DNA from: Candidatus Nomurabacteria bacterium | GTDB taxonomy: Bacteria; Patescibacteriota; Minisyncoccia; Phycocordibacterales; UBA9973 | Length of the DNA: 64,000 nucleotides | NCBI GenBank assembly: GCA_052035195.1 | Contig: JBPOHU010000003.1 | Coordinates: forward strand, 17,453 to 81,452 | Direction of reading: 5' to 3' | Part shown: one piece after another, positions 1 through 64,000 of the stretch | How positions within the stretch are numbered: the stretch's first letter is position 1 | Layout of the letters: every line of letters begins with the position of its first letter | Notes under the pieces: generated by a model | What the model saw: only the letters and a program-made list of their open reading frames with translations | The model's database searches: none | What the model was told of the DNA's origin: nothing | Program-made: the position numbers and the translations under genes

Positions 1-1471
1 ATAGAGATTGAACGTCTTTATTAACTCCAAAGCTCGCCATATCTTTTCCTTCTGATACTGCATCATCCCAGATACGATTTATGTGAGCTTTTTCTGTTTC
101 TGTAACAGGCCTAGCTTCTTTACAGCTAGTACAAAGTTTTCGTACGAGTCGCTGGGCGATAGAGAGAGTAAGAGCAGAGACCAGTATCTTTGGGTTTACA
201 TCTAGATCAATAAGTCTAGGAATAACACCTTGCGCATTATTAGTATGGAGTGTAGAGAAAACCAAGTGACCAGTGAGCGCACTCTCCACCGCTATCTTTG
301 CTGTTTCTGGATCTCGTATTTCTCCAACCATGATGACATCTGGGTCTTGTCGCAAAGATGATCTGAGTCCTTCTAGAAATGTATAACCTTTTTTGTGATC
401 AGTTTGAGTTTGGGTAATACCCGGTAGGTGGTATTCGATAGGGTCTTCGATAGTGATTATTTTTTTCTCCGGAGAATATATTTGTTGAAGGAAAGCATAA
501 AGCGTTGTTGTTTTACCAGAACCTGTTGGACCAGTGAGAAGTATCATCCCGTTTGGTTTTTTGATTTGTTCAGTAAAGAGGGTATATAAAGGAGTACTAA
601 TACCGAGCTCATCTAGTTTTACGTGAATTGATTTTGGATTAAGAATACGAAGCACGATACTCTCTCCATAGGCTCCAGGAATAAGAGATGTACGGAAACT
701 TATTTCTATTTCTTTTTCGCTACCAATGTCGGGTAGAAATGCACTGAAGCGTCCGTCTTGAGGGTTGCTTGAGATAGTGAGCTTTAACCCTGAGAGAAGT
801 TTGATACGAGTGTTGATGTGTTTATAAGTATCAAAATCAAAGTGTGTAATGACGCGCAACACTCCATCCAATCGAAATCGAAGTTCCACTGTTTCCTCCA
901 TAGGTTCTATGTGTACATCAGAAGCACCGATACCTATACCAGCACCAAGAATTATTTCTAGAATCCTAGAGATGTGTTGTTTGGCATCTTTTTCATTTAT
1001 TGCGAGTTCTATTTCAGATATTGCATCTGCTGTAGTTTTTATTTTTTGACTTAGTTCCTTGAGGACGTTGGGAGCAATATCTAGTCCACCACTGCGACTT
1101 GTTGTAGCGAAAGACAGATCTTGGTAACGACTCCACACCTTTTCAATACTTTTGCGACTAGCCATAACGAATGTCACTACAAAGCCTTTGGCTTCAAGCA
1201 ACTCTTTTGCTTTTATTGCTCCGTCTGCAACAGGGGAACGTACTGCTAGAAAAAGTTTTTTACCAACAAGTTTGTATGGACCCACTTCCATATTTTTAGC
1301 TTCGTCTTCTGTTAGAAGCCTGATAGCGTCATTGTCTATAGACTGAGCTGTTAGATCAATATAAGAAATACCATAAGTACTCCCAGCGAGAGAGGCGATA
1401 AGATTCTCTTCTTCTCCATCGCGGAGCTCTTTGAGACGCTTTTGTTGTTCTTCTTCATCGAAACGGACCAT
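1..1471 (-). CDS. pilB: Type IV pilus assembly / type II secretion ATPase PilB/GspE family (C-terminus runs off window)
   Basis: Reverse-strand translation starts MVRFDEEEQQKRL... at complement 1471; GspE-N-like N domain, Walker A LLTGPTGSGKTTT, long ORF to window edge. Not in ORF track because no stop inside window. Confidence 0.8.
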   Translation of the reverse strand, partial: MVRFDEEEQQKRLKELRDGEEENLIASLAGSTYGISYIDLTAQSIDNDAIRLLTEDEAKNMEVGPYKLVGKKLFLAVRSPVADGAIKAKELLEAKGFVVTFVMASRKSIEKVWSRYQDLSFATTSRSGGLDIAPNVLKELSQKIKTTADAISEIELAINEKDAKQHISRILEIILGAGIGIGASDVHIEPMEETVELRFRLDGVLRVITHFDFDTYKHINTRIKLLSGLKLTISSNPQDGRFSAFLPDIGSEKEIEISFRTSLIPGAYGESIVLRILNPKSIHVKLDELGISTPLYTLFTEQIKKPNGMILLTGPTGSGKTTTLYAFLQQIYSPEKKIITIEDPIEYHLPGITQTQTDHKKGYTFLEGLRSSLRQDPDVIMVGEIRDPETAKIAVESALTGHLVFSTLHTNNAQGVIPRLIDLDVNPKILVSALTLSIAQRLVRKLCTSCKEARPVTETEKAHINRIWDDAVSEGKDMASFGVNKDVQSL

Positions 1472-1555
1472 TGTCTTTACAGTATATATTATTTATATGT
1501 TTTTTTGTTGAAAATCGGAGGCTTTTTGACCAGAGAAAAGAGGAGATAATCATAT

Positions 1556-1584
1556 TTGACAAAGTAGATAGAATATGCTATGAT
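1556..1584 (+). promoter_or_regulatory. Sigma70-like promoter TTGACA-17-TATGAT upstream of secreted-protein gene
   Basis: TTGACA at 1556-1561, 17-nt spacer, TATGAT at 1579-1584, ~45 nt upstream of ATG 1633. Confidence 0.4.
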
Positions 1585-1632
1585 ATATTAGAAATCAAAA
1601 AACTTTTTTCTATACATTTAAAACTATGAATC

Positions 1633-2640
1633 ATGAAAAAAATAAGTTTGCTCTTTGTAATCTTCGCGCTTTTAAGCGCACAAATAGTTAAAGCGTCTGA
1701 AATAAGGGACGCAACTCTCAAGGAACAAGGAAAGCAGAATGAAGCTAGCACTGTTGCTTGGCTTACATCCGCAAATCCTGATCCGTCACTGATCACAATG
1801 ACAGTAAGCCAGTTTAATGTAGGCTTTAAAGCCTGCATTACTGAGTTTAATGCGAAGTATAAAAGCTTCGACGTCATTACAGATGATATTCTCAATAACC
1901 TGGTGCAAAAACTTTACACCGCAGACCTGGACCCCAACAAGCTTTATACCGTTTCATATTGGGACGTAAAAAATCAAAAATGGGGTCGCTGGACGCGTAA
2001 AGCCAAGCCTGGCGAAGCAGGTTTGTTTTATCCCGGCTGGGAAGAGCCAGTCCTGAGTGTTTATTGTTGGAATTTTGGTTATCCGGAAAAAGATATAAAA
2101 CCCGCAGCTCCTTCTGTAAAAGAGAGAGAGGTGGAATATGTTAATGTTCCCGGAAAAACTAAGTATATCCATACTTCAGACACTGTCTATGAGAGGCATG
2201 ACAGCTACAAGGAGGTGCAGAATAATTTCTTTTTGAATACGAATAATAATACATTCGCTTCAACAAAAAACACTTCACTGTCCTACGATGTGGATATGGA
2301 TGACCAGCAACCTGAAAATCAGGCTTCCTGTAGTTGTCCTGAACCTCAGAAAAAGGTTGTAAGTTATGCTGCTAATCAACAAACATCTTGTGGTTGTGAT
2401 AAAGATCACATCTGCTATGAGCATTATCAGAAGCTTCCTTCTAAAAAAAGAAAGCCCTTAGGCCAAAGAGCTTGGTTTAAAGTAGGGACCCATCTCGTAG
2501 CATTTACTGCCGGATGGTTTGGTAATGAGTGGTTTGGTAATGGAAGGACTCGCGGTTCTGGCCAAGTTATCAACCAAGGTCCGCTCGACCTTCTTCCTAC
2601 TACAAACCCGATTTACAACCAGGGACCATTGTGGCAATAG
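1633..2640 (+). CDS. Secreted hypothetical protein, Cys-rich C-terminal part
   Basis: N-terminal signal peptide MKKISLLFVIFALLSAQIVKA; no recognisable family. Confidence 0.55.
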   Translation: MKKISLLFVIFALLSAQIVKASEIRDATLKEQGKQNEASTVAWLTSANPDPSLITMTVSQFNVGFKACITEFNAKYKSFDVITDDILNNLVQKLYTADLDPNKLYTVSYWDVKNQKWGRWTRKAKPGEAGLFYPGWEEPVLSVYCWNFGYPEKDIKPAAPSVKEREVEYVNVPGKTKYIHTSDTVYERHDSYKEVQNNFFLNTNNNTFASTKNTSLSYDVDMDDQQPENQASCSCPEPQKKVVSYAANQQTSCGCDKDHICYEHYQKLPSKKRKPLGQRAWFKVGTHLVAFTAGWFGNEWFGNGRTRGSGQVINQGPLDLLPTTNPIYNQGPLWQ

Positions 2641-2788
2641 TTTTAACTATTTATTTTCAAAAGTGCTGGTTTATACCGGCACTTTTTTATTCTTTAGGAC
2701 CTTATCTGTCTCAGATAGGGAGTTAAAGAATGGTATTGACAAAAGAGGCATTATTTGCTATAATACCAGTGTCGAAATTAAGAAAGAG

Positions 2789-4711
2789 ATGAGAAAAAAA
2801 TTTATGAAACAATTTATTTATTCAACACTAACTGCATTTTTTGGTCTAGCTCTATTGGCTAGCCCTGCTTCTGCAGCTGCAGTGTTCAATAGTCCGGGCG
2901 AAATGCCGACTGTTACTGTTTCTACAGGTACATGTCAGCAAGTTGCTATAAACGGATGTTGGCAACCAACAGCCACAGGTAGTGCAGATGGCACTATTGG
3001 TGTGCATATCTTTTATCACAATACAGGTAGTACTGCCGCACAAGGCACAACTATCCGTATAAGTCCTCAAGTACAAGGACCAACAACTTCTGCTTCTTTT
3101 AGTGGAAGTGTTAGTGCTACAAATGCATCAACAGTTTCTGGAAATGCATCAGTTAGTATTTCAAGCTCACAAACAGTGACCTTCATTGATGCTAAATGGT
3201 ACCCAGGAGCAAATAGTGCAGGAAGCGCTGTTAGTGGAAGTGAATTATTCGGAAGTGGTTTTAATGTAGGGACAGTAGGTGCCGGAGATTACGGTAAACT
3301 TGTTGCTCGATTTAAAATCTCAAACGTAATAGTAGTTCAAAACTATCAGTGTAATGACAACATCGATAACGATGGGGACGGTCTTCGTGACTACCCAAGT
3401 GATCCAGGTTGTTCATCTTCTACAGATAATGATGAGTATGACCAAGTTAATACACAATGTGTAATTGATAGCTTCTATGCTTCACCTACATATGTAACTT
3501 CTGGTGGATACACAACACTTTATTGGAGTACAACAGGTTGTGACTATGTAACTATCGACGGGGTGTCTTACCCAGTAGACGGTTCAGGATCATTCGGTCC
3601 TATCTATAGTTCACGAAACTATGTTCTCCAAGGGGTTCGTGGTGGAGTAAGTCGAACACAAACTGTTTTTGTAACAGTTAATCAAACTCCTACATATACA
3701 TACCAATGTAATGATGGATACGATAACGATGGCGATGGTCTTCGTGACTACCCAGCAGATCCAGGTTGTTCTACCTATAACGATGATAGTGAATACAATC
3801 AAGTTATAAATAACACTCAACCACAAGCTATAACTACTGTCGCTACTATATTAGGACAAAGTTCTGCTCGCCTTAATGGTATTGCAGTTCCAAATTCTAC
3901 ATACAGTACAACAGCATGGTTTGAATGGGGAACAAGTGGTTCTCTAGGATCTAGAACAAATACTCAGTCAGTAAATAACAACTCTAGTACATATATTAGT
4001 GAGGGATTAAACAACCTTACTCCTGGAGCTGTTTATTACTACCGAACAGTTGTTCAAAACCAAAACGGTACTGCTTATGGCGATATCGTAAGACTACAAA
4101 CACAAAAAGGTACTATTACTCCAACTCCAACACCTGTAAAAGTAATCACTAAAGTGGTTAATAGAGATGTTGTTGTTGCCAGAAGTAATGCTTCTTTGTT
4201 AGAGCTACGTGTTGAAAATGTTTATGACAGAATGTGTGTTGGTGGAGAAATGGATTACACTGTTTCTTACAAAAACATCAGTAGTCAAACACTTCAAAAT
4301 GCAGTACTTAGAATTACTCATCCAAAAGAGCTTACATTTATAAATAGCTCAAGAGGAGACTATGAAGTAGTAGATCGAACTGTGACTATCGCTCTTGGAA
4401 ATATTCCAGCAGGTGGAACAGGCTCACTACAAGTTCGTGCACGAGTAAATACAAGTGCTGTTGTTGGAAACCTTGCTGTTACTACAGCAACAGTGGTTTA
4501 TACAAACCCTACTAACAAAGCTCAAGAAGATGCTATAGCATATTCACTAGTTACAGTTTCAAACGACTGTCCAAATACAAACAACTTTGGTGCTAGTGCA
4601 TTTGGTATCTCATCATTTTTCCCTTCAACATTACTCGGATGGCTTATTCTCATCTTGGTCATCCTTGCCCTTATTGTTCTAGGAAGACAACTATATAAAA
4701 AGCGAGACTAA
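2789..4711 (+). CDS. Large cell-surface protein with paired Ca-binding-like DxDxDG repeats, DUF11-like repeat domain and C-terminal TM anchor
   Basis: Start MRKKFMKQF at 2789 with signal peptide (ORF-track start 2519 overlaps the upstream gene). Two copies of QCNDxxDNDGDGLRDYPxDPGCS; C-terminal FPSTLLGWLILILVILALIVLGRQLYKKRD. Confidence 0.6.
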   Translation: MRKKFMKQFIYSTLTAFFGLALLASPASAAAVFNSPGEMPTVTVSTGTCQQVAINGCWQPTATGSADGTIGVHIFYHNTGSTAAQGTTIRISPQVQGPTTSASFSGSVSATNASTVSGNASVSISSSQTVTFIDAKWYPGANSAGSAVSGSELFGSGFNVGTVGAGDYGKLVARFKISNVIVVQNYQCNDNIDNDGDGLRDYPSDPGCSSSTDNDEYDQVNTQCVIDSFYASPTYVTSGGYTTLYWSTTGCDYVTIDGVSYPVDGSGSFGPIYSSRNYVLQGVRGGVSRTQTVFVTVNQTPTYTYQCNDGYDNDGDGLRDYPADPGCSTYNDDSEYNQVINNTQPQAITTVATILGQSSARLNGIAVPNSTYSTTAWFEWGTSGSLGSRTNTQSVNNNSSTYISEGLNNLTPGAVYYYRTVVQNQNGTAYGDIVRLQTQKGTITPTPTPVKVITKVVNRDVVVARSNASLLELRVENVYDRMCVGGEMDYTVSYKNISSQTLQNAVLRITHPKELTFINSSRGDYEVVDRTVTIALGNIPAGGTGSLQVRARVNTSAVVGNLAVTTATVVYTNPTNKAQEDAIAYSLVTVSNDCPNTNNFGASAFGISSFFPSTLLGWLILILVILALIVLGRQLYKKRD

Positions 4712-4732
4712 TAAAGGCTTTTTATCCTAAAC

Positions 4733-4762
4733 AAAACCCCGCCCTTGTGGCGGGGTTTTGTG
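4733..4762 (+). terminator. Rho-independent terminator
   Basis: aaaaccccgccc-ttgt-ggcggggtttt hairpin plus T-run. Confidence 0.6.
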
Positions 4763-4776
4763 TTAGAATCCTGTAT

Positions 4777-5229
4777 ATGAAGATGTCTTATAGGGAAGAA
4801 GAGTTGCCAAAAGTTGCTTCTTTAGTGCTTTCAAATACTCAAAAAAATGATAGTGGGGCTACTATTATCGCCCTCTCTGGCCCCCTTGGAGCAGGTAAAA
4901 CCTCTCTTACTCAAGCTGTTGCACAAGAGTTAGGAATAAGTGAAAAGATAGTAAGTCCGACTTTTGTTATTGCTAAATGGTACAAAACTTCAAAAGGTGA
5001 CTTCGAAGAAATGGTTCATATTGATGCTTATAGGATTGATGGAGAAGAAGAGCTTGGTCCAATAGGCTTCAATTCTCTTTTAGAGAAGAAAAATACTCTT
5101 ATTGTGTTAGAGTGGCCAGAACGACTCCCAAAAACTTTATCAGAAAATCATGCCTCACTTTTTATTTTGGAACACGATGGTGATATTAGAAAAATAGAAG
5201 GACCTATTTCCTATGAAGAAAGAAAATAA
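4777..5229 (+). CDS. tsaE: tRNA threonylcarbamoyladenosine biosynthesis ATPase TsaE (YjeE)
   Basis: P-loop ALSGPLGAGKTSLTQ and typical TsaE length. Start MKMSYREE at 4777; ORF-track start 4747 lies inside the terminator hairpin. Confidence 0.7.
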   Translation: MKMSYREEELPKVASLVLSNTQKNDSGATIIALSGPLGAGKTSLTQAVAQELGISEKIVSPTFVIAKWYKTSKGDFEEMVHIDAYRIDGEEELGPIGFNSLLEKKNTLIVLEWPERLPKTLSENHASLFILEHDGDIRKIEGPISYEERK

Positions 5230-7567
5230 AAAAACACTAGTTATTCTTGATGCGCACGCGATTATTCACCGTGCTTATCATGCTCTACCATCTTTCACTA
5301 CAAGTGCGGGGGAGCCAACAGGTGCTCTTTATGGTGTTACAACAATGACACTTAAGATAATAGAGAATTTTAAACCTGACTATATTGTTGCGGCTTTTGA
5401 TTTGCCAAAGCCAACATTTCGCCACCAAGTATATGATGGCTATAAAGCAGGGCGAGTAAAAGCAGAGGATGCTCTTGTAGTTCAACTTCAAAGCGCGCGT
5501 ACTTTATTTGAAGCATTTGGTATACCAGTGTTAGACGCTGAAGGTTTTGAGGCCGACGATGTTATAGGGACTTTGGTAGAAAAATATAAAAAAGAGAAAA
5601 ACCTAAATATCATAATTGCATCAGGGGATATGGATACTATGCAACTTATTGATGGAGACAAGGTAAGAGTGTTTACCTTAAAGAAAGGACTAAACGATAC
5701 TGTTCTATATAACGAAGATATGGTTAAAGAACGGTTTGGTTTTGGCCCGTTACAGCTTGTTGACTATAAAGGGCTCAGAGGTGATGCATCTGATAACATC
5801 ATCGGTGTTCCTGGTATAGGAGAAAAAACAGCTACAACTATATTGAGTGTTTTTAATTCGATTGAGAATTTATACAAAACACTAGAAAAGGATAGAAATG
5901 CTGTTATAAAAGCTGGGGTTTCAGAAAGAATGGTAGGTATTTTAGAGGAACACAAAGAAGATGCTTTCTTTTCAAAAACCTTAGCAACTATTCGTCGGGA
6001 TGCTCCTATAGAGTATTCTCTCCCTGAAAAGTCTTATAAAGAAGAGGTTGATACCAAGAAACTTTTGGAATTATTTGAAAAGTATGAGTTTAGAAGTCTT
6101 GGTCATAGAATAAAAAGTATTTTTTCTATACAAGAAGAACAAAAAGAAATCGAAGATATAGATGAAGAGTTGCTTAGAAAGACAGCTATAGCTCTCTGGG
6201 TTTTGTATTCTGAAAATACCAATGCTGACTATGAGACAGTTTTACAAAAGACAAAAACAAATTCTCTATTAGAGGCTTGGAAAACTATTCAAGAAGAATT
6301 AAATAAAAGAAATTTAACAAAAGTTTTTTCTGAAATTGAAGAGCCTTTGATTCCTTTGGTTAAAGAGATGGAGGACAGAGGCATCTTGATCGATAAGGGT
6401 CATTTTGAAAAAATGAAGACCTCAATAGAAAAAAGATTGAGAGAAATAGAAAAAGAAGTAGAAGCTATGGTTGGTGTTTCTATAAACCTCAATTCTCCAA
6501 AACAACTTTCAGGACTCCTGTTTGATACTCTGGGTCTTAAAACAAAAGGTAAAAGAAAAGAAAGCGGTGCTTTTACTACAAATGCTGAAGCTCTCGAAGC
6601 TCTTCGTGAAGCGCACCCTGTTATACCTCTTATTCTTGAACAACGTGAAATACAAAAGATACTGACTACTTATGTTGAGAGTCTTTTGAAGCACGTGGCA
6701 GAGGACGGCAGAATTCATGCTAAATTTTTACAACACGGCACGACTACAGGAAGGTTTTCTTCAAATGATCCTAATATGCAAACTTTGCCTGCCGGAGGAG
6801 ATTGGGGTAAAGAAGTTCGACATGGGTTTTTGGCAGACAAGGGTCACATCTTCATAGGTTGTGACTACTCTCAAATAGAACTTCGTGTTTTAGCTATGCT
6901 CTCTGGGGATAGTAGGTTGCTTGAATCTTTTGAAAGAGGGGATGATATCCACGCTTCCGTGGCGTCTTTGGTTTTTGGTGTTCCACAAAACGAAGTCACT
7001 CCTGACATGCGACGTAATGCAAAGGTTATAAATTTCGGAATAATATATGGCATGGGTGTTCAGGCTTTACAAAAGAACCTTGGAACAACAAAAGAAAAAA
7101 CAGAACAATTTTACAAAGAATATTTTGAAGCATTTCCTACAATAAAATCTTATCTTGATGGGACTAGAGACTTTGCTAAAGAGCACGGATATACAGAAAC
7201 AGCTTTTGGTAGAAGGAGGTATTTCCCAACAATTTCTTCCCCAGCACCTTTTCTGCGAGCTTTTGCAGAGCGAATGGCAACTAATGCTCCTCTCCAGGGG
7301 ACAGCTGCTGATATTATTAAATTAGCGATTATTGATATTGATAAAGCTCTTAAAAAAGCAGGACTTAGAGATGATGCTCATCTTGTTTTACAAGTTCACG
7401 ATGAACTTGTTTATGAAACTAAGAAAGAGAAGCAAGAAGAAGTTAGGGCAATAATAGTTTCTTCAATGATTAAGGTTATGGATAATTCTCCAATCCAGCT
7501 CAAGATTTCTCCTGTTCCATTGGCTGTTTCTGTAAGTACTGGGGTTTATCTGGACGAACTTAAGTAG
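5213..7567 (+). CDS. polA: DNA polymerase I (5'-3' exonuclease plus polymerase domains, no 3'-5' exonuclease domain)
   Basis: FEN-like N-terminus LVILDAHAIIHRAYHA; pol motifs DYSQIELRVLA, RRNAKVINFGIIYG, QVHDELVYE; 784 aa. Confidence 0.9.
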   Translation: MKKENKKTLVILDAHAIIHRAYHALPSFTTSAGEPTGALYGVTTMTLKIIENFKPDYIVAAFDLPKPTFRHQVYDGYKAGRVKAEDALVVQLQSARTLFEAFGIPVLDAEGFEADDVIGTLVEKYKKEKNLNIIIASGDMDTMQLIDGDKVRVFTLKKGLNDTVLYNEDMVKERFGFGPLQLVDYKGLRGDASDNIIGVPGIGEKTATTILSVFNSIENLYKTLEKDRNAVIKAGVSERMVGILEEHKEDAFFSKTLATIRRDAPIEYSLPEKSYKEEVDTKKLLELFEKYEFRSLGHRIKSIFSIQEEQKEIEDIDEELLRKTAIALWVLYSENTNADYETVLQKTKTNSLLEAWKTIQEELNKRNLTKVFSEIEEPLIPLVKEMEDRGILIDKGHFEKMKTSIEKRLREIEKEVEAMVGVSINLNSPKQLSGLLFDTLGLKTKGKRKESGAFTTNAEALEALREAHPVIPLILEQREIQKILTTYVESLLKHVAEDGRIHAKFLQHGTTTGRFSSNDPNMQTLPAGGDWGKEVRHGFLADKGHIFIGCDYSQIELRVLAMLSGDSRLLESFERGDDIHASVASLVFGVPQNEVTPDMRRNAKVINFGIIYGMGVQALQKNLGTTKEKTEQFYKEYFEAFPTIKSYLDGTRDFAKEHGYTETAFGRRRYFPTISSPAPFLRAFAERMATNAPLQGTAADIIKLAIIDIDKALKKAGLRDDAHLVLQVHDELVYETKKEKQEEVRAIIVSSMIKVMDNSPIQLKISPVPLAVSVSTGVYLDELK

Positions 7568-8049
7568 TGGTACAATACTTGTATATGGACGAACAATTAG
7601 CAAATAAATCAGTGCACAGAACTTTGGCCAAATCTTACTTGGTGTATTTCATACTTTGCTCACTAGGCTTGTTTTTAGGGGTATTTTTTCCAATGCAGTT
7701 TTTTATTCCCAATAGTCAAACTTTCGCCGTTATTGGTTTTATACTTGGTCCAATTCTGATAATTTGGGCTCAAACAACATCTCACCGTTTTGAGCTTACC
7801 AAACAACAAACAGGTACTTTGATTTTTAATAGGGGTCCATATAGATTTCTACGTAATCCAACTCAGTTTGGTCTTGTCATGCTTGTAGCCGGATATGCAT
7901 TTGCAAGTCATACAGCCATTTTGTTTGTTATAACAGCTCTTGCTTATGTTATTTCAAATGTATTCTTTAGAAAACACGAACAAATATTAGAATCTAGATA
8001 TGGTGAGCCTTATAAATCATACAAGTCTTCTGTTCCAAAGATAATGTAA
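7567..8049 (+). CDS. Isoprenylcysteine carboxyl methyltransferase (ICMT/PEMT) family membrane methyltransferase
   Basis: Multi-TM; C-terminal NRGPYRFLRNPTQFG...YGEPYKSYKSSVPK resembles the ICMT family signature. Confidence 0.55.
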   Translation: MVQYLYMDEQLANKSVHRTLAKSYLVYFILCSLGLFLGVFFPMQFFIPNSQTFAVIGFILGPILIIWAQTTSHRFELTKQQTGTLIFNRGPYRFLRNPTQFGLVMLVAGYAFASHTAILFVITALAYVISNVFFRKHEQILESRYGEPYKSYKSSVPKIM

Positions 8050-8053
8050 AAAT

Positions 8054-8677
8054 ATGCTCCAGGTAATTATTAGCTCTGATATTGAAAACAGAAAAAAGAA
8101 AAGAATTGATGTTTTGTCGCAGTATCCTGAGGAAGTGATAAGGCTAAGCGATGTAGAGGTATCTTTTTCAGATTTAGAAAATTATATTTTTCCTTCTCTT
8201 TTTTCAGAACAGAAACCTGTCGTTCATGCCAGGTATCTTCTGGAAGAATATTCAAATGAAATAACAAAGGAATTACTCAGTAAGCTTATTAATAGCCCAA
8301 CTTTTTTCTTGCTCGAAGAAAAAGCTTTAGGTGCTCAAGCTATTAAGATGATAGAAAAGGAAGGTGGTCTTGTTCATAATGAAAAAAGTAAATCTCAAAT
8401 AATAAATAAAAGTAATATTTTTCTAGTAACAAATGCTATTACTGCAATCAACAAGAAAGACCGGTGGATGGCTTATCAAAACGCAAAACAAGAACATGCA
8501 CCAGAGGCGCTCATAGGTATTTTGTATTGGAAGCTTAGGGATCTAATAGAAAAAAGCCCCGCAAAAGCAGGACCTTTTCGAACTTTTTATACTAACCTTA
8601 TGAACGCACAAAAGAAATCTTGGCAAACAGGTTTCTCTCTTGATTTAGCAATAGAGAAAACTATTCTAGAGCAATAG
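8054..8677 (+). CDS. Hypothetical protein
   Basis: 207-aa ORF, no confident family; weak resemblance to DNA pol III delta-like proteins only. Confidence 0.4.
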   Translation: MLQVIISSDIENRKKKRIDVLSQYPEEVIRLSDVEVSFSDLENYIFPSLFSEQKPVVHARYLLEEYSNEITKELLSKLINSPTFFLLEEKALGAQAIKMIEKEGGLVHNEKSKSQIINKSNIFLVTNAITAINKKDRWMAYQNAKQEHAPEALIGILYWKLRDLIEKSPAKAGPFRTFYTNLMNAQKKSWQTGFSLDLAIEKTILEQ

Positions 8678-9173
8678 GATTGTGTTTCTTTACAAAGATA
8701 GAGAGCAATAGTCCAGATAGTAAAACAGTAAAAGACATCATAGGAATTGTTATGTATCCAAAGACCGCAACGTACCTTTTGAGACAGCTTACTCCTGTAC
8801 CACAAATATCAAGACCGCTAGGGAATATATCTATGTAGTTGTGCAATAGCGCCACGATTAGTCCTAATACAGAAAATACAATAACTTGATTTTGGAGGGT
8901 TCTGTTTGTTTTTAGTTTGCCAGTAAGAGATAAAATCGCTATTCCAAAAATAGCTATTCTTTGGTACCAGCACAATAAGCATGGTTCAAAACCAAGAACG
9001 TATTCATAGATAATACTACCTACCGCAGAAGATACAAAAATAACTGCCAAAATAGTACTACTGTGTTTATAAACCTTTTGCAAAATAGGAGACTTTGTAA
9101 TCCAGAGTATTACAAAAACAACAATTGCAATCTGCAAGGCTACGATACCAACTCCGATTAATATACTAAACAT
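8661..9173 (-). CDS. dsbB: Disulfide bond formation protein DsbB (BdbC-like)
   Basis: Multi-TM; motif PCLLCWYQRI matching BdbC PCELCWYQRI, plus second Cys pair CGTGVSC in the later loop. Confidence 0.7.
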   Translation of the reverse strand: MFSILIGVGIVALQIAIVVFVILWITKSPILQKVYKHSSTILAVIFVSSAVGSIIYEYVLGFEPCLLCWYQRIAIFGIAILSLTGKLKTNRTLQNQVIVFSVLGLIVALLHNYIDIFPSGLDICGTGVSCLKRYVAVFGYITIPMMSFTVLLSGLLLSIFVKKHNPIALE

Positions 9174-9177
9174 ATAA

Positions 9178-9552
9178 TTAATTTATAGGACAGTTAGTTT
9201 TTTCAGAAAGAGCTTCGAGACTTTGCTCTCCACTTAGTTTTGATCCATCGGCGAATATCCAGGTAGGGTATCCAGGGATATCTTTGTCAGCACAAATAGG
9301 AAGCTGACCCTTTCCATCAGGAGTAGAACATTCTACATAAGGAAGAAGTTTTGCCGATCTACCGAAGAGAGCTTTTGTTGCTTGGCAATGAGGACACCAA
9401 AAAGCTCCGTAGAAAACAGCTCCACTGTCTTTAAGACATGTGGCAAAAGTATCATATTTACCTGGTTTCTTTGCTTGAACACTAAGGAAGTAAATGAATC
9501 CTCCGATCAATAATATAGCTATAACCCATGGAATTATTTTTTTCATTTTCAT
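9178..9552 (-). CDS. Membrane-anchored DsbA-like thiol:disulfide oxidoreductase (thioredoxin fold, CPHC)
   Basis: N-terminal TM IPWVIAILLIGGFIYFL then thioredoxin fold with WCPHC. Start placed at MKMKK (ORF track extends to 9588). Adjacent to dsbB. Confidence 0.6.
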   Translation of the reverse strand: MKMKKIIPWVIAILLIGGFIYFLSVQAKKPGKYDTFATCLKDSGAVFYGAFWCPHCQATKALFGRSAKLLPYVECSTPDGKGQLPICADKDIPGYPTWIFADGSKLSGEQSLEALSEKTNCPIN

Positions 9553-9649
9553 ATATATAAAGGTAACTTGAGATGAGGTTTTATGCAAGGGAAGAATCTC
9601 TTAGGCACAAAATATAAAAACACCAACTTCTTGGTGTTTTTATATTTTG

Positions 9650-9722
9650 TGCCCTCAGTAGGATTTGAACCTACGACCGTCTCCTTAAGAGGGAGCTGCT
9701 CTACCAGCTGAGCTATGAGGGC
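9650..9722 (-). tRNA. tRNA-Lys (anticodon CTT)
   Basis: Manual cloverleaf: acceptor GCCCTCA/TGAGGGC, D arm GCTC..GAGC, anticodon loop CTCTTAA, T arm GTAGG-TTCAAAT-CCTAC; 73 nt. Confidence 0.8.
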
Positions 9723-9825
9723 AATTATTATTAGTACCTATTTGATGTTGTTGCGCGGGAGCCGCTACAACTTAGCTATGAGGGCATATTGCAAAAAGGC
9801 AAAAAAACTATACCATGACCACCAT

Positions 9826-10293
9826 ATGCAAGCAATACTAGTCTTACACGATATAAGAAGTGCCCAAAATGTGGGGTCTCTTTTTAGGACTTCTGATGCC
9901 CTAGGAATATCAAAAATATATCTAAGTAAAATAACACCTTGCCCAATAGACCGATTCGGAAGAGGGCGTAACGATATAGCCAAAACAGCACTCGGTGCCG
10001 AAAAAAGTATTTCTTGGGAACAGTATGAAGATATATTTAATGTATTAGAAAAATACAAAGCAGAAGGGTATCTTATAGTAGCAATAGAACAATCAAAAAA
10101 TTCTGTAGATTATAAAAAGGTTTTGGCTAAAGAAAAAACTTTATTTATTCTGGGTAATGAAGTAGAAGGTTTATCCAGTGAAATATTGGAAAAGGTGGAT
10201 TTTGTCGCTGAAATACCTATGGCAGGAGATAAGGAGTCTCTTAATGTGTCCGTTGCTGGCGGAGTAGCGTTGTTTAGGATTCTAAACAAATAG
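9826..10293 (+). CDS. SpoU/TrmH family RNA 2'-O-methyltransferase
   Basis: MQAILVLHDIRSAQNVGSLFRTSDALG ... LFILGNEVEGLS ... PMAGDKESLNVSVAGGVALF typical SpoU motifs; start taken at first in-frame ATG after the tRNA. Confidence 0.7.
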   Translation: MQAILVLHDIRSAQNVGSLFRTSDALGISKIYLSKITPCPIDRFGRGRNDIAKTALGAEKSISWEQYEDIFNVLEKYKAEGYLIVAIEQSKNSVDYKKVLAKEKTLFILGNEVEGLSSEILEKVDFVAEIPMAGDKESLNVSVAGGVALFRILNK

Positions 10294-10294
10294 C

Positions 10295-10462
10295 TTATCT
10301 ATTTTTTAGTTCGTCTATTGTATAAGGTCTACCTCCTTCTATGGGGGCTGGTTGCTCTAATAGTTGTCTATTTCTATTTTCAAATCTAGTTGGTCCGCCA
10401 GTAATAAGCCAAAGTATCCAAAGACCTATAAAAGCATATATAAACCATTTTAGTTCATCCAT
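10295..10462 (-). CDS. Small membrane protein (55 aa), hypothetical
   Basis: ORF MDELKWFIYAFIGLWILWLITGGPTRFENRNRQLLEQPAPIEGGRPYTIDELKNR with one TM; below the ORF-track size cut-off. Confidence 0.3.
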   Translation of the reverse strand: MDELKWFIYAFIGLWILWLITGGPTRFENRNRQLLEQPAPIEGGRPYTIDELKNR

Positions 10463-10483
10463 ATATTTATTATTGTAACATTT

Positions 10484-11407
10484 TTATTTTTGATGGATAT
10501 CACAAAAGTGGGCACTTCTTGCGCCAACCATGACCTTTCTTATTATTCCTTCGCAACCCTTTCTTTTGCAGGGTTTTCCTGTGAGCCGATATGCGTTGTG
10601 ATCATTTTGAAAGCGACCTCTTTTGCCATCAATGTCTCTATAGTCACTCATAGAGTCTCCGCCAAAGTCTATTCCTTTTTGTAGAACCTTTTTCATAGCT
10701 TTATACATCAAGCCAAATTCTTTTTTATTTATATTTTTTACTGAGCGTAATGGATGTACCCCGGATTCCCAGAGTAATTCATCTGCGTAGATGTTGCCGA
10801 TACCAGATACAATTTTAGGATCAAGCAAGACTTGTTTTATAGGACTGTTTGGTTTTTTTGAGATTCTTTTTATAAAGTTTTCTAGACTGAAATTTGCCTC
10901 TAGTGGTTCAGGTCCGTGGTGTTTCAAATGAACAGAGTCATAAAGACTATCAGTTTTTATCAAGGTTACTTTTGCAAATTTACGAACATCTGAAAGAACT
11001 AGATGTTTACTATTTTCAAATGAGAAAACGACATGAATAAATCTATTGTATGGGTCTTTGAGAGCTTCATTTTTTTCTTCTCGGTGGGGTGTCCATTTGT
11101 TTTGCTTTTTATCAAAATCATACTTACCGTACATCATGTGGCCGGTCATTTTCATGTGGACTAGTATGGTGTAACTATTATTTAAATGTATGAGTATGTT
11201 TTTTGCTCTTCTTTCTGCTTTTACTACCTTTGCATTTTTAACAGTTTTTCTGAAAAATTTATAAAAGACCTCATCTTTTAATGTGCCTATAAATTGTTTA
11301 ATAGGATTTGGTATAGCAAGATCTGTCCAAACATCAGTTATGGTTTGGCCTTTTGCTTTGCGGTTGATACCGTCTACTGTTGTTTGTACTTCTGGGAGCT
11401 CGGGCAT
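10484..11407 (-). CDS. mutM: Formamidopyrimidine/endonuclease VIII family DNA glycosylase (Fpg/Nei)
   Basis: N-terminal MPELPEV catalytic Pro; C-terminal zinc finger CKRKGC...CDIHQK. Confidence 0.8.
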   Translation of the reverse strand: MPELPEVQTTVDGINRKAKGQTITDVWTDLAIPNPIKQFIGTLKDEVFYKFFRKTVKNAKVVKAERRAKNILIHLNNSYTILVHMKMTGHMMYGKYDFDKKQNKWTPHREEKNEALKDPYNRFIHVVFSFENSKHLVLSDVRKFAKVTLIKTDSLYDSVHLKHHGPEPLEANFSLENFIKRISKKPNSPIKQVLLDPKIVSGIGNIYADELLWESGVHPLRSVKNINKKEFGLMYKAMKKVLQKGIDFGGDSMSDYRDIDGKRGRFQNDHNAYRLTGKPCKRKGCEGIIRKVMVGARSAHFCDIHQK

Positions 11408-11956
11408 TTATTTTTGAATTATTTTTAGAGCCTCAGTTATTTGTTTTTCTATTGGTAGACTAGAATCTACAGCTCCAACGACATTTCTTATCTGTGCATC
11501 TTTGTACCCAAGAGATAGAAGTGCTTCTACAAGGTCTGTACTTGCTGATTGTTCAGAGGTCACAAAGTTCTCAACTTTGTCCTTTAGGTCTATTACTACT
11601 TTTTCTGAGGTCTTCTTACCTATGCCTGGTACTAGGGCTATAGCCTTGGCGTCACCCATTTTTATAATTCTAACTAAGTCAGGGAGTGTATAGAGTGTGA
11701 GCATTTGGAGCGCAGTCTTTGGTCCAACCCCACTTACACTTATAAGGATTTTGAATAAATCTTTTTCTTCACTACTTTGAAAACCATAAAGTTCGTGGGC
11801 GTCATCTTTTATTACTAAATGAGTGTACAGAGAGACATTTTGGCCAATAGAAACTATAAAAGGGGGAGTGAAAACGCAGTAGCCCAAGCCTCCGACGTCT
11901 ACCGTAAGCTCTTTTTCTTTTTGCTCTATCACTTTTCCAGAGATGCGAGATATCAT
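11408..11956 (-). CDS. ruvA: Holliday junction DNA helicase RuvA
   Basis: MISRISGKV...GYCVF..., HhH motifs ISVSGVGPKTALQML and LVPGIGKKTSEKV. Confidence 0.85.
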   Translation of the reverse strand: MISRISGKVIEQKEKELTVDVGGLGYCVFTPPFIVSIGQNVSLYTHLVIKDDAHELYGFQSSEEKDLFKILISVSGVGPKTALQMLTLYTLPDLVRIIKMGDAKAIALVPGIGKKTSEKVVIDLKDKVENFVTSEQSASTDLVEALLSLGYKDAQIRNVVGAVDSSLPIEKQITEALKIIQK

Positions 11957-12038
11957 ATCCTTTATAATACTTGTTCAGGGTACTAACTACAAGCTTCTAT
12001 TGCGGAAATAAGGCTTTCCTGGTATAGTCTCTCCACAT

Positions 12039-12302
12039 ATGCCAATCACCAGAAATGCAAAAAAAGCCCTCCGATCTTCACTTAAAAAGAAGGCGGTAAA
12101 TGATCGTGTTAAAAAGACCCTTAAGGAAGGTCTAAAAGCTACTCAAAAGCTCTCTTTAGCCAAGAAATGGAAGGAAGCTAAGGCTTCTCTATCAGAAGGT
12201 TACAGTGCTATTGATAAGGCTGTTAAGAAAGGTGTTATCAAGAAAAACACAGCTGCTCGAAAGAAATCTCTTCTTTCTCGAATTGCTAAGGAAACAAAAT
12301 AA
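12039..12302 (+). CDS. rpsT: 30S ribosomal protein S20
   Basis: 87-aa Lys/Ala-rich protein, MPITRNAKKALRSS...AARKKSLLSRIAK. Confidence 0.7.
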   Translation: MPITRNAKKALRSSLKKKAVNDRVKKTLKEGLKATQKLSLAKKWKEAKASLSEGYSAIDKAVKKGVIKKNTAARKKSLLSRIAKETK

Positions 12303-12304
12303 AA

Positions 12305-12335
12305 AAAGGGTTGCTCGATAGGGCAACCTTTTTTG
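12305..12335 (+). terminator. Rho-independent terminator
   Basis: gggttgctcgatagggcaacc hairpin plus T-run. Confidence 0.6.
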
Positions 12336-12419
12336 TTTTCTGTGGAACTCGCTAATCACTCAGGCAGTCCTCGATGCACAAAAGAAGTTACCCTCTCTCA
12401 CTTTTGGTATACTACAAGC

Positions 12420-12686
12420 ATGTTATATGAATTTTATGGAGAAGAATGTCCTCACTGCAAGAAAATGCTTAAGCTTACAGATAAGCTCATGAAAGAATTT
12501 CCTGATGTAAAAATAGTTCGCAAGGAGGTCTGGCACAACAAAGAAAATATGGAAATGGTTAAACAATTCGACAAAGATGATGGTTGTGGAGGTTTACCTT
12601 TTTATTATGATGACCAAACAAAGAAGTGGCTTTGTGGGGAAGTGAAGTATGAGGAATTGAAAGGGTGGGCTGGGATATCTGTGTAG
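12420..12686 (+). CDS. Small thioredoxin-fold protein (CPHC active site)
   Basis: MLYEFYGEECPHCKKM... glutaredoxin/thioredoxin-like, 88 aa; start at ATG 12420 in frame with ORF-track 12333. Confidence 0.6.
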   Translation: MLYEFYGEECPHCKKMLKLTDKLMKEFPDVKIVRKEVWHNKENMEMVKQFDKDDGCGGLPFYYDDQTKKWLCGEVKYEELKGWAGISV

Positions 12687-12752
12687 ATGAGGGGAAATAA
12701 AAAAATTTGACTTTGTTTTTATGTAGGGTTAGCATAAAACCAAATTACTTTT

Positions 12753-12845
12753 ATGACTATAAAAACTAAAACACTTCAGATACTTTTTGGTTTTATTTTA
12801 ATTTTGATATTTTTATTTTGCTTTGCTAAGGGCTGGATATCTTAG
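12753..12845 (+). CDS. Candidate 30-aa hydrophobic peptide
   Basis: MTIKTKTLQILFGFILILIFLFCFAKGWIS, immediately followed by a terminator; speculative. Confidence 0.2.
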   Translation: MTIKTKTLQILFGFILILIFLFCFAKGWIS

Positions 12846-12854
12846 ATAGCTAAA

Positions 12855-12877
12855 GCACCCGGAGGGTGTTTTTTTTA
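12855..12877 (+). terminator. Rho-independent terminator
   Basis: caccc-gga-gggtg hairpin plus T8. Confidence 0.5.
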
Positions 12878-12943
12878 TTGTCCGTGTAGCATCGGAAAAG
12901 TGGAACCACCTACCCGTATGGATATTTGAAGCTTCTCAATACA

Positions 12944-12972
12944 TTGACATTTGTTATATAATATGCTATTAT
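12944..12972 (+). promoter_or_regulatory. Sigma70-like promoter TTGACA-17-TATTAT
   Basis: TTGACA 12944-12949, 17-nt spacer, TATTAT 12967-12972. Confidence 0.45.
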
Positions 12973-12993
12973 ATAAATATAGTTCCTTAAAGT

Positions 12994-13048
12994 AGTTTTA
13001 GTGTTTTACGGAAGCCCTCATGTTGGGGTTTGCGTTAAACACTAAAAC
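12994..13048 (+). promoter_or_regulatory. Long 5' leader stem-loop upstream of gene 13060
   Basis: 13-bp stem AGTTTTAGTGTTT / AAACACTAAAACT enclosing a 29-nt loop; sits between the promoter and the start codon. Confidence 0.35.
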
Positions 13049-13059
13049 TAAATAGATAT

Positions 13060-13599
13060 ATGAAAAAGATACTTATTGTTGATGATACTCAAGCAAATCT
13101 TGATGCAGCCAAAGCCTTCTTTTCAACCGTTCCTGGTTATGAGTTTGTGTATACTACAAACAGAAAAGATGCGGAAGCTTGTCTTCTCGAGGTTGATGGG
13201 TTAATTACAGATAGAAGTTTGCCATGGACAGACACCGAGCAATTCAATTGCGAAATACCAAGCGGAGCCTCTAAAAGTTTATTCCCTAATTACCTTCAAA
13301 GTAATGGCCACTACCTGCTTTTGAAGTCTTGCTTGTTAAACAAACCGTCTATCATGGCTACAGATCATGGAAAGTTCGGTCTAATGAAATTAGCAAACCA
13401 AAGTAAGTGGCAAGAAGATTCCTCGCTAGAGGATATAATCTTCCTGATGGAAAACAGAACAACGCTTGATACCTATTTCACATTCGGTAAACATCCCGCA
13501 GTAAAAGAAATTCAAGTTTTAGGATGGTATGAAAATTTATCGAAGACTACTCATCAAGCTTGGAAGTTGGCATGGGAAGAAATTCAAAAACAATTTTAA
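13060..13599 (+). CDS. Hypothetical protein with receiver-like N-terminus
   Basis: N-terminus MKKILIVDDTQANLDAAKAFF...VDGLITD resembles a CheY-like receiver; the remainder is unrecognised. Confidence 0.45.
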   Translation: MKKILIVDDTQANLDAAKAFFSTVPGYEFVYTTNRKDAEACLLEVDGLITDRSLPWTDTEQFNCEIPSGASKSLFPNYLQSNGHYLLLKSCLLNKPSIMATDHGKFGLMKLANQSKWQEDSSLEDIIFLMENRTTLDTYFTFGKHPAVKEIQVLGWYENLSKTTHQAWKLAWEEIQKQF

Positions 13600-13619
13600 G
13601 TTCAAAGAAATCTGGCACT

Positions 13620-13653
13620 GACCGTAACGATAAAACGTCACGGTCTTTTTTTT
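13620..13653 (+). terminator. Rho-independent terminator
   Basis: gaccgtaacg-ataaaa-cgtcacggtc hairpin plus T9. Confidence 0.5.
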
Positions 13654-13665
13654 GTTTAGAAAAAT

Positions 13666-13813
13666 GGTCCTCTCGGTAGGACCGCTACGCTTATCTCCCT
13701 CGACTAAAACTGTTGCAACAGTTTTGTCTGGGCACCGACTCAACTGTTTTGTCTGCTGACAAAACATGTTTCCGTCGTTCGATTCCTACACGCACGACAA
13801 GAAGTTGTCGTGC
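13666..13813 (+). repeat. tRNA-linked structured repeat element, copy A (convergent with tRNA-Arg-GCG)
   Basis: Homologous to copies B, C and D. Blocks CTCCCTCGAC, GTCTGGGCACC, CTGCTG, AAAACAT and CCG.GTTCGATTCCTACACGCA, then terminal hairpin gcacgacaagaagttgtcgtgc. 5' end ggtcctctcggtagga is a direct copy of + strand 13859-13873 (the tRNA 3' end); gttcgattcctac is an inverted copy of the tRNA T arm. Confidence 0.6.
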
Positions 13814-13859
13814 TCTCAAGGATAATGTAAAAAGCCCCGCATGGGGGCTCATTACATTG

Positions 13860-13931
13860 TCCTCTCGGTAGGAATCGAACCTACATCATAACTTCCGCAA
13901 AGTTACGTCCTATCCATTGAACGACGAGAGG
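13860..13931 (-). tRNA. tRNA-Arg (anticodon GCG, unusual)
   Basis: Manual fold: acceptor CCTCTCG/CGAGAGG, D stem GTTC/GGAC, anticodon stem TAACT/AGTTA, loop TTGCGGA, T arm GTAGG-TTCGATT-CCTAC; A20 present; 72 nt. Confidence 0.6.
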
Positions 13932-13940
13932 GTATTTAGA

Positions 13941-14396
13941 TTAAAACCCGATCTTATCAAAAAGAGCGACACTTCTTGATTCTCGGAGCTCTTCTTCTTT
14001 TGCGTATGGGGCTATAGCCTCACGAACCTGGCTGGCGCTAACTCCTTCTAATGGGAGAGAGAGTGTTGGTATAAAAGAAGTCTTAACGAGCAGTAACAGC
14101 TTAACTTCTTTCCCAGTTTCGTCAAGCCAGAAGCTAGTGATGTTTTTGTAGTCTATAAGTTCTTCGTTTATAGATACTCCAAGCTCAGATATTGTTACGG
14201 ATAGTTCTTTAGGGTGCTTAAGTGCATAGATGATAGTGACTGCTCCTGCTATTAAAAGAAAAATACCAAAGAAAATATTTCCATAAAAGAAAGAAACAAC
14301 AGAGGATAATACTGACACAAGACCAACTGTCCAAATCCAGTCAGGGCTCTTGTCCTTTTTTTCAAATTCAAGTGTTTTCCAAGATAATGGCTTCAT
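13941..14396 (-). CDS. Hypothetical membrane protein
   Basis: 151 aa, two TM segments near the N-terminus, no family recognised. Confidence 0.45.
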   Translation of the reverse strand: MKPLSWKTLEFEKKDKSPDWIWTVGLVSVLSSVVSFFYGNIFFGIFLLIAGAVTIIYALKHPKELSVTISELGVSINEELIDYKNITSFWLDETGKEVKLLLLVKTSFIPTLSLPLEGVSASQVREAIAPYAKEEELRESRSVALFDKIGF

Positions 14397-14455
14397 GTTT
14401 TAAATTGTATCATGAAAAAACCACCACAGGTTTGTGGTGGTTTTTTATTTTTTAT

Positions 14456-14767
14456 TTATTCTGGTTTTTTATCAAGCTTATCTAGTCCTAGTGCCTTAAC
14501 TCCAAAATATATAACAGCTGCTACTATAACAAAATCTACAACAGTAGAAATGAAAGCTCCATATTTAAGAGTTGCACCGCCCATTTCAACTGCCTTGTCA
14601 GCAAGATCAACTTTTCCTAATGCTAGGCCAACTAGGGGATTTATGACATTTTCTACCAAAGAAGAAACTATCTTTGATACTGCTCCTCCTAGGATAAATC
14701 CGACAGCAAGTCCGACTACTCCTTGAGCTCTTATAAAGTCCATAAACCCTTGTAACTTTTGATTCAT
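14456..14767 (-). CDS. mscL: Large-conductance mechanosensitive channel MscL
   Basis: MNQKLQGFMDFIRAQGVVGLAVGFILGGAVSKIVSSLVENVINPLVG, classic MscL N-terminus and TM1; 103 aa. Confidence 0.85.
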   Translation of the reverse strand: MNQKLQGFMDFIRAQGVVGLAVGFILGGAVSKIVSSLVENVINPLVGLALGKVDLADKAVEMGGATLKYGAFISTVVDFVIVAAVIYFGVKALGLDKLDKKPE

Positions 14768-14831
14768 AAAATTGATTAAATTAGTATTATGGTTTTAGTA
14801 TAGCAAATTAGTTATTTTGGTAAGGTTAATA

Positions 14832-14975
14832 GGGGATTCTCCCTCGACTTTTTCCTCGTCAGTCACTCGGAAAAGTCTGGGCACCAGCTCGCTTGTTTTT
14901 CCTGCTGGAAAAACATAGCTCCGCTGTTCGAATCCCCACACACGCAAAGCAGTTTGCGTGTTCCACCTCCGCAAA
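14832..14975 (+). repeat. tRNA-linked structured repeat element, copy B (convergent with tRNA-Ser)
   Basis: GGGGATTC...GAATCCCC closing stem. Hairpin 1 is GACTTTTTCC-loop TCGTCAGTCACTC-GGAAAAGTC. Hairpin 2 is GTTTTTCC-TGCT-GGAAAAAC. Terminal hairpin acgcaaagcagtttgcgt. GTTCGAATCCCC matches the tRNA-Ser T arm. Confidence 0.6.
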
Positions 14976-15010
14976 TAAAAATTACCCAATTTATGGGTAA
15001 TTTTTATTTG

Positions 15011-15095
15011 CGGAGGTGGGGGGATTCGAACTCCCGGTACCTTGCGGTACTCCTGTTTTCAAGACAGGTGCACTAAACCACTATGCGACACCTCC
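15011..15095 (-). tRNA. tRNA-Ser (anticodon TGA)
   Basis: Acceptor GGAGGTG/CACCTCC, anticodon stem-loop CCTGT-CTTGAAA-ACAGG, long variable arm GTACCGCAAGGTAC, T arm GGGAG-TTCGAAT-CCCCC; 85 nt. Confidence 0.8.
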
Positions 15096-15172
15096 AATAT
15101 TTATTTTTCAGATAACAGGACGAATGTACCATAAGAACGAGCTTTTTTCAATCTTTGTGATAATCTAAAAGT

Positions 15173-15559
15173 ATGAAATACCTAGGTGTCGATTATGGGA
15201 CAAAAAAATCAGGAATAGCCGTTTCGGATGAAGAGGCTTCTTTTGCTTTCCCTAAAGAAATAGTTTCAACTGATTCTTTGGTTAGCTATGTAGCAGATTT
15301 TTCCAAAAAAGAGCCTCTGCAGGGAATAGTCTGGGGGCTTTCTTTGGCAAGTAACGGTGCTGAAAATGATATAACAGCACAAGTTCAACAGCTAGCAAAA
15401 AAAATAGAAACACAAACCAGTATCTCTGCATTTTTTATCAGAGAAGACTTTTCTTCTGTTGAGGCCCATCGCTATCAGACGAAGAAGGGTGATAGGGACG
15501 ATAGTGCTGCTGCCATCATCCTTCAAAGATTTCTTGATAAACATAAAAAACACATTTAA
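15173..15559 (+). CDS. ruvX: Holliday junction resolvase-like nuclease YqgF/RuvX
   Basis: MKYLGVDYGTKKSGIAVSD... RNase H-like YqgF signature; 128 aa. Confidence 0.75.
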   Translation: MKYLGVDYGTKKSGIAVSDEEASFAFPKEIVSTDSLVSYVADFSKKEPLQGIVWGLSLASNGAENDITAQVQQLAKKIETQTSISAFFIREDFSSVEAHRYQTKKGDRDDSAAAIILQRFLDKHKKHI

Positions 15560-15569
15560 ACTAAAATAT

Positions 15570-15944
15570 ATGGAAGAACAAACAATTAAAAAAGAAGAAG
15601 TCGTACAAAAGCCAGACTATCTAACTATAGAAGAGTTTTCAAAACTGGAAGCTCGTATAGGACTAGTTATTTCTGCCCAAGAAATAGAAGGATCAGAAAA
15701 ACTAATTAAATTCACTCTTGATTTTGGTGAAGAATCTCCAAGACAAATCCTCTCTGGTATTAAGGCTTGGTATGACCCCACATCGCTTGTTGGTAAGAAA
15801 ATGCTTTTCGTTGTTAATCTTGCTCCAAGAAAAATGATGGGCTTGGAATCACAAGGCATGCTTATGGCGGTAGACGGTCTTGATGGGGAACCTGTTTTTC
15901 TTATTCCAGAAAAAGATGTTAAGCCAGGATCAAAGGTTAGATAA
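15570..15944 (+). CDS. tRNA-binding domain protein (CsaA/Trbp111/EMAP-like)
   Basis: LEARIGLVISAQEIEGSEKLIKFTLDFGEE...LFVVNLAPRKMMGLESQGML, typical OB-fold tRNA-binding domain; start at ATG 15570. Confidence 0.65.
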   Translation: MEEQTIKKEEVVQKPDYLTIEEFSKLEARIGLVISAQEIEGSEKLIKFTLDFGEESPRQILSGIKAWYDPTSLVGKKMLFVVNLAPRKMMGLESQGMLMAVDGLDGEPVFLIPEKDVKPGSKVR

Positions 15945-15991
15945 TTTTTTTGATATAGTTTTATCTCTTACAATTTCGTATAATAGATAGA

Positions 15992-17065
15992 GTGAATATT
16001 CTAAGTAGATTATTTCCAACACCAAACTCTATTGCTATTCCAACAGTCGGATTAGATTTTTCTGATTCAACTATGAGATTTATGTCCTTGGAGATTCATC
16101 CGAAAGGTCTTTTGCCAAAAAATTTTGCTCAAGCTTCTATTCCGGAAGGTTGCATGAAAGGAGGTAAAATAATAGACACTGAAAAATTTATTAAATTTCT
16201 TAAGCAGATTAAAAAAGATTATAAACTCAAGTACGCTCGTATATCTATTCCGGAGTCACAAGTTTATTCTTTTACTTTGTCTTTAGACTATAGCGCAAGA
16301 GAAGATATAAGAGGTGCCATAGAAGTTCTTATCGAAGACAATATACCTCTTAAAGCCATTGAAACAGTTTTTGATTATCATGTTTTGAGCGTATCTGAAA
16401 AGTCTATAGTTGTTCAGGTGGTGGCCCTCTCTGAAGCTGTTGCAACAAATTATTTTAATGCTTTTGCTGATGCTGGCATTATCCCTGTTAGTTTTGAGCT
16501 TGAAGGACAAGCTATTACTAGAGCAGTTATTGATCCAGAAGATACGGGCTCTTGTATGATTGTTGATTTTGGGGCCAACAGAACTGGTATAACCATCGTT
16601 ACAAATAAGACAGCCATGGTTACCGCTACACTAGACTTCGGAGGTAATACTTTGTCACAAATGTTGGCAAAAGAAATGAACCTTTCTTTTGCTGATGCTG
16701 AAAAGATTAAGAGAGAGCATGGCTTGGCAACACTCGGAGAGCATAAAGATGTTTTTCTAGTTTTAGCAAATGGTATTTCAGTTTTAAAAGACGAAATAAA
16801 TAGGCGTTATGTTTATTGGCACGAAAAGAAAGATCAGCTCGGAGGTTTTCCAGCTATCGATACTATCTATCTTTGTGGCGGGCATAGTAACCTAATAGGT
16901 CTCGATGAGTATTTAAGTGCTAGTTTGAAACTAAAGGTTGTTCAAGTAAATCCTTGGAGAAACTGTTTTTCTTTAGATAAGCATATTCCCCAGATAAATA
17001 AAGAAGTATCTATGAGTTATGTTACCGCTGTAGGGCTTGCTTTAGCTGATTATATATATGATTAA
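15992..17065 (+). CDS. pilM: Type IV pilus assembly protein PilM (actin-like ATPase)
   Basis: 357-aa actin-fold protein (VGLDFSDSTMRF..., IVDFGANRTGITIV) directly upstream of pilN and pilO; alternative (GTG) start. Confidence 0.65.
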   Translation: MNILSRLFPTPNSIAIPTVGLDFSDSTMRFMSLEIHPKGLLPKNFAQASIPEGCMKGGKIIDTEKFIKFLKQIKKDYKLKYARISIPESQVYSFTLSLDYSAREDIRGAIEVLIEDNIPLKAIETVFDYHVLSVSEKSIVVQVVALSEAVATNYFNAFADAGIIPVSFELEGQAITRAVIDPEDTGSCMIVDFGANRTGITIVTNKTAMVTATLDFGGNTLSQMLAKEMNLSFADAEKIKREHGLATLGEHKDVFLVLANGISVLKDEINRRYVYWHEKKDQLGGFPAIDTIYLCGGHSNLIGLDEYLSASLKLKVVQVNPWRNCFSLDKHIPQINKEVSMSYVTAVGLALADYIYD

Positions 17066-17585
17066 TCTCTTACCTTACAAAGAAAAAAAGAGTATCGAAA
17101 GAATAAGAATGATCAGAATCATTCAAGCTGTAGTTGTCGGTATGGCTGTTTTGATAGTTGTTTCTGCTATTTTGTTAATACCAACTCTTATAACAATAAG
17201 GTCACGCTTTTCAATTGCTTCAAATCAAATAAGCGCATTAGAGAGTGGGGGTAGTCTAGCTTCAGACGTAGATCTATCTGTTTTAGAGAGTAGAGCTAAA
17301 TCCGTTAGAGATATTTTGGCGATACCAGAGAAACCACAAGTGACTGACTATATAGATATAGTCCGCTCTATTGTTCCTAGTTCTGTGACCATAGAGCGCT
17401 TTTCAAGCGAAAATGAAAATCTTCTTGAGGTTTTTGGTACGGCTGAAAGTAGAGAAATTTTGCAGGATTTTATAAATAAACTTGAAGCCCAAGAAAGTAT
17501 TGCTTTGGTTGATAGTCCTGTTTCTAATTTTATTAAAAACAAAAATGGTAGTTTTAAGCTAACTATTTCATTTAAAACACAATGA
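17058..17585 (+). CDS. pilN: Type IV pilus assembly protein PilN
   Basis: N-terminus MINLLPYKEKK, a hallmark of PilN, followed by one TM and a periplasmic domain. Confidence 0.7.
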   Translation: MINLLPYKEKKSIERIRMIRIIQAVVVGMAVLIVVSAILLIPTLITIRSRFSIASNQISALESGGSLASDVDLSVLESRAKSVRDILAIPEKPQVTDYIDIVRSIVPSSVTIERFSSENENLLEVFGTAESREILQDFINKLEAQESIALVDSPVSNFIKNKNGSFKLTISFKTQ

Positions 17586-18169
17586 GTAATATTTTAAAAA
17601 ACAACATTATAAAGTTAATAATATATATAGCTTTGGTTATAGCTTTATTTGTCGGGGTTTCTGTTGTTTTTAGTAGTATGAAAATAAAGATGTCAAAGGT
17701 TTATGATATCAAAGAAAAACTAGCTTCTTATCAAAAAAACAAAAAAGCTTTTGAAGACGAAGTAAAAGAAATACGAGACTTAGAAGAGAGAGTAAAAATC
17801 TTAGAGTCATTTAAGGTCTCTAGTGAGAACATTCCATCTCTTCTATCTACCCTTGAGAAGCTGGCAAATAAACACTCTATATCTTTTGAGATAACAAGCG
17901 TGCAAACCCCAATAGAAAATGAGAAAACAAAGCTTTTGATTGAGACAACTTCAAAAGGTTCTTTTGTCCAAATCCAAAACTTTTTTGAAGAATTACAACA
18001 TCAAAATTTTCAAGTTAGACTTGCAAAAGTTTTTCTCTTTTCAGAAAAAGGAGTATCTTCTAGTCCAGAAGTAACAGGTACACTTTCTGTGAAGGGATCT
18101 AAAACGCCAACAGTTTCAAAAGAGTTAAAATGGCAAGGTGTTGCTACAATAGAAATACAGAGTTTTTAA
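17582..18169 (+). CDS. pilO: PilO-like pilus assembly protein
   Basis: N-terminal TM then coiled coil; position after pilMN; overlapping start (operon). Confidence 0.5.
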   Translation: MSNILKNNIIKLIIYIALVIALFVGVSVVFSSMKIKMSKVYDIKEKLASYQKNKKAFEDEVKEIRDLEERVKILESFKVSSENIPSLLSTLEKLANKHSISFEITSVQTPIENEKTKLLIETTSKGSFVQIQNFFEELQHQNFQVRLAKVFLFSEKGVSSSPEVTGTLSVKGSKTPTVSKELKWQGVATIEIQSF

Positions 18170-18172
18170 AAT

Positions 18173-18481
18173 ATGAATTTTAATTTAACAAAAAACAAAC
18201 CATCGGTAAAACACAAAAAAGACGGAAGAATAAATCCTCATCGTCTTTGGATTTTGTTTATAACTATTTTTTTAATTGCTCTAACTGTTGAGATAATTGT
18301 TTTTACTTATTTTTTTATTAACTCTTCTAAAGAGTTGGACTCTCCGGTAGAGGCTAACCTTGATGCAAATACAAGTCAGATCAAGAAAATAGAGCAGGTA
18401 GTTCAAAAGACAGAAGAAGCTGTTAAAATTAGAAAGGGGGAGTCACCATCTTCACAAAATGCGAGCTCTATAGTACAGTAG
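18173..18481 (+). CDS. Small single-TM protein (possible PilP-like component)
   Basis: 102 aa, one TM, last gene of the pilMNO block. Confidence 0.4.
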   Translation: MNFNLTKNKPSVKHKKDGRINPHRLWILFITIFLIALTVEIIVFTYFFINSSKELDSPVEANLDANTSQIKKIEQVVQKTEEAVKIRKGESPSSQNASSIVQ

Positions 18482-18502
18482 AGGAACCTCGGGGAATCGA
18501 TT

Positions 18503-18574
18503 GCTCCTGTAGTTAAATGGATATAACTGCGGACTTCTAAGCCGTTATTGTAGGTTCGATTCCTACCGGGAGCA
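18503..18574 (+). tRNA. tRNA-Arg (anticodon TCT)
   Basis: Acceptor GCTCCTG/CGGGAGC (one G-U), D arm GTTA-AATGGATA-TAAC, anticodon loop CTTCTAA, T arm GTAGG-TTCGATT-CCTAC. Confidence 0.7.
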
Positions 18575-18673
18575 CAAGCGAGAGAAATAGAAAGTTTATT
18601 TTCGTATTTTCGAGCGTAGCGCTCCCGGAAAGCTCAGCTTACGAGGGAGCACAAGCGAGAGAAATAGAAAGTT
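18568..18673 (+). repeat. 29-nt perfect direct repeat (18568-18596 and 18645-18673) beginning inside the tRNA-Arg(TCT) 3' end
   Basis: gggagcacaagcgagagaaatagaaagtt occurs twice, 77 nt apart; between them gctcccgg (inverse of the tRNA acceptor 3' strand) forms a mini stem with the second gggagc. Confidence 0.7.
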
Positions 18674-18706
18674 CACTTTAGTAACTCGTGACCACATTAT
18701 AGACTT

Positions 18707-18778
18707 GCGCTCTTAGCTCAGTGGTAGAGCAGCGCTTTTACACAGCGAAGGTCGGGGGTTCAAATCCCTCAGGGCGCA
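18707..18778 (+). tRNA. tRNA-Val (anticodon TAC)
   Basis: Acceptor GCGCTCT/AGGGCGC, D arm GCTC-AGTGGTA-GAGC, anticodon loop TTTACAC, T arm GGGGG-TTCAAAT-CCCTC. Confidence 0.85.
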
Positions 18779-18826
18779 CATAATACAAAAGACACCAAAT
18801 TTGGTGTCTTTTGTATTATGTGCAAA
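18779..18826 (+). terminator. Long hairpin terminator after tRNA-Val
   Basis: cacataatacaaaagacaccaaa-ttt-ggtgtcttttgtattatgtg. Confidence 0.6.
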
Positions 18827-18848
18827 AAGTTGTGATAGTATCATAATT

Positions 18849-19580
18849 ATGACACCTATAATCTTATTAGAAACTCAAAACTACCTTGTTATCAACAAGC
18901 CAGCTTCTCTCATTGTTCATACTGATGGTAAAACGAATGAGTCAACTCTTGTTGATTGGATTTTAAAAACAAGGCCAGAAATTTCTGGTGTAGGAGAACC
19001 GGCCGTGATAGATGGAAAGGTTTTTGATAGACCAGGTATTGTTCACCGACTAGACAAGGAAACATCGGGGATTATGATAATTGCAAAAAACCAAGAATCT
19101 TTTTTATTTTTTAAGCAGGCTTTTAAAGATAGAGTTATAGAAAAAAAATATCACGCATTTGTTTGGGGGCACTTCAAAGAACTTTCCGGAATAATAAATG
19201 AACCTATTGCTAGAAGCAGTGGAGACTTTCGAAGGTGGCAGTCTGGACGAGGAAAAAGAGGGGAAGAAAGAGACGCTATAACAAACTGGTCGCTGGTCCA
19301 CACTTTTGAAGATGAAAATGAAGACCTGTTTTCTTTTGTTGAGCTTTCACCAAAGACTGGTAGGACTCATCAACTCCGTGTACATATGAAATTTATACAA
19401 AGACCTATAGTTTCAGACTCTTTATATGCTCCAAGCAAAAGAGAGGCTTTAGGTTTTTCTAGGGTGGCGCTTCATGCCAGAAGTATTCGTTTTATAGACC
19501 AGGATGGTAAAAATATAGAGATAGAAGCCCCGTATCCATTTGATTTTGACAGGGCTCTTGCGGTGTACGTTAAAATATGA
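18849..19580 (+). CDS. RluA-family 23S rRNA/tRNA pseudouridine synthase
   Basis: [16 protein letters not shown] catalytic motif, ...THQLRVHM...; start MTPIILL at 18849. Confidence 0.8.
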
Positions 19581-19596
19581 TAAAGTTTCGGCCTAT

Positions 19597-20016
19597 ATGG
19601 ATACAACTATGACATTTACCACAGTCGACGTAGAGTCACGAAAAAAGCTTGATTTTAACTCAGGCGATACTGTTCGTGTGTGGTCAAAAATTGAAGATAA
19701 GGGTAAATACCGTTTACAAGCCTTCGAGGGTATTGTTCTTGCTCGAAAACACGGAACAAGTCCAACAGCAACCTTTACCGTTAGAAAGGTTAGTAATGGA
19801 GTTGGCGTAGAGAGAGTTTTTCCACTCTATTCTCCAATGGTAGATAAGATTGAAGTTACAAAGAAAACAAAGACACGAAGAAGTAAGCTTTACTACATTC
19901 GAGATAAGGCGGTTAAAGAGATTCGTCGAAAAATGAAACAAATCCTTCTCGGAAAAGCTTCAGTAGAAGAAGGAGAAATAGTAGAAGATACTTCAAAAGA
20001 AGAATCTGCATCATAA
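19597..20016 (+). CDS. rplS: 50S ribosomal protein L19
   Basis: [31 protein letters not shown]...[16 protein letters not shown]. Confidence 0.8.
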
Positions 20017-20021
20017 AGAGA

Positions 20022-20052
20022 AGAACCGCGCATAGCGCGGTTCTTGCTTAGA
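20022..20052 (+). terminator. Rho-independent terminator
   Basis: agaagaaccgcgc-ata-gcgcggttctt hairpin. Confidence 0.6.
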
Positions 20053-20092
20053 TAGATTAATTTGTTATAGTGAAAATGCTGGAAGAAGATTT

Positions 20093-20176
20093 GCGCGGGT
20101 GGCGAAATTGGTAGACGCACTACCTTGAGGTGGTAGCCCCAGCAATGGGTTGGAGGTTCAAGTCCTCTCTCGCGCA
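20093..20176 (+). tRNA. tRNA-Leu (anticodon GAG)
   Basis: Acceptor GCGCGGG/CTCGCGC, D arm GGCGAAATTGGTAGACGC, anticodon stem-loop CTACC-TTGAGGT-GGTAG, long variable arm, T arm GGAGG-TTCAAGT-CCTCT; 84 nt. Confidence 0.8.
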
Positions 20177-20225
20177 CATAAATGAAAAAGTCCCAATTAT
20201 TTGGGATTTTTTCATTTATGTGAGA

Positions 20226-20371
20226 AACAAACAAGACTGCTCTTGTTTGAGTGAGGACTTGAACAGCGGAGCTATGATTTATCACCAGATAAATCAAGCG
20301 AGCTGGTGCCTAGGCTTTCTTGAGTGGCTGACGAGAGAAAAGGCGAAGGAAAGATTCCTCTCTCGCGCACA
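20226..20371 (-). repeat. tRNA-linked structured repeat element, copy D (sense is the - strand; lies 3' of tRNA-Leu)
   Basis: Reverse complement aligns with copy B: ...CTCGTCAGCCACTC loop, CCTAGGCACCAGCTCGCTTG, hairpin ATTTATC-TGGT-GATAAAT, CATAGCTCCGCTGTTCAAGTCCTC. + strand start GAGGACTTGAAC is an inverted copy of the tRNA-Leu T arm; + strand end TCCTCTCTCGCGCAC directly copies the tRNA-Leu 3' end (20162-20176). Confidence 0.6.
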
Positions 20372-20407
20372 AAAATGATTTAGAGACAAAAACCCCGAAA
20401 GGGGTTT

Positions 20408-21409
20408 TTGTCATGTTATAATTTTTATATGCATCTTTTTATTGGTCTCATTGCTTGTCTAGTAGGAGTCTTTATTTCTTCGTATTTACTTATAAAGAAA
20501 TACAAAAACCAAAAACTAGCTTGTCCAAGAGATAATCCTTGTGACAGTGTTACTCATAGCTCTTTTTCTAAAACCTTTGGAATACCAAATGAGATTTTAG
20601 GTTTATTTTATTTTTTAGCAGTTGGTTTTTTGATAATAAATATTTTACTAACAGGGGGATCACCCTGGGTTATTTACTCTTTATTTTTTATTGTTATTTT
20701 TGGCGGATTATTTTCTGCTTACCTTGTAGGATTACAGGCTTTTGTTATCAAGGCCTGGTGTATTTGGTGTTTAGGAGTGGCTTTTTCAAATCTTGTTCTT
20801 ATTGTCAGCCTTTTTGGTATTCCAGCGGAAAATATTTTTCCAATACTTTCTTCACAGAAAGTATTATGGATTATTGTTCATAATATAGGATTTATTCTTG
20901 GTGTTGGGGCTGCTACTATCACAGATATTTTCTTCTTTAAATTTTTGAAAGACAATGTTATCACTCAAGAAGAAAAAGACACTATGGATACACTGAGCGC
21001 TGTTATTTGGGCAGGACTTGCCATCTTGATTGTTAGTGGAATAGCTCTGTATCTACCAGAACAAGCAAGACTAGCCGTGTCTTCAAAGTTTCTAATAAAA
21101 GTAGTTGTCGTTGGAGTGATTGTATTAAATGGCTTTTTGTTAAATATGATAGTTGCTCCAAATATGAGAAGGCTTTCTTTTGAAGGAGGTCTCCCAGAAA
21201 AGAGGTTTCGTCGCCTAGCTTTTGCTCTTGGTGGAATATCTTTTTCTTCTTGGTATATAGCTTTTTTCTTAGGAGTATTACGCAGAATTCCTGTCGATTT
21301 TAATTTTGCCTTATGGGCATATCTAACAATGCTTGTTTTTGTGGTAATAGGATCACAGATTACCGAAAGATTTGTAACAAAAAATCACTTACCACGAAAA
21401 TCTGAGTAA
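20408..21409 (+). CDS. Vitamin K epoxide reductase (VKOR) family domain fused to a C-terminal multi-TM domain
   Basis: KLACPRDNPCDSVTHSSFSKTFGIPNEILGLFYF and TM CxxC (AWCIWCLGV) typical of bacterial VKOR; 333 aa. Start may be the downstream MHLF. Confidence 0.65.
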   Translation: MSCYNFYMHLFIGLIACLVGVFISSYLLIKKYKNQKLACPRDNPCDSVTHSSFSKTFGIPNEILGLFYFLAVGFLIINILLTGGSPWVIYSLFFIVIFGGLFSAYLVGLQAFVIKAWCIWCLGVAFSNLVLIVSLFGIPAENIFPILSSQKVLWIIVHNIGFILGVGAATITDIFFFKFLKDNVITQEEKDTMDTLSAVIWAGLAILIVSGIALYLPEQARLAVSSKFLIKVVVVGVIVLNGFLLNMIVAPNMRRLSFEGGLPEKRFRRLAFALGGISFSSWYIAFFLGVLRRIPVDFNFALWAYLTMLVFVVIGSQITERFVTKNHLPRKSE

Positions 21410-21484
21410 GGTCTAGATTATCCTTTGATTTTCTGGTATAACAAGATGCACACCCCACTTCGCCAAAGGCTTCGCGGGGCACGT

Positions 21485-21557
21485 GGGGATTATGGTGTAA
21501 CGGTTAACACTGAGGTTTGTGGAACCTTCGATTCGGGTTCGATTCCCGATAGTCCCC
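21485..21557 (+). tRNA. tRNA-His (anticodon GTG) with encoded G-1
   Basis: G-1 plus acceptor GGGATTA/TAGTCCC with discriminator C, D arm GTGT-AACGGTTA-ACAC, anticodon loop TTGTGGA, T arm TCGGG-TTCGATT-CCCGA. Confidence 0.8.
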
Positions 21558-21564
21558 CAAGACC

Positions 21565-21597
21565 AAAAATCTGCAACTACAATGTTGCAGATTTTTG
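21565..21597 (+). terminator. Rho-independent terminator after tRNA-His
   Basis: aaaaatctgcaac-tacaat-gttgcagattttt. Confidence 0.6.
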
Positions 21598-21599
21598 CG

Positions 21600-21840
21600 T
21601 CTATGGAGGACATTAAAGAAGCAAACTGCTTTGCTTCTGTTCGGAATCGAAAGGCGCAGCTATGCCGATAGGCAAGCGAGCCGGGGTCGCGAGTACGTAT
21701 GAGCTTGAGTTTGTCGAAGGCGAATTAGTAACTCGTGACCGATTCCCGATAGCCCCTGCTCTGACGAGAGAAAAGTCGACCGCGTGCCGCCATAGCTTTA
21801 GCGGTGGAGCAGGGAGATAAGCGTAGCGGTCCCGATATTC
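21600..21840 (-). repeat. tRNA-linked structured repeat element, copy C (sense is the - strand; convergent with tRNA-His), with internal insertion
   Basis: - strand reads GGACCGCTACGCTTATCTCCCT (22 nt identical to the copy A 5' end), then GTCGACTTTTCTCTCGTCAG, GGCTCGCTTG, CATAGCTGCGCCTTTCGATTCC and hairpin agaagcaaagcagtttgcttct (all as in copy B). + strand 21740-21757 cgattcccgatagcccc copies the tRNA-His 3' end. Also contains the TTAGTAACTCGTGACC motif. Confidence 0.55.
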
Positions 21841-21877
21841 CTTGGTTCAAATCAATTTTTCTGCTAATCTAAAAAAC

Positions 21878-22813
21878 ATGAAAGATTATCAAATTCTTCT
21901 TTTCTATAAATACGTTCATATATCAAACCCAGAAGAGGTCAGAGACTGGTTACGAGCTATTTGCCAAAAGCTTGGTTTGAAGGGGAGACTGATTGTTGCG
22001 AGCGAAGGCCTTAATATTACCCTTGAGGGGAAAACTGAGGATACTGAATTTTTCATCACTGAGATGGAAAAGGATTCGCGATTTTTGAATATTCACATGA
22101 AAAGGAGCGAGGGTACAGGAAATGCTTTTCCAAAGCTCTCTGTAAAAGTACGCCCTGAGATAGTGTCACTACACTTAGGTGTGTGTGATGTTGACCCGAA
22201 TGTTACAACTGGTATTCATTTAGCTCCTGACGAACTTCATCAATGGATTGCAGACAAGAAAGAGTTTTATATCGTCGACATGCGAAACGCGTACGAACAT
22301 GCAGTAGGGCAGTTTGCTGGATCTATTTGTCCTCCAATGGAAAACTTCCGTGACCTTCCAAAGCTAATGAAAATGATTGATCATCTAAAAGACAAGACTG
22401 TTTTAACAGTATGTACTGGTGGAGTACGTTGTGAAAAGGCATCAGGCTATCTCATCACTCAAGGATTTAAAGATGTGTATCAACTCGATGGAGGGATAGT
22501 GTCATATATGGAGAAATACCCGAACGAAGACTTTGAAGGTAAGCTTTATGTATTTGATGGACGCGTAGCTATGGGGTTTTATACGGACGACCCAAAACAT
22601 AAAATAATAGGTAAGTGCACTTCTTGTAACCTATCTTCAGAAAATATCGTTGATTGTCGAGAACGTGGTTGTAACGGACAGTTCATACTTTGTGAAGAGT
22701 GTGAAAATAAACAAACAGAAAAAAGAGGGCATACTCACTGCGTGAAGAATTGTAAAAAAGTACACAAGTCACCAATAGGGAAACTTTGGTCTAAAATAAA
22801 GGGTATTTTCTAG
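21878..22813 (+). CDS. trhO: Rhodanese-domain protein of the YceA/TrhO family (tRNA U34 hydroxylase-like)
   Basis: UPF0176 N-domain, rhodanese active-site region CTGGVRCEKASGYL, C-terminal Cys cluster; start MKDYQILLFYKY at 21878. Confidence 0.65.
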   Translation: MKDYQILLFYKYVHISNPEEVRDWLRAICQKLGLKGRLIVASEGLNITLEGKTEDTEFFITEMEKDSRFLNIHMKRSEGTGNAFPKLSVKVRPEIVSLHLGVCDVDPNVTTGIHLAPDELHQWIADKKEFYIVDMRNAYEHAVGQFAGSICPPMENFRDLPKLMKMIDHLKDKTVLTVCTGGVRCEKASGYLITQGFKDVYQLDGGIVSYMEKYPNEDFEGKLYVFDGRVAMGFYTDDPKHKIIGKCTSCNLSSENIVDCRERGCNGQFILCEECENKQTEKRGHTHCVKNCKKVHKSPIGKLWSKIKGIF

Positions 22814-22882
22814 TACTTGCTTTTAGGTTATATTTGTGTTATAATATAAATAAATATTCTTCACCAATTAAATACATTAAAA

Positions 22883-23605
22883 ATGCGTACATTGAAAGAT
22901 TCCCTTGTAAGAGTAAAAAAAATACTCAAACAAAAAACGTATAACCCATTGTCTTTAGTTGCATTGGGCAATCTCATTGTTTACAAACTTTTATCTACTT
23001 ACACGATTAGCGTTAGAGATAAAAAGGTTTTATACCGCTTTATAAATGCGCTTCATGAATACACAAGAGATTCTGGTACAGATTCAAATAAGTATTCAAA
23101 AGATTTTGAAGATAACACATGCGACTACAAGATTGCCAGAGAGCTGGTTCTTAGGTTCGACGGTCATCCATTTGATGTTTTATCTGTATGGATAAATCAT
23201 TATTACTATGACAGTCAGTTATGGCATGGAGCTATAGACAAGATGATTAAAATAGACCCGGTAAAAGGATTGGTTCTTGCTATAGAGCACGCACAGCCAA
23301 CTCCGTTTGAATCAGAAGAAGACTTACAAAAGGTGTATTGGGATCAACTGGTTTCGTACGAGCCTTCTTTTAAGGATCTGGAAGGGCTTTGTGTAAAAAC
23401 AGATTTACCGCTTTGGATATTAAAAGAGGCCTCTAGCCTTGTTATGACCAGGAATCTTCTGGACGGTTTACCTGAAAAGGATTATTATTTACATTTTTTT
23501 AATAATGTAGTTTTTAAGGCAAAAAACTCAGACGACTACATTACCCTTATTGAAAAAAACCACAATAAGTCTGTTGAATTATCCAGAAAGATTTTTAAAA
23601 AGTAG
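22883..23605 (+). CDS. Hypothetical protein (ORFan)
   Basis: 240 aa, no signal peptide, own terminator (aaccctaa...ttagggttttt) downstream. Confidence 0.45.
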   Translation: MRTLKDSLVRVKKILKQKTYNPLSLVALGNLIVYKLLSTYTISVRDKKVLYRFINALHEYTRDSGTDSNKYSKDFEDNTCDYKIARELVLRFDGHPFDVLSVWINHYYYDSQLWHGAIDKMIKIDPVKGLVLAIEHAQPTPFESEEDLQKVYWDQLVSYEPSFKDLEGLCVKTDLPLWILKEASSLVMTRNLLDGLPEKDYYLHFFNNVVFKAKNSDDYITLIEKNHNKSVELSRKIFKK

Positions 23606-23697
23606 TAGCGATATACTACTAAAACCCTAATGCAAGTTAGGGTTTTTATTTTTACCAAAATTGTAAAAAAGTCATATTTTCGCTATAGTTTGTTTAC

Positions 23698-24408
23698 ATG
23701 GAACAAAATTCTAAAAACCAATATATAGCAAAGGGAGCACTACATCCTCTGACTCTAGTTACAGAGGAGATTGTAAACATCTTTGAAAAACAAGGTTTTT
23801 CGGTGGCGACAGGGCCTGAACTTGAGGATGAGTATCACAACTTTGATGCGCTCAATGTGCCAAAGGATCACCCGGCTCGTGATATGCAGGACACATTTTT
23901 CATCAAAGACCGTCCTGGCTATGTACTACGTACTCACACTTCACCGGTACAGATACGCTATATGGAGAACCATACAGCGCCATTTGCCATCATTGTACCT
24001 GGAAAAGTTTTCAGAAATGAATCAACAGACGCGACACACGAAATGCAATTTCACCAAGTTGAAGGCTTGGTAGTAGGAGAGGGTATTACTGTAGAGCATT
24101 TAAAGGGGACACTCCTTGGATTTTTCAAAGAACTTTTTGGAGAAAGTACAGAGATAAGACTAAGACCGAGTTTCTTCCCATTCGTTGAGCCGGGATTTGA
24201 AGTAGATGTGAAGGTTGGAGAAAAATGGCTTGAAGTTTGCGGTGCGGGTATGGTGCATCCTAACGTTTTTAAAAGTGTTGGTTATGATGATTCAAAAGTC
24301 ACTGGTTTTGCATTTGGTATGGGTCTTGATCGACTTGCTAATGTAAAGTTTGGTTTCCCTGATGTTCGTCTAGCATATCAAGGAGATCTTCGTTTTAATC
24401 AATTTTAA
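23698..24408 (+). CDS. pheS: Phenylalanine--tRNA ligase alpha subunit (short form)
   Basis: Class II core motifs [39 protein letters not shown]. Confidence 0.9.
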
Positions 24409-24412
24409 TTTT

Positions 24413-26191
24413 ATGAAAATTTCTTATAACTGGTTACAAAATCATATAGAAGAAAAGCTCCCAAGTCCTGAAAGTCTCAGAGAGACTATTATTTTTCATG
24501 CGTTTGAAGTTGAAGACGTTGAAGAGAAGGGAGCAGATACTATTTTTGATATTAAGGTCTTGCCTGATAGGGCTCATGATTGTTTAAGTCATACTGGTGT
24601 CGCTAAAGAAGTCTCTGGTTTGCTCGGTTTAACTCTTAAAAACCCTTCTTTGCCAGAACTTCCTTTTACTCCCATAAATACAAAAGTTGAAATACAAAAT
24701 GAATTAGTTCGTAGGTATATGGCAATAGAGATGACAGGGGTAAAAGTTGGTCCTTCTCCAGAGTGGCTTAAAAATGCACTCGAATCTGTGGGTGCGAGAT
24801 CTATCAACAATATAGTTGATGCGACAAACTTAGTACTCTTAGATGATGGACAGCCTGTGCACGCATTTGATAAAGATAAAATAGACGGAGGAATAGTTGT
24901 ACGAATGGCTCATGAAGAAGAAAAGATAGTTACTCTTTCTGATGAAGAAAAAGTTTTGAAAAATACAGATCTTATTATTGCTGATTATTTAGGAGCACTT
25001 GCTATAGCTGGGGTAAAGGGTGGTAAAAGTGCTGAAATAACAGAAGACACAACAAATATTATTATTGAGATTGGAAATTTCGATCCAGTAGCAATTCGTA
25101 AGACATCTCGAAGACTCGCTCTTATTACTGACGCATCAAAGAGATTTGAAAATGAAATTAGCGCAGAAGTTGCCTCTGGTGCAGCTCGTCATGTTGTAAG
25201 TATCATAAAGCAAATTGCAGGGGGTGAAGTTGTAGGAGTATATGATCACTATCCTAAACCAGAACAAGAAAGAACACTTAGTTTTACCGTCGCTGATATC
25301 AAAAGGGTTCTCGGTGATACTATCAAAGAAGCACAAATAGATCTTTGGATTTCTAGATACAATATCTCCTCTACAAAAGATGGTGACAAATATACGATCA
25401 CTATACCAAGTGACAGACTAGATATTGTGGGTGCTCATGATATTGCTGAAGAGATAGGTAAGATGGTTGGTTATGAAAATATTCCGGCATTACCTATTCC
25501 TTTTACTCTTACTCCACAAAAAGATTCAGAATATAGAGTTGTGACTTCTGTGAAATATTGGCTTGCTCAAAATGGTTTTAGAGAGGTGATGAATTATAGC
25601 TTTACCAAAAAGGGTGATGTTTATATTTCTTATGGTGCTAAAGACAAAAGCGCTCTTCGAACCAACCTTTCAGATGCTCTAAAAGAAAGCTACGAAAAAA
25701 ACCGCATTAATGCCAGTTTGTTAGGTCTAAGTAGTATTAGAATATTTGAGATAGGTACTGTTTTTATAGGAGAAACAGAAATGGTGCATGTGGCTACTTG
25801 TGACAAGGGGAATTTTGAAGAGTTACCAATAAAAGACTTTATAGAAAAATACAAAATTGAAATTTCTAGTACTCCTAACAATTACTCACTACCTAATAAC
25901 TCTTTCAAAATGTGGTCCCCATATCCATACATTACTCGCGATATTGCAGTATGGTGCGATAGTATTGAGTCGCAAACTAGCCTTGAGGCTATTGTTAGTA
26001 GTTTTGCAAAAGAGCATTGTGTACGAGAGCCAGAGCTTTTTGACCGCTTTGAAAAGGATGGAAAAACATCTATAGCCTATAGGTTTGTATTTCAATCATA
26101 CGAGAAGACTTTGACTGAGGAGGAAGTAGAGAAGTGGTTTGTAGAACTTGTAAACAAAATAAAAGCCGAAAAAGTTTTTGAAATAAGATAG
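24413..26191 (+). CDS. pheT: Phenylalanine--tRNA ligase beta subunit (short form)
   Basis: MKISYNWLQNHIE start typical of PheT, B3/4 and B5 domains; immediately follows pheS. Confidence 0.85.
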   Translation: MKISYNWLQNHIEEKLPSPESLRETIIFHAFEVEDVEEKGADTIFDIKVLPDRAHDCLSHTGVAKEVSGLLGLTLKNPSLPELPFTPINTKVEIQNELVRRYMAIEMTGVKVGPSPEWLKNALESVGARSINNIVDATNLVLLDDGQPVHAFDKDKIDGGIVVRMAHEEEKIVTLSDEEKVLKNTDLIIADYLGALAIAGVKGGKSAEITEDTTNIIIEIGNFDPVAIRKTSRRLALITDASKRFENEISAEVASGAARHVVSIIKQIAGGEVVGVYDHYPKPEQERTLSFTVADIKRVLGDTIKEAQIDLWISRYNISSTKDGDKYTITIPSDRLDIVGAHDIAEEIGKMVGYENIPALPIPFTLTPQKDSEYRVVTSVKYWLAQNGFREVMNYSFTKKGDVYISYGAKDKSALRTNLSDALKESYEKNRINASLLGLSSIRIFEIGTVFIGETEMVHVATCDKGNFEELPIKDFIEKYKIEISSTPNNYSLPNNSFKMWSPYPYITRDIAVWCDSIESQTSLEAIVSSFAKEHCVREPELFDRFEKDGKTSIAYRFVFQSYEKTLTEEEVEKWFVELVNKIKAEKVFEIR

Positions 26192-26227
26192 TTTGCTAGT
26201 ATCAATAAAAACGCTATAATCTCTGTC

Positions 26228-26746
26228 ATGAAATATGTATCAATTTTTATAGTTATTGTTTTTATTGGAGTAGTGATTGGGTCTTGGCTTAAAAAGACCC
26301 CACAAGTTGAAAATGTAAACCAAAGCGCCCCAGAAGAACAAGTAGTGGAAAATAAAGATTTGCCAGAGCAGGCAACTACACCTGCAGATACAGGAAAAAA
26401 GATTAATAAGGTAACAACAATACAAGGTATGAAAATAGAAACAACAAAACAAGGAACGGGTGTAGAAATAAAAAACGGTCAAACAGCAGTAGTTCACTAC
26501 ACAGGTAAACTAACAGACGGAACTACTTTTGATAGTAGTAAAACTCGAGGAACACCATTTGAATTTCCTCTTGGTGCCGGTATGGTTATCAAGGGTTGGG
26601 ATATGGGTGTACTAGGAATGAAAGTAGGAGAGATAAGAATGCTTACTATTCCATCTGACCTTGGATATGGAGAGCGTGGTGCTGGAGGAGTTATTCCACC
26701 AAATGCAACTCTAGTATTTGAAGTAGAGCTTCTAGGAATTAAATAA
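26228..26746 (+). CDS. FKBP-type peptidyl-prolyl cis-trans isomerase, membrane-anchored
   Basis: C-terminal FKBP domain [17 protein letters not shown]...[13 protein letters not shown]...[10 protein letters not shown]; N-terminal TM. Confidence 0.85.
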
Positions 26747-26802
26747 AAAACATAAAATCCCCTTTGTGACAAAAGGGGATTTTATGTTATAAATAAGTAA
26801 CT

Positions 26803-28359
26803 ATGAAAGAAAAAGTAAAAAATTTGTTCCAAAGAGCGTTGTTATGGTGGAAGGGTCGAACAAGAAGAATGAAAATAATAATGACCATAGTTTTGGCCAT
26901 CATTGTTCTTATTGTTTTAACTGGCGGTAAAGATGATACTAGTGTAGTAGAAACTGTTAAAAAGCAAACTATCACTAGAACTGTAATAGCTAGTGGTAAA
27001 GTTGTTAGTTCCACAGATCTTTCTCTTGGTTTTGAGGTTAGTGATGTTGTTAGGTCTATCAATGTCTCTGTGGGAGATAAAGTAAAGAAAGGTGCTGTTA
27101 TAGCTACTTTAAATAGTGGCGAAGAGCGTGCTGCGGTAACAAGTGCCAAGGGCGCACTTCTTTCAGCTGAGGCAAGGTACAAGAAAGTGCTTGAAGGTTC
27201 TTCAAATGAAGAAATAGCCTTAGCTCAAGTAAATCTTAATAATGCAAAAAAGGATTTAGAAAATACAAAGAAGACACAAGACACTCTTGTTACAAGTGCC
27301 AAAAGAAAACTTCTTTCAGATTCTCTTATAGCAGAATCATTGGGTTCTAACTTTACTGCAAACGCTCCTAGAATATCAGGAACATATACTGGAGCTGAAG
27401 GATTTTATACTATCAATATTTCCTCTGGTGGAGGTGAATATATAAATTTCTCTGGTATTGAAACAGGTACAGCAAAATACAGTACAACAACACCTCAGCC
27501 ACTAGGCACAAAAGGCTTGTTAGTTGTTTTCCCGTCTGGTACTAGCTCAAGCCAAGGAGGTACATGGACTGTTAGTATTCCAAATACTAGTGGATCAGGC
27601 TACGTAACAAACCTAGGTGCCTATAACCAAGCAGTAGATACTAGAGATGCTAGTGTTTCTGCTGCAGAGTCTTTGGTAGCCCAAAGAGAAGCAGAGCTTA
27701 ATCTAAAGCGAGCAACAGCACGCCAACCAGATGTAGATAGTGCATTAGCAGATGTTATTACTGGTCAAGCAGGAGTTGAATCTGCTAACGCTCGTCTTGA
27801 GAAAAAGATCCTTCGAGCTCCAGCTGATGGCACAATAACAAAAGTAGATATAAAAGTAGGAGAGATAAGTACTCCCCAAAAAGAAGTTGTGGTTTTGCAA
27901 GATATTAGCAATCTGTATCTAGAAGCAAATATTGGTGAGGGTAATATCAGTACTATCGCTCTTGGGCAAAATGTAACTGTTTCTTATGATGCTCTACCAG
28001 GGCAAACATTTTCTGCAAGCGTTTCTTCTATAGATCCATCAGCCACAGAAAATGGAACAGTAATAAATTACAAAATTAAAGCTTTGATTTCTGATGTTAC
28101 AGGGATTCGCCCTGGTATGACAGCAAATATGGCTATTGTAACAGCTGAAATACCTGATGTTTTGGTTCTACCAGGCAGAGTTGTACAAGAAGATGAACAA
28201 GGAGAATTTGTCTCTGTTGTTACCTTTGAAAAAGGTCCTAAAAGAAAAACAGCTCGTAGCGCAGTTACTCTCGGAGTCAAAGGAGATGGAGATATAGTTG
28301 AAATAAAAACAGGAGTAACAGAAGGACAAAAAGTTCTTTGGACTCCAAAAACAAAATAA
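26803..28359 (+). CDS. HlyD/MacA-like periplasmic adaptor (membrane fusion protein) with large insertion
   Basis: N-terminal TM, coiled coil, beta-barrel motif RAPADGTITKVDIKVGE; upstream of ABC permease and ATPase. Confidence 0.65.
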   Translation: MKEKVKNLFQRALLWWKGRTRRMKIIMTIVLAIIVLIVLTGGKDDTSVVETVKKQTITRTVIASGKVVSSTDLSLGFEVSDVVRSINVSVGDKVKKGAVIATLNSGEERAAVTSAKGALLSAEARYKKVLEGSSNEEIALAQVNLNNAKKDLENTKKTQDTLVTSAKRKLLSDSLIAESLGSNFTANAPRISGTYTGAEGFYTINISSGGGEYINFSGIETGTAKYSTTTPQPLGTKGLLVVFPSGTSSSQGGTWTVSIPNTSGSGYVTNLGAYNQAVDTRDASVSAAESLVAQREAELNLKRATARQPDVDSALADVITGQAGVESANARLEKKILRAPADGTITKVDIKVGEISTPQKEVVVLQDISNLYLEANIGEGNISTIALGQNVTVSYDALPGQTFSASVSSIDPSATENGTVINYKIKALISDVTGIRPGMTANMAIVTAEIPDVLVLPGRVVQEDEQGEFVSVVTFEKGPKRKTARSAVTLGVKGDGDIVEIKTGVTEGQKVLWTPKTK

Positions 28360-28365
28360 TAATTC

Positions 28366-29643
28366 ATGCCCAAAAAATACGGATTTTTTGAAAAATTAAG
28401 AATAGATATAGCTGTAGGGGTTTTTCTTGCAAAGAGAGAACTCAAGCGAGCAAACAAATGGACAACAACCCTTATTGTTTTTGTCATGCTTCTTACTTTC
28501 TTAAATCTTGTAGTTGTTAGTGGTATCTTGGTTGGGCTTATTCAAGGCTCACTTGATCAAAACAAAAAGTTTAGCTCAGGCGATGTTATAGTGTCTTCAT
28601 TTTTAAATCGAAACAAAGTAGAAAATAGTCAGGAGACTATAAAAATAGTAGAAACTATTTCAGGGCTTCGTGCTTATAGTGCCCGCTATACAAGCGGGGG
28701 AAGTTTGCAGGCAAACTACAGAGATGTTTTGTTAAAAAATGAACAGCCAAATAGTGTCGGTGCTCAAATCATAGGAGTAGATCCTATAAAAGAAGATGTA
28801 GTAACAAACATTTCTTCTCTTTTAGTTGAAGGTTCATATTTAGAGCCTACTGATACAGATAGTATTATTGCCGGAAGTTTTCTTTTTAGGAAATATAATG
28901 AAAATGAATTTCCAGGATTAACAACTCTCAAGGATGTACCTGTCGGTTCAAGAGTTCTTCTTAAAATTGGAGAAAATAGCAAGGAGTACACAATCAAAGG
29001 AATATTAAAATCAAAAGTAGGGGAAGTAGATGGAGCTGTCTTTATGTTAGATAGTGAGTTCCGCAAACTAACAGGTAGAACTGATTATAATGTTAATCAA
29101 ATAGCAATATCCTTGGTACCAGGAACCGATCCGCTAATTGCTAAGTCAGCACTGCTTGAAGCTGGTGTCGGAGAAAATGGCCGAGTACAAACTTCTGACG
29201 AAGCCATACCTCAATTTCTTGACCAGATCAAAACAACCTTTGGTCTTTTAGGAAATGCTATTTCGGCTATTGGTCTTGTAGTTGCAGCAATCACAATATT
29301 TATTGTGATCTTCGTTAATGCTATTACACGCCGAAGATATATTGGTATTTTGAAAGGTATCGGTATCGAACCAAGGGCAATTATTATCTCTTATATTATC
29401 CAGTCTCTACTTTATGCTGTTATAGGTGCATTTGTAGGAATAATAATAGTTTTTGCTTTTCTTAAACCATTGTTTGATGTTCATCCTATAGACTTCCCGT
29501 TTTCTGACGGTATATTAGTAGCTACTGTTTCCGGAACAGCTACTCGAACTATAATACTTCTAATAGCAACAATAGTTGCCGGATATATTCCAGCTAGAAT
29601 AGTTATAAGACAAAATACTCTTAGTGCTATCTTAGGAAGATAA
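28366..29643 (+). CDS. ABC transporter permease, MacB/FtsX family
   Basis: N-terminal TM, large periplasmic domain, C-terminal FtsX-type four-TM bundle. Confidence 0.8.
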   Translation: MPKKYGFFEKLRIDIAVGVFLAKRELKRANKWTTTLIVFVMLLTFLNLVVVSGILVGLIQGSLDQNKKFSSGDVIVSSFLNRNKVENSQETIKIVETISGLRAYSARYTSGGSLQANYRDVLLKNEQPNSVGAQIIGVDPIKEDVVTNISSLLVEGSYLEPTDTDSIIAGSFLFRKYNENEFPGLTTLKDVPVGSRVLLKIGENSKEYTIKGILKSKVGEVDGAVFMLDSEFRKLTGRTDYNVNQIAISLVPGTDPLIAKSALLEAGVGENGRVQTSDEAIPQFLDQIKTTFGLLGNAISAIGLVVAAITIFIVIFVNAITRRRYIGILKGIGIEPRAIIISYIIQSLLYAVIGAFVGIIIVFAFLKPLFDVHPIDFPFSDGILVATVSGTATRTIILLIATIVAGYIPARIVIRQNTLSAILGR

Positions 29644-29647
29644 AAAT

Positions 29648-30325
29648 ATGATTGAAATAAAAAACCTAACAAAAGAATTTTCAAGTGGAGACTCAAAACT
29701 TATTGCTGTAAATAATGTGTCTCTTAATATTCCAGAAGGACAGTTTGTTTCTATTACAGGTAGATCGGGTAGTGGTAAAAGTACTCTTTTGTATCAACTA
29801 GGACTACTAGACCATCCAACAAGTGGTGAAGTTTATATAGACGGAGTGAACGCTACAGCTCTCTCAGAAAATGATCAGACTCGCATGCGACTTCATGCTC
29901 TCGGATATATTTTCCAAGACTATGCTATTTTACCAAGTCTTACAGCACTTGAAAATGTCATGGTCCCTCTTTTGATGCAAGGTCTTAGTGAGAAAGTTGC
30001 TAAAGAAAAATCAGAAAAAGCCTTGGTGCGTGTTGGGCTTGGAGATCGAATGAATAATCTGCCTAGTCAACTCTCTGGTGGACAACAACAACGTGTTTCT
30101 ATTGCTAGAGCAATAGGGCATGACCCTAAGATAGTTTTTGCTGATGAACCAACAGCTAACCTGGACTCAGAAACATCACGAACTGTTTTGGATGCCTTTT
30201 TGGAACTTAACAAAGAAGGTCAAACTATAGTTATGGTAACGCATGAACCAGAATACGCACATCTAACTCATAGAATTATAGAACTCCGAGACGGTATTGT
30301 TGTTAGTGATGAGATGAATAAATAA
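29648..30325 (+). CDS. ABC transporter ATP-binding protein (MacB/LolD-type)
   Basis: Walker A GRSGSGKSTLL, signature LSGGQQQRVSIARA, Walker B IVFADEPT. Confidence 0.9.
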   Translation: MIEIKNLTKEFSSGDSKLIAVNNVSLNIPEGQFVSITGRSGSGKSTLLYQLGLLDHPTSGEVYIDGVNATALSENDQTRMRLHALGYIFQDYAILPSLTALENVMVPLLMQGLSEKVAKEKSEKALVRVGLGDRMNNLPSQLSGGQQQRVSIARAIGHDPKIVFADEPTANLDSETSRTVLDAFLELNKEGQTIVMVTHEPEYAHLTHRIIELRDGIVVSDEMNK

Positions 30326-30335
30326 AAAACCTCTG

Positions 30336-30668
30336 CTAAAATAATGCAGAGGGAAGTACTATGTTATTCGGACTAAGAGTTCTCTGGAGTACACTTTTTA
30401 AGTAATGCTCGACGCTGTCATCGTAAGAGGTCACACTCGGTGTTTTTAGTTTATTTTTTTGACTTTTAATATAATCAATAAAACTAATTTCTCTGGAATG
30501 ATACTTAATTTTTTTTGAGATGTCGGTGGTTATGTTGTTGTAAACAATATACCAGACCAGTGTTTCTGTGATAATCTCTCGTTTTTCACATACAATTAAA
30601 AAGTTAGCCTTGCCGGTTTTTAATTCAGCGGTTATTTCAAAATACTTTTTCTTCATGGTATTTTTCAT
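30336..30668 (-). CDS. Hypothetical protein
   Basis: 110 aa, no recognisable family. Confidence 0.35.
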   Translation of the reverse strand: MKNTMKKKYFEITAELKTGKANFLIVCEKREIITETLVWYIVYNNITTDISKKIKYHSREISFIDYIKSQKNKLKTPSVTSYDDSVEHYLKSVLQRTLSPNNIVLPSALF

Positions 30669-30750
30669 GATATTTTTTTCTTTACTTTACACTAAAACGT
30701 ATCTATGTCAAAAAATATTGATGAAAACACTTTGGGGTATAATATAAGTC

Positions 30751-31527
30751 ATGCAAACATTCATAGAAAAAAACCAAAAATTAGTACTTATTATTAGTAT
30801 TTTATTAGGATTATTCTTGCTCGCTAGCACTATCAAAGTTATGCGAGAGAGTAGATTTGTTGGTTCAGGACTGAACGCTACAAATACTATTTCTGTGACA
30901 GGACAAGGAAAGATAGAGAAGTCTCCAGATACTGCCAAGATTGCTTTTTCAGTTCGAGTAGAAAAGAAAGTTTTGAAAGAAGCTCAAGATGAAGTAAGTA
31001 CAAAGATTGATGCTGTTAAAAAAGATCTTTTGGCTACAGGTATCGAAGATAAATACATAAAGACAGATAGTTATACTTCATATCCTCAGTACGATTATTC
31101 TCGTTGTTATGCAAGTATTTGTCCTCCTACAAATTCAACACTTCGAGGTTATGAAGTTTCTCACTCTATAACAGTTTCTGTTAAAGATCTTGAAAAAGTA
31201 GACGCTGTTATGGGTGTTCTAGGGAAAGCAGGAGTTACAGATATAAGCGGTCCAAACTTTGGTTTTGAAGATGATAAACTCGTTGCTCGTGAAGCTCGTG
31301 ACGCTGCTATAGTAGACGCAAAGGCAGAGGCTGATAAGCTAGCTAAAAGTCTAGGTGTAAAAATAGTGCGCATAGTTTCTTTCTCTGAAAGTGGTTCTGG
31401 ATATCCTATGCCTATGTACGCTAGAGATATGGTAGTAGGTGCTAAGGCAGAGTCTACAGACCCTGTTATTCCAGTAGGAGTACAAAAAGTAGAATCAAAT
31501 GTAACTATTGTTTACGAAATACGCTAA
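30751..31527 (+). CDS. SIMPL/DUF541 family periplasmic protein (BP26/OMP28-like)
   Basis: N-terminal TM or signal, then ISVTGQGKIEKSPDTAKIAFSV...RGYEVSHSITVSV typical SIMPL domain. Confidence 0.7.
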   Translation: MQTFIEKNQKLVLIISILLGLFLLASTIKVMRESRFVGSGLNATNTISVTGQGKIEKSPDTAKIAFSVRVEKKVLKEAQDEVSTKIDAVKKDLLATGIEDKYIKTDSYTSYPQYDYSRCYASICPPTNSTLRGYEVSHSITVSVKDLEKVDAVMGVLGKAGVTDISGPNFGFEDDKLVAREARDAAIVDAKAEADKLAKSLGVKIVRIVSFSESGSGYPMPMYARDMVVGAKAESTDPVIPVGVQKVESNVTIVYEIR

Positions 31528-31624
31528 AAACTAAATAGTTTTTACTGGTTGACTAAAAACGTCCTATAAGGTATTATAGAAAAGTAATGCCTTCCGGGGC
31601 GTTTTTTAGTAACCGCAAAAATAT

Positions 31625-31804
31625 ATGAAAATCACACAATTTTTAAAAGAAACAAAAGGGGAGTTAAAACAAGTATCTTGGCCATCACGCCGAAGACTGA
31701 TTATTTACACTGTGGTCGTTATTATTTTTTCATTAGCACTCGGATATCTTCTTGGAGCATTTGATACGCTATTCCAAGCAGGGCTTCGAAGTCTCATCTA
31801 CTAA
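31625..31804 (+). CDS. secE: Preprotein translocase subunit SecE (59 aa; absent from ORF track)
   Basis: MKITQFLKETKGELKQVSWPSRRRLIIYTVVVIIFSLALGYLLGAFDTLFQAGLRSLIY; conserved position upstream of nusG-rplK; promoter TTGACT-17-TATTAT at ~31557-31585. Confidence 0.7.
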   Translation: MKITQFLKETKGELKQVSWPSRRRLIIYTVVVIIFSLALGYLLGAFDTLFQAGLRSLIY

Positions 31805-31873
31805 CCCGCCAAAATTTTGGTTAAGGCTTTAGTTTAAATAATAATTATAAGAAAAATTTAGGAGGGTAAATAT

Positions 31874-32422
31874 ATGTCAAAACAAGAACAAACAGGAGTA
31901 CGACACTGGTACGCTATTCATACTTATTCAGGATATGAAAATGCTGTGCTTCGTAATCTTAAGCAACGTATAGAAAGTCTAGGTGTTGGAGACAAAATCT
32001 TTAACGTAGTTGTCCCTACTGAAAAGAAAATAAAAATCAAAGGAGGAAAACGTGTAGAAGTAGAAGAGAAGGTTTATCCCGGTTATGTTTTGGTAGATAT
32101 GATTGTGACAGATGATTCATGGTTTGTGGTTCGAAATACTCCTCGAGTAACAGGGTTCGTAGGTGCAGGTGTTACTCCTGTTCCTCTTACACAAAAAGAG
32201 ATTGACTATCTACTCGGACAAATGAGTGAAGAGCATACAGCTAAGCACAACATTGACCTTGAGGTTGGCGAAACTATTATCATCAACGATGGTCCATTCA
32301 AGGAGCTTGAAGGAGCAGTAAGCGAAGTTGATAGAGAGCGAGGTAAGGTCAAGGTGATGGTATCTCTCTTCGGACGAGAAACTCCAGTCGAACTTGACTT
32401 TTTGCAGGTTAAAAAGCTCTAA
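31874..32422 (+). CDS. nusG: Transcription termination/antitermination protein NusG
   Basis: NGN domain WYAIHTYSGYENAV..., KOW motif GETIIINDGPFKELEGAV. Confidence 0.9.
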   Translation: MSKQEQTGVRHWYAIHTYSGYENAVLRNLKQRIESLGVGDKIFNVVVPTEKKIKIKGGKRVEVEEKVYPGYVLVDMIVTDDSWFVVRNTPRVTGFVGAGVTPVPLTQKEIDYLLGQMSEEHTAKHNIDLEVGETIIINDGPFKELEGAVSEVDRERGKVKVMVSLFGRETPVELDFLQVKKL

Positions 32423-32498
32423 TTTACAAATTCACAATTTCTGGTAGAATGCTCTCGTTACGCTATTGCTTCTACTTAGCACTAACACATAGAAAAAT

Positions 32499-32924
32499 AT
32501 GGCAAAAAATATAACTAAAAAAATTAAGGTTCAAGCTATGGGGGGAGCCGCAACTCCAGCTCCACCGCTTGGTCCTGCTCTTGGACAAGCAGGCGTAAAC
32601 ATTTCTGATTTCGTTCAGAAATTTAACGCCGCAACTCAAGATCAAAAAGGCGAGAAGCTTGGTGTTAAAATCACTGTTTACGAAGATCGCTCTTATGACT
32701 TCGTAGTGACTACTCCGCCAGTTGCAGACCTACTCTTTAAAGCAGCAGGAATAGCAAAAGGTTCTGGAAAGCCTCGAACTTCAAAAGCAGGTAAGATAAC
32801 AAAAGCACAACTTCAGCAAATAGCAGAGCGCAAAATGCCTGACTTAAATGCAAATGATATCGAAGCGGCAATGAAAATCGTTGCAGGTTCAGCACGAAGT
32901 GCCGGTATCGAAATCGTTGGTTAA
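32499..32924 (+). CDS. rplK: 50S ribosomal protein L11
   Basis: MAKNITKKIKVQAMGGAATPAPPLGPALGQAGVNI... Confidence 0.9.
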   Translation: MAKNITKKIKVQAMGGAATPAPPLGPALGQAGVNISDFVQKFNAATQDQKGEKLGVKITVYEDRSYDFVVTTPPVADLLFKAAGIAKGSGKPRTSKAGKITKAQLQQIAERKMPDLNANDIEAAMKIVAGSARSAGIEIVG

Positions 32925-33052
32925 TCTCAATATATAAAAACCCCACTTCGCATAAAGCTACGCGGGGCAAGAAAAAATCCCTCACCTCTACGGTGGGGGA
33001 TTTTTGTTTTGTCTATCAAAAATAAAAAACCCGCATTTGCGGGCTTTGTTTT

Positions 33053-33910
33053 TTATACTGCAACAGGAGCTTTAATCCCCGGATGGGATTGATAGTTTTG
33101 AAGTGTAAAGTCTTCATACTTGAAACTAAAGATATCTTTCACTTCTGGATTGATATGCATCTGAGGTAGAGGAAAAGGTTCCCGTTTTAACTGTGTCATA
33201 ACTTGTTCGAAGTGGTTATTGTAGATATGTACGTCACCGAAAGTATGTACAAAATCTCCAATTTTCAGATTGCATACCTGTGCAATCATCATCGTTAACA
33301 ATGCATAAGAAGCAATGTTAAATGGAACACCCAGGAATACATCAGCACTTCGTTGATAGAGCTGGCAACTGAGTTTTCCATTTGCCACATAAAATTGGAA
33401 CATACAATGACATGGAGCTAACGCCATTTTTGGCAGGTCGGCTACATTCCAGGCGTTTACTATCAACCGCCGACTGTCTGGATTTTTCTTGATTTGATTT
33501 ATCAAATCATTAATTTGGTCAATAGATTTTTTCTCCCAGTGTTCTGGCACTATTTCAGTTTCAAAACCACCACCTACAGGAGTTGCTGGAACAAAAACAA
33601 TATTTTCCCAGCTACGCCATTGTTTGCCGTACACCGGCCCCAGATCGCCGTTTTCATTTGCCCACTCATCCCATATATTTACACCGTTTTCTTTCAGAAA
33701 AGCGATATTGGTATCGCCTTTCAAAAACCAGAGCAGTTCATAGATGATACTTTTGAGGTGGACCTTTTTAGTGGTTACTAGTGGAAAGCCCTTAGAAAGG
33801 TCAAAGCGCATTTGATAACCAAACACGCTTTGTGTTCCGGTTCCAGTCCTGTCACTTTTATCAGTGCCTGTTTCAAGGATGTGTCTGAGCAAGTTTAAAT
33901 AATTTCGCAT
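33053..33910 (-). CDS. thyA: Thymidylate synthase ThyA
   Basis: [15 protein letters not shown]...RTGTGT, active-site region [13 protein letters not shown]. Confidence 0.9.
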
Positions 33911-34019
33911 ATTATTCGTTTTTTTAATGAAGAATCTGTTTCTGATATTAGGTTAACCTAAAGGAAGGGAAAGTCAAAGAGAAAGATGATTTATTCCTTA
34001 AAAATGCTAGAATCGTCAT

Positions 34020-35729
34020 ATGTTAAAAGCACTAGAACAGGGGATTAAAAAAGTAGTAGAGGAGCTCGGCCTGCCTGAGGTGACTTTTTCTCTTGAGCAC
34101 CCAAAGGAGCTCTCTCATGGAGACTATATGACCAATGTAGCCCTGATTGTAGGTAAACAAGAAAATAAAAACCCTATAGAGCTCGCAGGAACTATTGCTA
34201 AAAATCTAAAAAACCAAAATATCGAAGGAGTAGAAAGTATTGAAGTAGCAGGCCCAGGATTTATAAACTTCACACTCAAGCGACAAGTGTTTGTTAAAGG
34301 GTTAGTTGGTGCACAAGATAGTGAGTGGGGTAACACTGATGTATACGCGAACAAAAAGATTTTGATAGAACACTCAAGTCCAAACCTTTTCAAACCATTT
34401 CACATTGGACACTTGATGAACAACACAATCGGTGAAGCTCTCTATCGACTAGCGAAATCTTCTGGTGCACATGCAACTCCTATTTCTTTCCCATCTGACA
34501 TTTCTCTTGGTGTAGCAAAAGCGATTTATATTCTTCTTGAAAAATACGGAGAAGACTTTGTGCCGACTGATGTCTCAGTGCTCGGGGATGCTTATGTCGA
34601 AGGTGTAAGAAAATACCAAGAAGCAGAAGAAGAACAACCATGTGGAAGTATTGTGTATCGAGTGAAAGAAATCGCTGATAATTTATATGCACAAAAAGAT
34701 TCTCCAGAATTTACACTTTTTAATGCATGTAAAAAGTTAAATATTGCATATTTTGAATCAATTTTAAAAAACCTAGGATCTCACTTTGATTCATATATAT
34801 ATGAAAGTGAGGTCGGAGATGATGGAAAAAGAATTGTATTAGAAAATACTCCAAAGATATTCACTGAAAGTGAAGGAGCGGTTGTGTATATTCCAGAAGA
34901 GGGTAGCAAGCTCCATACCGCTGTCTTTATCAACAGCCAAGGAAATCCTACATATGAAGCAAAGGATATCGGTCTTCTTGATTTGAAATTCTCTCGTTAT
35001 CAACCAGATATTTCTATTACTGTCACTGACAATCAACAAACCTCACACTTCCAAGTAGTAGTAGATGCGGCTGGAAAAATAAATCCCGCATGGCAAAACA
35101 ATAGTGTGCACCGAAGTCACGGTCGCATGAGTTTCAAAGGCTCTAAGATGTCTTCTCGTCTAGGCAACGTGCCTCTCGTTGAAGATATCCTCTCTACTGT
35201 TTCAGAAGAGGTAAAAGAGAAAAATCCTGATGTGTCTGAAGAGGTAGCAAAACAGGTCTCTATCGCTGCTATTAAGTTTGCTATCCTTCGTACACAAGCT
35301 GGCAAGGATATAAATTTTGATCCCGATACTTCACTTTCATTCGAAGGGGATAGTGGTCCTTATCTGCAATATACCGCAGTACGAGCCGGAGCTCTTCTTG
35401 AGAAAGGGAAAGCTTTGGGTATCACTCCAAACACTGATACTCCTGTAGCAGGCCTGCCTGCGCAGGCAGGTGCAGAGACACTTGAGAGATTGATTGCTCG
35501 CTTCGTAGAGGTGGCAGGAGAAGCACAAAAGTCATGGGCACCACACTATGTAGTCTCATACCTTCTCGAGCTCGCACAAGCCTTCAACTCCTGGTATGGT
35601 CAAGGCAAGATTGTAGATGCGGAAGATGTGTCAGGTACAGCCTACCGCCTTTCTGTGGTTGCAGCAGCCCGCCAGACCCTCATAAACGGCCTCTGGGTCC
35701 TGGGTATTGAAACTCCTGAGAAGATGTAA
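34020..35729 (+). CDS. argS: Arginine--tRNA ligase
   Basis: HIGH motif SSPNLFKPFHIGHLMNNTIGEAL, ArgRS anticodon-binding C-terminal domain; 569 aa. Confidence 0.9.
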   Translation: MLKALEQGIKKVVEELGLPEVTFSLEHPKELSHGDYMTNVALIVGKQENKNPIELAGTIAKNLKNQNIEGVESIEVAGPGFINFTLKRQVFVKGLVGAQDSEWGNTDVYANKKILIEHSSPNLFKPFHIGHLMNNTIGEALYRLAKSSGAHATPISFPSDISLGVAKAIYILLEKYGEDFVPTDVSVLGDAYVEGVRKYQEAEEEQPCGSIVYRVKEIADNLYAQKDSPEFTLFNACKKLNIAYFESILKNLGSHFDSYIYESEVGDDGKRIVLENTPKIFTESEGAVVYIPEEGSKLHTAVFINSQGNPTYEAKDIGLLDLKFSRYQPDISITVTDNQQTSHFQVVVDAAGKINPAWQNNSVHRSHGRMSFKGSKMSSRLGNVPLVEDILSTVSEEVKEKNPDVSEEVAKQVSIAAIKFAILRTQAGKDINFDPDTSLSFEGDSGPYLQYTAVRAGALLEKGKALGITPNTDTPVAGLPAQAGAETLERLIARFVEVAGEAQKSWAPHYVVSYLLELAQAFNSWYGQGKIVDAEDVSGTAYRLSVVAAARQTLINGLWVLGIETPEKM

Positions 35730-35799
35730 TTGACTTTTTTGTACTTAGTGGTAATATCCACGCAAAGCAATTTTGCAAAAAAAACTAAAATAATTTACT

Positions 35800-36288
35800 T
35801 TGAAAAAAGAAATAGATATTTATTCAGGGGCAACGGCTACTATAAAAAAAATATTTAGCTGTGATAGAAAAGTTAACGAATGGGAGGACAAAAGAGATTT
35901 AAGACTCAAGGAATTGAGAGATATAGTAAAAACTAATATCCAGAGTCTAATTACCGATCCGGTTCATAAAAACTTCTTTAGCGTAGAAACGTTAGGAGCG
36001 CGTTCCTTAAAAGATTTTGATAAAAGCTTTCTCCAAGAAATAGTTAACCACCTAGCATTTAGGAATGGAAAGCTTGAATATGATGGTAGTTATACTACTT
36101 TTAATTTTGATAAAGAAGTACTGGAGAAATCAGGTTTTCATTTTACAGAAAGAAAAGCTAGAGAACTTGCAGCAAGTATTTCCACGGTTCTTAAGGGTGT
36201 TATGGTTGTTGAATTTTCAAATATATTTGATTCTAAGCCTGTTGATTTGGTTCAAATTATTTTTAAAGTTGACCTGATTATCGAATGA
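35800..36288 (+). CDS. Hypothetical protein (ORFan cassette gene 1)
   Basis: 162 aa, cytoplasmic, followed by the GGCCGCATTTGCGGC-T8 terminator module. Confidence 0.45.
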   Translation: MKKEIDIYSGATATIKKIFSCDRKVNEWEDKRDLRLKELRDIVKTNIQSLITDPVHKNFFSVETLGARSLKDFDKSFLQEIVNHLAFRNGKLEYDGSYTTFNFDKEVLEKSGFHFTERKARELAASISTVLKGVMVVEFSNIFDSKPVDLVQIIFKVDLIIE

Positions 36289-36293
36289 TTTAA

Positions 36294-36317
36294 GGCCGCA
36301 TTTGCGGCTTTTTTTTA
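36294..36317 (+). terminator. Cassette boundary module copy 1 (terminator part)
   Basis: ggccgcatttgcggc plus T9; same hairpin as copies at 36715, 37328 and 37897. Confidence 0.6.
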
Positions 36318-36388
36318 TTTGAGATTCACCATGGTTGGCGTGGTTGACTTCCGATTTTTTTAGTGTAGAGTTCTTTAAAATATTATTT

Positions 36389-36709
36389 ATGAACCAAGTA
36401 ATAATCAATGGTTACTCAAGAGAAGGACTTGAGGTTTTAATAAAGGAGTTAAATATTCTTTTATTAAAAAGAGAAAACCTTTTTAAGTTTTCTGGTGTCC
36501 CCAGTAAACCGCTTTCTATTAAACCAGAAATGGTCATAATCCTTCAGGACCTGCTTTCATTTGTAAATGATAACATCAGATGTGGTAGCTATAACAATCT
36601 TGACGGCTGGAAGGAAGAGTTGAACAGGATAGGTGGCCTTTTCTGGTTTAAGGTAAGAATTTATTTTAAGGATTTTCCAGTCCAGCTCAAACCTATTTTA
36701 GGCGATTAA
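36389..36709 (+). CDS. Hypothetical protein (ORFan cassette gene 2)
   Basis: Start MNQVIINGYSREG at 36389 (ORF track 36335); 106 aa. Confidence 0.4.
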   Translation: MNQVIINGYSREGLEVLIKELNILLLKRENLFKFSGVPSKPLSIKPEMVIILQDLLSFVNDNIRCGSYNNLDGWKEELNRIGGLFWFKVRIYFKDFPVQLKPILGD

Positions 36710-36710
36710 T

Positions 36711-36790
36711 ACAAGGCCGCATTTGCGGCTTTTTTTTATTTAGGATTGACTTCCAAACCCTTTCTTGTATTATCAAGAAAAATATTTAAG
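36711..36790 (+). repeat. Cassette boundary module copy 2: terminator hairpin plus promoter TTGACT-16-TATTAT
   Basis: aaggccgcatttgcggc-T8-tatttaggaTTGACTtccaaaccctttcttgTATTATcaag; ~85 nt nearly identical to copy 3. Confidence 0.65.
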
Positions 36791-37318
36791 ATGGAAAATA
36801 AAAAAAAAGATTGTCCTCTTTGTGGGGCAATAGGGGTCATTTCCCAAGAAGAGTATTCTTCTAGTACCATAACTACTCCAGCTCCGAGTGGGACTATTGG
36901 AAACTCAAGGATTGTTCATACAGGTGGTAAATGGGATTTTTCTCATTCAAAGGAATGTAAAAAACTTGAAGGCGCTTTAGACAAAGAAGGTCTTTTGCGT
37001 TTCCATTTGGACAAGCTTGAGGTGTGGCATGCAGACACAAAATCTTTCGAAGATTATAATGATTTGCTGGGTACAAAGAATTTAAAAATTATACCTTATG
37101 CAAAGAGAGAAGAAGGTCGTTGGCTTTATCAGGTTTGTATTCAAGAAATCTACGGCCACCATAGAAAGGAATTGTTTACAAAGGGCAGAGATTTTGATGG
37201 TGCATTTTTTAACCTCAGGCACCGGCTTCTTTGTGGAGAAATTATTGAATTTGACTCCCAGAATAAATTTCAGGTCTTAGAGACGGAATCAAATCCAGAA
37301 ATTTTTCAAATATTTTAG
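36791..37318 (+). CDS. Hypothetical protein (ORFan cassette gene 3)
   Basis: Start MENKKKDCPLCG at 36791; 175 aa. Confidence 0.45.
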   Translation: MENKKKDCPLCGAIGVISQEEYSSSTITTPAPSGTIGNSRIVHTGGKWDFSHSKECKKLEGALDKEGLLRFHLDKLEVWHADTKSFEDYNDLLGTKNLKIIPYAKREEGRWLYQVCIQEIYGHHRKELFTKGRDFDGAFFNLRHRLLCGEIIEFDSQNKFQVLETESNPEIFQIF

Positions 37319-37322
37319 GAAT

Positions 37323-37404
37323 CCCAAGGCCGCATTTGCGGCTTTTTTTATTTAGGATTGACTTCCAAAACCTTTCTTGTATTATCAAGAAAAACTATTA
37401 GCAA
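37323..37404 (+). repeat. Cassette boundary module copy 3: terminator hairpin plus promoter TTGACT-16-TATTAT
   Basis: Differs from copy 2 by 2-3 nt over ~85 nt; TTGACT 37358-37363, TATTAT 37380-37385. Confidence 0.65.
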
Positions 37405-37893
37405 ATGAAAACAATAAAAGAGGCGTTTCTTGTCCTTGTGAAAAAGTACAAGCCGAGAATCTCGGGGCGATTTATTTTTGGGTTTAATCTGCTCGATATA
37501 GATGCTCGAGTAATTCACACCAAAGAATGTTCTGTTTCAGTTTTTTTCTGCGAACTTTTTCTTCGTTCCGGAGGCTACTCTGAAAATGGAGCATCAATTG
37601 TTATTTTCCGAGGTATTATTCCTAACGGGTCGATTTTGGAGGATCCTATTTTGGATATAGAAGATGTTCTTTGTTATATATACAAAGACAGAAACAATGA
37701 GAGTAGGATCGATTGGTGTTTAAAGTCAGAAGTTCTTACTTTTTCTTTAAAAGACACCCCGATAAACCCCTTAAAAAACATTTCACAAAGAGAGGAGGTT
37801 ATTGTTTCTAAGATCATTTGGAAACTCCAAAAACAGCTTTCAAATACGCCAAAAGGGATAGTTCCTTTTCTAAAGAGATTGTTCAAAGATTAA
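37405..37893 (+). CDS. Hypothetical protein (ORFan cassette gene 4)
   Basis: 162 aa, followed by the variant terminator gtcgcatttgcggc-T7 at 37897-37918. Confidence 0.45.
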   Translation: MKTIKEAFLVLVKKYKPRISGRFIFGFNLLDIDARVIHTKECSVSVFFCELFLRSGGYSENGASIVIFRGIIPNGSILEDPILDIEDVLCYIYKDRNNESRIDWCLKSEVLTFSLKDTPINPLKNISQREEVIVSKIIWKLQKQLSNTPKGIVPFLKRLFKD

Positions 37894-37940
37894 AAAGTCG
37901 CATTTGCGGCTTTTTTTATTTGAGAGTAGTATAAAGACCT

Positions 37941-38525
37941 ATGACACACCCAAAAGAAGAAAAAACATATGTAATGATTAAGCCTGATGGAGTTCAGAAA
38001 GGTTTGATAGGAGAGATTATTAAGCGTTTTGAACAAAGAGATCTTAAGATTGTGGCGCTTGAAATGTTCATGCCTACAGCCGATATGATAGATAGTCACT
38101 ATCCAAAAGATGAGGCTTGGATAACTCGTCTAGGAAGTAAGACTTTGGCTACTTATGAAAAGTACAATATGGATGCTATGGCTGATTATGGAACTACTGA
38201 CCCTTCTGTTATTGGTCCAAATATTAGAAAATGGATTTTGGACTATATGACCTCAGCTCCACTTGTAAAAATGGTTGTACAAGGTGTTCATGCTGTTGAT
38301 ACTGTTAGAAAAATAGCAGGTGTTACTATGCCATATTTAGCAGATATGGGAACAATAAGAGGGGATTTTTCTGTTGATAGTCCTGCTCTTGCCAATAAAG
38401 AAAAAAGACCTGTTATGAACATCGTTCATGCATCTGAAACTCCAGAGGAAGCAATGCACGAAATAAAGTATTGGTTTGGTGATAAGGAATTGATGAACTA
38501 CAAGCGTCATGGAGTAGATTTCTAA
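37941..38525 (+). CDS. ndk: Nucleoside diphosphate kinase (with internal insertion)
   Basis: YVMIKPDGVQKGLIGEIIKRFEQRDLKIVALEM, active-site NIVHASE; 194 aa. Confidence 0.8.
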   Translation: MTHPKEEKTYVMIKPDGVQKGLIGEIIKRFEQRDLKIVALEMFMPTADMIDSHYPKDEAWITRLGSKTLATYEKYNMDAMADYGTTDPSVIGPNIRKWILDYMTSAPLVKMVVQGVHAVDTVRKIAGVTMPYLADMGTIRGDFSVDSPALANKEKRPVMNIVHASETPEEAMHEIKYWFGDKELMNYKRHGVDF

Positions 38526-38590
38526 TCAACTCGACAGCACTTTTTTTCTCTGTCTATATTGTGCAAAGCAGGGAGAAGGCTATAATGAAA

Positions 38591-38748
38591 GTACGGCTAT
38601 TTAAAATTAGTACCTAGAACAATATTCTTTGGGGACATTGCGTGGTGTTATGAAGAACCAGAATTTTATTTATAATCTTTTGATGCTTCTAGTGCCCAGA
38701 TATCCCACTTGGCGTTTACGCTAAGGTACTAATTTTCAAATAGCCGTA
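38591..38748 (+). repeat. MITE-like element: 25-bp terminal inverted repeats flanking a ~108-bp core
   Basis: IR-L gtacggctatttaaaattagtacct (38591-38615) and IR-R aggtactaattttcaaatagccgta (38724-38748); followed by terminator aaaaatccgccctagggcggattttt. Confidence 0.5.
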
Positions 38749-38809
38749 AGAAAAATCCGCCCTAGGGCGGATTTTTCTATTTTTCTTTTATTGTGAGATA
38801 ATCCTCCAT

Positions 38810-39226
38810 ATGAGTAAAAGACTTCTTTTATCAGCATGCGTTCTAATATTTTTTATTTGGGCTATAAATAGCTTGGCCAATATGTTTTATTGGTATAGCG
38901 CTATGTGGTGGTTTGATATTCCAATGCACATTTTAGGAGGAGCTTTCTTGGCTTTACTATTGGGGGCAATATTTTTTAAAAAAATAGTTTCTTTAAATAA
39001 AAAAGAAATCCTAATAACTATTTTATTAGGTGTTGTTATTGTCGGAGCGGGGTGGGAAGTATTTGAATATGTAGTTCAACATATGATCAAAGGTCTTCCT
39101 CTTGCAAACTTTCCTGATTCTATAAAAGATATGTTGATGGATATTATAGGAGGATTTTTGGCATCATTTTTTGTATTAAAGGCTGTTAAGCGGTACAATA
39201 CAAGTCATGCAATCACAAATCTCTAA
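38810..39226 (+). CDS. Hypothetical integral membrane protein
   Basis: 138 aa, ~4 TM; weak VanZ-like resemblance only. Confidence 0.45.
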   Translation: MSKRLLLSACVLIFFIWAINSLANMFYWYSAMWWFDIPMHILGGAFLALLLGAIFFKKIVSLNKKEILITILLGVVIVGAGWEVFEYVVQHMIKGLPLANFPDSIKDMLMDIIGGFLASFFVLKAVKRYNTSHAITNL

Positions 39227-40610
39227 AGATTTTTCTGATAAAAAAATAAAAATTACTTTTGCGGGTGGAACAGGTGCTGTTACTGGAGCAAACTTCCTAG
39301 TCGAAGCATTAGGAAGCGAACAAGAAATAAAATTCCTTGTTGATTGTGGTCTCGAACAGGGAACAAAGTCAGCTGATCAAAATAACTGGGCACCTTTCCC
39401 ATATGACGCTTCTAGTGTGGACTATCTTTTTATTACTCATGCACACATAGATCATATAGGTCGTATTCCAAAACTTATTTATGATGGTTTCAGAGGAACT
39501 ATTTATTCTACAGTTCCTACCAAAGACATTACTGAGCTAATGCTTGAAGACACCGCTCATATTTTAGGCAAAGGCGAAAATGAGCTTCTAAAGAAAATAT
39601 ATACAGATGAAAATATTCGCCAAGCTCTTTCGCAGTGGAAAGTAGTTGATTATCATCAAGACATAGCAATAGGAGAACTTATTTTTAGATATAGAGATGC
39701 GGGACACGTATTGGGTTCTGGAATGCTTGAGCTTATTTATAATAATAAAAAGATTATCTTTACCGGAGACTTAGGTAACTCTCCATCACCACTTTTGCGA
39801 GATACAGAAACATTAAAAAATGTTGATTATATGCTTATGGAAAGTGTCTATGGAGATAGAAATCACATGGCACGCGATAAGAGACGCTTGAGACTAGAGC
39901 AAATCATAGAAGATAACTATAAACGCAAAGGTACTCTTATTGTTCCAACATTTTCTCTAGAGCGTTCTCAAGAACTTTTGTTTGAGATCAACGAACTTGT
40001 TGAAAATAAACGTATTCCTGTCATGCCTATTTTCTTTGATAGCCCCCTAGGAATAAGACTGACAAAAATATATCGTCAGTACGGACAATACTTCAATGAA
40101 TTTGCCAGAACACAACTCAAAGACGGAGATGATATTTTCAACTTCCCAGGCCTCAAGTCTACGCTCCTTACAGATGAATCAAAAGAAATAGTAAAAGAAG
40201 ATAATCCAAAGATAGTTATTGCTGGAAGTGGTATGAGTAATGGAGGAAGAATACTTCACCATGAAGCCAACTTTCTTCCAGATGCGAACAACACACTTCT
40301 TCTCACTGGTTATCAAGGAGCGGGGACACTTGGAAGAATTATCCAAGATGGCGCAAAAAATATTCGCATCAATGGTCAAGATATAGAAGTGAGGGCACAC
40401 ATAGAATTTATTGATGGATATTCTGGTCACAAAGACTCTGATCACCTTATAGAGTTTGTAGAACAAACAGCAGACTCACTCAAGGCTGTGTACGTAGCGA
40501 TGGGGGAACCAAAGAGTTCAATGTTCTTAACACAAAGACTTAGAGATTATTTAGGAGTTATGGCTTATGCACCAGAACAAGGAGATGTAGTAGAATTAGA
40601 TTGTAATTAA
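39207..40610 (+). CDS. MBL-fold (beta-CASP-like) metallo-hydrolase, probable RNA-metabolising nuclease
   Basis: HAHIDH metal motif (YLFITHAHIDHIGRIP), later D/H/E motifs; 467 aa. Confidence 0.65.
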   Translation: MQSQISKDFSDKKIKITFAGGTGAVTGANFLVEALGSEQEIKFLVDCGLEQGTKSADQNNWAPFPYDASSVDYLFITHAHIDHIGRIPKLIYDGFRGTIYSTVPTKDITELMLEDTAHILGKGENELLKKIYTDENIRQALSQWKVVDYHQDIAIGELIFRYRDAGHVLGSGMLELIYNNKKIIFTGDLGNSPSPLLRDTETLKNVDYMLMESVYGDRNHMARDKRRLRLEQIIEDNYKRKGTLIVPTFSLERSQELLFEINELVENKRIPVMPIFFDSPLGIRLTKIYRQYGQYFNEFARTQLKDGDDIFNFPGLKSTLLTDESKEIVKEDNPKIVIAGSGMSNGGRILHHEANFLPDANNTLLLTGYQGAGTLGRIIQDGAKNIRINGQDIEVRAHIEFIDGYSGHKDSDHLIEFVEQTADSLKAVYVAMGEPKSSMFLTQRLRDYLGVMAYAPEQGDVVELDCN

Positions 40611-40612
40611 TT

Positions 40613-41197
40613 ATGGAAAACGAAGACAAACACGGACATTTGAAAATAAAACTTGGAGTCTCTGGTGCTGCTGAAACAGGCCACTGTGGTCTTGATGCTC
40701 TTGATAAAGCTAAAGAGCTCGGTAGAGAAGTTGTAAGACAAGGTGGTATTTTGGTAACAGGAGCTACAACAGGATTTCCTTTGTGGAGTGCTATGGGCGC
40801 AAAAGAAGAGAGAGGTATCTCTATCGGTCTTTCTCCTGCGTCAAATCCAAGAGAACATGTAGAAGGGTACAGACTACCGCTCGACTATATGGATCTCATC
40901 ATATATACAGGTTTTGGTTTTCCTGGAAGAGACCTTCTTTTTACTAGAAGTTGCGAAGCTTTGCTTATAGGTTGTGGACGTATAGGAACAATCCATGAAT
41001 TTACTATCGCTTTCGAAGAAGGGAAACCTATCGGAGTTCTAGAAGGAAGTTGGACTATGGATGAACAGATCCGTGACATGATAGAAAAAGGTAATAGACC
41101 AGCTGATAAAGTAATTTTTGATTCAGATCCAAAGCGATTGATAGAGAGGGTTATTAAAATGGTTGAAGCTGATAGGGCTGATTTGAATAAGAAATAA
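40613..41197 (+). CDS. LOG/SLOG-family Rossmann-fold protein (TIGR00725-like)
   Basis: ILVTGATTGFPLWSAMGA and LLIGCGRIGTIHEF resemble the LOG family GGGxG and PGGxGT motifs. Confidence 0.5.
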   Translation: MENEDKHGHLKIKLGVSGAAETGHCGLDALDKAKELGREVVRQGGILVTGATTGFPLWSAMGAKEERGISIGLSPASNPREHVEGYRLPLDYMDLIIYTGFGFPGRDLLFTRSCEALLIGCGRIGTIHEFTIAFEEGKPIGVLEGSWTMDEQIRDMIEKGNRPADKVIFDSDPKRLIERVIKMVEADRADLNKK

Positions 41198-41204
41198 GCC
41201 CATG

Positions 41205-41411
41205 GTAGTATAGGAGCACAAGCTTTGAAGGATTATCGCCCCTTCGTCCGCCTTGGGTAGACAAGCTTCAGAAAGAAATCCTAAATGGAAATTAGAATCT
41301 GACGGGTAAGCCCGATATAGCAGTAAATGAGTATTAAGTAAGGTGGTACCACGAGCAAAACTCGTCCTTGCACTATGACCAAAAGTCGTAATGCGCGGAC
41401 GAGTTTTATTT
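41205..41411 (+). promoter_or_regulatory. Probable T-box leader (Ile specifier) upstream of ileS
   Basis: T-box-like sequence AGTAAGGTGGTACCACGAG (41337-41355) overlapping terminator gcaaaactcgtcc...ggacgagtttt-T7; upstream stem region contains GAAGGATTATCG (AUU-A candidate specifier). Confidence 0.5.
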
Positions 41412-41418
41412 TTTATAT

Positions 41419-44400
41419 ATGGATAACAATCAACAACAATCAAAATCTCAATCAGCTCTTCGAGAAGAAGAAGTACTTCAATTTTGGAAAGAAAAAGATA
41501 TTTTCAAGAAATCAGTTGAAAAGAATGTCACAGGCAAAGAATTTGTCTTTTTTGAAGGCCCACCGACAGCAAATGCAAAACCAGCACTTCACCACCTTGA
41601 AGCTCGTGCTTTCAAGGACGTGATACCTCGATACAAAACAATGCAGGGCTATCATGTAGCTCGTCGCGCAGGATGGGACACTCACGGTCTTCCAGTAGAG
41701 CTTCAAATAGAAAAAGCTCTTGGCTTAGAATCAAAGAAAGATATTGAGAAGTATGGAGTAGCAGCTTTTAATAAAGCCTGCAAAGAAAGCGTTTTCACTT
41801 ATATTAAAGATTGGGAAATTTTCACCGATCGTATGGGGTATTGGGTGGACAAAAAGAGTGCTTACTATACTTTCAACTCTTCTTATATGGAATCCCTCTG
41901 GCATATAGTCGGAGAAATAAATAAAAGAAATTTACTTTATAAAGATTACAAAGTTGTCCCATGGTGCCCTCGTTGTGGTACAGGACTTTCTTCTCATGAA
42001 CTCGCACAAGGCTATCAAGATGTAAAAGACTTGTCAGTGTATGCAAAGTTTAAAATTGTAGGACTTGAAAAAGCGTATTTTCTTGCTTGGACTACAACAC
42101 CATGGACTCTTCCAGGTAACGTAGCTTTGGCTGTTGGTAATGATATTGAATATGTTGAAGCAAAAGTAGGTGATGAAATTTTTGTTCTTGCAAAAGAAAG
42201 ACTTAGTTTACTTGCAGAAGGTTATGAGATTATTGCACAGCACAAAGGTTCTGAAATGATAGGAATGGAATATGAACCACTTTATCCATATCTCAAGAGA
42301 GAAGCAGAGAAGAAAGGGTTGGATACAACAAAAGCATTCAAGGTTTATACTGCCGACTTTGTTACAACTACTGATGGTACTGGTATTGTACATATAGCAC
42401 CGATGTATGGGGCAGATGACTTTGATCTTGGAACAAAGATGGGACTGACTAAATTCCACACTGTTAACGAAGGAGGACACTTTATTCCAGGCACTGATTT
42501 TCTAGAAGGACGTTTTGTAAAGGATGAGTCTGTAGCTGTAGACATTATCAAAGATCTTGCTGGCCGAGGACAACTTTTCAAAAAAGAAAAATACGAACAC
42601 TCATATCCACATTGTTGGCGATGTAAAACTCCGCTTTTGTATTATGCGCGAGACTCTTGGTATGTTCGCATGAGTGAGCTCCGTGACGATTTGCTCAAAG
42701 CAAACGATGACGTTAACTGGGAACCAGAACATATAAAAAATGGAAGATTTGGAGAATGGCTTCGAGAGGTTAAAGACTGGGCATTTTCTCGTGAGCGATA
42801 TTGGGGGACACCACTGCCTGTATGGGAGAGTGTCGATGGAGATAGAGTAGTTGTTGATTCTATTGATACTCTCAAGAAACTCTCTATTACTTCTCAAAAC
42901 AAATACTTCGTCATGCGCCACGGTCAAACAGACCACAATGTTCGTCAAGAATGGAATGCCACAATAACAAATCCAGATCCTCTTACAGAGAAGGGTATAC
43001 AACAAGTTAAAGATGCATCAAATAATTTCAAAGAAGATATAGATATCATTATTACTTCTCCTTTTTCTCGAACCAAAGAGTCAGCTCAAATCTTCAAAGA
43101 AACAAAAGGACTAAATGTTGAGATAATAGAAGACCCACGTATTGCCGAATGGAATGTCGGTAAAGAGTTTGATGGAAAACCATTTTCAAAATATTTTGAA
43201 GTTAGAAATGTAAATGAAGATCGGTATGGATTCAAGGCTTCTGACGGAGAATCATACTTGGATATATTGAAAAGATCAGGGGAATTTATTTATGATTTAG
43301 AATCAAAATATAAAGGCAAAAGAGTGCTTATCATGACGCACGGAGCCGTAGCTCGAGCGCTCGAACTCCATAGCCACGGTATATCTTTTGATTCTCTATA
43401 CAGAAATACTAGAGATTACAACAACTTTGAAAATGCTGATCTTCGAGAGATTAATTTTGTACCATTACCTCACAATGAAAACTTTGAGTTAGATTTACAC
43501 AAGCCTTATATCGACGAAGTGGAACTGTACAAGGATGGCAAAAAGCTCACTCGAGTAAAAGAAGTGATGGACGTATGGTTCGATAGTGGAGGTATGCCTT
43601 TTGCACAAGAGCATTATATGGGTGAAGGTACACTTTCGTATCCGGCTGATTTCATTTCAGAAGCCATAGATCAAACTCGAGGTTGGTTCTATACACTTCT
43701 TGCTGTTGGTGTACTTATGAATCGAGAGTCTCCATATAAAAATGTGATTTGTCTTGGGCACCTACTCGACAAAGACGGAAAGAAGATGAGTAAGTCTATC
43801 GGTAATATAGTTGAGCCATTTGAACAAATGGATACTTTTGGTGCGGATGCAGTAAGATGGTGGATGTATAGTGTTAATGCTCCAGGGGAGAGCAAGAACT
43901 ATGATCCTAAAAGCGTAGCCGAAATAAATAACAAAGTCTTTAATTTGTTTAACAACGTTTTATCTTTCTATGAACTTTATAGAGACAAAGAACTTGAAGA
44001 TCAAAATAATAAAAGTGAAAATATTTTGGACAAATGGATATTAGCAAGGCTAAATCAAACTCTAGCAGAGGTAACAAATTCTCTTGATGCTTATGATCTT
44101 TTCCGTCCAACTCGAGCTCTTCGAGACCTCATAGACGACCTTTCTACTTGGTATTTGCGACGAAGTCGTGATCGTATCAAAGATGGAGAAAAGCAGGCAA
44201 AGCAGACGCTCTACTATGTGCTCAAAAATACAGCTCAAGCTATGGCTCCTTTTGCACCATTTTTTGCAGAGCATGTATGGCAGAAGCTTAAGCTTGATTC
44301 AGATGCAGAAAGTGTTCACTTAGCCCTTTGGCCCGATTATCAAGAAGCTGACTCTGAGCTTATAAATAATATGCAAATTACCAGAAACTTTTGTACAGCA

Positions 44401-44796
44401 GGAAATGCGTTTCGTAAATCAAAAAATATCCCAATTAGACAGCCTCTTAAGCTTATGAAAATATCATATGATGCTTTATCAAAAGATCTTACTTCTCTTA
44501 TAGAAGAAGAACTTAATATAAAAATGGTTTTAGTTGATACTGAAATTCAGCCAGCAGGAGAGATATATGTTGATGAAGAAATTACTCCAGAACTCAAACT
44601 CGAAGGGGAATACCGCGAGCTAGTTCGCTTGGTCCAAGACATGAGAAAAGAAAAAGGTCTTACTCCACAAGATGAGATCTCTCTAACACTTCCAGAAAAG
44701 TACAATGAAATATTTGCTAAATTTGGCGAAGAATTGAAAAAGGTTGTTGGTGCGAGGGAAGTGTCAGTACAAGGAGAAGAAGTTATGCTTAGTTAG
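41419..44796 (+). CDS. ileS: Isoleucine--tRNA ligase with an embedded histidine-phosphatase (PGAM-like) domain
   Basis: HIGH-region PPTANAKPALHHLEARAFKD, editing domain, KMSKS (KKMSKSIGN). ~200-aa insertion with FVMRHGQTDHN and LIMTHGAVARAL between RYWGTPLPVWE and DVWFDSG. Confidence 0.9.
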   Translation: MDNNQQQSKSQSALREEEVLQFWKEKDIFKKSVEKNVTGKEFVFFEGPPTANAKPALHHLEARAFKDVIPRYKTMQGYHVARRAGWDTHGLPVELQIEKALGLESKKDIEKYGVAAFNKACKESVFTYIKDWEIFTDRMGYWVDKKSAYYTFNSSYMESLWHIVGEINKRNLLYKDYKVVPWCPRCGTGLSSHELAQGYQDVKDLSVYAKFKIVGLEKAYFLAWTTTPWTLPGNVALAVGNDIEYVEAKVGDEIFVLAKERLSLLAEGYEIIAQHKGSEMIGMEYEPLYPYLKREAEKKGLDTTKAFKVYTADFVTTTDGTGIVHIAPMYGADDFDLGTKMGLTKFHTVNEGGHFIPGTDFLEGRFVKDESVAVDIIKDLAGRGQLFKKEKYEHSYPHCWRCKTPLLYYARDSWYVRMSELRDDLLKANDDVNWEPEHIKNGRFGEWLREVKDWAFSRERYWGTPLPVWESVDGDRVVVDSIDTLKKLSITSQNKYFVMRHGQTDHNVRQEWNATITNPDPLTEKGIQQVKDASNNFKEDIDIIITSPFSRTKESAQIFKETKGLNVEIIEDPRIAEWNVGKEFDGKPFSKYFEVRNVNEDRYGFKASDGESYLDILKRSGEFIYDLESKYKGKRVLIMTHGAVARALELHSHGISFDSLYRNTRDYNNFENADLREINFVPLPHNENFELDLHKPYIDEVELYKDGKKLTRVKEVMDVWFDSGGMPFAQEHYMGEGTLSYPADFISEAIDQTRGWFYTLLAVGVLMNRESPYKNVICLGHLLDKDGKKMSKSIGNIVEPFEQMDTFGADAVRWWMYSVNAPGESKNYDPKSVAEINNKVFNLFNNVLSFYELYRDKELEDQNNKSENILDKWILARLNQTLAEVTNSLDAYDLFRPTRALRDLIDDLSTWYLRRSRDRIKDGEKQAKQTLYYVLKNTAQAMAPFAPFFAEHVWQKLKLDSDAESVHLALWPDYQEADSELINNMQITRNFCTAGNAFRKSKNIPIRQPLKLMKISYDALSKDLTSLIEEELNIKMVLVDTEIQPAGEIYVDEEITPELKLEGEYRELVRLVQDMRKEKGLTPQDEISLTLPEKYNEIFAKFGEELKKVVGAREVSVQGEEVMLS

Positions 44797-44800
44797 TTTA

Positions 44801-45406
44801 ATGAGTAAAAAACTAGTTATATTTGATTTTGATGGAGTGATTGTTGAGAGTCTGGATTTGTGGTTTCGTATAACACAAATAAATAATCCGGGACTGACAA
44901 AAGAAGAGTATTATTCTATGTCCCATGGAAATTATATTGAAGCTTTTGAGTCAAAAAAGTTGATATACACAGAAGAAGGATTAGAAGAGTATAGGAGTAA
45001 ATTATTTTTAATTGATTCGCCAAAAGAAATAGTTTCATTTATAGAAAACAATAGCAATAAATTTTTGTACGCTATAGTTTCTTCTGGAAATGAAATAACC
45101 ATAAAAAGGTTTTTAGAAAAAGAAAAGTTAGCAAATTATTTTACAGATATACTTGGTAATCAAACTCATAAAAATAAAAATACGAAGATTTCTAATTTGT
45201 TGGAAAAATATTCTCTAGAAAATAAAAACGCTGTTTTTATTACTGATACTCTTGGAGACATTCTAGAAGCTAATGAGACAGGGATTAAGAGTGTAGGAGT
45301 GCTCTGGGGTTTACATGATAGAGAAACCTTAGAAAAAGGAAATCCTGAGATAATAATAGGCAACCCAGGAGAATTAGAAGAAACAATAAATAGTATACTT
45401 TCTTAA
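44801..45406 (+). CDS. HAD-superfamily hydrolase
   Basis: Motif I LVIFDFDGVIV; start MSKKLVIF at 44801 (ORF-track 44744 overlaps the ileS end). Confidence 0.7.
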   Translation: MSKKLVIFDFDGVIVESLDLWFRITQINNPGLTKEEYYSMSHGNYIEAFESKKLIYTEEGLEEYRSKLFLIDSPKEIVSFIENNSNKFLYAIVSSGNEITIKRFLEKEKLANYFTDILGNQTHKNKNTKISNLLEKYSLENKNAVFITDTLGDILEANETGIKSVGVLWGLHDRETLEKGNPEIIIGNPGELEETINSILS

Positions 45407-45407
45407 T

Positions 45408-45980
45408 ATGCACCCGATTATTCATACTGAAGCTTTTGTTCTCAAAAGCATAGAAAGTGGGGAAGCCAACAAAAGAGTTTGGCTCTTTACCAGAGATTTC
45501 GGTTTGATAGTCGCAACAGTTCAAGGTGTAAGGAAAAGCACAGCGAAACTCAAAAGTCATATTATTGATTATTGTTATATCAATGTTGATTTGGTTAAAG
45601 GTAGAGATGTATGGAGGCTCGTTTCAGCAGAAATTATAAACAATCCTTTTATTGGTTCTTATGACAAACTTCGAGCTAGGTCATATATCAGAGCTCTATC
45701 TTTGGTAGAGAGGTTTTGTGTGGAAGAGGGGGGTGAGATTGATTTGTTTAACCATTTGATTCAAGTATTAAAAACGCTCGAAAGTTCTTCTGATAATCCA
45801 AATTTATTTGACACTATAGTGCTTTGGAAAATTTTGGTTTTACTTGGATATCTCGAACTTAGTCCAGATAGTGAAAAGCTTTTCTATATAGACTTAGAAG
45901 AGATAGGTTCTGTTTCAGATAGTTTGTCCAAGACCTTGATAAAGGACGTTACTGATGCAATAAATCGCACACATCTTTGA
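45408..45980 (+). CDS. recO: DNA repair protein RecO
   Basis: N-terminal OB-fold pattern HTEAFVLKSIESGEANKRVWLFTRDFGLIVATVQGVRK typical of RecO; 190 aa. Confidence 0.6.
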   Translation: MHPIIHTEAFVLKSIESGEANKRVWLFTRDFGLIVATVQGVRKSTAKLKSHIIDYCYINVDLVKGRDVWRLVSAEIINNPFIGSYDKLRARSYIRALSLVERFCVEEGGEIDLFNHLIQVLKTLESSSDNPNLFDTIVLWKILVLLGYLELSPDSEKLFYIDLEEIGSVSDSLSKTLIKDVTDAINRTHL

Positions 45981-45995
45981 TATACTAGTAACAGT

Positions 45996-47891
45996 ATGTC
46001 TTCTGAAGAAATAGACCATATCGCACAACTTCAACAAAAGCTATATGCTCGTGATCCTGAGAGTGCCCCTAAGCGCACTGTTGGTATTTTGCGCCCTCTT
46101 AAGTCAAGAGTTGAATCTTCTTGGGGGCAAGAAGATTTGGTCAAAGAAAAAAAGCGCCACATACCCATGATTTCTGGTTATAGAAGATTTTTTATTTTCT
46201 CTTTTATTTTTTTCTTAATAGCTCTGGCTGTTGCATTTTTCTCTGTTTATCGCGGAGCTGTTACTCTCTCAAGTAAAAATGTTGAGTTAACTATTTTAGG
46301 TAATTCTTTTGTTGCAGGAGGGGAGAGCTTGCCAATACAAGTAGATATGATTAACAAAAACTCTGCAGACCTTGTAGACGCTGAAATAACTATCTCTTAT
46401 CCCAAGGGGTCGATGGATGTAAGTGGTGCAGAAATGGAAAGGGTAAAAAAGGTTTTGGGTACTATATCTTCAGGAAAGACGAAAACAGAAGGATTCTCCG
46501 TTATTCTATATGGTGAGCAAGGTACTAGTCGAACAGTGACTGCTACTCTTGAATATAAGCTTGCTGGGTCAAATACAACGTTCGTCAAAGAGAAATCTTT
46601 TTCCGTTATGATAAATTCTTCTCCCGTATCACTCACTGTGGATGCTCCTACATCAACAGCTTCAAATCAACCATTTAATATGACTATCAGAACCGTCTTT
46701 ACTGGAGACTCAATACTGGAAGACGCTATTGTTAGAGTTGAATATCCAAATGGTTATGTTTTCTCTTCTGCTGTACCAGCCCCAGAGAGCGGAACAAATG
46801 TTTGGGCACTTAAAGATTTGGTTAAAGGAACAGAGAGAACTATTTCTATAAGAGGGAAATTGATAGGAGAAGAGCAAGATGAAAAAGCTTTTCATATTTA
46901 TGTAGGATCAAGATCTAGTGAGACAGATTCACGAATTGCTGTTTCTTATAATTCTGTTTTACATAGCACTACTATAGAACAACCATTTATCTCTGGTGTT
47001 ATAAGTATTGGTAATGTACAAGATGATGTTGTCGCTCTTCCAAGCGGGTCTAATGTCTCAGGTGTTATTAAGTTTGTTAACAATGCCCCTATTAGGATTA
47101 CAAACCCTATTTTTACTTTGTATTTAAATGGGGAGACTATCGGTGTTGATTCAATAGAAGCTCGAGGTGGTAGATATGACCCTTTGGAGAAAACTATCGT
47201 TTGGAATAATGAAACGAGCTTGGACTTATCTGCCATAGAAAGTGGTGCTCAAGGAGAACTTCCTTTTAGTTTCAATACAACACTACCTAAGCCGGGTACT
47301 GCAGGGGATATAAACTTGTCGCTTTCGGTTTCCGGAGTTTTCCCTGATAGAGACTTTTTTGAAGATAGTATCTCTGATATTGATCAAAAGATAATCCGTT
47401 TTTCTTCTCGTTTGCAGTTTGCTTCTCAGTCTCTTTATTCAGTGGGCCCTATAAAAAACACAGGACCATTTCCGTCTAGGGTAGATAAGGAAACGACATA
47501 TACTATTTCTTGGACAATGAAACCAGTCGAAAACCCTCTTTCAAAAGCTGTAGCTACAGCAGTACTGCCTCTCGGCGTGTCTTGGACAGGGGTTATTTCT
47601 CCTCAATCTGAAAATGTTTCTTTTGACCCAGAAACAAGAATAGTTTCTTGGGCAATAGGATCTATTCCAAGAGCTACTACAAATGCTTTTACTCGCTCAG
47701 TTGCTTTCCAGGTAAAGGTTAAACCAACTAAAAGTCAGCTAGATTCCGACCTTGATTTAATAGGAGAGACAACTATTAACGCAACAGATACTATAGCCAA
47801 TACGCCTTTGACAATAAGTCGACCAGCCCTTACTAATCGCCTAAGTACTGACCCTATCTATTCCCCAGGGAAGGAAAAAGTGCTACCATAG
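45996..47891 (+). CDS. Membrane-anchored protein with extracellular beta-sandwich repeats, hypothetical
   Basis: TM at aa ~60-85 (FFIFSFIFFLIALAVAFFSVY), then ~540 aa Thr/Ser/Val-rich beta-type repeats. Confidence 0.5.
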   Translation: MSSEEIDHIAQLQQKLYARDPESAPKRTVGILRPLKSRVESSWGQEDLVKEKKRHIPMISGYRRFFIFSFIFFLIALAVAFFSVYRGAVTLSSKNVELTILGNSFVAGGESLPIQVDMINKNSADLVDAEITISYPKGSMDVSGAEMERVKKVLGTISSGKTKTEGFSVILYGEQGTSRTVTATLEYKLAGSNTTFVKEKSFSVMINSSPVSLTVDAPTSTASNQPFNMTIRTVFTGDSILEDAIVRVEYPNGYVFSSAVPAPESGTNVWALKDLVKGTERTISIRGKLIGEEQDEKAFHIYVGSRSSETDSRIAVSYNSVLHSTTIEQPFISGVISIGNVQDDVVALPSGSNVSGVIKFVNNAPIRITNPIFTLYLNGETIGVDSIEARGGRYDPLEKTIVWNNETSLDLSAIESGAQGELPFSFNTTLPKPGTAGDINLSLSVSGVFPDRDFFEDSISDIDQKIIRFSSRLQFASQSLYSVGPIKNTGPFPSRVDKETTYTISWTMKPVENPLSKAVATAVLPLGVSWTGVISPQSENVSFDPETRIVSWAIGSIPRATTNAFTRSVAFQVKVKPTKSQLDSDLDLIGETTINATDTIANTPLTISRPALTNRLSTDPIYSPGKEKVLP

Positions 47892-47897
47892 CCCATA

Positions 47898-49304
47898 ATG
47901 AAAGTATCTATGGAACAACTCATTAGTTTATGTAAGCGCCGGGGTTTTGTATTCCCGTCTTCTGAGATATATGGTGGTATGGCTGGAGTTTATGACTACG
48001 GTCATTATGGAAGTCTACTTAAAGACAATATTCGTTCTGCTTGGCTTCGTCATATGGTACAGCTCCGAGAAGATGTAGTTGGTCTTGATAGTGCTATTTT
48101 TATGCATCCAACTACTTGGAAGGCGTCGGGTCATGTCGATGGATTTAATGATCCTCAAGTAGATTGTAAAAACTGTAAATCTCGTTTTCGAGCTGACCAT
48201 ATACTTGAAGACCTCGGCATTTCTGCTGACAAGGCTAGTATAGAATTTATAAATCAAGAACTAGATAAATTAAGAGAAGATAAAAAGCTAGTCTGTCCAA
48301 ATTGTAATAAAGCCACTCTTACAGAAGCTCGAGTGTTTTCAATGATGGTTAAGTCTAACCTAGGTTCTCCTGTTGATGTTCTCGATGAAGAAAATGTAGT
48401 TTATCTTAGGCCGGAGACTTGTGGTGGTATTTATCTTGAATACAAAAATACATTAGATAGTCTTCACCCAAAACTTCCTTTTGGTATTGCTCAAGTAGGT
48501 AAAGCTTTTAGAAATGAAATAGCGGCTAGACAGTTTATTTTCCGAACTAGAGAGTTTGAACAAATGGAAATGCAATACTTTCACAAGAAAGAGCAAACCA
48601 AAGACGTTTTTGAAAGATGGCAAGAAGCCAGAATGAAATGGTATCTCGCATATGGTATCCCCGAAGAGAAGCTTCGTTGGTTTAAACATGAAAAGCTAGC
48701 TCATTATGCAAGTGAGGCTTATGACATAGAGTATGATTTTTCTGGACTAGATGGATTCAAAGAAGTAGAAGGGATACATGCTCGAGGAGATTGGGATCTA
48801 TCTCAACACTCTAAGTTCTCAGGAGTAGACCTGTCTTATTTTGATGAAGAAACAAAAGAGAGATTTATCCCTCATATTGTAGAGACATCAGCAGGACTCG
48901 CACGTCACTTTTTGATGTTTCTAGATAATGCTTATACAGAAGAAGAAACTGAAAGTGGAGATACTAGAGTATTTTTGAAACTTCACGGTGCTCTAGCTCC
49001 TATAAAGTGTGCAGTCTTTCCACTTCTTAAAAACAAGCCTGAACTTGTAGCAAAAGCACGAGAAGTATTTCTAACACTACGAACAAAGTTTATGTGTGAA
49101 TTTGATGACAACGGAAACGTAGGCAAGAGATATCGCCGACAAGATGAAATAGGTACACCATTTTGTGTTGTAGTTGATTTTGATACTCTCGGAGAAACTC
49201 CAGATTTGTTTGATACTGTTACTGTTCGAAATCGTGATACGGGTAAGCAAGATAGAATAGCGATATCAGAGCTAGAAAAATACATAGAAGATCGAATAAA
49301 ATAA
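47898..49304 (+). CDS. glyQS: Glycine--tRNA ligase (alpha2 dimeric type)
   Basis: MKVSMEQLISLCKRRGFVFPSSEIYGGMAGVYDYGHYG, class II motifs, anticodon-binding C-terminus. Confidence 0.9.
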   Translation: MKVSMEQLISLCKRRGFVFPSSEIYGGMAGVYDYGHYGSLLKDNIRSAWLRHMVQLREDVVGLDSAIFMHPTTWKASGHVDGFNDPQVDCKNCKSRFRADHILEDLGISADKASIEFINQELDKLREDKKLVCPNCNKATLTEARVFSMMVKSNLGSPVDVLDEENVVYLRPETCGGIYLEYKNTLDSLHPKLPFGIAQVGKAFRNEIAARQFIFRTREFEQMEMQYFHKKEQTKDVFERWQEARMKWYLAYGIPEEKLRWFKHEKLAHYASEAYDIEYDFSGLDGFKEVEGIHARGDWDLSQHSKFSGVDLSYFDEETKERFIPHIVETSAGLARHFLMFLDNAYTEEETESGDTRVFLKLHGALAPIKCAVFPLLKNKPELVAKAREVFLTLRTKFMCEFDDNGNVGKRYRRQDEIGTPFCVVVDFDTLGETPDLFDTVTVRNRDTGKQDRIAISELEKYIEDRIK

Positions 49305-49305
49305 A

Positions 49306-49330
49306 AAGACCCGATATCGGGTCTTTTAGC
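49306..49330 (+). terminator. Rho-independent terminator
   Basis: aaaagacccgatatcgggtctttt. Confidence 0.65.
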
Positions 49331-49561
49331 TTTATTCGCGCCAGTCAAACTTTATATTTTTTGTTTTTATTTTAAAAATATAAACAACTAATTTAAAAAA
49401 CAATAAAAATATAAGTATTGCTCTGGCTGCAGCAATCTCTGCTTCAGAGGCAGGATGAGGTGTGATACTAATCATATAAAAAACAGTTTAGTTCCTCTTA
49501 GGTTTACTCCATTTTGGTATCATTTGTCAACTCTTTCTTTAAAATGCTACTATAGCTTTAT

Positions 49562-50614
49562 ATGTTAGAAAATCGTCCTATTCGTATTAGTACAGATACC
49601 TTATTTAGGGCAGTTCTTGTTGGTCTTGTCGTTTACGCAGTTTTTCTTCTCAGAGACATTGTTCTGCTTATTCTTGCTGCTATTGTCATCGCTTCTTTTG
49701 TAGAGTCTGGGGTAAGAGCTTTTGCTCGTATAAAAGTAAGCAGACTTTTAGCAGTTCCAATCATTTATAGTATTGTCATCGCTATTTTAGTTGCTATATT
49801 TTATGCTTTTGTTCCGATAATATTCCGGGAGCTCTCTGGTGTCATCGGCCTTATCTCTACCTATCTTCCATCTTCTCCATCTATAAATACTGAATCAATA
49901 GAAGGGGCTACAGATATAGTTAATAATATTTCCAAGAATACTTCTATTCCAGACTTGCTTTCAAATATTAAAAGTATAGCTTCTAGTTTTTCTCAAGGAG
50001 CTACTTCTATTATAGGAAGTACTTTTGGAGGAATGATAAATCTGATACTGGTTATAGTGATGTCTTTCTATCTTTCTGTTCAAGAAAAGGGGATACAAAT
50101 GTTTCTTAGAATTGTTACACCTGCAAAACACGAAAGATATGTCATAGATCTTTGGGTTCGAACACAGCGCAAGATTGGCTTATGGTTTCAGGGGCAACTT
50201 TTCTTGGGGGCTGTTATTGCCGCTATTGCTTTTGCAGGGCTCGCTCTCTTGGGGGTTCAATATGCTTTCTTGATAGCTATTATTAGTGGTATTGCTGAGC
50301 TTATTCCTTTTGGTCTGACATTTGCTGCTATCCCAGCCGTTCTCTTTGCTGTTATAAATGGTGGGGTCCTTCTAGGATTTAAAGTTCTTATTTTTTATAT
50401 TATTCTTCAGCAATTAGAAAACTACGTTCTTGGTCCGACCATTGTAAAAAGAGTAGTGGGTATACCGCCTCTTATTGTTATGGTAGCTTTCTTGATAGGT
50501 ATTAGTTTAGCTGGATTTTGGGGTGCACTACTAGCTATACCTATGGCAGTATTGGTGCTTGAATATTTAGGTGATAAAGAAAAAAGTAAATACGTAACTG
50601 TTACTGAGAATTAA
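49562..50614 (+). CDS. AI-2E family transporter (PerM/UPF0118)
   Basis: 350 aa, ~8 TM, conserved C-terminal ILGPTIVKRVVGIPPLIV region typical of AI-2E. Confidence 0.75.
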   Translation: MLENRPIRISTDTLFRAVLVGLVVYAVFLLRDIVLLILAAIVIASFVESGVRAFARIKVSRLLAVPIIYSIVIAILVAIFYAFVPIIFRELSGVIGLISTYLPSSPSINTESIEGATDIVNNISKNTSIPDLLSNIKSIASSFSQGATSIIGSTFGGMINLILVIVMSFYLSVQEKGIQMFLRIVTPAKHERYVIDLWVRTQRKIGLWFQGQLFLGAVIAAIAFAGLALLGVQYAFLIAIISGIAELIPFGLTFAAIPAVLFAVINGGVLLGFKVLIFYIILQQLENYVLGPTIVKRVVGIPPLIVMVAFLIGISLAGFWGALLAIPMAVLVLEYLGDKEKSKYVTVTEN

Positions 50615-50617
50615 ATT

Positions 50618-52084
50618 ATGGAAAATAAAAAATTTTATATAACTACAACTTTACCTTATGTGAATTCTGATCCACATGTTGGTTTTGCCATGGAAATAAT
50701 ACGAGCTGATAGTATCGCTAGGTTTAAAAAACTATTGGGTTATGAAGTATTTTTCAATACTGGCACTGATGAGCATGGACAAAAACTTTTAGCGGATGCT
50801 ACTAAAGCGGGTAAGACACCAAAAGAATATGTAGATTATTATGCAGAACAATTTAGAGGACTAAAAGATCTTTTGGGTATAACAGAAGATGTACATTTTA
50901 TTCGTACTACAGACGAACACCATGAAAAGGCAGCTCAAGAGCTTTGGAAGATTGTAGAGAAAAATGGCTATATATATAAAAAGAATTATCAAGCTAAATA
51001 TTGTGTTGGTTGTGAGCTTGAAAAAACAGATAGTGAGCTCAACGAAGAAGGCCAGTGTCCTATACACCCAGGGAAAGATTTGGAAATAATAAATGAAGAA
51101 AATTACTTTTTTGCCTTTTCTAAGATTGCTCCAATGATTGAAAATCTTTACAAAGAAAAACCTTCTTTGGTTATACCAGAATTTAGGTTTAATGAAATGA
51201 AAGCTTTTTTATCTAGAGGAATAGAAGATTTTTCTATTTCAAGATTAAAGAGCAAAATGTCTTGGGGAGTACCGGTACCAGGAGATGAAGAGCACGTGAT
51301 GTATGTTTGGTTTGATGCTCTTACTAACTATATTTCTACATTGGGATGGCCAGAAGATGAGAAAGGTTTTTTCAGAGATTTTTGGCAAGAAGGAGAGAAG
51401 GTTCAATATTGTGGTAAAGATAATACTCGCCAACAATCAATGATGTGGCAAGGAATGTTGCTTGCAGCCGGATTACCAACAACAGATCATATAATAATAA
51501 ATGGTTTTATAAATTCTGGTGGGCAAAAAATGTCTAAATCTTTAGGAAATGTTTTAAGCCCCTATGATATCATCGCTATTTTCGGAGCTGTAGCAGGAGA
51601 GCGATCTAGCGATGTTTTAAGATATTATTTACTTCGTCATATGAATTCTTTTGAAGATTCTGATATGACACTCGAGAGTTTAAATGAAGCCTATCAATCT
51701 GGACTCTCTAATGGTATTGGAAACTTAACTTCACGCATAATGACATTATCCGAATCTCACTGTGAAGGTTTTGATGAGCTTCCAAATGTTATGCATCCAG
51801 AAAATATAATAAAAGCAGTTGAGTCTTTCGATATTCAAAAAGCTATGAACTACATTTGGGAAAACATTGCAACTATTGATCAAAAAATTCAAATTACCAA
51901 ACCTTTTTCTGTTATTAAAGAAGACAGGGAAGCAGGAATTGCCATTATCAACGGTCTTGTTTCTGATCTATACGGTATTGCTATATCTCTTGCTCCATTT
52001 ATGCCAAAGACAAGTGAAAGTATTATTGAATGCATTCGTAATAATAAAAAACCAGAAGTACCACTTTTTGCACGCTTACAGTAA
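50618..52084 (+). CDS. metG: Methionine--tRNA ligase (short form)
   Basis: TTTLPYVNSDPHVGFAMEII (HIGH-type), zinc knuckle CVGCELEK...CPIH, KMSKS (QKMSKSLGN); 488 aa. Confidence 0.9.
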   Translation: MENKKFYITTTLPYVNSDPHVGFAMEIIRADSIARFKKLLGYEVFFNTGTDEHGQKLLADATKAGKTPKEYVDYYAEQFRGLKDLLGITEDVHFIRTTDEHHEKAAQELWKIVEKNGYIYKKNYQAKYCVGCELEKTDSELNEEGQCPIHPGKDLEIINEENYFFAFSKIAPMIENLYKEKPSLVIPEFRFNEMKAFLSRGIEDFSISRLKSKMSWGVPVPGDEEHVMYVWFDALTNYISTLGWPEDEKGFFRDFWQEGEKVQYCGKDNTRQQSMMWQGMLLAAGLPTTDHIIINGFINSGGQKMSKSLGNVLSPYDIIAIFGAVAGERSSDVLRYYLLRHMNSFEDSDMTLESLNEAYQSGLSNGIGNLTSRIMTLSESHCEGFDELPNVMHPENIIKAVESFDIQKAMNYIWENIATIDQKIQITKPFSVIKEDREAGIAIINGLVSDLYGIAISLAPFMPKTSESIIECIRNNKKPEVPLFARLQ

Positions 52085-52866
52085 TGAAAATAATCGATAC
52101 TCACTCACATTTTAACCTCCATCAATTTGAGCATGATTTGCCGGAGTCTATTTCGCGTATGGTAGAAGCAGAAGTTGGCACCATAACTATCGGTATTGAT
52201 TTGCCAACTAGCGACCATGCTATGCGACTAGCACAAGAGCATTCTAGTATTTGGGCTTGTGTTGGTCAGCATCCGACAGAGTGGGACAAAGATTTTGATG
52301 AAATTGAATTTAGAAAATTACTAAGCGAAAAAAGGGTTGTAGCAGTAGGAGAGTGCGGAATAGATTATTATAGAGAAAAAGATAGGGGTGCAATCAAAGA
52401 GCAAAAAGAATTATTTTTGAGGCAGATTAGTTTAGCCCATGAATTCAACTTGCCTTTAATGCTCCACATAAGACCTGAGCAGGACACAATGAATGCCTAC
52501 GAAGAGGCTCTAGATATTTTAGAAGAATACAAAAATCTTTGGCCAGACTTGAGGGGTACAGCGCACTTTTTTGTTGGGACAAAAGAAGTAGCAAAAAGAT
52601 TTTTAGACTTAGGTTTTTTTATTTCTTTCTCAGGTGTTATTACTTTTGTGAAGGAATATGAAGAGTTAGTAAAATTTGTTCCTATAGAGCGCATTCTTCC
52701 TGAGACTGATGCACCTTTTGCCACACCTGTGCCACATAGAGGAACTCGTAATCAACCAGAATATGTCATAGAAGTGGTTAAAAAGATAGCAGAAATAAAA
52801 GGTTTGGATTTTGAAGGTACCCAGAGTCAGCTTTTGGAAAACGCCAAAAAACTTTTTGTTTTATAG
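52084..52866 (+). CDS. tatD: TatD-family metal-dependent hydrolase (DNase)
   Basis: MKIIDTHSHFN..., GECGIDY, MLHIRPEQD, ETDAPF motifs. Confidence 0.85.
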   Translation: MKIIDTHSHFNLHQFEHDLPESISRMVEAEVGTITIGIDLPTSDHAMRLAQEHSSIWACVGQHPTEWDKDFDEIEFRKLLSEKRVVAVGECGIDYYREKDRGAIKEQKELFLRQISLAHEFNLPLMLHIRPEQDTMNAYEEALDILEEYKNLWPDLRGTAHFFVGTKEVAKRFLDLGFFISFSGVITFVKEYEELVKFVPIERILPETDAPFATPVPHRGTRNQPEYVIEVVKKIAEIKGLDFEGTQSQLLENAKKLFVL

Positions 52867-53011
52867 GCTTATTTTACAAAAATAGCTTTTTGATGTAGTA
52901 TATTGCCCATAGCCCCCGTTTCCTGCTGAGCCTAAAGTGCCAGTGGGACATTGGTCCGAAGCGGGCTTTTAATTAATAAAAATCATTCTAGCTCTAGTCT
53001 AGAATTTATAC

Positions 53012-53515
53012 ATGTCAGAAAAACAAACACGTTTGTACGAATGTGGATTTATCCTTGTTCCTACAGTTCCTGAGGCAGAAGTTCCTCAAGCAGTTGATTC
53101 TCTTAAAGCCCTTATAGCAAAAGAGGGAGGAGAAGTATCTTCTGTTGGTACACCAGAGTATATTGATCTTGCTTACACTATTGAAAAAACTTTTGGTAGT
53201 AAAAAAAGTAAGTATTCTCAAGGATACTTTGGTTTTATCAAATTTGAAGCGAGTCCAGAGTCTCTTGAAGCTCTTAAAAAAGCTCTAGATGCTGAAGTTC
53301 AAATTGTTAGATACTTGCTTATCAAAACAGATCCAACAAATACTATTTCTTTCAAAAAACCAAAAATAGAAGCAAAAAGAGGGGATGCGTCAGTTATTGA
53401 TGATGCAGACCTAGAAAGTGATGAATCAGTAGATGATATTATTGCAGCACACGAAGCTCTGCCAGATCTTCTTCCAGAAATTGAAGCAGATGCAGAAGTT
53501 AAGGATGCGGAATAA
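53012..53515 (+). CDS. rpsF: 30S ribosomal protein S6
   Basis: MSEKQTRLYECGFILVP... with acidic C-terminal tail. Confidence 0.8.
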   Translation: MSEKQTRLYECGFILVPTVPEAEVPQAVDSLKALIAKEGGEVSSVGTPEYIDLAYTIEKTFGSKKSKYSQGYFGFIKFEASPESLEALKKALDAEVQIVRYLLIKTDPTNTISFKKPKIEAKRGDASVIDDADLESDESVDDIIAAHEALPDLLPEIEADAEVKDAE

Positions 53516-53569
53516 TTATTCACTCTTTCGTCTTGCACCTACTAGATAACAGCTATAAACTTAAAATAT

Positions 53570-54031
53570 ATGTATCTAAATAAAGTATTTCTAATAGGTA
53601 ATCTTACTCGTGACCCAGAACTCAAGGCTCTTCCTACAGGAACTAAAGTAGCTAGCATTTCTCTTGCTACGAATCGTACCTGGAAAGATCAAGGTGGTGC
53701 CAAAAAAGAGGCTGTGGAATATCACAATGTTGTAGCTTTTGCTAGACAAGCAGAGGTTATAGCTCAGTACTGTAAAAAGGGAAGTTCTTTGTATATAGAA
53801 GGTCGTATCCAAACTAGAAGTTGGGATGCAACTGACGGAACAAAGAAATATAGAACAGAAATAGTTCTAGAGAATTTCCAATTTGGTCCTAAGGGTGGTG
53901 GATCTGGAACAGGAGCTCCTATGACAGGCCCTCACTCTGATGCCGAGGCTCCACAAGCTAGTGCCAAGCCAGACTTAGATACTATTGAATATCCAGAAGA
54001 AGAGATAAACCTAGAAGATATACCTTTCTAG
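53570..54031 (+). CDS. ssb: Single-stranded DNA-binding protein
   Basis: MYLNKVFLIGNLTRDPELKALPTGTKVASISLATNRTWKD OB-fold, Gly-rich linker, acidic tail ...EDIPF. Confidence 0.85.
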   Translation: MYLNKVFLIGNLTRDPELKALPTGTKVASISLATNRTWKDQGGAKKEAVEYHNVVAFARQAEVIAQYCKKGSSLYIEGRIQTRSWDATDGTKKYRTEIVLENFQFGPKGGGSGTGAPMTGPHSDAEAPQASAKPDLDTIEYPEEEINLEDIPF

Positions 54032-54070
54032 TCTCTAAAAACTAATTAATAATTTGCTAATAACTAACTT

Positions 54071-54271
54071 ATGAAACAAGATTACTTTAATGCAAACAGT
54101 ATTCATCATATCGACTATAAAGACGTTGATAGTTTGAAGAAGTTTCTTAACCCAAACGCTAGAATCAATTCTCGAAAGCGTACAGGTCTTACTGCAAAAA
54201 ATCAGCGCTCTCTTGCTGAAGCAGTAAAGCGTGCTCGCTTTATGGGACTGCTTCCATTCGTAGCTAACTAA
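54071..54271 (+). CDS. rpsR: 30S ribosomal protein S18
   Basis: [50 protein letters not shown]. Confidence 0.8.
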
Positions 54272-54273
54272 AT

Positions 54274-54306
54274 AAAAAAACCTCTCAATTGAGAGGTTTT
54301 TTTATT
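54274..54306. terminator. Bidirectional terminator between rpsR and efp
   Basis: aaaaaaacctctcaattgagaggttttttt. Confidence 0.65.
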
Positions 54307-54890
54307 TAGTTAACCCGCTCTACGTATTCACCAGTTTCACTATTGATTCGGATTTTTTCACCGATGTTTATAAATAGTGGCACATTGATAGTCGCACCTG
54401 TTTCAAGTGTCGCTACTTTGTTTCCACCCGTTACACTTGCTCCTTTGATAGCTGGGGGAGCATCTACTACTTCAAGCTCAAGCTTGATAGGTATTTTAAC
54501 TCCTATAACTTGTTCTTCATCATCATCATTTGTATAAATAATAGTTTCTATTTCGCTATTCGCTTTAACAAAACGCATTTTATCTCCCACGATTTCTTCT
54601 TTGAGAGTAAATCGGTTTGATGGGTCTTTGACATCACAGAACCATATTTCATTTTTGTTCTTATATAGGAACTTTACCGGTCTTGTTGTTATATCTGCTT
54701 CTTCTGCTTTTTCTGAAGAGCCAAATGAGATTTCAGCCACACGACCAGTTAGTAGGTTTTTTAGTTTAGTAGCATTTACCGGCTTTCTTTGTTGTTTTCG
54801 AAACACATGTGAGGCTAGTACTTCATGAGGATGACCATCCCAGACGATTATCTTGTGTTCTTTGATTTCATTGTATTCAAGCATTGACAT
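54306..54890 (-). CDS. efp: Elongation factor P
   Basis: 194 aa with three OB/KOW-like domains, ...KPVNATKLKNLLTGRVAEISF... Confidence 0.8.
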   Translation of the reverse strand: MSMLEYNEIKEHKIIVWDGHPHEVLASHVFRKQQRKPVNATKLKNLLTGRVAEISFGSSEKAEEADITTRPVKFLYKNKNEIWFCDVKDPSNRFTLKEEIVGDKMRFVKANSEIETIIYTNDDDEEQVIGVKIPIKLELEVVDAPPAIKGASVTGGNKVATLETGATINVPLFINIGEKIRINSETGEYVERVN

Positions 54891-55004
54891 AGTTTATTTT
54901 TCGGGGTTATTTAGTCCTAATAGGGAAGATTGTAGCTTAAATATTAAATAAACTCAACAATACAAGCTTTTTCTTTATTTATATAAAAATAGTATAATTT
55001 AAAT

Positions 55005-55892
55005 ATGAATAAAGAGGGTGAGCACGGTTTCACTATTATTGAGATTATAGGAGCTTTTGCTATTATAGGTCTTATTTTAAGTGTTGTAATTTCAGGTATT
55101 CAAAAATCAAAAGATAAAAAGTCAGACTTAAGTGTCAAGGCTGAGTTAGCAGAAATACAAATAGATGTCTCCGAATACGATATTGCTCCAGGTGTTACAG
55201 ATTTTACTGCGGCATTTAACTCTAAGGGTGTTTCTCAAAAATTACTAGACATAGCTTCTTCTTTGGGAGTTTCTCCAGGGGAATATGAGTATGTAGCTAC
55301 TGCTGATGAATTTGTTGTTATTTTCCCTTTAAAAAAGAGTGATACATTTTATTGTGTTGACTCAACTGGTATTTCATCTGAAGTAACGGGCTTATTAAAT
55401 ATAACAGGCCCTCGTAGTTGTAGTAATGCTACTAGATATGTAGCAGTGTCTGGATGGGAAGATGAAGATGCAGGATTACCTGGTGGCGGAGGCGGGGGTG
55501 GTGGAGGAGCAAATACTCCTCCGGTAATTACTTTAGTCCCACCTGAAATTGTCGGTTATGGAGTCAACGCTGATTTTTTTGATTATAATGGGCAAAATGT
55601 TTATGGTGTCCTTCCTGCTAGTTTTCCTGAGATATCATATACAGCAACTGATGCAGAAGATGGTGATTTAACATCTGAAGTCGTTATAGTATTTCCAGAT
55701 ACCTATAGAGTACACTTACTACCTAAAGATGGTCCATTACTTACTTTTTTTAAAAAAATTGTTTACCCAACATCTGTTGATGCAAAAGGAGGGCCTAGTT
55801 GTTTAGCTATAACAACTCGTATGTACCAAGTCACTGATAGCGGAGGACTCACCGCTACTGCTTATAGAGATTTTACAGCTGTTTGTAGTTAA
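55005..55892 (+). CDS. Type IV pilin/pseudopilin-like protein
   Basis: Class III signal peptide MNKEGEHG/FTIIEIIGAFAIIGLILSVVISGI (cleavage after G, Glu at +5), poly-Gly linker GGGGGGGGG, C-terminal globular domain. Confidence 0.7.
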   Translation: MNKEGEHGFTIIEIIGAFAIIGLILSVVISGIQKSKDKKSDLSVKAELAEIQIDVSEYDIAPGVTDFTAAFNSKGVSQKLLDIASSLGVSPGEYEYVATADEFVVIFPLKKSDTFYCVDSTGISSEVTGLLNITGPRSCSNATRYVAVSGWEDEDAGLPGGGGGGGGGANTPPVITLVPPEIVGYGVNADFFDYNGQNVYGVLPASFPEISYTATDAEDGDLTSEVVIVFPDTYRVHLLPKDGPLLTFFKKIVYPTSVDAKGGPSCLAITTRMYQVTDSGGLTATAYRDFTAVCS

Positions 55893-55945
55893 ACTTAAAT
55901 AAAATAAAAATACCCTTCAATTGAAGGGTATTTTTATTACTTAAT
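55893..55945. terminator. Bidirectional terminator between pilin gene and recA
   Basis: aaaaataccctt-caattg-aagggtattttt. Confidence 0.65.
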
Positions 55946-55948
55946 TAT

Positions 55949-57022
55949 TTATTCTCCTGCACTATCAGCTACAACTTCTTTCATTCTTTTTCGAACGTCT
56001 TTTTGTATTTGATCTCGAACTTTTGTATTTTCTCTCATAAAGACTCGAGTAGCATCATATCCTCGTCCAAGTTTTACTTCCTCCTCGCCCAGAGAAGCTT
56101 TAGCGGAGTTGGGTTTGACTTCAGGTTTGTATGTATAAGAAGTACCATTTTTTTCGATTACTCCAAGCTTTTCTCCTAGAGCAATTAGTTCTCCTTCAAG
56201 AGAAATACCTTCTCCATAGATGATATCAAATTCTGTTTGTTTAAAAGGGGAGGCGACTTTGTTCTTTACTACTTTTACTCTTGTTCGACTTCCGACTACC
56301 TCTTCACCCTTTTTTATTTGAGCAATACGACGAATATCAAGACGAATAGAAGTATAGAACTTCAAAGCCTTACCACCTGGAGTAGTCTCAGGATTACCAA
56401 ACATCACTCCTATTTGCATACGTATTTGGTTTATAAATATCACTACAGTTTTAGATTTGTGTACTATAGCAGTTAGTTTTCGGAGTGCCTGACTCATGAG
56501 ACGAGCTTGTTTACCCATGTGTTGTTGCCCCATGTCTCCTTCGATTTCATCTTTTGGGGTAAGAGCAGCTACTGAGTCAACAACTATTACATCTATCTTG
56601 CCACTACGAACAAGGGATTCACATATCTCTAGGCCTTGTTCACCAGTGTCTGGTTGAGATATGAGAAGTTCTTGGATCTTTACTCCAATGTTTCCAGCAT
56701 ACTCTGGGTCCATGGCATGTTCTGCATCAATATATGCACATACTCCACCAAGCTTTTGAGCTTCAGCTACGATGTGTAGAGCTAGGGTAGTCTTACCAGA
56801 GGATTCTGGTCCAAATATTTCCATGATACGACCTCTAGGTACTCCTCCGATACCGAGAGCAATATCAAGCCCGATAGAGCCAGTAGGGATGACACTTAGA
56901 TTAACCTTTGGTGTATCACCTAGCTTCATGATCGCCCCTTCTCCAAATTTTGTTTGAATACTTTTTATTGTGTCATCTATCGATGAACCTGTTTCTTTAG
57001 GTGTTGTTGATTTCTTTGCCAT
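55949..57022 (-). CDS. recA: Recombinase RecA
   Basis: Walker [14 protein letters not shown]1/L2 loops, overall RecA; 357 aa. Confidence 0.95.
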
Positions 57023-57038
57023 ACTCTCTTTTCACTTT

Positions 57039-57419
57039 TTATTGATAATTAATAACCATCGTTGTAGCCAGGTCTGATGTTGGCTGTGCTACTAGATGAA
57101 GAATCTTTTTTTGTTCTTTACCAAATCTATCTTTTTGTTTGATTTCTATAATATTATAACCCGGAGATAGCAGGGCACCATCGTTGAAAACTCCACTTGG
57201 GTCTACAGAAACGATTCGTCCGTTTATTTCGAGGCTTGATGCATGTTTTGCCATACCAGATATTGGTAAAAAAGTATCAGTCAGTGTTGCTCCGTCAGAT
57301 GCTGATTTTATAGAAAAGGCAGTACCAAAAAATAAATCTTTTGTATTATAAAAAACAAGCATAAGTACACTAGAGATTCCTATCCACATTATTAGTTTCG
57401 ATATGTGTGGTTTCTTCAT
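57039..57419 (-). CDS. Hypothetical membrane-anchored protein
   Basis: 126 aa, N-terminal TM, no family recognised. Confidence 0.4.
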   Translation of the reverse strand: MKKPHISKLIMWIGISSVLMLVFYNTKDLFFGTAFSIKSASDGATLTDTFLPISGMAKHASSLEINGRIVSVDPSGVFNDGALLSPGYNIIEIKQKDRFGKEQKKILHLVAQPTSDLATTMVINYQ

Positions 57420-57423
57420 ATAT

Positions 57424-59586
57424 TTATAGTCCCATTTCTTCTGCTACGTGGTCGACAGTTGATTCTTTTGGTCCATGAGAAAGAACTTCTCTTGGTTTTG
57501 CTCCATCTGCTGGACCTATTACTCCACGCTCTTCAAGCATATCCATGAGGCGTGCAGCTCGAGCATAACCAACCTTAAGCTTGCGTTGTAGGTATGAAGT
57601 AGAGCCCTTACCCGCTTCTATTATTATAGCGCGTGCCTCCTCGTATAGAGCATCATCAGTATCAGTGTCACTATCAGCTATACCATCGGCAAATAGAGAC
57701 TTTTCTCCTGTCATGGTGCCTGTAAATTCAATAGTGTCAGGAATCTCATCTTTAAATGCGTCTTTAAGATATTTCACAATAGCCTTAACTTCATCTTCGG
57801 TGATATTTGCACTTTGTAGTCGACGTGGTTGGTTGTCACCAATCATAGCCAGCATATCTCCTCGTCCTAATAGTTTTTCTGCTCCGACAGTATCTAAAAT
57901 AGTACGAGAGTCGATACCAGTAGGAACGCGAAGTGCGATACGAGACGGCACATTAGCCTTGATAAGTCCTGTAATGACATTAACTTCAGGTCGCTGTGTA
58001 GAGAGTATAAGGTGTATACCAACAGCTCGGGACATTTGTGCGAGTCTTACGATAGCTGCTTCGAGTTCCCGAGGGTAGGCTTGCATGATATCAGCAAGCT
58101 CATCAATAATTATGACTATATAAGGCATACGATCAGCGCCACCTTCAGTTGCCGTAGCACCTTTTGCAAATTCTTTTTCGTGTAGTTTGTGGTATGAATC
58201 TATATCACGCACTGATTCTGATTCTAGTATGTCATAGCGACGATTCATTTCTGATGCTGCCCACTTGAGAGAAAGGATAGCTTTCTTTGCTTCTGTGATA
58301 ACAGGAGTTAGTAGGTGAGGGATACCATTGTAAAGTGTGAGCTCAACACGTTTTGGATCAACAAAGATAAATCGAAGTTCATCAGGACCGTGGCGATAGA
58401 GGAGTGAGGAAATGATTGCGTGGATAGTAACTGATTTACCACTACCTGTGGTTCCGGCGATAAGTAGGTGTGGCATTTTTGCAATACTTTCGTATGTAGC
58501 TTTTCCGGAAATATTTCGTCCCAATGCCACGATGAGAGGTTTGTGATTTTCAGTGAATGCAGGATCAGCTACAAGAGAAGATAGTCCAACAGTAGATTTT
58601 GTTTTATTTGGGATCTCTATACCTACGAGACTTTTACCAGGGATAGGGGCTTCAATACGAATAGGGTGGGCAGCGAGAGATAGGGCGAGGTCATTCTGAA
58701 GACCTAAAATTCTTGTAAGTTTTACTCCTTGTGCAGGCTTTAATGCATACCGGGTAACTGTTGGACCGATGGTGATTTCATCCATTTCTACCTCTATTCC
58801 GAACTCAGCAAGAGTGCGTTTGATGATGTTTGCATTTGCCTTCACATCTCCTACATTTGCCTTACCACTATCCTTTTCAAGAAGAGAAATTGGTGGAGGA
58901 GTATAAAGAGTACTAGGCTTTCTTTTTGGTATTGGAATAGCAAATTCTTCTTCGCTCGGTAGAGGGACAGTTGCTCTTGTGTTTTCCGCTCGTACTTCAT
59001 CTTTTTTTACTACAGGTCTTTCAGGCTCTTCTCCCGTGTAGTCTTCTATGATTGGTTCGGTTCGAGGTTTTTTTGTAAAGAGGGATTTTATTTTTTCCCA
59101 GATAGCCACAAAGTGAGGGAATAGGTTTGGTGTTCTGTCGAAGAATATAATAAGAGAACTAGCACAAAATACAGCCAGTATAAGAGCTCCAAAAACAGTG
59201 TCAAAAAGGGTTACAAAAGGGAAGCGAACCAGAGAGCCAACAAAGCCTCCATACTCTGGGCTAGCTACCGTTAGAAGCCCAAGAAGACTCAAGATACCCA
59301 CAGTACTACCCACCCATTCTCTAGGAGAAGCTGTTATTTTTCTTTTTCTGATAACTAAAATACCTGCAGTTAAAAGTCCAACAGGAATCATAATAGCCCC
59401 AGCTCCAAGAATCATATAAGCGCCACGCCATAGTACCAACCCTCCAACTCCTGCTCCTCCTATAGCTCCACCAAATGATACTAGAGATATCAATATTAGT
59501 ATTAAACCAAGTACAACGTGGTTTGTAGTTCCTGTTTTCTCAGACTTATTTTTAGAATCTTTTTTTGAAGACGGTTTGTTTGCCAT
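57424..59586 (-). CDS. ftsK: DNA translocase FtsK/SpoIIIE
   Basis: N-terminal 4-TM domain, motor domain with Walker A LIAGTTGSGKS, C-terminal gamma (wHTH) domain. Confidence 0.9.
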   Translation of the reverse strand: MANKPSSKKDSKNKSEKTGTTNHVVLGLILILISLVSFGGAIGGAGVGGLVLWRGAYMILGAGAIMIPVGLLTAGILVIRKRKITASPREWVGSTVGILSLLGLLTVASPEYGGFVGSLVRFPFVTLFDTVFGALILAVFCASSLIIFFDRTPNLFPHFVAIWEKIKSLFTKKPRTEPIIEDYTGEEPERPVVKKDEVRAENTRATVPLPSEEEFAIPIPKRKPSTLYTPPPISLLEKDSGKANVGDVKANANIIKRTLAEFGIEVEMDEITIGPTVTRYALKPAQGVKLTRILGLQNDLALSLAAHPIRIEAPIPGKSLVGIEIPNKTKSTVGLSSLVADPAFTENHKPLIVALGRNISGKATYESIAKMPHLLIAGTTGSGKSVTIHAIISSLLYRHGPDELRFIFVDPKRVELTLYNGIPHLLTPVITEAKKAILSLKWAASEMNRRYDILESESVRDIDSYHKLHEKEFAKGATATEGGADRMPYIVIIIDELADIMQAYPRELEAAIVRLAQMSRAVGIHLILSTQRPEVNVITGLIKANVPSRIALRVPTGIDSRTILDTVGAEKLLGRGDMLAMIGDNQPRRLQSANITEDEVKAIVKYLKDAFKDEIPDTIEFTGTMTGEKSLFADGIADSDTDTDDALYEEARAIIIEAGKGSTSYLQRKLKVGYARAARLMDMLEERGVIGPADGAKPREVLSHGPKESTVDHVAEEMGL

Positions 59587-59773
59587 AGGTGTTTATACAG
59601 GATGAAGTATATCATGGGCTAGATTAAGAAAACAGCAAAAAAGATTGAAATATAAGGCTTATTCTGAAACAGACTTGTCCTTGCAACAAGGGGGAGTTGT
59701 CCCTTATACTGTCCTTAATAAAAAATTCTTTCTTCTAGGACAAAAGCTTTAAAAGACATAAGAGACAAAATAA

Positions 59774-60436
59774 ATGAACTCATTAGAACTAAATAATATA
59801 AAGATAAATCAAAAAGACATAGAAAAAGGACAAAAAATCCTTGCAGCTGTCTATTTGGTCACGGACCATCTTTCAGAAACAGAGTCTATAAGACAAGCTC
59901 TCAGAACTAAAGTTATAGAGTTTCTGTCTAATGAAAATGTTTCTCCAGAAAAGACTCTTGGTCAAATAGAGATCCTATTAGGAGGAGCTGTTTTTGCTGG
60001 TCTAATAAGTGAAAAAAATAGTTCTATAATTTTGTACGAGATAAATCACTTTTATCGTAACTCTCTAAGCGGTAGTATGACTGTACAACTACAGACTCTT
60101 TTTAATACGACAAATGCTCCTCAAAGCAGGGCGGAAATTAGTGTAAAAGACAGTAAAAAGACTTTTATTGGACACACTATCAGTCATCCTAATAAGACAG
60201 AGTTTATTAATACTGGTTCGAAAAACCTTTTAAATAAAAGTGCTCGCCAAGACACTATTTTGTCTTTTATAAATGAAAGAAAAAGTGCGGTCATAAAAGA
60301 CATTATTTCTCTCTTCCCAGAGGTTAGCGAAAAGACAATTCAAAGAGAACTAAATGCACTCATTGATAGTGGTCGCATCACCAAGCGGGGAACAAAGCGC
60401 TGGAGTATCTACATGGCGGTTAACTCTCTCTTATAA
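59774..60436 (+). CDS. Hypothetical protein with C-terminal winged-helix-like region
   Basis: 220 aa; C-terminus SAVIKDIISLFPEVSEKTIQRELNALIDSGRITKRG resembles a DeoR-type HTH. Confidence 0.4.
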   Translation: MNSLELNNIKINQKDIEKGQKILAAVYLVTDHLSETESIRQALRTKVIEFLSNENVSPEKTLGQIEILLGGAVFAGLISEKNSSIILYEINHFYRNSLSGSMTVQLQTLFNTTNAPQSRAEISVKDSKKTFIGHTISHPNKTEFINTGSKNLLNKSARQDTILSFINERKSAVIKDIISLFPEVSEKTIQRELNALIDSGRITKRGTKRWSIYMAVNSLL

Positions 60437-60974
60437 CCTTGTGGTGTAATGCTTTAATACTTGTTTCGTCACAAGAGATAAGTGGCTCTTCGCGCCTATA
60501 ATTGTTTTGTAGTTAGTCCTATATCGGATATACTATTGATATCGTATTGCCCTGGTCCGTTCTACGGATTTGTGGTAGTATGATAGCTGTCTTTTGCGTT
60601 GTTTAAAACTCGTTTTATTACATCGCAGAGGACAAAATAAATAGGTGGGAAACCACTGAAAAAGGAATGATCATTGAAAACTTAATAACACTATTTGCGA
60701 AAGCAAATATTATTACGAATGTTTTCGTCGACATTCCTTGTTTTGTTTTCTGAGATGTACACCCAATTATAAAGGGTGAACAAAACGGAAGACACAATCG
60801 GCCCTGTCGACATGGCAGATGCATACAATCTATATGTGCATTTGCAATAGATAAACTCGTCATCTCTATAAGTGTGATAAAGACTCTTATATAGAAGACA
60901 AAGGTATATAAAAATCGTAGCGTTCGTCGATGCTACACAAAATAAAAAATATACCCATTATAAAACGATAAAAT

Positions 60975-63900
60975 ATGAAAAATTTTACAAAGGTAATTCT
61001 TGGAACTTTCCTTGGATTAGCTCTTACAGTAGGTTCTACTGATGCAGCTATGACATGGTCACGTTCTCTTAAACTCGGTTCTCGAGGTGCAGATGTTAAG
61101 GATCTTCAAGTGTTCCTAAACATGTGTGCTGACACAAAGGTTTCTAACTCAGGAGCTGGTTCTCCTGGTATGGAAACAACTTACTTCGGTCCAGCAACAA
61201 AGTCTGCTGTATCAAAGTGGCAACAAGCTCGTGGAGTTTCTCCAGCTAGTGGTCTTTTCGGACCTCTATCAAGAGCTAAGGCTGCTGAACTACAATCGTC
61301 TTCAAACGTTTGTGGTGGTGGTGTAGTAGTTAATCCTCCAGTAAACCAAACAGGTCCTGTGATGGCTTCTCTATCTGCAACAACTCCAGCTGCTGGATAC
61401 ATCGTGAACAACCAAGCTTCAGCTGGGCTTCTTGATGTAACTTTCACTGGTTCAGGTATTGTTAACTCAGTTACTCTTAAGCGTTCTGGTATCTCTGATC
61501 AAAACACTCTTACAAATGTTTACCTATACGACGGAAATTCTCGTCTTACAGATGGGGACTCATTCAACAGTACTGGTGAGATCATGATGAACAACCTTAA
61601 CCTTATGGTTTCTGGTTCAAAGACTATTTCTGTAAAAGCTGATGCTTCAGCAACTGCAAACAACAGTTCTACTATCGCAGTAGCACTTACAAGTTTCTCA
61701 GCAGGAGCAACAGTTAACACAGTAAATATTCAAGGTAACACTATGAATCTTGCTGCTGGCGGATCTCTTGCTACAGTTTCACTTACATCTACTAACACAG
61801 TTGCAAGTGCTACAGTAAATGCAGGAACATCAGCGTACACATTCTGGTCAGCTCCTCTTCAAGTGAATACTCGAACTCTTTACCTTAAGAGTGCAGCATT
61901 CCGCATGATTGGTTCTGCTCCATCTGATGCACTTTCAAACATCAAACTTTTTGTTGATGGTGTTGATACAGGTAAGCTTGCTATGGTTTCTTCTATTCAA
62001 GGAACAAACTACGCAATCTTTGACTTCGGTTCTTCTCCGATGGCTCTTACAACAGGTGGACACACTGTTGCTGTTCGAGCAGATATCGTTAAGGGGTCAA
62101 GTCGAACAGTTTCATTCTCACTTCAACAAGCGGCTGATCTTATGATCATGGATCCACAGGTTGGTGTTAATGTTTCTGTTGGAACAACAAACATGCCTAG
62201 TACAGCAGGAACTATTACTATCGGTAGTGGTTCTATGACAGCTAGTGTAGACCCTTCTTTCCAATCAATGATCAATGTTACTGGTGGTGCATCTAATGTT
62301 GCTATCGCTAAGTACAAGGTTCGTGCATATGGTGAAGATGTTAAGGTTAACTCACTCCAAGTTCTTCCAGTTCTTGGAACAATGACTCCTGCTGCTGCTG
62401 GTCTTCAAAATGTAACTGTTTATTTTAACGGTTCACAAGTTGGAACACAGACAGCTTCATGGACATCAGGAAATATCACTTTGAACCTAGGTTCACAAAT
62501 GATTATCCCTGCTGGTGTTGAAAGCTTCATTGAAGTTCGTGCAGACATCCGAACATCAGGTGGTACAAACTACACTGCTGGTACAGTATCTGCTAACCTT
62601 GTTGTTGGTTCATCTAACGCACAAGGACAAAGTTCATACACAACAGTTAGTACACCAGCTGTAACAGGTAATACTCTTACAGTTCAAACTGGTCTTCTAG
62701 GTCTTGCTGCTAACTCAGGTTACGCAAGTCAGAATGCAAATCCAAATACAGCTAATGTTAAAGTTGGATCATTCGTTCTTCAAAACCAAAGTTCTTCTGA
62801 ATCAGTAAGAATTACAAATCTTGCAGTTGGATTAACTTTTGGTGCTGGAACTTCAGCAACAAACTTTGGTGCTCTTAAGACTTCAGAGAATGCATCACCT
62901 GTACAACCACAGGCTACAAATAACTTCTCTGTAGACTTTACAATTGCTCCAAACGCAACAAAGACAGTTGATATATTTGCTGATTCAGGTGCTGATTCAG
63001 GTGCTACAGCAACTCTTCAAACAACTGTTACTGTTTCATCAATTGGTGTTTCAAGTAATGTTTCTGCAACAAGTGCAGCAACAGCTGGTCAAACAATTAC
63101 ATTCCGAACAGGAACAATTGCTACACCTACACTTACAACATCTTCATCAACAACAGCACAATTCGTTGCTGCTGCTAATGGTGGATCTTCAGATGGATCA
63201 AAAGCTGTTTACAACTTTAGTTCATCAAATGCGTCTTCTGTAATTACAAAGCTTACATTTACAGCAACTTCAGGAACAGCAACAGCTGTTAAGATTAACG
63301 GGGTTTCATATCCTGTAGTCGGAACAACAGCTATTGCTTCTGGTCTTAACCTCGTGGTTCCACTAGGAGGATCAGGTCTTAATGTTGAAATATATGTATC
63401 ATATCCAGAAGTTGGTTCATCAGGTGCTGCTTCAAACACATCATCTACTCTAACTCTTACTGGTGTTGAATACTCAAGTGGTGGAGTTGCACAAACAGCT
63501 CTTGCTCCTTCAGTAGCAGCTCCTACAATGGTTCTAGTTGGTTCAGTACCTGCTCTTGCAATTGCTGACTCAACAGATACATTGTTAAACGGTTCTGTAA
63601 AGATCGCAGAAGTTACAGTTTCAGCTAACTCAAAGGGTGACATCAAGCTTGGAAAACTTCCAGTATTGGTTAACTCAACAGGTGTTGCAACTATCGCTTC
63701 AGCTGCTGACAACATTGTTGTTAAAGATACATCAGGTAATACTATTGCTACAACAAATGCTACATTCGCTGTTTCAGCAGGTGGCTCAGCAACAGGTGTT
63801 ATTTGTTTCGATACAGCAACTGCTGCATGTGCTTCAGGTTCAAGTTCAGCTACTGCTTACTTGATTCCTGCTGGAACATCTAAGACATTCCGTATCTACG

Positions 63901-64000
63901 CTACAGCCGCTACAGTTTCAGGTGCTGTTAATACAACATCACTCTCAACTAGACTCGGTGCAGCCGCTAGCTTCTCTTGGTACGACGCTGCAGGTGCAAA
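60975..64000 (+). CDS. Giant secreted cell-surface protein (S-layer-like), N-terminal peptidoglycan-binding-like domain; 3' end beyond window
   Basis: Signal peptide MKNFTKVILGTFLGLALTVGSTDA. PG_binding_1-like LKLGSRGADVKDLQVFLN...YFGPATKSAVSKWQQARG...GLFGP. Then >900 aa Thr/Ser/Ala/Gly/Val-rich repeats. Strongly biased codon use (NNT-rich, highly-expressed style). Not in ORF track (no stop inside window). Confidence 0.65.
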   Translation, partial: MKNFTKVILGTFLGLALTVGSTDAAMTWSRSLKLGSRGADVKDLQVFLNMCADTKVSNSGAGSPGMETTYFGPATKSAVSKWQQARGVSPASGLFGPLSRAKAAELQSSSNVCGGGVVVNPPVNQTGPVMASLSATTPAAGYIVNNQASAGLLDVTFTGSGIVNSVTLKRSGISDQNTLTNVYLYDGNSRLTDGDSFNSTGEIMMNNLNLMVSGSKTISVKADASATANNSSTIAVALTSFSAGATVNTVNIQGNTMNLAAGGSLATVSLTSTNTVASATVNAGTSAYTFWSAPLQVNTRTLYLKSAAFRMIGSAPSDALSNIKLFVDGVDTGKLAMVSSIQGTNYAIFDFGSSPMALTTGGHTVAVRADIVKGSSRTVSFSLQQAADLMIMDPQVGVNVSVGTTNMPSTAGTITIGSGSMTASVDPSFQSMINVTGGASNVAIAKYKVRAYGEDVKVNSLQVLPVLGTMTPAAAGLQNVTVYFNGSQVGTQTASWTSGNITLNLGSQMIIPAGVESFIEVRADIRTSGGTNYTAGTVSANLVVGSSNAQGQSSYTTVSTPAVTGNTLTVQTGLLGLAANSGYASQNANPNTANVKVGSFVLQNQSSSESVRITNLAVGLTFGAGTSATNFGALKTSENASPVQPQATNNFSVDFTIAPNATKTVDIFADSGADSGATATLQTTVTVSSIGVSSNVSATSAATAGQTITFRTGTIATPTLTTSSSTTAQFVAAANGGSSDGSKAVYNFSSSNASSVITKLTFTATSGTATAVKINGVSYPVVGTTAIASGLNLVVPLGGSGLNVEIYVSYPEVGSSGAASNTSSTLTLTGVEYSSGGVAQTALAPSVAAPTMVLVGSVPALAIADSTDTLLNGSVKIAEVTVSANSKGDIKLGKLPVLVNSTGVATIASAADNIVVKDTSGNTIATTNATFAVSAGGSATGVICFDTATAACASGSSSATAYLIPAGTSKTFRIYATAATVSGAVNTTSLSTRLGAAASFSWYDAAGA

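Follow-up and report, generated by a model that had tools for sequence, protein, structure and literature searches.

Direct repeats reaching from the T-loop to the tRNA 3' end are the textbook signature of genomic islands, prophages and ICEs that integrate at tRNA genes, and tandem accretion is known for such elements. Integron attC sites and the attP(+) site of the CTX phage are folded single-strand recombination sites in which structure is conserved rather than sequence; their hairpin rebuilds a double-stranded chromosomal site on which host or trans-acting enzymes act. MITEs and REPINs are short, non-coding, multi-copy intergenic repeats that form hairpins in DNA, with the enzyme encoded elsewhere. 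The rtT units of the E. coli tyrT operon (RtT RNA in Rfam) are ~180-bp repeats after a tRNA gene, each ending in a copy of the tRNA 3' end; they occur in few enterobacterial operons only and share no core across tRNA species. In the bridge RNA of IS110, guides for the target strands lie in open loops of a folded scaffold. For the casposon of Aciduliprofundum boonei, a 15-bp duplication was described beside the palindromic T-psi-C-arm at the 3' end of a tRNA-Pro gene (PMC5137440). Casposon insertion by the Cas1-family integrase is directional and leaves the tRNA functional, and the elements comprise 8-20 kb with cas1, polB and terminal inverted repeats (PMC5137440).

The unit analyzed here, copy A, lies behind a tRNA-Arg(GCG) gene in the window, i.e. 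the whole analyzed DNA stretch of 64,000 nucleotides. Copy A and its relatives resemble tRNA-integrating islands, ICEs and CIMEs in that they are inserted into a tRNA gene at its 3' part and leave the tRNA intact, in the direct repeat from the T-loop region to the tRNA end and in the tandem accretion of units. In contrast to islands and CIMEs, they comprise only ~190 bp, are free of genes and have no integrase nearby; a single family serves at least 38 tRNA species with matching copy by copy, and the units contain internal inverted copies of the target together with a conserved three-way-junction fold. With attC and attP(+) they share near-pure Watson-Crick helices and small ORF-less units in arrays beside a fixed entry point, but neither IntI nor dif was found, and the target is a tRNA gene end that differs between copies. 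An assignment as integron attC was rejected: the hairpins read 5'-GTTC...GAAC-3', the reverse of the RYYYAAC ... GTTRRRY order, and GTTCGAA has a C at the first R. Like MITEs and REPINs the units are short, non-coding, multi-copy, intergenic and hairpin-forming; unlike these, their edge inverted repeats are copied from the target alone, they occupy only tRNA 3' ends in a single polarity, and the copies within one genome are old (~73% identical). The rtT repeats are similar as repeated units of the ~180-bp scale downstream of a tRNA gene with a copy of its 3' end, whereas the core described here is common to many tRNA species and gave no Rfam RtT match. As in the IS110 bridge RNA, segments matching both target strands are interleaved with a conserved scaffold, but an IS110-type recombinase gene is missing, the whole unit is scaffold, and the matched segments pair together.

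With regard to geometry, the A. boonei casposase is the closest experimental parallel: both systems have a ~15-nt duplication at the tRNA 3' end, a fixed direction and a functional tRNA. They differ in that no terminal inverted repeats were seen and no Cas1 domain was found within the window, that the duplication begins at the boundary between T-loop and T-stem, ~6-8 nt deeper in the tRNA (position ~60 versus ~67-69), and that the repeat measures ~14-18 nt rather than a sharp 15. The group I introns that Patescibacteria carry in their tRNA genes reside inside the tRNA in the anticodon loop (PMC13011429); this position is unlike the present case and rules them out. A full-text literature search retrieved no description of the element, which leaves absence elsewhere unproven. 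Rfam 15 at gathering score and ARAGORN yielded only seven tRNAs in the window and no tmRNA-type match, and Rfam hits up to E = 10 over positions 13500-22000 included nothing relevant and no RtT. A known RNA family was rejected on these Rfam results, and, as far as Rfam and the literature were searched, the structured element family appears to be undescribed.

The unit at the tRNA-Arg(GCG) gene

A string search of the window found GTCCTCTCGGTAGGA on the + strand exactly twice, at 13667-13681 and 13859-13873, reproducing both coordinates of the 15-nt direct repeat reported in the original prediction; the distance between the repeats, predicted as ~180 bp, was 177 nt (13682-13858). When two mismatches were allowed, three matches were found in the window versus a mean of 0.05, and none of 100 dinucleotide shuffles reached three. 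The additional match (18561-18575, - strand), with two mismatches, is the 3' end of tRNA-Arg(TCT). ARAGORN and Rfam placed tRNA-Arg(GCG) at 13859/13860-13931 on the - strand; thus, the second repeat is the complement of the tRNA end, corresponding to the reverse complement of tRNA positions ~60-74. The first repeat (DR1) is read as a displaced or duplicated copy of this gene end. An inverted copy of the T-arm, which had been placed at 13770-13782, does exist and is exact, though 7 nt further to the right: GTTCGATTCCTAC at 13777-13789 corresponds to tRNA positions 53-65 (13868-13880, - strand). All parts of copy A and the related units in the window are listed in Table 1.

Table 1. Parts of copy A and related units in the window (position 1 is the first nucleotide of the window)
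Feature	Position	Strand	Remarks
DR1, distal direct repeat	13667-13681	+	exact; reverse complement of tRNA-Arg(GCG) ~60-74
Optional module P1a, CCGCTACGCTTATC	13682-13695	+	between DR1 and core; in a subset of family members
Conserved core	13696-13777	+	helix P2 TCCCTCGAC...GTCTGGG, junction GGGCACC, helix P3 CGAC...GTCG
Inverted copy of tRNA T-loop and T-stem 3' strand, GTTCGATTCCTAC	13777-13789	+	tRNA positions 53-65; 13/13 versus tRNA
'AC + hairpin' module, ACGCACGACAAGAAGTTGTCGTGCT	13790-13814	+	helix 6 of the covariance model
Degenerate inverted copy of the acceptor 3' strand	13815-13822	+	CTCAAGGA versus CGAGAGGA, 5/8
Spacer hairpin with flanking A and T runs	13824-13858		between element and tRNA; part of the inserted unit
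DR2, proximal direct repeat	13859-13873		last 15 nt of tRNA-Arg(GCG)
tRNA-Arg(GCG) gene	13859-13931	-	CCA not encoded; ARAGORN; Rfam RF00005, 60.1 bits
Copy B, behind tRNA-Ser(TGA) (15010-15095, -)	14823-15009	+	149.4 bits; RNA fold z = -6.5
Core2-type relic, behind tRNA-Arg(TCT) (18503-18575, +)	18576-18700	-	repeat family D10; motif search
Copy C, behind tRNA-Leu(GAG) (20093-20177, +)	20178-20370	-	124 bits
Copy D, behind tRNA-His (21486-21558, +)	21559-21838	-	51.2 bits

The covariance model described below matched copy A over 13679-13823 with 129.8 bits, and core and stalk together form a three-way junction. The TCCTAC of the inverted T-arm segment is able to pair with the GTAGGA of DR1, and the loop of the hairpin module is GAAG in copy A versus GCAG in most copies. 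Treated as DNA, the two strands of copy A fold with z = -6.6 and -5.8. The spacer contains a terminator-like site on the - strand (13850-13832, GAGCCCCCATGCGGGGCTT followed by TTTACATT), and from its sequence the spacer hairpin reads as a putative terminator for tRNA-Arg(GCG).

The 179-aa protein encoded next to copy A has 96%-identical homologues on two contigs of close relatives, L100 and L101. There, the flank ...TTTAGAAAAATT is joined straight to GTCCTCTCGGTAGGAATCGAAC, with the same terminator; the covariance model found no element at these loci, and the terminator-like site of the copy A spacer is missing from L100. Compared with both contigs, the window has 192 extra nucleotides, namely 13682-13858 plus one repeat. 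Because in L100 and L101 nothing separates the left flank from the tRNA, the 177 nt together with one repeat constitute a discrete insertion/deletion unit, and the repeat is not due to chance since the two relatives lack precisely this interval with one repeat. Of the att-like configuration originally proposed, the part that stands is that the repeats act as the edges of a unit inserted at the tRNA 3' end; attL/attR sites of a tyrosine integrase are unsupported in view of the lack of a nearby integrase, the at least 38 tRNA species involved and the ~190 bp of non-coding DNA. The conserved covarying fold and a third tRNA-derived segment, the inverted copy of the acceptor strand, are further features absent from that prediction. 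For copy A, the expected junction of an empty site is AGAAAAAT[GT]GTCCTCTCGGTAGGAATCGAAC, and that of a circle or tandem is CATTACATT-GTCCTCTCGGTAGGA-CCGCTACGC.

A comparable situation was found for copy C, which consists of a 178-nt insert and the distal repeat TCCTCTCTCGCGCAC (20356-20370) duplicating 20163-20177. In locus L092, whose VKOR is 82% identical, tRNA-Leu is directly followed by a terminator and the VKOR promoter; in the window the same terminator and promoter are located after the distal repeat of copy C. Both in copy A and in copy C the insertion supplies a replacement terminator hairpin. The tRNA-Leu and tRNA-His sites of 11 relatives form a patchwork of filled, empty and relic states, with empty tRNA-His sites in L093-L096 and L098. 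At the copy B site of L100 the core is gone and a palindrome with the acceptor copy is kept, and this indel has no flanking repeat. Each of these presence/absence differences could be explained as a repeat-mediated deletion instead of a gain.

Related units, their hosts and tRNA targets

The window contains four copies (A-D) and one relic, each located just beyond the 3' end of an opposite-strand tRNA gene (Arg-GCG, Ser-TGA, Leu-GAG and His for A to D, and tRNA-Arg(TCT) for the relic). Covariance-model matches spanned 13679-13823 (A, +), 14823-14971 (B, +), 20218-20367 (C, -) and 21607-21735 (D, -). Copy B has an 8-bp stalk (GGGGATTC/GAATCCCC), a core and a hairpin, after which comes a perfect 26-nt palindrome (14963-14988/14994-15019, inverted repeat I7) that includes the 3' strand of the acceptor; DR1 of copy B is degenerate (7/15). 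Copy D is a chimera in which the 5' half of core1 precedes a whole 'core2' unit with GGTCACGAGTTACTAA at 21725-21740 (motif search), and its distal repeat is degenerate. In the tRNA-Arg(TCT) relic, GGTCACGAGTTACTAA is found at 18678-18693, and the tRNA 3' end plus flank is duplicated over 39 nt. None of the seven tRNA genes of the window encodes CCA. The tRNA-Lys and tRNA-Val genes of the window have perfect palindromes that include the tRNA end, with no core present.

A degenerate 22-base pattern derived from the core was searched in 185,579 species genomes and retrieved 87 stretches from 65 assemblies, all from CPR bacteria save one false positive. Scanning metagenomes with the same pattern yielded at least 120 loci, and in viral contigs it gave no match. 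A covariance model built from 86 copies and run on the loci fetched by the pattern identified 126 copies in 65 assemblies of Patescibacteria (Paceibacteria); the homologues and related loci of the window were likewise all from Patescibacteria (CPR), mostly Paceibacteria. An opposite-strand tRNA was located at most 260 nt away in 92 of the 126 model matches. Whenever a tRNA was nearby, the copy was on the other strand, just past the tRNA 3' end. In an independent metagenome set, among the loci listed, 77 of 98 evaluable copies lay no more than 200 nt from a tRNA on the opposite strand, and a same-strand tRNA was seen for no copy. At least 38 anticodons were represented in the genome set and at least 35 in the metagenome set. 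CPR/Patescibacteria genomes are among the smallest bacterial ones, yet units stood behind 93 of the 157 tRNA genes in the fetched loci, which had been chosen for containing the element.

Read on the element strand, the unit starts with DR1, sometimes followed by P1a. Next come the core, in which P2 and P3 surround the junction GGGCACC, and a segment repeating tRNA positions 53-64 (GTTCRANYC...). The dinucleotide AC leads into a hairpin whose loop is usually GCAG; then follow another tRNA-derived segment, copied from the 3' strand of the acceptor (65-73), and a hairpin spacer often with A/T runs, before the reverse-complemented tRNA is reached. Thus, three tRNA-copied segments (direct repeat, inverted T-loop/T-stem and inverted acceptor strand) interleave with conserved modules. 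According to alignment A2, P1a (CCGCGAGTACGCTTATC and variants) also occurs in copy D and in loci L001, L024, L033, L046, L048, L054, L058, L070, L074 and L083. DR1 represents the reverse complement of the tRNA from position ~60 to N73 plus 0-3 nt, i.e. of the 3' strands of T-stem and acceptor; it complements the 3' strand of the tRNA and is no copy of the tRNA 5' strand. It includes the trailer of the gene itself (e.g. AAT after tRNA-His) and not CCA, indicating an origin from DNA or a precursor and not from mature tRNA. For the same reason, a retroviral-type primer-binding site was ruled out.

The match of the copied segments to the neighboring tRNA was evaluated for 61 copies. DR1 agreed with its own tRNA at 15 of 15 positions in 18 copies and at 12 or more in 41; the T-part agreed at 12 or more of 13 positions, likewise in 41 of the 61, and the acceptor copy at 8/8 in 23 and at 6/8 or better in 47. 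The longest exact 5' match had a median of 13 nt with the own tRNA versus 6 nt with the tRNA of another element. Most exact repeats measured 14-20 nt, and a few ranged from 12 to 58 nt; chance matches blur their boundaries. Behind different tRNAs of different genomes, cores were found that share 88-90% identity, a P2 identical over 45 nt and the same hairpin sequence (L083 with Arg-GCG versus L053 with Ala-GGC; L018 with Pro versus L054 with Gln). In these pairs DR1, T-part, acceptor copy and spacer differ, each fitting its own tRNA. This mosaic points either to matched segments rewritten from the target or to cores swapped between units.

Arrays of 2-4 tandem units, identical tandem duplicates and core1/core2 chimeras were observed, as were long duplications of 43-70 nt. 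Core identity was 0.735 within the same genome versus 0.672 for the same tRNA in other genomes. The nearest neighbor of a copy shared its anticodon in 11 of 75 cases versus 3% expected, and with this weak signal lineages specific for a tRNA type were rejected. Copies within one genome are only ~73% identical, so nothing points to a recent burst. Loss, decay and chimeras were frequent among relatives whose neighboring proteins are 82-98% identical, and sister genomes possess the same tRNA species without the element.

Fold of the unit at the DNA and RNA level

DR1 and the two inverted copies can pair to a stalk that corresponds to the acceptor/T-stem duplex of the neighboring tRNA and closes the three-way junction. 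Compensatory changes were found in all 37 modeled pairs, including every P2/P3 pair. Paired cells amounted to 95.9%. Shuffles gave 68.2%, with 0 of 500 coming up to the real alignment, and sliding the partners as a control gave 38-47%. In helix 6, the hairpin module, 9 of 9 pairs covaried and 97.8% of the cells were paired. The helix pairs were 95.8% Watson-Crick; on the element strand G-U made up 0.85% of cells and was rarer than A-C (30 vs 65, p = 4e-4). With DNA folding parameters, the two strands folded equally well.

At many loci, a promoter would hardly fit on either strand: the end of a terminator-like T-run hairpin lies only ~5-15 nt upstream, and the other end of the unit is adjoined by the spacer hairpin. 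A promoter scan was uninformative, as its sole result was a weak 9/12 site upstream of copy B, with nothing for the other three copies A, C and D. Strict terminators distal to the repeat were present in 6 of 45 cases, too few to argue from. The low G-U share, the equal folding of both strands and the scant promoter space together favor a structure kept at the DNA level. Should the strands differ in importance, the tRNA-sense strand is the one that matters more. An RNA would likewise be compatible with the strongly conserved unpaired nucleotides and hairpin loops.

Candidate explanations

We regard copy A, with a probability slightly above one half, as a member of a family of ~150-200-bp non-coding, non-autonomous elements that are mobile at the DNA level and reside at tRNA gene ends of Paceibacteria. 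The structure of the element would act as DNA, in the form of a folded single strand, a small circle or a cruciform. By pairing, the tRNA-derived arms would rebuild the final ~15 bp of the tRNA gene as a duplex, with the conserved junction as its cap. A recombinase or integrase provided in trans would recognize junction and hairpin and bring this replica into register with the tRNA gene end of the same sequence. Strand exchange inside the ~15 bp would leave the tRNA intact and give rise to the displaced or duplicated copy seen as the distal repeat. Excision may be a reversal of this reaction or result from slippage between the repeats, and arrays may arise by repeated integration. We assume that the tRNA-matched arms could be kept in register by templated correction across the palindromes. 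In favor of a mobile element are the empty versus filled sites, the size of the family, the constant polarity at many tRNA targets, the match of each copy to its own tRNA, the arrays and chimeras, the covarying fold with its DNA-type pairing and the near-identical cores at different tRNAs. Against it speak that no enzyme was identified, that the copies are old, that each presence/absence difference could be a loss, that the units have no terminal inverted repeats of their own and that the copy B indel lacks a repeat. A scaffold interleaved with segments matched to both target strands, free of genes and with dozens of targets, follows the logic of programmable integration and would point to a recombinase activity that has not been described. 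Should this activity resemble the 15-bp ruler of Cas1-family integrases by the T-arm, there would be implications for how CRISPR adaptation originated.

In a more far-reaching form of the mobile-element explanation, which we consider unlikely, the element would be a mobile DNA (or its RNA) that folds by itself over ~190 nt and brings along its target as a double-stranded replica, and the matched segments would be rewritten from the new tRNA upon each move. Integration would then be guided by nucleic-acid identity and not by a protein-read att site, because junction and hairpin would present the replica to a host enzyme. If rewriting indeed occurs, the unit would represent a natural, reprogrammable, gene-free cassette able to enter behind any tRNA gene.

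Alternatively, the units could be host genes for a non-coding RNA, one per tRNA, whose transcript mimics the acceptor/T-arm minihelix of the neighbor and adds a three-way junction and a hairpin. Its topology would be like that of the tRNA-like domain of tmRNA, and the RNA could be processed by tRNA-end enzymes or bind a protein that handles tRNAs. On this view, gene loss would account for the insertion polymorphism, and the repeats would be a by-product of the stalk. The covariation of 37/37 pairs, the conserved junction nucleotides and GCAG-type loop, the U-run hairpins beside many units and the persistence of the family across a class-level clade fit such an RNA, as does the stalk, which in most copies reproduces the acceptor and T-stem of the neighbor. 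Moreover, the inverted copies are perfect despite a decayed direct repeat, e.g. in copy B, L059 and L075, which suggests that the arms are maintained, and if the tRNA-sense strand is the RNA, G-U exceeds A-C (65 vs 30). However, G-U accounts for merely 0.85-1.8% of cells on either strand, and its share in usual structured RNAs is far higher. Many copies have no promoter space on either strand, the acceptor part of the stalk cannot form in copies A and C, i.e. in two of the four window copies, and no Rfam, ARAGORN or tmRNA-type match was obtained. The frequent loss, decay and chimeras between close relatives (neighbor proteins 82-98% identical) and the sister genomes whose tRNAs of the same species manage without the element also argue against a host RNA. 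We rate it as unlikely, though as the main rival. The family would represent either an unrecognized selfish element thriving in these small genomes or a hitherto unknown tRNA-linked RNA used by these cells.

An origin without dedicated mobility appears improbable. Units would arise and spread locally when replication goes wrong at tRNA genes under high transcription, be it by template switching at the terminator palindrome, by slippage from one short repeat to another or by unequal crossing-over, and gene conversion among dispersed copies would keep the cores alike. Identical tandem units and the duplications of 43-70 nt are in line with such errors, as are tRNA-end palindromes at coreless sites (the B site of L100, tRNA-Lys and tRNA-Val of the window) and the higher similarity of cores within a genome (0.735) than between cores at the same tRNA elsewhere (0.672). 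Errors of this kind leave unexplained why a specific core of ~110 nt is found at 38 or more dispersed tRNA loci in a single polarity, and they account neither for a clean, repeat-bounded unit of 192 nt nor for near-identical cores at different tRNAs of different genomes. The classical att scar, i.e. a prophage, ICE or island with a tyrosine integrase shrunk by deletion to ~180 bp, is already contradicted and very improbable. It shares with copy A the direct repeat from T-loop to 3' end at a tRNA and the tandem accretion, but integrase or phage remnants were absent in or beside ~250 copies, and neither the phage collection nor the viral contigs (0 matches) contained it. Moreover, the ~180 bp are a conserved, covarying module at 38 or more tRNA species and not a random leftover; a single protein-recognized att site cannot account for that many species with each copy matched to its own tRNA. 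In annotation pipelines, the units can pass for prophage att sites; they also inflate intergenic regions, and their palindromes and tandem repeats break assemblies.

The gene content around the copies was inspected for a mobility enzyme. Pfam domains of integrases, transposases or Cas1 were not present among the ~60 ORFs of the window, and the tyrosine-recombinase box II motif H.LRH[ST] was not found in 2363 ORF segments from 224 loci with ~250 copies. No terminal inverted repeats owned by the element were seen in the insert ends read for copies A, C and L066; the only inverted repeats in the unit are the tRNA-derived arms. The ORFs of the window encode housekeeping proteins (PolA, RuvA, RuvX, Fpg, PilM/N/O, aminoacyl-tRNA synthetases, RecA, FtsK, SSB and ribosomal proteins). 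A phage origin of the window was rejected, as the phage collection gave no match to it and its ORFs are housekeeping CPR genes. The recurrent annotated neighbors of the copies were also of the housekeeping type, e.g. Hsp20, the CCA-adding enzyme, UPF0102 and PrsW. A family of HTH/LAGLIDADG-like ORFs was located near copies in five loci, at positions that varied from locus to locus.

Repeats and palindromes at tRNA ends in the window

The coordinates of the features described here are compiled in the table below. The 13-nt 5′ end of tRNA-Lys(CTT) (AGCTATGAGGGCA, + strand reading) recurs in a second copy approximately 50 nt upstream of the gene, and the spacer of this repeat contains GCGGGAGCCGCTAC, which is similar to P1a, the optional small module between the distal direct repeat (DR1) and the core of the element. 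Here the 5′ end of a tRNA is duplicated, whereas the element duplicates tRNA 3′ ends. A 39-nt direct repeat (92% identity) is composed of the last 8 nt of tRNA-Arg(TCT) and 31 nt of flank, and represents a portion of a decayed unit with the second core type (core2).

At tRNA-Lys and tRNA-Val, both devoid of an element, perfect palindromic terminators are located downstream, with stems reaching 4–5 nt into the tRNA 3′ end. A 25-nt palindrome including the 8-nt acceptor 3′ strand is retained at the copy-B site of L100, a close relative without a core at this tRNA-Ser(TGA) locus. The palindromes at these three sites may be relics of units or, alternatively, the ground state exploited by the element.

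Coordinates of the features (window positions unless a related locus, L, is named)
Feature	Position	Remark
tRNA-Lys(CTT) 5′-end repeat pair	9711-9723 and 9774-9786	
tRNA-Arg(TCT) 39-nt direct repeat	18568-18606 and 18645-18683	between tRNA-Arg(TCT) and tRNA-Val
Palindromic terminators of tRNA-Lys and tRNA-Val	9590-9650 and 18780-18830	
TTCGCTTCGCTCA palindrome	L036 540-680	within core2 unit
Elements opposite uncalled tRNA 3′ halves	L002 5000-5200; L003 1-990	
HTH/LAGLIDADG-like ORF family	L029 2221-2960; L073 5957-6626; L075; L076; L082	
Tandem small ORFs	35800-37893	
Isoleucyl-tRNA synthetase gene	41419-44796	His_Phos_1 insertion

Elements in related loci

The element's inverted copy of the tRNA T-loop reads GTTCTCGTCC or GTTCTCA in several genomes (L025, L033, L041, L052, L054, L062, L079). 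In the T-part of these seven loci, GA at positions 57–58 is replaced by TC, with the tRNA retaining GTTCGAGTCC. This deviation is recurrent and non-random, and it shortens the stalk formed by DR1 and the inverted tRNA copies.

The motif TTCGCTTCGCTCA recurs as loop or spacer between element and tRNA (L008, L018, L020, L026, L042, L054, L070, L074, L085), and in L036 as a long palindrome within a core2 unit. Its complement includes GCGAAGC, a very stable DNA mini-hairpin.

Some elements lie opposite tRNA 3′ halves that received no ARAGORN call. In L003, a core2-type unit interrupts the tRNA T-loop; in L002, the tRNA may contain an intron.

Neighboring ORFs and other genes

One ORF family (approximately 210–250 aa), whose members combine an HTH with a LAGLIDADG-like motif, was located approximately 0.5–1.5 kb or less from elements in five loci, at inconsistent positions relative to the element.

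Elsewhere in the window, four small ORFs (162, 124, 190, and 162 aa) are arranged in tandem. Between them lie nearly identical terminators (AAGGCCGCATTTGCGGCTTTTTTTT) and repeated spacers resembling promoters; none of the three ORFs scanned gave a Pfam match. The set looks like a gene cassette array of recent duplication. The 1125-aa isoleucyl-tRNA synthetase carries a histidine-phosphatase domain inserted within the synthetase at residues 497–664.

Follow-up and report, generated by a model that had tools for sequence, protein, structure and literature searches.

Several described systems are points of reference for the elements examined in this study. The integron attC site and the attP(+) hairpin of CTX phage (XerCD) are strand-specific recombination sites made of a folded single strand; in attC, the R″ (RYYYAAC) and R′ (GTTRRRY) boxes pair at the base of the hairpin, and the crossover is at G|TT. 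MITEs are marked by terminal inverted repeats and by a short target-site duplication that arises from insertion. The PATE of the IS200/IS605 group have similar subterminal hairpins at both ends, insert 3′ of a fixed 4-5 nt target, carry no host sequence and occur in genomes that encode TnpA or TnpB. Group I introns are recognized by a P3-P9 catalytic core, a U·G pair at the 5′ splice site and a terminal G, and they interrupt their host gene. Finally, the bridge RNA of IS110 elements, which is about 177 nt long, has two internal loops, and each loop holds a left and a right guide that address opposite strands; the guides flank the core dinucleotide, and the RNA is encoded in a non-coding end beside the DEDD/Tnp recombinase (PMC11208160).

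The window analysed here, a stretch of 64,000 nt, contains four homologous elements, A, B, D and C, one for each of four different tRNA genes. The preliminary description had located them behind the genes for tRNA-Arg(GCG), tRNA-Ser(TGA), tRNA-Leu(GAG) and tRNA-His(GTG), respectively, and both the homology and the positions are confirmed by alignment, with offsets of 45-58 nt from the tRNA. The shared blocks exceed chance: the block CAAGCGAGCTGGTGCC, with up to three mismatches, is matched three times against 0.19 expected, and GGGAGATAAGCGTAGCGGTCC twice against 0 expected. A search for additional copies had been suggested, and a covariance model made from the window copies, when run on the window and on contigs of CPR/Patescibacteria, produced 74 matches. 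Among the matches that were tabulated, 52 of 72 sit 8-66 nt behind tRNAs on the same strand, and these tRNAs comprise 27 anticodon types. There are also targets other than tRNAs, namely a tmRNA gene with a unit behind it (confirmed in locus L151) and the 3′ end of a topA gene (L156). The units are about 180-200 nt long, have no ORF inside and keep a constant orientation relative to their tRNA. In some loci 4/5 or 3/3 of the tRNAs carry one, and in the window 4/7.

The family appears to be widespread in CPR/Patescibacteria and to be undescribed. Units lack annotation in every genome examined, and full-text literature searches turned up no description of the family. [quoted passage not shown] The lack of an Rfam match even at permissive thresholds agrees with the initial statement that this is not a described RNA family and, together with the covariation reported below, with the claim of a novel structured nucleic acid. 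An exact look-up of the RuvX protein, made for strain variants, returned one short contig, which begins just after the tRNA.

The organization of a unit is illustrated by element B, which lies on the minus strand, as does its host, tRNA-Ser(TGA) (15011..15095; ARAGORN and Rfam, with the T-loop mapping read from the sequence). The complete 188-nt unit extends from T-loop nt 57 to the last core nucleotide (14840..15027) and corresponds to the repeat unit of tandem arrays; its right boundary comes from a comparison of junctions across copies, and we infer the left one. Nucleotides 57-76 of the tRNA-Ser (15010-15027) probably came in with the element. A palindrome with perfect 25-bp arms, which is the tRNA terminator, can be read at 14963..15019; it consists of the acceptor 3′ strand, the trailer and the terminator tip, and then the reverse complement of these. 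Its distal arm is half 2 of a segment that we call the guide (14963-14972), which matches the tRNA at 11/11 positions. Between the guide halves is hp3, a 9-bp hairpin with the loop CUGC (14940..14961), identified by folding and covariation, with double changes in 9/9 pairs. Guide half 1, GGGGAUUCGAAC (14926..14937), is the reverse complement of tRNA nt 53-64; 11/11 scored positions are complementary to tRNA-Ser, and the full 12 nt are read from the sequence. In the minimum-free-energy fold, the 5′ part of guide half 1 forms stem P1 with the distal tRNA copy. The two arms of the core, as defined by the fold and covariation, are P2 (CAGC-GGA-GCU-A-UG / hairpin 2 / CA-AGC-GA-GCUG; 14885..14925) and P3 (CCC-A-GAC / hairpin 1 / GUC-GA-GGG; 14841..14881), and hairpin 1 of P3 has a tandem G·A and a GACUG loop. 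The sequence and the junction comparison place the displaced original tRNA-Ser 3′ end at 14810..14839, in which GAAUCCCC (14832-14839) has kept its P1 pairing with the guide, and the acceptor part has decayed.

The remaining copies can be divided in the same manner. Element A is one unit (13696..13876; 117.7 bits with the covariance model, supported by a terminator scan and the sequence), and its host tRNA-Arg(GCG) is at 13860..13931 (ARAGORN, Rfam), both on the minus strand. Its parts on that strand are a terminator hairpin (13832-13850), hp3 (13792-13813), the guide (13777-13789) and the core (13696-13776), and the sequence then shows an extra 12-nt module (UAAGCGUAGCGG) and the displaced tRNA-Arg 3′ end UCCUACCGAGAGGAC (together 13665..13695, minus strand). 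Element D, on the plus strand, is also a single unit (20160..20350; 116.5 bits, and fold) and belongs to tRNA-Leu(GAG) (20093..20177, plus strand; ARAGORN, Rfam). It contains a palindromic terminator (20175-20222), hp3 (20228-20249), the guide (20253-20264), P2 (20265-20305) and P3 (20309-20349), all on the plus strand, and the displaced original tRNA-Leu 3′ end with 8 nt of native trailer follows at 20351..20378 (plus strand; sequence and empty-site comparison), after which come the native terminator and the VKOR promoter. Element C, behind tRNA-His(GTG) (21486..21558, plus strand; ARAGORN, Rfam), was initially taken as one element; it is homologous to the others but composite, with one unit and the remnant of an older one, both on the plus strand. 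Unit 1 (21541..21740; 50.9 bits, and sequence) has a core of variant 2 ending in AGUAACUCGUGACC, with hp3 at 21617-21638 and the guide at 21642-21651. The older unit 2 (21741..21841, read from the sequence) is partly deleted; what is left of it is a 3′ copy of tRNA-His, one half of hairpin 1 and GGGAGA-UAAGCGUAGCGG, with a final displaced piece of the tRNA-His 3′ end behind them. The palindrome with which a unit starts qualifies as an intrinsic terminator, by the scan for A and as read from the sequence for B, D and C; it leaves the core unexplained. The hairpin that had been described as terminal is real, but it is located between the halves of the inverted copy and is preceded by this long palindrome.

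The guide is thus a two-part antisense segment located after the terminator and complementary to tRNA nt 54-76, and hp3 splits it exactly at the boundary of T-stem and acceptor. When guide half 1 is compared with the adjacent tRNA, 389 positions are matched and 31 mismatched. The right-hand junction of the unit lies between T-loop nt 56 and 57: nt 57 follows the target (G or A), the preceding nucleotide does not, and the unit's replacement tRNA 3′ end begins at nt 57. On the left side of the junction the guide also reaches nt 54-56, where it covaries with the tRNA, GAA facing UUC and, in tRNA-Met, GCA facing UGC. The arrangement noted at the outset, with the inverted copy proximal to the tRNA and the direct copy distal, holds and extends to the 27 anticodon types. 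A reading of the guide as a direct copy of the T arm was rejected, since the inverted reading matches 12-13 of 13 positions and the direct one 9 of 13. The idea of a primer-binding site, with the guide on mature tRNA-CCA, was also set aside, because the complementarity enters the gene-encoded trailer and not CCA. It should be noted that the perfect pairing of guide and tRNA need not have caused the targeting; it could have arisen after insertion, through correction templated by the hairpin.

The core, about 90 nt long, has its 3′ end abutting the 56|57 junction. Together with P1, the helix of guide and repeat, it forms a three-way junction with two long arms, P2 and P3, that contain G·A motifs, and the three-way junction is also found in single-sequence folds. 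The compensatory changes that had been noticed in the hairpins of the window copies were borne out when covariation was measured on 69 distinct sequences: 97.2% of cells are paired, compared with about 40% when the partners are slid, changes on both sides occur in 36/37 pairs, and 0/500 shuffles attain the observed covariation values; the signal is strong in all of the helices. In the internal loop of P2, G115, A116 and A56 are invariant in 57/57 distinct sequences. The elements had been assigned to the strand opposite the tRNA, but 41 G-U cells against 13 A-C cells, together with G·A loops that are invariant, indicate that it is the tRNA-sense strand that folds; the fold is also more stable on the sense than on the antisense strand. 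No pseudoknot was detected in the core. A hammerhead or box C/D interpretation of the CUGACGAG loop was discarded because what looks like a loop is a stem that contains tandem G·A pairs and has a GACNG loop of its own, and the tandem G·A is replaced by Watson-Crick pairs in other copies. Kissing between the loops of hp3 and hairpin 2 was likewise discarded, since it fits B only and the loops, compared by eye, do not covary.

Sequence comparisons show that the elements are insertions. Empty sites, which the preliminary description proposed as a check, are present in the relatives L177 and L178, where the tRNA-Leu and tRNA-His sites occupied by D and C are vacant and the order of the genes (L19, tRNA-Leu, VKOR, tRNA-His, rhodanese gene) is the same. 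The distal tRNA 3′ repeat runs on into the native trailer, terminator and promoter. Tandem units exist, one of which shows a perfect 41-nt repeat composed of the tRNA 3′ end and spacer; the flanking repeats range from 16 to 41 nt. At the topA end in L156, the proximal and distal copies encode a near-identical peptide and have many synonymous differences, and the replacement end must therefore be foreign and element-borne, and the flanking repeat brought in rather than duplicated at insertion. A diversity-generating retroelement was considered for the duplicated topA end and rejected, the differences not being adenine-specific. The unit carries its own copy of the target 3′ end and a palindromic terminator, which leaves the gene intact. 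Displaced to a position farther downstream, the original 3′ end forms a direct repeat and subsequently decays, and its acceptor part has decayed in about half of the copies. The idea of a tRNA 3′ end mimic as a designed feature is not supported; the distal copy is the displaced original, which often decays. The earlier notion of a MITE-like footprint at tRNA genes holds in its main points: insertion is supported by empty sites, by continuity of the native flanks and by tandems, but the units are not random footprints of decayed islands, and the reading is better put as a discrete, structure-conserved family of complete ~190-nt units.

Displaced older units decay, and only the tRNA-proximal unit is kept intact. 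Loci with homologous flanks have the element in common, with flanking genes only 68-76% identical, and in these diverged genomes the element apparently occupies the same sites. The stems of such copies differ almost entirely by compensatory changes (11 double, 1 single). Because the fold is kept at shared sites in diverged genomes, the proximal unit is probably still active or has a resident function, and a resident function explains its long-term conservation there no less well than ongoing mobility does. GC skew, examined for replication-strand bias, does not reveal an origin between the tRNAs of opposite orientation. Neither a free nor a circular form was found. A viral origin was rejected, as scans of IMG/VR, followed by nhmmer and BLAST, yielded no copy among viral contigs.

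With regard to enzymes and expression, there is no recombinase, transposase or reverse transcriptase beside any copy, and clustering of 306 ORFs from element-bearing loci yielded no recurrent neighbour protein family. Pfam scans of 41 of the window ORFs gave housekeeping families or no match and no mobile-element enzyme, with no integrase, IntI, TnpA or TnpB seen among them; the sole Transposase_20 signal was a sub-threshold match inside RuvA. Most cores are separated from the tRNA promoter by a terminator; in several copies there is none between tRNA and element. Because of the terminator that precedes most cores, and because no promoter for the core is evident, any expression of the core as RNA is putative.

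We consider it probable that the units constitute a new family of non-autonomous, protein-less insertion elements that target the T-loop, with the folded single strand as their targeting or functional module. Under such a mechanism, the active module would be this folded strand, either as RNA from read-through transcripts or as ssDNA. The guide would pair across the T-loop site and set the element's 3′ end beside the 56|57 phosphodiester, strand exchange could be performed by an enzyme whose gene is at another place in the genome or, with less likelihood, by the RNA, and repeated insertion into the regenerated tRNA would give tandem arrays. More tentatively, we propose a gene-free, guide-programmed integrating element whose folded RNA or ssDNA would select the insertion site through ~22 nt of pairing over the T-loop junction and would then recruit a host or CPR-specific enzyme, or would itself be a new small ribozyme that reverse-splices into tRNA. 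A rather unlikely scenario is that the insertion was ancient and the unit is now a resident functional non-coding RNA, with the proximal unit serving the cell on read-through tRNA transcripts. Such an RNA might be tRNA-like and released by RNase P and RNase Z, with an acceptor-like stem, hp3, P1 as a T-like stem and the core in place of the T-loop; or it might act in cis, pairing with its own tRNA along the 3′ half. Occupation of the same sites extends to genomes whose flanking genes are only 68-76% identical, stems change compensatorily, core positions are invariant, the proximal unit alone is intact while displaced units decay, most tRNAs carry one in some loci (4/5, 3/3; 4/7 in the window), and several copies have no terminator between tRNA and element, all as would be expected of a resident RNA. 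Yet the same tRNAs lack the element in close relatives, a terminator precedes most copies, tandem accretion and the foreign topA end attest to recent mobility, and no function can be named. The distal acceptor part, moreover, has decayed in about half of the copies, and complete tRNA-like closure is therefore not required.

Splicing chemistry is an improbable basis for the family. The units would then be miniature self-splicing or reverse-splicing elements whose core is a small ribozyme and whose guide resembles the internal guide sequence of group I introns, holding the last T-loop nucleotides of 'exon 1' (nt 54-56) and the first nucleotides of its own 5′ end or of the distal 'exon 2'; they would enter tRNA transcripts and become fixed in DNA through reverse transcription. 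It is true that the guide spans both sides of the junction, that the 3′ end of the core abuts it, that the distal copy can take the place of the proximal one in P1, that the fold and invariant purines are on the RNA-sense strand, and that group I introns are abundant in CPR genomes, tRNA genes included (PMC13011429). However, the cores have no similarity to Rfam ribozymes or introns at E values up to 10, and at ~90 nt show no detectable pseudoknot and, by eye, no covariation between loops; the boundaries have neither U·G nor a terminal G, no reverse transcriptase was seen nearby, and cores remain intact where the distal copy has decayed (e.g., in B), so that splicing there would be pointless or harmful. 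It is very improbable that the units are ordinary double-stranded att-site remnants, left after deletion, of tyrosine-integrase islands or prophages inserted in the T-loop, with hairpins that are terminators and protein-binding inverted repeats. Several traits are reportedly classic of integrase-borne elements, namely the T-loop sublocation, a replacement 3′ end, direct repeats, accretion in tandem and targets that include tmRNA genes and the 3′ ends of protein genes, and the target to the left of the junction (GGUUC) resembles the element end (GUGAC, GGGAC). Against this, more than 70 copies share one complete architecture and size, which random deletion end points would not give, and no integrase is near any copy; pairing kept despite sequence change, with strand-asymmetric G-U and G·A, is unexpected for duplex protein sites, and a 22-nt inverted target copy has no role in a classical attP. 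Lastly, the flanks truly are pieces of tRNA sequence, which might suggest chance similarity or decayed tandem tRNA duplicates lacking a conserved core. This interpretation is refuted by a core that has no tRNA similarity, is conserved over many genomes and 27 tRNA types, and stands far above the shuffle and slide controls.

Although the genomes of CPR bacteria are tiny, most tRNA genes carry a unit in some loci, and the fold is kept by compensatory evolution; something selects for it. If the guide directs insertion, the units represent a minimal nucleic-acid-guided integration system that has been naturally reprogrammed over dozens of targets. The guide-programmed reading, if true, would define a new class of nucleic-acid-guided mobile element, possibly a programmable one, because the targets that matching guides already address include one tmRNA gene, one protein gene and no fewer than 27 tRNA types. 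If instead the unit is a resident RNA, it would add a new class of tRNA-linked RNA to a phylum in which RNA biology has hardly been explored. On a practical level, the units create pseudo-tRNA fragments and may break metagenome assemblies; among the listed homologues of the flanking VKOR gene, many have a longest contig of only 1.1-1.5 kb.

How, then, do the units relate to the systems introduced at the beginning? With group I introns of CPR tRNA genes they have in common the phylum, the class of host gene and an internal segment that pairs with the exon on both sides of the junction. Those introns are in the anticodon loop, interrupt the gene and match group I models, whereas the units are behind an intact tRNA, are far smaller, have no RF00028 match and have A or C before the junction. 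The IS110 bridge RNA and the guides of IS200/IS605 elements are similar in being structured non-coding segments that are complementary to both sides of the crossover and covary with the target. In contrast to the bridge RNA, the fold described here is a three-way junction without two guide loops, the guide consists of a single antisense stretch of 22 nt that a hairpin interrupts, and there is no recombinase gene. With respect to IS200/IS605 elements the signs are mixed: insertion after the fixed motif GUUC|RA and a 4-nt complement, GAAC, at the foot of a hairpin would fit them; the left end of the unit is tRNA-specific rather than a conserved hairpin, and no TnpA or TnpB is present in the scanned ORFs. 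A TnpB omega-RNA, with the core as scaffold and the distal copy as guide, was rejected because the intact tRNA gene would be targeted too.

MITEs and cis-mobilisable integrative elements resemble the units in being short, non-coding and multi-copy, with presence/absence differences between relatives and mobilisation in trans, which is presumed here. Unlike those of MITEs, the two ends of the unit do not form inverted repeats, the 16-41 nt repeat in the flanks is not made by insertion (the L156 copies being diverged orthologous sequences), and the units are strictly specific for one position in one gene class; we know of no autonomous parent. The likeness to attC and attP(+) lies in the fold and in the outcome: an internal inverse copy pairs with target-derived sequence in a strand-specific fold, the crossover is at the inner end of the resulting helix beside variable or branched structure, the inserted unit encodes no enzyme, and the target is regenerated so that arrays can grow. 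The guide ends in UUCGAAC, which matches RYYYAAC at 5/7 positions, but there is no GTTRRRY on the 3′ side, the junction is at 56|57 and not 53|54, i.e., 3 nt from the T-loop GTT, and the target is the tRNA T-loop and not attI or dif. Tyrosine-integrase islands and prophages share with the units insertion in the T-loop within the tRNA gene, a replacement 3′ end through which the gene survives, a displaced 3′ end that becomes a direct repeat, tandem arrays formed by repeated insertion, and the use of tmRNA and protein-gene 3′ ends. The units differ from them in being about 190 nt long with no integrase gene or any gene at all, in having a covarying single-strand fold as their conserved part, in carrying the target as an inverted copy that a hairpin interrupts, and in being kept at shared sites over diverged genomes.

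By its gene content and the names of its homologues, the window (G+C ~37%) belongs to a CPR/Patescibacteria genome of Paceibacteria type. Four of its seven tRNA genes are followed by homologous segments of 150-300 nt: tRNA-Arg(GCG) (13860-13931, minus strand; element A), tRNA-Ser(TGA) (15011-15095, minus strand; B), tRNA-Leu(GAG) (20093-20177, plus strand; D) and tRNA-His(GTG) (21486-21558, plus strand; C). Alignment of these segments bore out the four copies of the preliminary description at its coordinates. The blocks they share exceed chance: a 16-mer of B and D occurs three times at ≤3 mismatches versus 0.19 expected, and a 21-mer common to A and C occurs twice versus 0 expected. Element C consists of one unit (21541-21740), the core of which is of a second variant type, followed by what deletion has left of an older one.

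Read on the tRNA-sense strand, the tRNA is followed by a long, often perfect palindrome (the arms measure 25 bp in B, 33 bp in the database locus L020), the tip of which resembles an intrinsic terminator. The first arm consists of the acceptor 3′ strand and the trailer, so that the second is the reverse complement of the acceptor 3′ strand, here called guide half 2. There follow one A, a 9-bp hairpin (hp3), the dinucleotide GU and guide half 1, reverse-complementary to tRNA nt 53/54-65. The core has two arms joined by the linker GUG: P2 (CAGC-GGA-GCU-A-UG, hairpin 2, CA-AGC-GA-GCUG) and P3 (CCC-A-GAC, hairpin 1, GUC-GA-GGG), with one or two tandem G·A pairs and a GACG-type loop in hairpin 1. 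It ends in A or C and is at once followed by a direct repeat of the tRNA that starts at nt 57. This distal copy is the partner of guide half 1 in stem P1, which makes the core a three-way junction. The same junction appears in the minimum-free-energy fold of B (-61.8 kcal/mol, z-score -5.4), and the topology is unchanged in the second core variant (GAGCCGGGGUCGCGA ... UCGUGACC).

Long perfect palindromic terminators also follow tRNAs that have no element, namely Lys-CTT (window 9600-9655) and Val-TAC (18774-18823); the stem begins 4-5 nt inside the tRNA (GCAC...GTGC), and the 24-bp arms are nearly loopless. Such terminators seem to be a general style in this lineage. The window also holds, at 9723-9790, a partial copy of the tRNA-Lys(CTT) 5′ end (GCCCTCATAGCT...) about 50 nt upstream of that minus-strand gene, followed by GTAGCGGCTCCCGCGC; this duplication is on the 5′ side, unlike the 3′-side elements.

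The compensatory stem changes noted earlier hold in a far larger sample. Among 69 distinct sequences, in an alignment whose fitting to the model somewhat inflates pairing, standard pairs fill 97.2% of cells, versus 39-45% after a shift of the 3′ partners by 1-3 columns; both sides have changed in 36 of 37 pairs, and none of 500 shuffles reaches any observed pairing measure. When ten sequences were aligned by MAFFT alone, 25 of the 37 pairs already showed compensatory changes. On the sense strand, G-U accounts for 41 cells and A-C, which would be G-U on the opposite strand, for 13. In the internal loop of P2, G54, A56, G115 and A116 are essentially invariant (51 to 57 of 57), and the tandem G·A of hairpin 1 is replaced by Watson-Crick pairs in some members. 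The G-U excess and the G·A purines, which would be pyrimidine-pyrimidine mismatches on the opposite strand, indicate that it is the tRNA-sense strand that folds, as RNA or single-stranded DNA; the preliminary description had placed the element on the other strand.

Comparison of 40 junctions defines the point of insertion. The last core nucleotide is independent of the target, whereas the nucleotide after it tracks the target (G with T-loop UUCGA, A with UUCAA) and tRNA sequence continues onward; the right-hand boundary is therefore T-loop nt 56|57, and insertion is specific to this site. The guide extends to the left of the boundary, over nt 54-56, where it covaries with the target (GAA for UUC; GCA for UGC, in two tRNA-Met genes), and so, split by hp3, it is complementary to the target to either side of the boundary. 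Of the 420 positions scored for guide half 1, 389 agree with the adjacent tRNA; for guide half 2, all 11 positions agree in 19 of 37 cases. Left of the junction, the two non-tRNA targets read GGGAC and GGUCAC, which, on a reading of a few sequences, are like both GGUUC and the element end GUGAC. Some copies (window 13682-13693 and 21818-21829; loci L020, L138 and L150) have an extra module of 12-15 nt that separates the core end from the distal copy of the T stem, either UAAGCGUAGCGG or small hairpins such as CGCGAAGCGUG, and in these tRNA identity begins only at about nt 60/61.

The empty-site comparison suggested in the preliminary description was made by retrieving homologues of the VKOR gene, which lies between tRNA-Leu and tRNA-His, with their contigs. 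D and C are present, with the same covariance-model scores as in the window, in four contigs whose VKOR is 98% identical. In two relatives, L177 and L178 (VKOR 67-68% identical), the gene order L19, tRNA-Leu-GAG, VKOR, tRNA-His-GTG is kept; merely 32-68 nt follow tRNA-Leu and ~10-50 nt follow tRNA-His, and neither site has a covariance-model match. The D and C sites are thus empty in these relatives, and the elements are insertions. The distal tRNA-Leu copy in the window runs into a native-looking trailer and terminator and then a GTTATAAT box before VKOR; the element provides a replacement 3′ end and terminator, and the native end is displaced. At the DNA topoisomerase I gene of locus L156, the last 20-odd topA codons exist in a proximal and a distal copy; the encoded peptides are nearly identical (KTIPERCSDKLCP.HNPHKL), many synonymous sites differ, and the original end is left downstream. 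This divergence implies that the element carried in its own foreign gene end, with no target duplication. Units also accrete in tandem: three are present in L161, and in L168 a 41-nt 'GTCCTCCACCGCCCAC + spacer' is perfectly repeated ahead of two successive units.

L178, though lacking D and C, has a variant 2 core remnant (GGGTCGGGAGA ... ATATTTGTGACCA) behind tRNA-Val (822-1002), so that occupancy varies tRNA by tRNA among related genomes. The tRNA-Arg(TCT)-tRNA-Val spacer in the window (18576-18700) is 131 nt versus 35 nt in L177, and includes a direct repeat of 29 nt (GGGAGCACAAGCGAGAGAAATAGAAAGTT, twice) beginning inside the acceptor 3′ strand, an inverse acceptor copy (GCGCTCCCGG) and a variant 2 core 3′ end (TTAGTAACTCGTGACC, as in C). 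All of this looks like the decayed leftovers of additional insertions, whose junction may have been a different one. For many listed homologues of the VKOR-family gene (window 20429-21409), the longest contig is only 1.1-1.5 kb, about the gene alone, and the flanking tRNA and element repeats may break metagenome assemblies.

The family is real and widespread. A pattern scan of GTDB species genomes gave 36 stretches, 13 of which were confirmed by BLAST with the four window copies, and 11 of these 13 records bear CPR names (Taylorbacteria, Saccharibacteria, Paceibacteria, Nomurabacteria, Minisyncoccia, Patescibacteria group). A metagenome scan added 34 loci, and a covariance model built from ten cores gave 74 matches (the window and 70 loci). 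Among the 72 tabulated by position, 52 start 8-66 nt past the 3′ end of a same-strand tRNA, with 27 anticodon types represented; seven are second tandem units, 149-271 nt behind the tRNA; two are identical copies behind a tmRNA gene in L151, called by ARAGORN; two lie behind what reads as a tmRNA-like 3′ end in the truncated contigs L144 and L153; and one is behind the topA 3′ end. Orientation relative to the tRNA is constant throughout. Elements follow four of five tRNAs in L139, all three in L031 and in L145, and four of seven in the window. The topA insertion (L156, 221-1700) shows that targets are not confined to tRNA-like genes. A second core family, 'type 2' (GAAAACCUUUUGAG ... CAAAAGGUGUACUG plus a UGUAA hairpin), is also located behind tRNAs (L003, ~4880-5076, minus strand; L012, 1250-1400, plus strand; L159, ~6700-6960 and 10200-10460, plus strand). 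Its front module (palindrome, 9-bp hairpin, GU, guide) and T-loop junction are those of the main family; its core is apparently unrelated to the main core and has no Rfam match.

The family is apparently undescribed. Rfam yielded no match to the main family, all known ribozyme and intron classes included, in keeping with the initial impression that it was no described RNA family. We found no description in the literature, the nearest published work being on anticodon-loop group I introns of Patescibacteria tRNAs (PMC13011429) and on IS110 bridge RNAs (PMC11208160). IMG/VR contigs picked by four diagnostic patterns contained no copy, and no recurrent protein family adjoins the elements. The 41 window ORFs scanned belong to housekeeping families (RuvA, Fpg, MscL, type IV pilus proteins, PolA, PheRS, RecA, FtsK and others) or have no Pfam match, and include no integrase, transposase, HUH enzyme or reverse transcriptase. 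The core has no evident promoter, and GC skew gives no sign that oppositely oriented copies are in different replichores.

The elements also persist. Loci with homologous flanks have an element behind the same tRNA: L147, L162 and L020 behind Gly-TCC (flanks 74-76% identical), L022 and L012 behind Thr-TGT (68%), and L030 and L166 behind Ala-TGC (67-82%). L147 and L162 share an older-unit remnant distal to the element, which supports orthology of their elements. Between copies at such loci, core identity is 71-91%, stem differences are nearly all compensatory doubles (e.g., 11 doubles versus 1 single) and terminator tips are unalignable; tRNA-displaced units decay. The compensatory changes and the decay of displaced units together indicate that the tRNA-proximal unit is selected for its fold, and hence either that the unit stays active or that it acts where it is located.

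These persistence data favor a resident RNA linked to its tRNA; however, the sites are empty in relatives and the distal acceptor decays, and we rate that explanation lower. A small reverse-splicing ribozyme would be attractive on geometry but is unlikely. Remnants of classical duplex att sites, also rated lower, are contradicted by the uniform architecture of the copies and by covariation that is strand-asymmetric. We conservatively file the family as non-autonomous, tRNA-targeting integrative elements, with a substantial chance that guide and fold set it apart as nucleic-acid-guided elements of a new kind.

For such an integrative element, base pairing by the folded single strand would set the element 3′ end at the target phosphodiester, and the exchange would be done by an enzyme encoded elsewhere. 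One possibility for the acquisition of new tRNA specificity is hairpin-templated correction against the neighbouring tRNA. The element does not have the consensus boxes of integron attC or the two internal guide loops of the IS110 bridge RNA, and its target is a T-loop, not the dif site of CTX attP(+). Insertion after a fixed motif (GUUC|RA) and a GAAC complement at the foot of a hairpin fit the IS200/IS605 family, but the left end is tRNA-specific and not a conserved hairpin. In its logic the element resembles both the folded-strand sites attC and attP(+) and the guide-bearing insertion sequences.

What the first reader, a model, noticed from the sequence alone, without database searches (positions are those of the whole stretch)
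18567..18673. Minimal version of the same architecture after tRNA-Arg(TCT): 29-nt perfect direct repeat starting inside the tRNA 3' end
gggagcacaagcgagagaaatagaaagtt is present at 18568-18596 (its first 7 nt are the last 7 nt of the tRNA) and again at 18645-18673. Between them gctcccgg (18621-18628), the inverse of the acceptor 3' strand, pairs with the second gggagc to form an acceptor-stem mimic. The pattern tRNA 3' end, trailer, inverted copy, direct copy recurs here with almost no core. That points to a generic process acting at tRNA 3' ends in this genome: site-specific recombination scars, or a templated duplication.
Basis: seen in the sequence. Interest (0 to 1): 0.6.

Follow-up and report, generated by a model that had tools for sequence, protein, structure and literature searches.

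The report
Decayed tRNA-tail insertion element, CPR bacterium
The 29-base repeat behind tRNA-Arg is real; it is a stripped-down relative of an apparently undescribed family of small folded non-coding elements that sit behind tRNA genes in CPR (Patescibacteria) bacteria and carry a mirror-image copy and a direct copy of the tRNA's own tail.

Summary
GGGAGCACAAGCGAGAGAAATAGAAAGTT occurs exactly twice (18568-18596, 18645-18673). The first copy starts in the last 7-8 nt of tRNA-Arg(tct). GCTCCCGG (18621-18628) is the exact complement of the tRNA's acceptor 3' strand.

The 131-nt Arg-Val spacer is an insertion. Two syntenic relatives have 9-10 nt spacers. A third has a homologous 92-nt insertion whose inverted segment follows its own tRNA's acceptor sequence.

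Four other tRNAs in the window (Arg-gcg, Ser, Leu, His) carry full-size versions. Their order is tRNA, hairpin, complement of the acceptor 3' strand (A'), hairpin P2, complement of the T-arm (T'), a conserved folded core, then a direct copy of the tRNA 3' end. In the core, 31 of 37 predicted pairs show compensatory changes.

A covariance model finds 65 copies in 51 CPR loci. Of 69 hits including the window, 55 lie downstream of a same-strand tRNA. One follows tmRNA and one sits in the 3' end of a protein gene.

Rfam 15 and seven literature searches returned nothing like it. The Arg-tct structure does not score as a full member (7.9 bits) but contains exact family fragments.

Best reading: a decayed or tandem miniature cassette of an integrase-less, site-specific insertion family. 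The mechanism is unresolved.

The parts
18503..18575 (+). tRNA-Arg(tct); acceptor 5' strand GCTCCTG, 3' strand CGGGAGC, then A73 and C
   Evidence: ARAGORN; Rfam tRNA, 62.6 bits
18568..18596 (+). Direct repeat copy 1. It consists of X (GGGAGCAC, the tRNA 3' end) plus R (AAGCGAGAGAAATAGAAAGTT, inserted sequence that forms the left arm of a hairpin)
   Evidence: R is absent from the empty sites in L037 and L039
18597..18616 (+). R': an imperfect inverted copy of R and right arm of the first hairpin. It contains TATTTTCG x2. It is about 60% similar to the type-B right arm at 18674-18693
   Evidence: RNAfold; TRF; the same hairpin is present in L041
18613..18621 (+). AGCGTAGCG, a motif shared with the 3' end of the type-A elements of tRNA-Arg(gcg) and tRNA-His
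   Evidence: Exactly 3 sites in the window, all in tRNA trailers
18621..18628 (+). X' (A'): GCTCCCGG, the exact complement of acceptor 3' strand positions 65-72
   Evidence: the L041 counterpart CCCCTGG follows that genome's acceptor sequence
18629..18644 (+). Small hairpin AAGC-TCA-GCTT enclosed by X'/X. It is either a miniature P2 or the 5' strand of a degenerate P3 (AAGCTCAG .. CAAGCGAG)
   Evidence: RNAfold; comparison with the P2 and P3 consensus in alignment A2. This assignment is an inference
18645..18673 (+). Direct repeat copy 2 (X + R). It contains CAAGCGAG, the P3 3'-strand motif, and CGAGAG.., which resembles a type-B P4 left arm
18677..18693 (+). TTTAGTAACTCGTGACC, the 3' strand of the long type-B hairpin P4 and the 3' terminus of type-B elements. 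Here it lacks a canonical partner strand
   Evidence: 16/16 identical to 21725-21740 and to L015; L062 carries the same string (read)
18707..18779 (+). tRNA-Val(tac). It is co-transcribed with tRNA-Arg, because no promoter-like or terminator-like site lies between them
13667..13858 (-). Full type-A element behind tRNA-Arg(gcg). Parts: P2 13793-13812, T' 13777-13791, core to 13681, direct copy CCTACCGAGAGGAC 13667-13680
   Evidence: Model R1, 124.8 bits
14825..15009 (-). Full type-A element behind tRNA-Ser(tga). Parts: A' 14963-14972, P2 14940-14961, T' 14926-14939, T copy 14832-14839. It is absent in relative L037
   Evidence: Model R1, 148.4 bits
20178..20378 (+). Full type-A element behind tRNA-Leu(gag). 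Parts: new hairpin 20175-20222, P2 20228-20249, T' 20253-20264, direct copy 20356-20378. It is followed by the ancestral trailer and terminator seen in empty L037
   Evidence: Model R1, 122.9 bits; (D19)
21559..21837 (+). Nested elements behind tRNA-His. First a type-B element (P2 21618-21637, T' 21642-21652, end 21725-21740) and direct copy 21741-21756. Then the remnant of a type-A 3' half (to 21830) and a third partial copy at 21831-21837
   Evidence: Model R1, 56.1 bits, not in the training set; 22/22 identity to 13679-13700 (I15)

Best explanation
The 131-nt spacer between tRNA-Arg(tct) and tRNA-Val is inserted material from a family of small (about 100-250 nt), gene-less elements. These elements occupy the 3' ends of tRNA genes in CPR bacteria, and occasionally tmRNA or protein genes.

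A full element, read on the tRNA strand, has this order:
- a hairpin that often includes the tRNA's last bases;
- A', the complement of the acceptor 3' strand;
- a semi-conserved hairpin, P2;
- T', the complement of the T-stem 3' strand and T-loop;
- a conserved folded core (types A, B, C and others);
- a direct copy of the tRNA from the T-loop to the discriminator, which in some copies continues into the trailer.

T' pairs with the direct copy and closes the core. The folded single strand therefore presents a mimic of the target's own 3' end.

Inferred: the elements integrate site-specifically so that the target gene's 3' end is regenerated and the old 3' end is displaced downstream. New cassettes enter next to the tRNA and older ones decay distally. 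The enzyme must act in trans and is unknown. A reaction on a folded single strand, as with integron attC or CTX-phage attP(+), fits the anatomy best.

The Arg-tct structure is a decayed or miniature array. Cassette 1 is the R/R' hairpin, A' and a mini hairpin. The repeated tRNA end follows. Cassette 2 starts with the same R and ends with the type-B terminus TTTAGTAACTCGTGACC. The perfect 29-mer is the repeated junction (tRNA end plus cassette start), either recently duplicated or homogenised.
For: Evidence that the spacer is an insertion:
- Syntenic relatives L037 and L039 have 10- and 9-nt Arg-Val spacers. L041 has a homologous 92-nt insertion with R, R', an inverted acceptor copy and a second tRNA-end copy.
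- The inverted copy changes with the acceptor sequence: GCTCCC with GGGAGC here, CCCCT with AGGGG in L041.

Evidence for family membership by fragments:
- TTAGTAACTCGTGACC is 16/16 identical to the window's His element and to L015. AGCGTAGCG and CAAGCGAG occur almost only in tRNA trailers.
- In relative L075 the same tRNA-Arg(tct) is followed by a short-form type-B element (39 bits).

Evidence that the family is real and folded:
- RNAalifold on 25 type-A copies gives 31 of 37 pairs with compensatory changes.
- The type-B P4 stem has a conserved G.T wobble in 13 of 13 copies, which indicates folding in the tRNA-sense strand.
- Minimum-energy folds of the window elements give the P1/P2/P3/P5 architecture.

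Evidence on distribution:
- Model R1 gives 4 hits in the window and 65 in 51 CPR loci. Of these 69 hits, 55 lie within 420 nt downstream of a same-strand tRNA, covering more than 15 tRNA identities.
- One copy lies behind tmRNA in L016/L056. One lies in the 3' end of a topA-like ORF with a 20-nt direct repeat and a new stop codon.

Evidence for insertion-type behaviour:
- Empty versus filled sites exist for Ser, Leu and His. For Leu, the ancestral trailer and terminator follow the downstream copy.
- His shows nested elements. The same core subfamily occurs at His and at Arg-gcg (I15, 33, 73).
- L062 has two cargo genes between repeated tRNA ends.

Evidence on the inverted copy:
- It is two blocks that are contiguous in tRNA coordinates (-10..-1 and -22..-11), with P2 exactly between them.
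- T' and the direct copy share departures from the tRNA in L020, L050 and L055. L046 has a perfect 20/20 direct copy but an imperfect T'.
Against: - The Arg-tct region is not a significant match to the family model (7.9 bits, E = 3). Membership rests on short exact fragments and on architecture.
- No recombinase, transposase or reverse transcriptase was found in or beside any element, or among the 20 large ORFs scanned in the window.
- Copies within a genome are not near-identical. The best within-window pair is 0.76 and nearest neighbours are about 0.8. There is no sign of recent transposition, and long-term conservation also fits a host function.
- Direct-repeat lengths vary from about 7 to 68 nt, unlike a fixed target duplication.
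- The insertion is present in the window and L041 but absent in L037 and L039. Judged from shared gene content and tRNA-Leu sequences, the window groups with L037 and L039 with L041. On that grouping, two gains, two losses or a transfer are needed.
- In the Ser comparison the empty relative already has the hairpin with A'. A simple circle-integration model then needs an extra deletion step.
- The order of events that produced the perfect 29-mer is not resolved.
Confidence: 0.6

Rival explanations
1. The elements are host non-coding RNAs linked to tRNA genes. They would be co-transcribed with the tRNA. A'-P2-T' would pair with the direct copy to form an acceptor/T-arm minihelix. tRNA-processing enzymes (RNase P, RNase Z, CCA-adding enzyme) could then cut out a stable structured RNA, or the alternative pairing with the real tRNA 3' half could regulate tRNA maturation. 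On this reading the Arg-tct hairpin is a minimal acceptor-stem mimic inside the Arg-Val precursor.
For: - Strong covariation, and nearly invariant unpaired nucleotides across CPR classes.
- A strand-specific G.T wobble.
- P2 sits exactly where the D and anticodon arms leave a tRNA.
- T' and the direct copy co-vary away from the tRNA in three loci, so the closing helix itself appears to be kept.
- No near-identical copies within genomes.
- The Arg-Val spacer has no terminator-like site, so it is transcribed.
- Several loci have no terminator between the tRNA and the element.
Against: - Presence or absence differs among relatives at the same tRNA, with different core subfamilies at orthologous tRNAs.
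- Nested and truncated remnants occur.
- The acceptor part of the direct copy decays in several copies, for example Ser, L030, L045 and L052.
- In many loci a canonical terminator lies between the tRNA and the element.
- The same logic occurs inside a protein gene's 3' end, with non-tRNA sequence.
- No expression data are available.
Confidence: 0.2
2. The Arg-tct pattern was made locally by replication errors, without any mobile element. Template switching at the quasi-palindromic trailer hairpin would do this, by fold-back synthesis or a tandem-inversion-duplication type event. It would first create the inverted copy and then the second direct copy.
For: - The direct-inverted-direct order is the signature of tandem inversion duplications and of quasi-palindrome-templated changes (established knowledge: work from Ripley, Lovett and Roth).
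- This genome has long perfect palindromes that begin inside tRNA 3' ends (I6, I9, I11, I16).
- The sharp 29/29 identity followed by about 60% identity looks like a templated patch.
Against: - The spacer contains exact fragments of elements found at other tRNAs and in other genomes.
- The inserted sequence R is not present at empty sites.
- A homologous insertion exists in L041.
- In L061 the downstream direct copy includes about 46 nt that are absent from the inverted copy, so the direct copy cannot be templated from the inverted one there.
- Template switching may still explain homogenisation of the arms.
Confidence: 0.1
3. The repeats are attL/attR-type scars left by a large integrase-encoding element (prophage or island) that integrated into tRNA-Arg and was later deleted.
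For: - tRNA and tmRNA 3' ends and 3' ends of protein genes are classic integrase targets, with regeneration of the gene end (established knowledge, Williams 2002).
- L062 shows two genes between repeated tRNA ends.
Against: - No integrase or phage genes were found near any copy among the ORFs scanned.
- No match in 50,697 phage records.
- No hit to the P3 motif in IMG/VR.
- The conserved covarying core recurs at dozens of tRNAs with the same 100-250 nt size.
- Only 7-8 nt of the 29-mer are tRNA.
Confidence: 0.05
4. The repeat is a chance similarity or an assembly artefact.
For: Short repeats can cause loops in de Bruijn assemblies. One public contig of this genome, L077, is a palindromic artefact at the tRNA-Val hairpin.
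Against: - None of 100 shuffles gives the 29-mer.
- An independent assembly of a different genome (L041) has the same architecture with diverged sequence.
Confidence: 0.02

Closest known systems
Site-specific integrative elements at tRNA/tmRNA genes, and their integrase-less derivatives (cis-mobilisable elements built up by tandem accretion)
   Same: - Targets are the 3' ends of tRNA, tmRNA and protein genes.
- The intact gene end is regenerated and the old end is displaced as a direct repeat. The repeat often starts in the T-loop.
- Tandem or nested arrays occur, with the newest unit next to the gene.
   Different: - The elements are only 100-250 nt long, and no gene or integrase was found in or beside any of them.
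- They have a conserved core with base-pair covariation.
- They carry an inverted copy of the target, split by a hairpin.
- Repeat length varies from 7 to 68 nt.
Folded single-strand recombination sites: integron attC, and CTX-phage attP(+), which mimics dif
   Same: Two inverted arms are separated by a variable structured spacer, and they fold into a duplex that mimics the target. After integration the order is direct, inverted, spacer, direct. Structure is conserved more than sequence, and the fold is strand-specific.
   Different: - There are no RYYYAAC/GTTRRRY boxes and no dif-like sequence.
- The arms copy a different target at every locus.
- No IntI or Xer dependence has been shown. The resemblance is one of architecture only.
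Bacterial MITEs and REPINs
   Same: They are small, non-coding, hairpin-rich and intergenic, have terminal inverted segments (T' and T), and depend on trans-acting functions.
   Different: - The terminal inverted segments differ at each locus and match the neighbouring tRNA.
- There is no fixed target duplication.
- There are no near-identical copies within a genome.
- Orientation is strictly tied to a tRNA.
Quasi-palindrome templated mutation and tandem inversion duplication
   Same: The direct-inverted-direct order, perfect long palindromes at tRNA ends, and a sharply bounded identical patch.
   Different: These processes cannot supply the conserved core shared between loci and genomes. In L061 they cannot produce the direct copy.
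Non-coding RNAs processed with tRNA signals (plant tRNA-snoRNA dicistrons, MALAT1-mascRNA), and transposon right-end guide RNAs (TnpB omega RNA) whose guide is the flanking DNA
   Same: A structured RNA lies directly behind a tRNA. A tRNA-like stem could recruit RNase P, RNase Z or the CCA-adding enzyme. A scaffold is followed by a 3' segment identical to the target flank.
   Different: - No expression or processing data exist.
- No associated nuclease gene was found.
- The 3' segment is paired with T', not free.
- Nothing of this kind has been reported in CPR bacteria in the sources I could search.

Membership tests
CPR tRNA-tail element family defined here (type A/B cores) | Significant match to the covariance model of P2-T'-P3-P5 | tested here: not met
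   Region 18587-18677 scores 7.9 bits, E = 3. The Ser, Arg-gcg, Leu and His elements score 148, 125, 123 and 56 bits.
CPR tRNA-tail element family defined here (type A/B cores) | Lies directly downstream of a tRNA, on the same strand | tested here: met
   Begins at the tRNA-Arg 3' end. 55 of 69 family hits lie downstream of a same-strand tRNA.
CPR tRNA-tail element family defined here (type A/B cores) | Inverted copy of the local acceptor 3' strand (A') | tested here: met
   GCTCCCGG at 18621-18628 matches 8/8. It follows the acceptor sequence in L041.
CPR tRNA-tail element family defined here (type A/B cores) | Inverted copy of the T-arm (T') closing the core with a direct T copy | tested here: not met
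   No T' or T copy lies between 18576 and 18706. The direct copy starts in the acceptor stem.
CPR tRNA-tail element family defined here (type A/B cores) | Conserved core motifs | tested here: inconclusive
   Only fragments are present: CAAGCGAG, AGCGTAGCG and TTTAGTAACTCGTGACC (16/16 with the type-B terminus). The P3 5' strand and the P4 partner strand are missing or degenerate.
CPR tRNA-tail element family defined here (type A/B cores) | Presence or absence differs between relatives | tested here: met
   L037 and L039 are empty, L041 is filled, and L075 has a short type-B element at the same tRNA.
Integrase-mediated tRNA integrative element | Direct repeat of the tRNA 3' part that regenerates an intact tRNA | tested here: met
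   The tRNA is intact (62.6 bits) and its 3' end is repeated.
Integrase-mediated tRNA integrative element | Tyrosine or serine recombinase gene carried by the element | tested here: not met
   There are 48 nt between the repeats and no ORF. No recombinase was found among the 20 large window ORFs scanned. A trans-acting enzyme elsewhere in the genome cannot be excluded.
MITE | Family-wide terminal inverted repeats, fixed-length target duplication, and many near-identical copies | tested here: not met
   The inverted ends differ per locus. Repeats range from 7 to 68 nt. Best within-genome identity is 0.76.
Integron attC site | R''/L''..L'/R' boxes with RYYYAAC..GTTRRRY, and an integron integrase | not tested
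   No attC model or search for the boxes was run, and I did not notice the boxes when reading the sequences. No integrase search was made across the genomes.
Any Rfam 15 family | Match at the gathering score, or a recurrent sub-threshold match | tested here: not met
   Only tRNA and tmRNA match. Nothing matches in the cores.
Simple tandem repeat (slippage) | Head-to-tail units similar over their whole length | tested here: not met
   TRF reports no 77-nt array. Similarity stops after 39 nt.
Intrinsic terminator | G+C-rich hairpin followed by a T run | tested here: not met
   No terminator-like site was found in 18400-18900.

The most novel reading that the evidence does not exclude
These are a new class of gene-less genetic cassettes, or of tRNA-mimicking RNAs, found across the Candidate Phyla Radiation. 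Each unit carries a folded core closed by a stem that copies the 3' end of its own target (tRNA, tmRNA or protein gene). It would be inserted, or processed, by a mechanism not yet described. One candidate is recombination of a folded single strand that mimics an arbitrary target. Another is maturation by the tRNA-processing machinery. On this reading the tRNA-end-inclusive perfect hairpins, and mini versions such as the Arg-tct repeat, are footprints of the same process.
Probability: 0.35. Interest if true: 0.85.

Novelty: new variant of a known kind. Interest (0 to 1): 0.65.

Why it matters
If confirmed, a majority of tRNA genes in some CPR genomes would carry a conserved, folded, target-mimicking appendix. 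In this window 4 of 7 tRNAs have a full element and 1 has a remnant.

This matters for three reasons:
- It would reveal either a new way in which tiny selfish DNA colonises the most conserved genes of very small genomes, or a new layer of tRNA-linked RNA biology in a huge, poorly understood bacterial radiation.
- The stem that rewrites itself to match each target is the kind of feature that has led to programmable tools elsewhere, such as attC, bridge RNA and omega RNA.
- It explains odd tRNA trailers, tRNA fragments and palindromic mis-assemblies in CPR metagenome-assembled genomes.

Tried and rejected
- Known RNA families. Rfam at gathering and at permissive thresholds, on the window and on 14 loci, gave only tRNA and tmRNA.
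- Ribozymes. I considered hammerhead because of CTGACGAG. That string lies in a hairpin loop of the type-A 3' domain, the hammerhead core is absent, and no ribozyme family matched.
- Phage origin. Megablast of 12 kb against the phage collection gave no match. An IMG/VR scan for the P3 motif gave 0 hits.
- Retro-copy of mature tRNA. The downstream copies generally lack CCA and continue into genomic trailer sequence. The inverted copy complements the genomic base after the discriminator and the trailer.
- Copy of the tRNA 5' strand. Rejected because of C rather than T at position 6 of GCTCCCGG.
- Antisense RNA with a tRNA-like 3' end. Considered early and dropped. The G.T wobbles favour the tRNA-sense strand.
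- IS110 bridge RNA or TIGR dual guides. Their guides cover adjacent half-sites. Here the direct and inverted segments are the same stretch and pair with each other. The TIGR-Tas paper (PMC12045711) does not describe anything like this.
- Simple tandem duplication. TRF was negative.
- Literature. Seven full-text searches found no description (the paper read came).
- Look-up of the window's own RluA. This returned only a palindromic artefact contig, which was not usable.
- First two regular expressions for instance finding. They had a typo and returned nothing. This was fixed.

Full report
**Observation**

The 29-mer GGGAGCACAAGCGAGAGAAATAGAAAGTT occurs exactly twice in the window, at 18568-18596 and 18645-18673. 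None is expected by chance. Similarity continues to 39 nt at 92% (D8).

tRNA-Arg(tct) is 18503-18575 by ARAGORN and 18503-18574 by Rfam. The repeat therefore begins with the last 7-8 nt of the tRNA.

GCTCCCGG (18621-18628) is the exact complement of tRNA positions 65-72. The 8-mer has three sites in the window against 0.27 expected. It carries C where the tRNA's own 5' strand has T (the T6.G67 wobble). It is therefore a complement of the 3' strand and not a copy of the 5' strand.

RNAfold pairs it with the second GGGAGC. It also shows that 18597-18628 as a whole is an imperfect inverted copy of the 29-mer. The order is direct, inverted, direct.

TRF finds no 77-nt tandem array. No promoter-like or terminator-like site lies between tRNA-Arg and tRNA-Val, so the spacer is part of a dicistronic precursor.

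**Context**

The window is chromosomal DNA of a CPR/Patescibacteria bacterium, close to Paceibacteria. It encodes PolA, PheT, IleRS, ArgRS, RecA, FtsK, PilM and DUF11 proteins and has about 37% G+C. It has no match among phage records.

**The spacer is an insertion**

I used homologues of the downstream RluA gene to fetch syntenic loci.
- L037 (82% identical RluA) has a 10-nt Arg-Val spacer. L039 (74%) has a 9-nt spacer.
- L041 (74%) has a 92-nt spacer that is homologous to the window's. It has tRNA end, R, R', then CCCCTGG..GGGGGCAC.
- The inverted segment in L041 follows that genome's different acceptor sequence.
- The 21 nt after the tRNA end (R) are absent from the empty sites. Only 7-8 nt of the 29-mer are target sequence; the rest is inserted material.
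- In three further relatives the tRNA pair is inverted. In L075, tRNA-Arg(tct) is followed by an end-inclusive hairpin and a short type-B element.

**Sister elements in the window**

tRNA-Arg(gcg), tRNA-Ser(tga), tRNA-Leu(gag) and tRNA-His(gtg) are each followed by a 150-280 nt non-coding stretch with the same order:
- a hairpin;
- A', the complement of the last about 10 nt of the tRNA;
- hairpin P2, whose loop is often CTGC;
- T', the complement of the T-stem 3' strand plus the T-loop;
- a conserved core;
- a direct copy of the tRNA from the T-loop onward.

The core motifs occur in the window almost only in tRNA trailers.

The Arg-tct spacer shares exact pieces with these elements:
- TTTAGTAACTCGTGACC matches the type-B terminus of the His element 16/16, and also L015; L062 carries the same string.
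- AGCGTAGCG and CAAGCGAG are also shared.

**A large CPR family**

Pattern scans of genome and metagenome collections returned 14 and 31 true loci. All true genome-collection loci are CPR/Patescibacteria by record title, and the 22 other genome hits were chance matches inside coding DNA of other phyla; the metagenome records carry no taxon labels.

An alignment of 25 type-A copies gives a consensus fold of P2, a two-part P3 with a GGA/GA internal loop, and P5. Of 37 pairs, 31 show compensatory changes.

A covariance model built from that alignment finds four copies in the window. One is the type-B His element, which was not in the training set. The model finds 65 copies in 51 loci totalling 300 kb. 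Of the 69 hits, 55 lie within 420 nt downstream of a same-strand tRNA, covering more than 15 tRNA identities. Six of the 13 without a tRNA are at contig edges.

Two copies have non-tRNA targets:
- One lies behind tmRNA.
- One lies inside the 3' end of a topA-like ORF. It has a 20-nt direct repeat, an element-supplied new C-terminus and stop codon, and an inverted copy of a contiguous ORF segment, again split by P2.

Other core families (type C and others) have the same flanks. Rfam 15 has no matching family. Seven literature searches found no description (paper read).

**Anatomy that constrains the mechanism**

1. The inverted copy is two blocks that are contiguous in tRNA coordinates (-10..-1 and -22..-11). 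P2 sits exactly between them, at the acceptor/T-stem junction.
2. T' pairs with the start of the direct copy and closes a three-way junction in minimum-energy folds.
3. In L020, L050 and L055, T' and the direct copy share the same departures from the tRNA. In L057 the change gives a G.U pair. In L046 the direct copy is a perfect 20/20 match while T' looks inherited from another Leu tRNA. So the direct copy is target-derived, and the closing helix is what is maintained.
4. The base of type-B P4 has a G.T wobble in 13 of 13 copies. The fold therefore belongs to the tRNA-sense strand, either RNA or single-stranded DNA.
5. Empty versus filled sites:
   - For Leu, the ancestral trailer and terminator follow the downstream copy.
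   - For Ser, the relative lacks the core but keeps the hairpin with A'.
   - For His, two relatives are empty, one has a type-A element, and the window has a type-B element followed by the remnant of a type-A element.
6. The same core subfamily is found at His (L037 and the window remnant) and at Arg-gcg in the window, with 22/22 identity (I15, 73). Cores therefore move between tRNAs, and the tRNA-matching parts are rewritten.
7. Copies within a genome are 70-80% identical, not near-identical. Turnover is slow.
8. L062 has tRNA, type-B element, repeat, two genes plus another module, then a repeat. This is an array of units separated by the repeated tRNA end.

**Reading of the Arg-tct spacer**

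- 18568-18575: tRNA end (X).
- 18576-18616: hairpin R/R', also present in L041.
- 18613-18621: AGCGTAGCG.
- 18621-18628: A'.
- 18629-18644: a small hairpin, either a mini P2 or the 5' strand of a degenerate P3.
- 18645-18652: second X.
- 18653-18693: R again, then the type-B terminus. Together these resemble a shortened type-B P4 hairpin.
- 18694-18706: the remaining spacer before tRNA-Val.

The region does not score as a full family member (7.9 bits). I read it as two decayed or miniature cassettes in tandem, separated by the repeated tRNA end. The perfect 29-mer is either a recently duplicated or a homogenised junction. The order of events is not resolved. The alternative annotation, in which the second X lies in the apex of a degenerate P3, is noted under parts.

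**Mechanism**

Shown:
- The spacer is an insertion polymorphism.
- The inserts are a conserved folded family.
- The targets are the 3' ends of tRNA, tmRNA and a protein gene, and the gene end is regenerated.
- Units occur nested or in tandem.
- A closing stem is built from an inverted and a direct copy of the target.

Inferred:
- Insertion is site-specific and carried out by a trans-acting enzyme.
- New units enter next to the tRNA and older ones decay.
- The folded single strand that mimics the target is the recombination substrate, by analogy with integron attC and CTX-phage attP(+).
- Quasi-palindrome templated correction may keep the arms matched to the tRNA.

No recombinase was found. The main rival, a host RNA matured by tRNA-processing enzymes or controlling tRNA maturation, is not excluded.

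**Verdict**

The Arg-tct repeat itself is a degenerate piece. The family it belongs to appears to be undescribed and is of real interest.

Noticed in passing
window 18776-18823; 9604-9653; 14963-15019; 20175-20222: tRNA-Val, tRNA-Lys, tRNA-Ser and tRNA-Leu are each followed by a perfect 22-26 bp palindrome. Its left arm starts inside the tRNA's last 3-10 nt. The Val palindrome has no loop at all. These palindromes could compete with the acceptor stem, could be RNase III-type processing sites, or could be footprints of the elements.
   Followed up: partly
window 18829-18837: GTTGTGATA after the tRNA-Val hairpin matches the terminus (TTGTGATC) of a type-B-like element that follows tRNA-Val in relative L041. 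It is probably a deletion remnant.
   Followed up: partly
L074 1280-1439, L075 157-327, L076 537-696: In three relatives the tRNA-Arg(tct)/tRNA-Val pair is inverted relative to the flanking genes, and the order becomes Val then Arg. This is a small inversion between hairpin-rich flanks.
   Followed up: no
L062 1283-2970 (same as L072): A 1.4-kb unit with two genes (192 aa and 169 aa, the latter with a P-loop motif GLPGSGKST) lies between the second and third copies of the tRNA-Gly 3' end. It ends with a module in which A' and T' are contiguous, with no P2. It looks like a gene-carrying cassette.
   Followed up: partly
L061 221-1560: A type-B element is inserted in the 3' end of a topoisomerase-like ORF. 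It replaces the last residues and the stop codon, and has a 20-nt direct repeat.
   Followed up: yes
L016 2151-2490 and L056: An element lies directly behind a tmRNA gene. Rfam matches the tmRNA 3' part at 38 bits, cut off by the contig end.
   Followed up: partly
L050 1487-1560: ARAGORN calls a tRNA with anticodon TTA, which would read the UAA stop codon, in a metagenome contig that carries family elements. Rfam scores it as tRNA at 72.7 bits. It may be a suppressor or a sign of recoding.
   Followed up: no
window 41419-44796: The isoleucyl-tRNA synthetase carries a histidine-phosphatase (His_Phos_1) domain inserted in the catalytic domain, at residues 497-664.
   Followed up: no
L077 (Logan SRR11088410 contig); L075 1-34: Two flaws in public assemblies. 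L077 is a fold-back artefact centred on the tRNA-Val palindrome, with two inverted copies of the RluA gene. L075 ends in untrimmed Illumina adapter sequence.
   Followed up: no
window 18597-18612; L020 near 254-267: TATTTTCG occurs twice in tandem in R'. A similar string, TTCGTATTTTCGAG, follows the direct copies of two elements in L020. It may be a further shared module.
   Followed up: partly
type-A cores, e.g. window 14850-14870 and alignment A2 columns 93-118: Repeated tandem G.A/A.G motifs (C-GA-GCC / GGC-GA-G, and GA-GU..AC-GA) occur in P3 and P5. They resemble K-turn or box C/D-like protein-binding modules.
   Followed up: no
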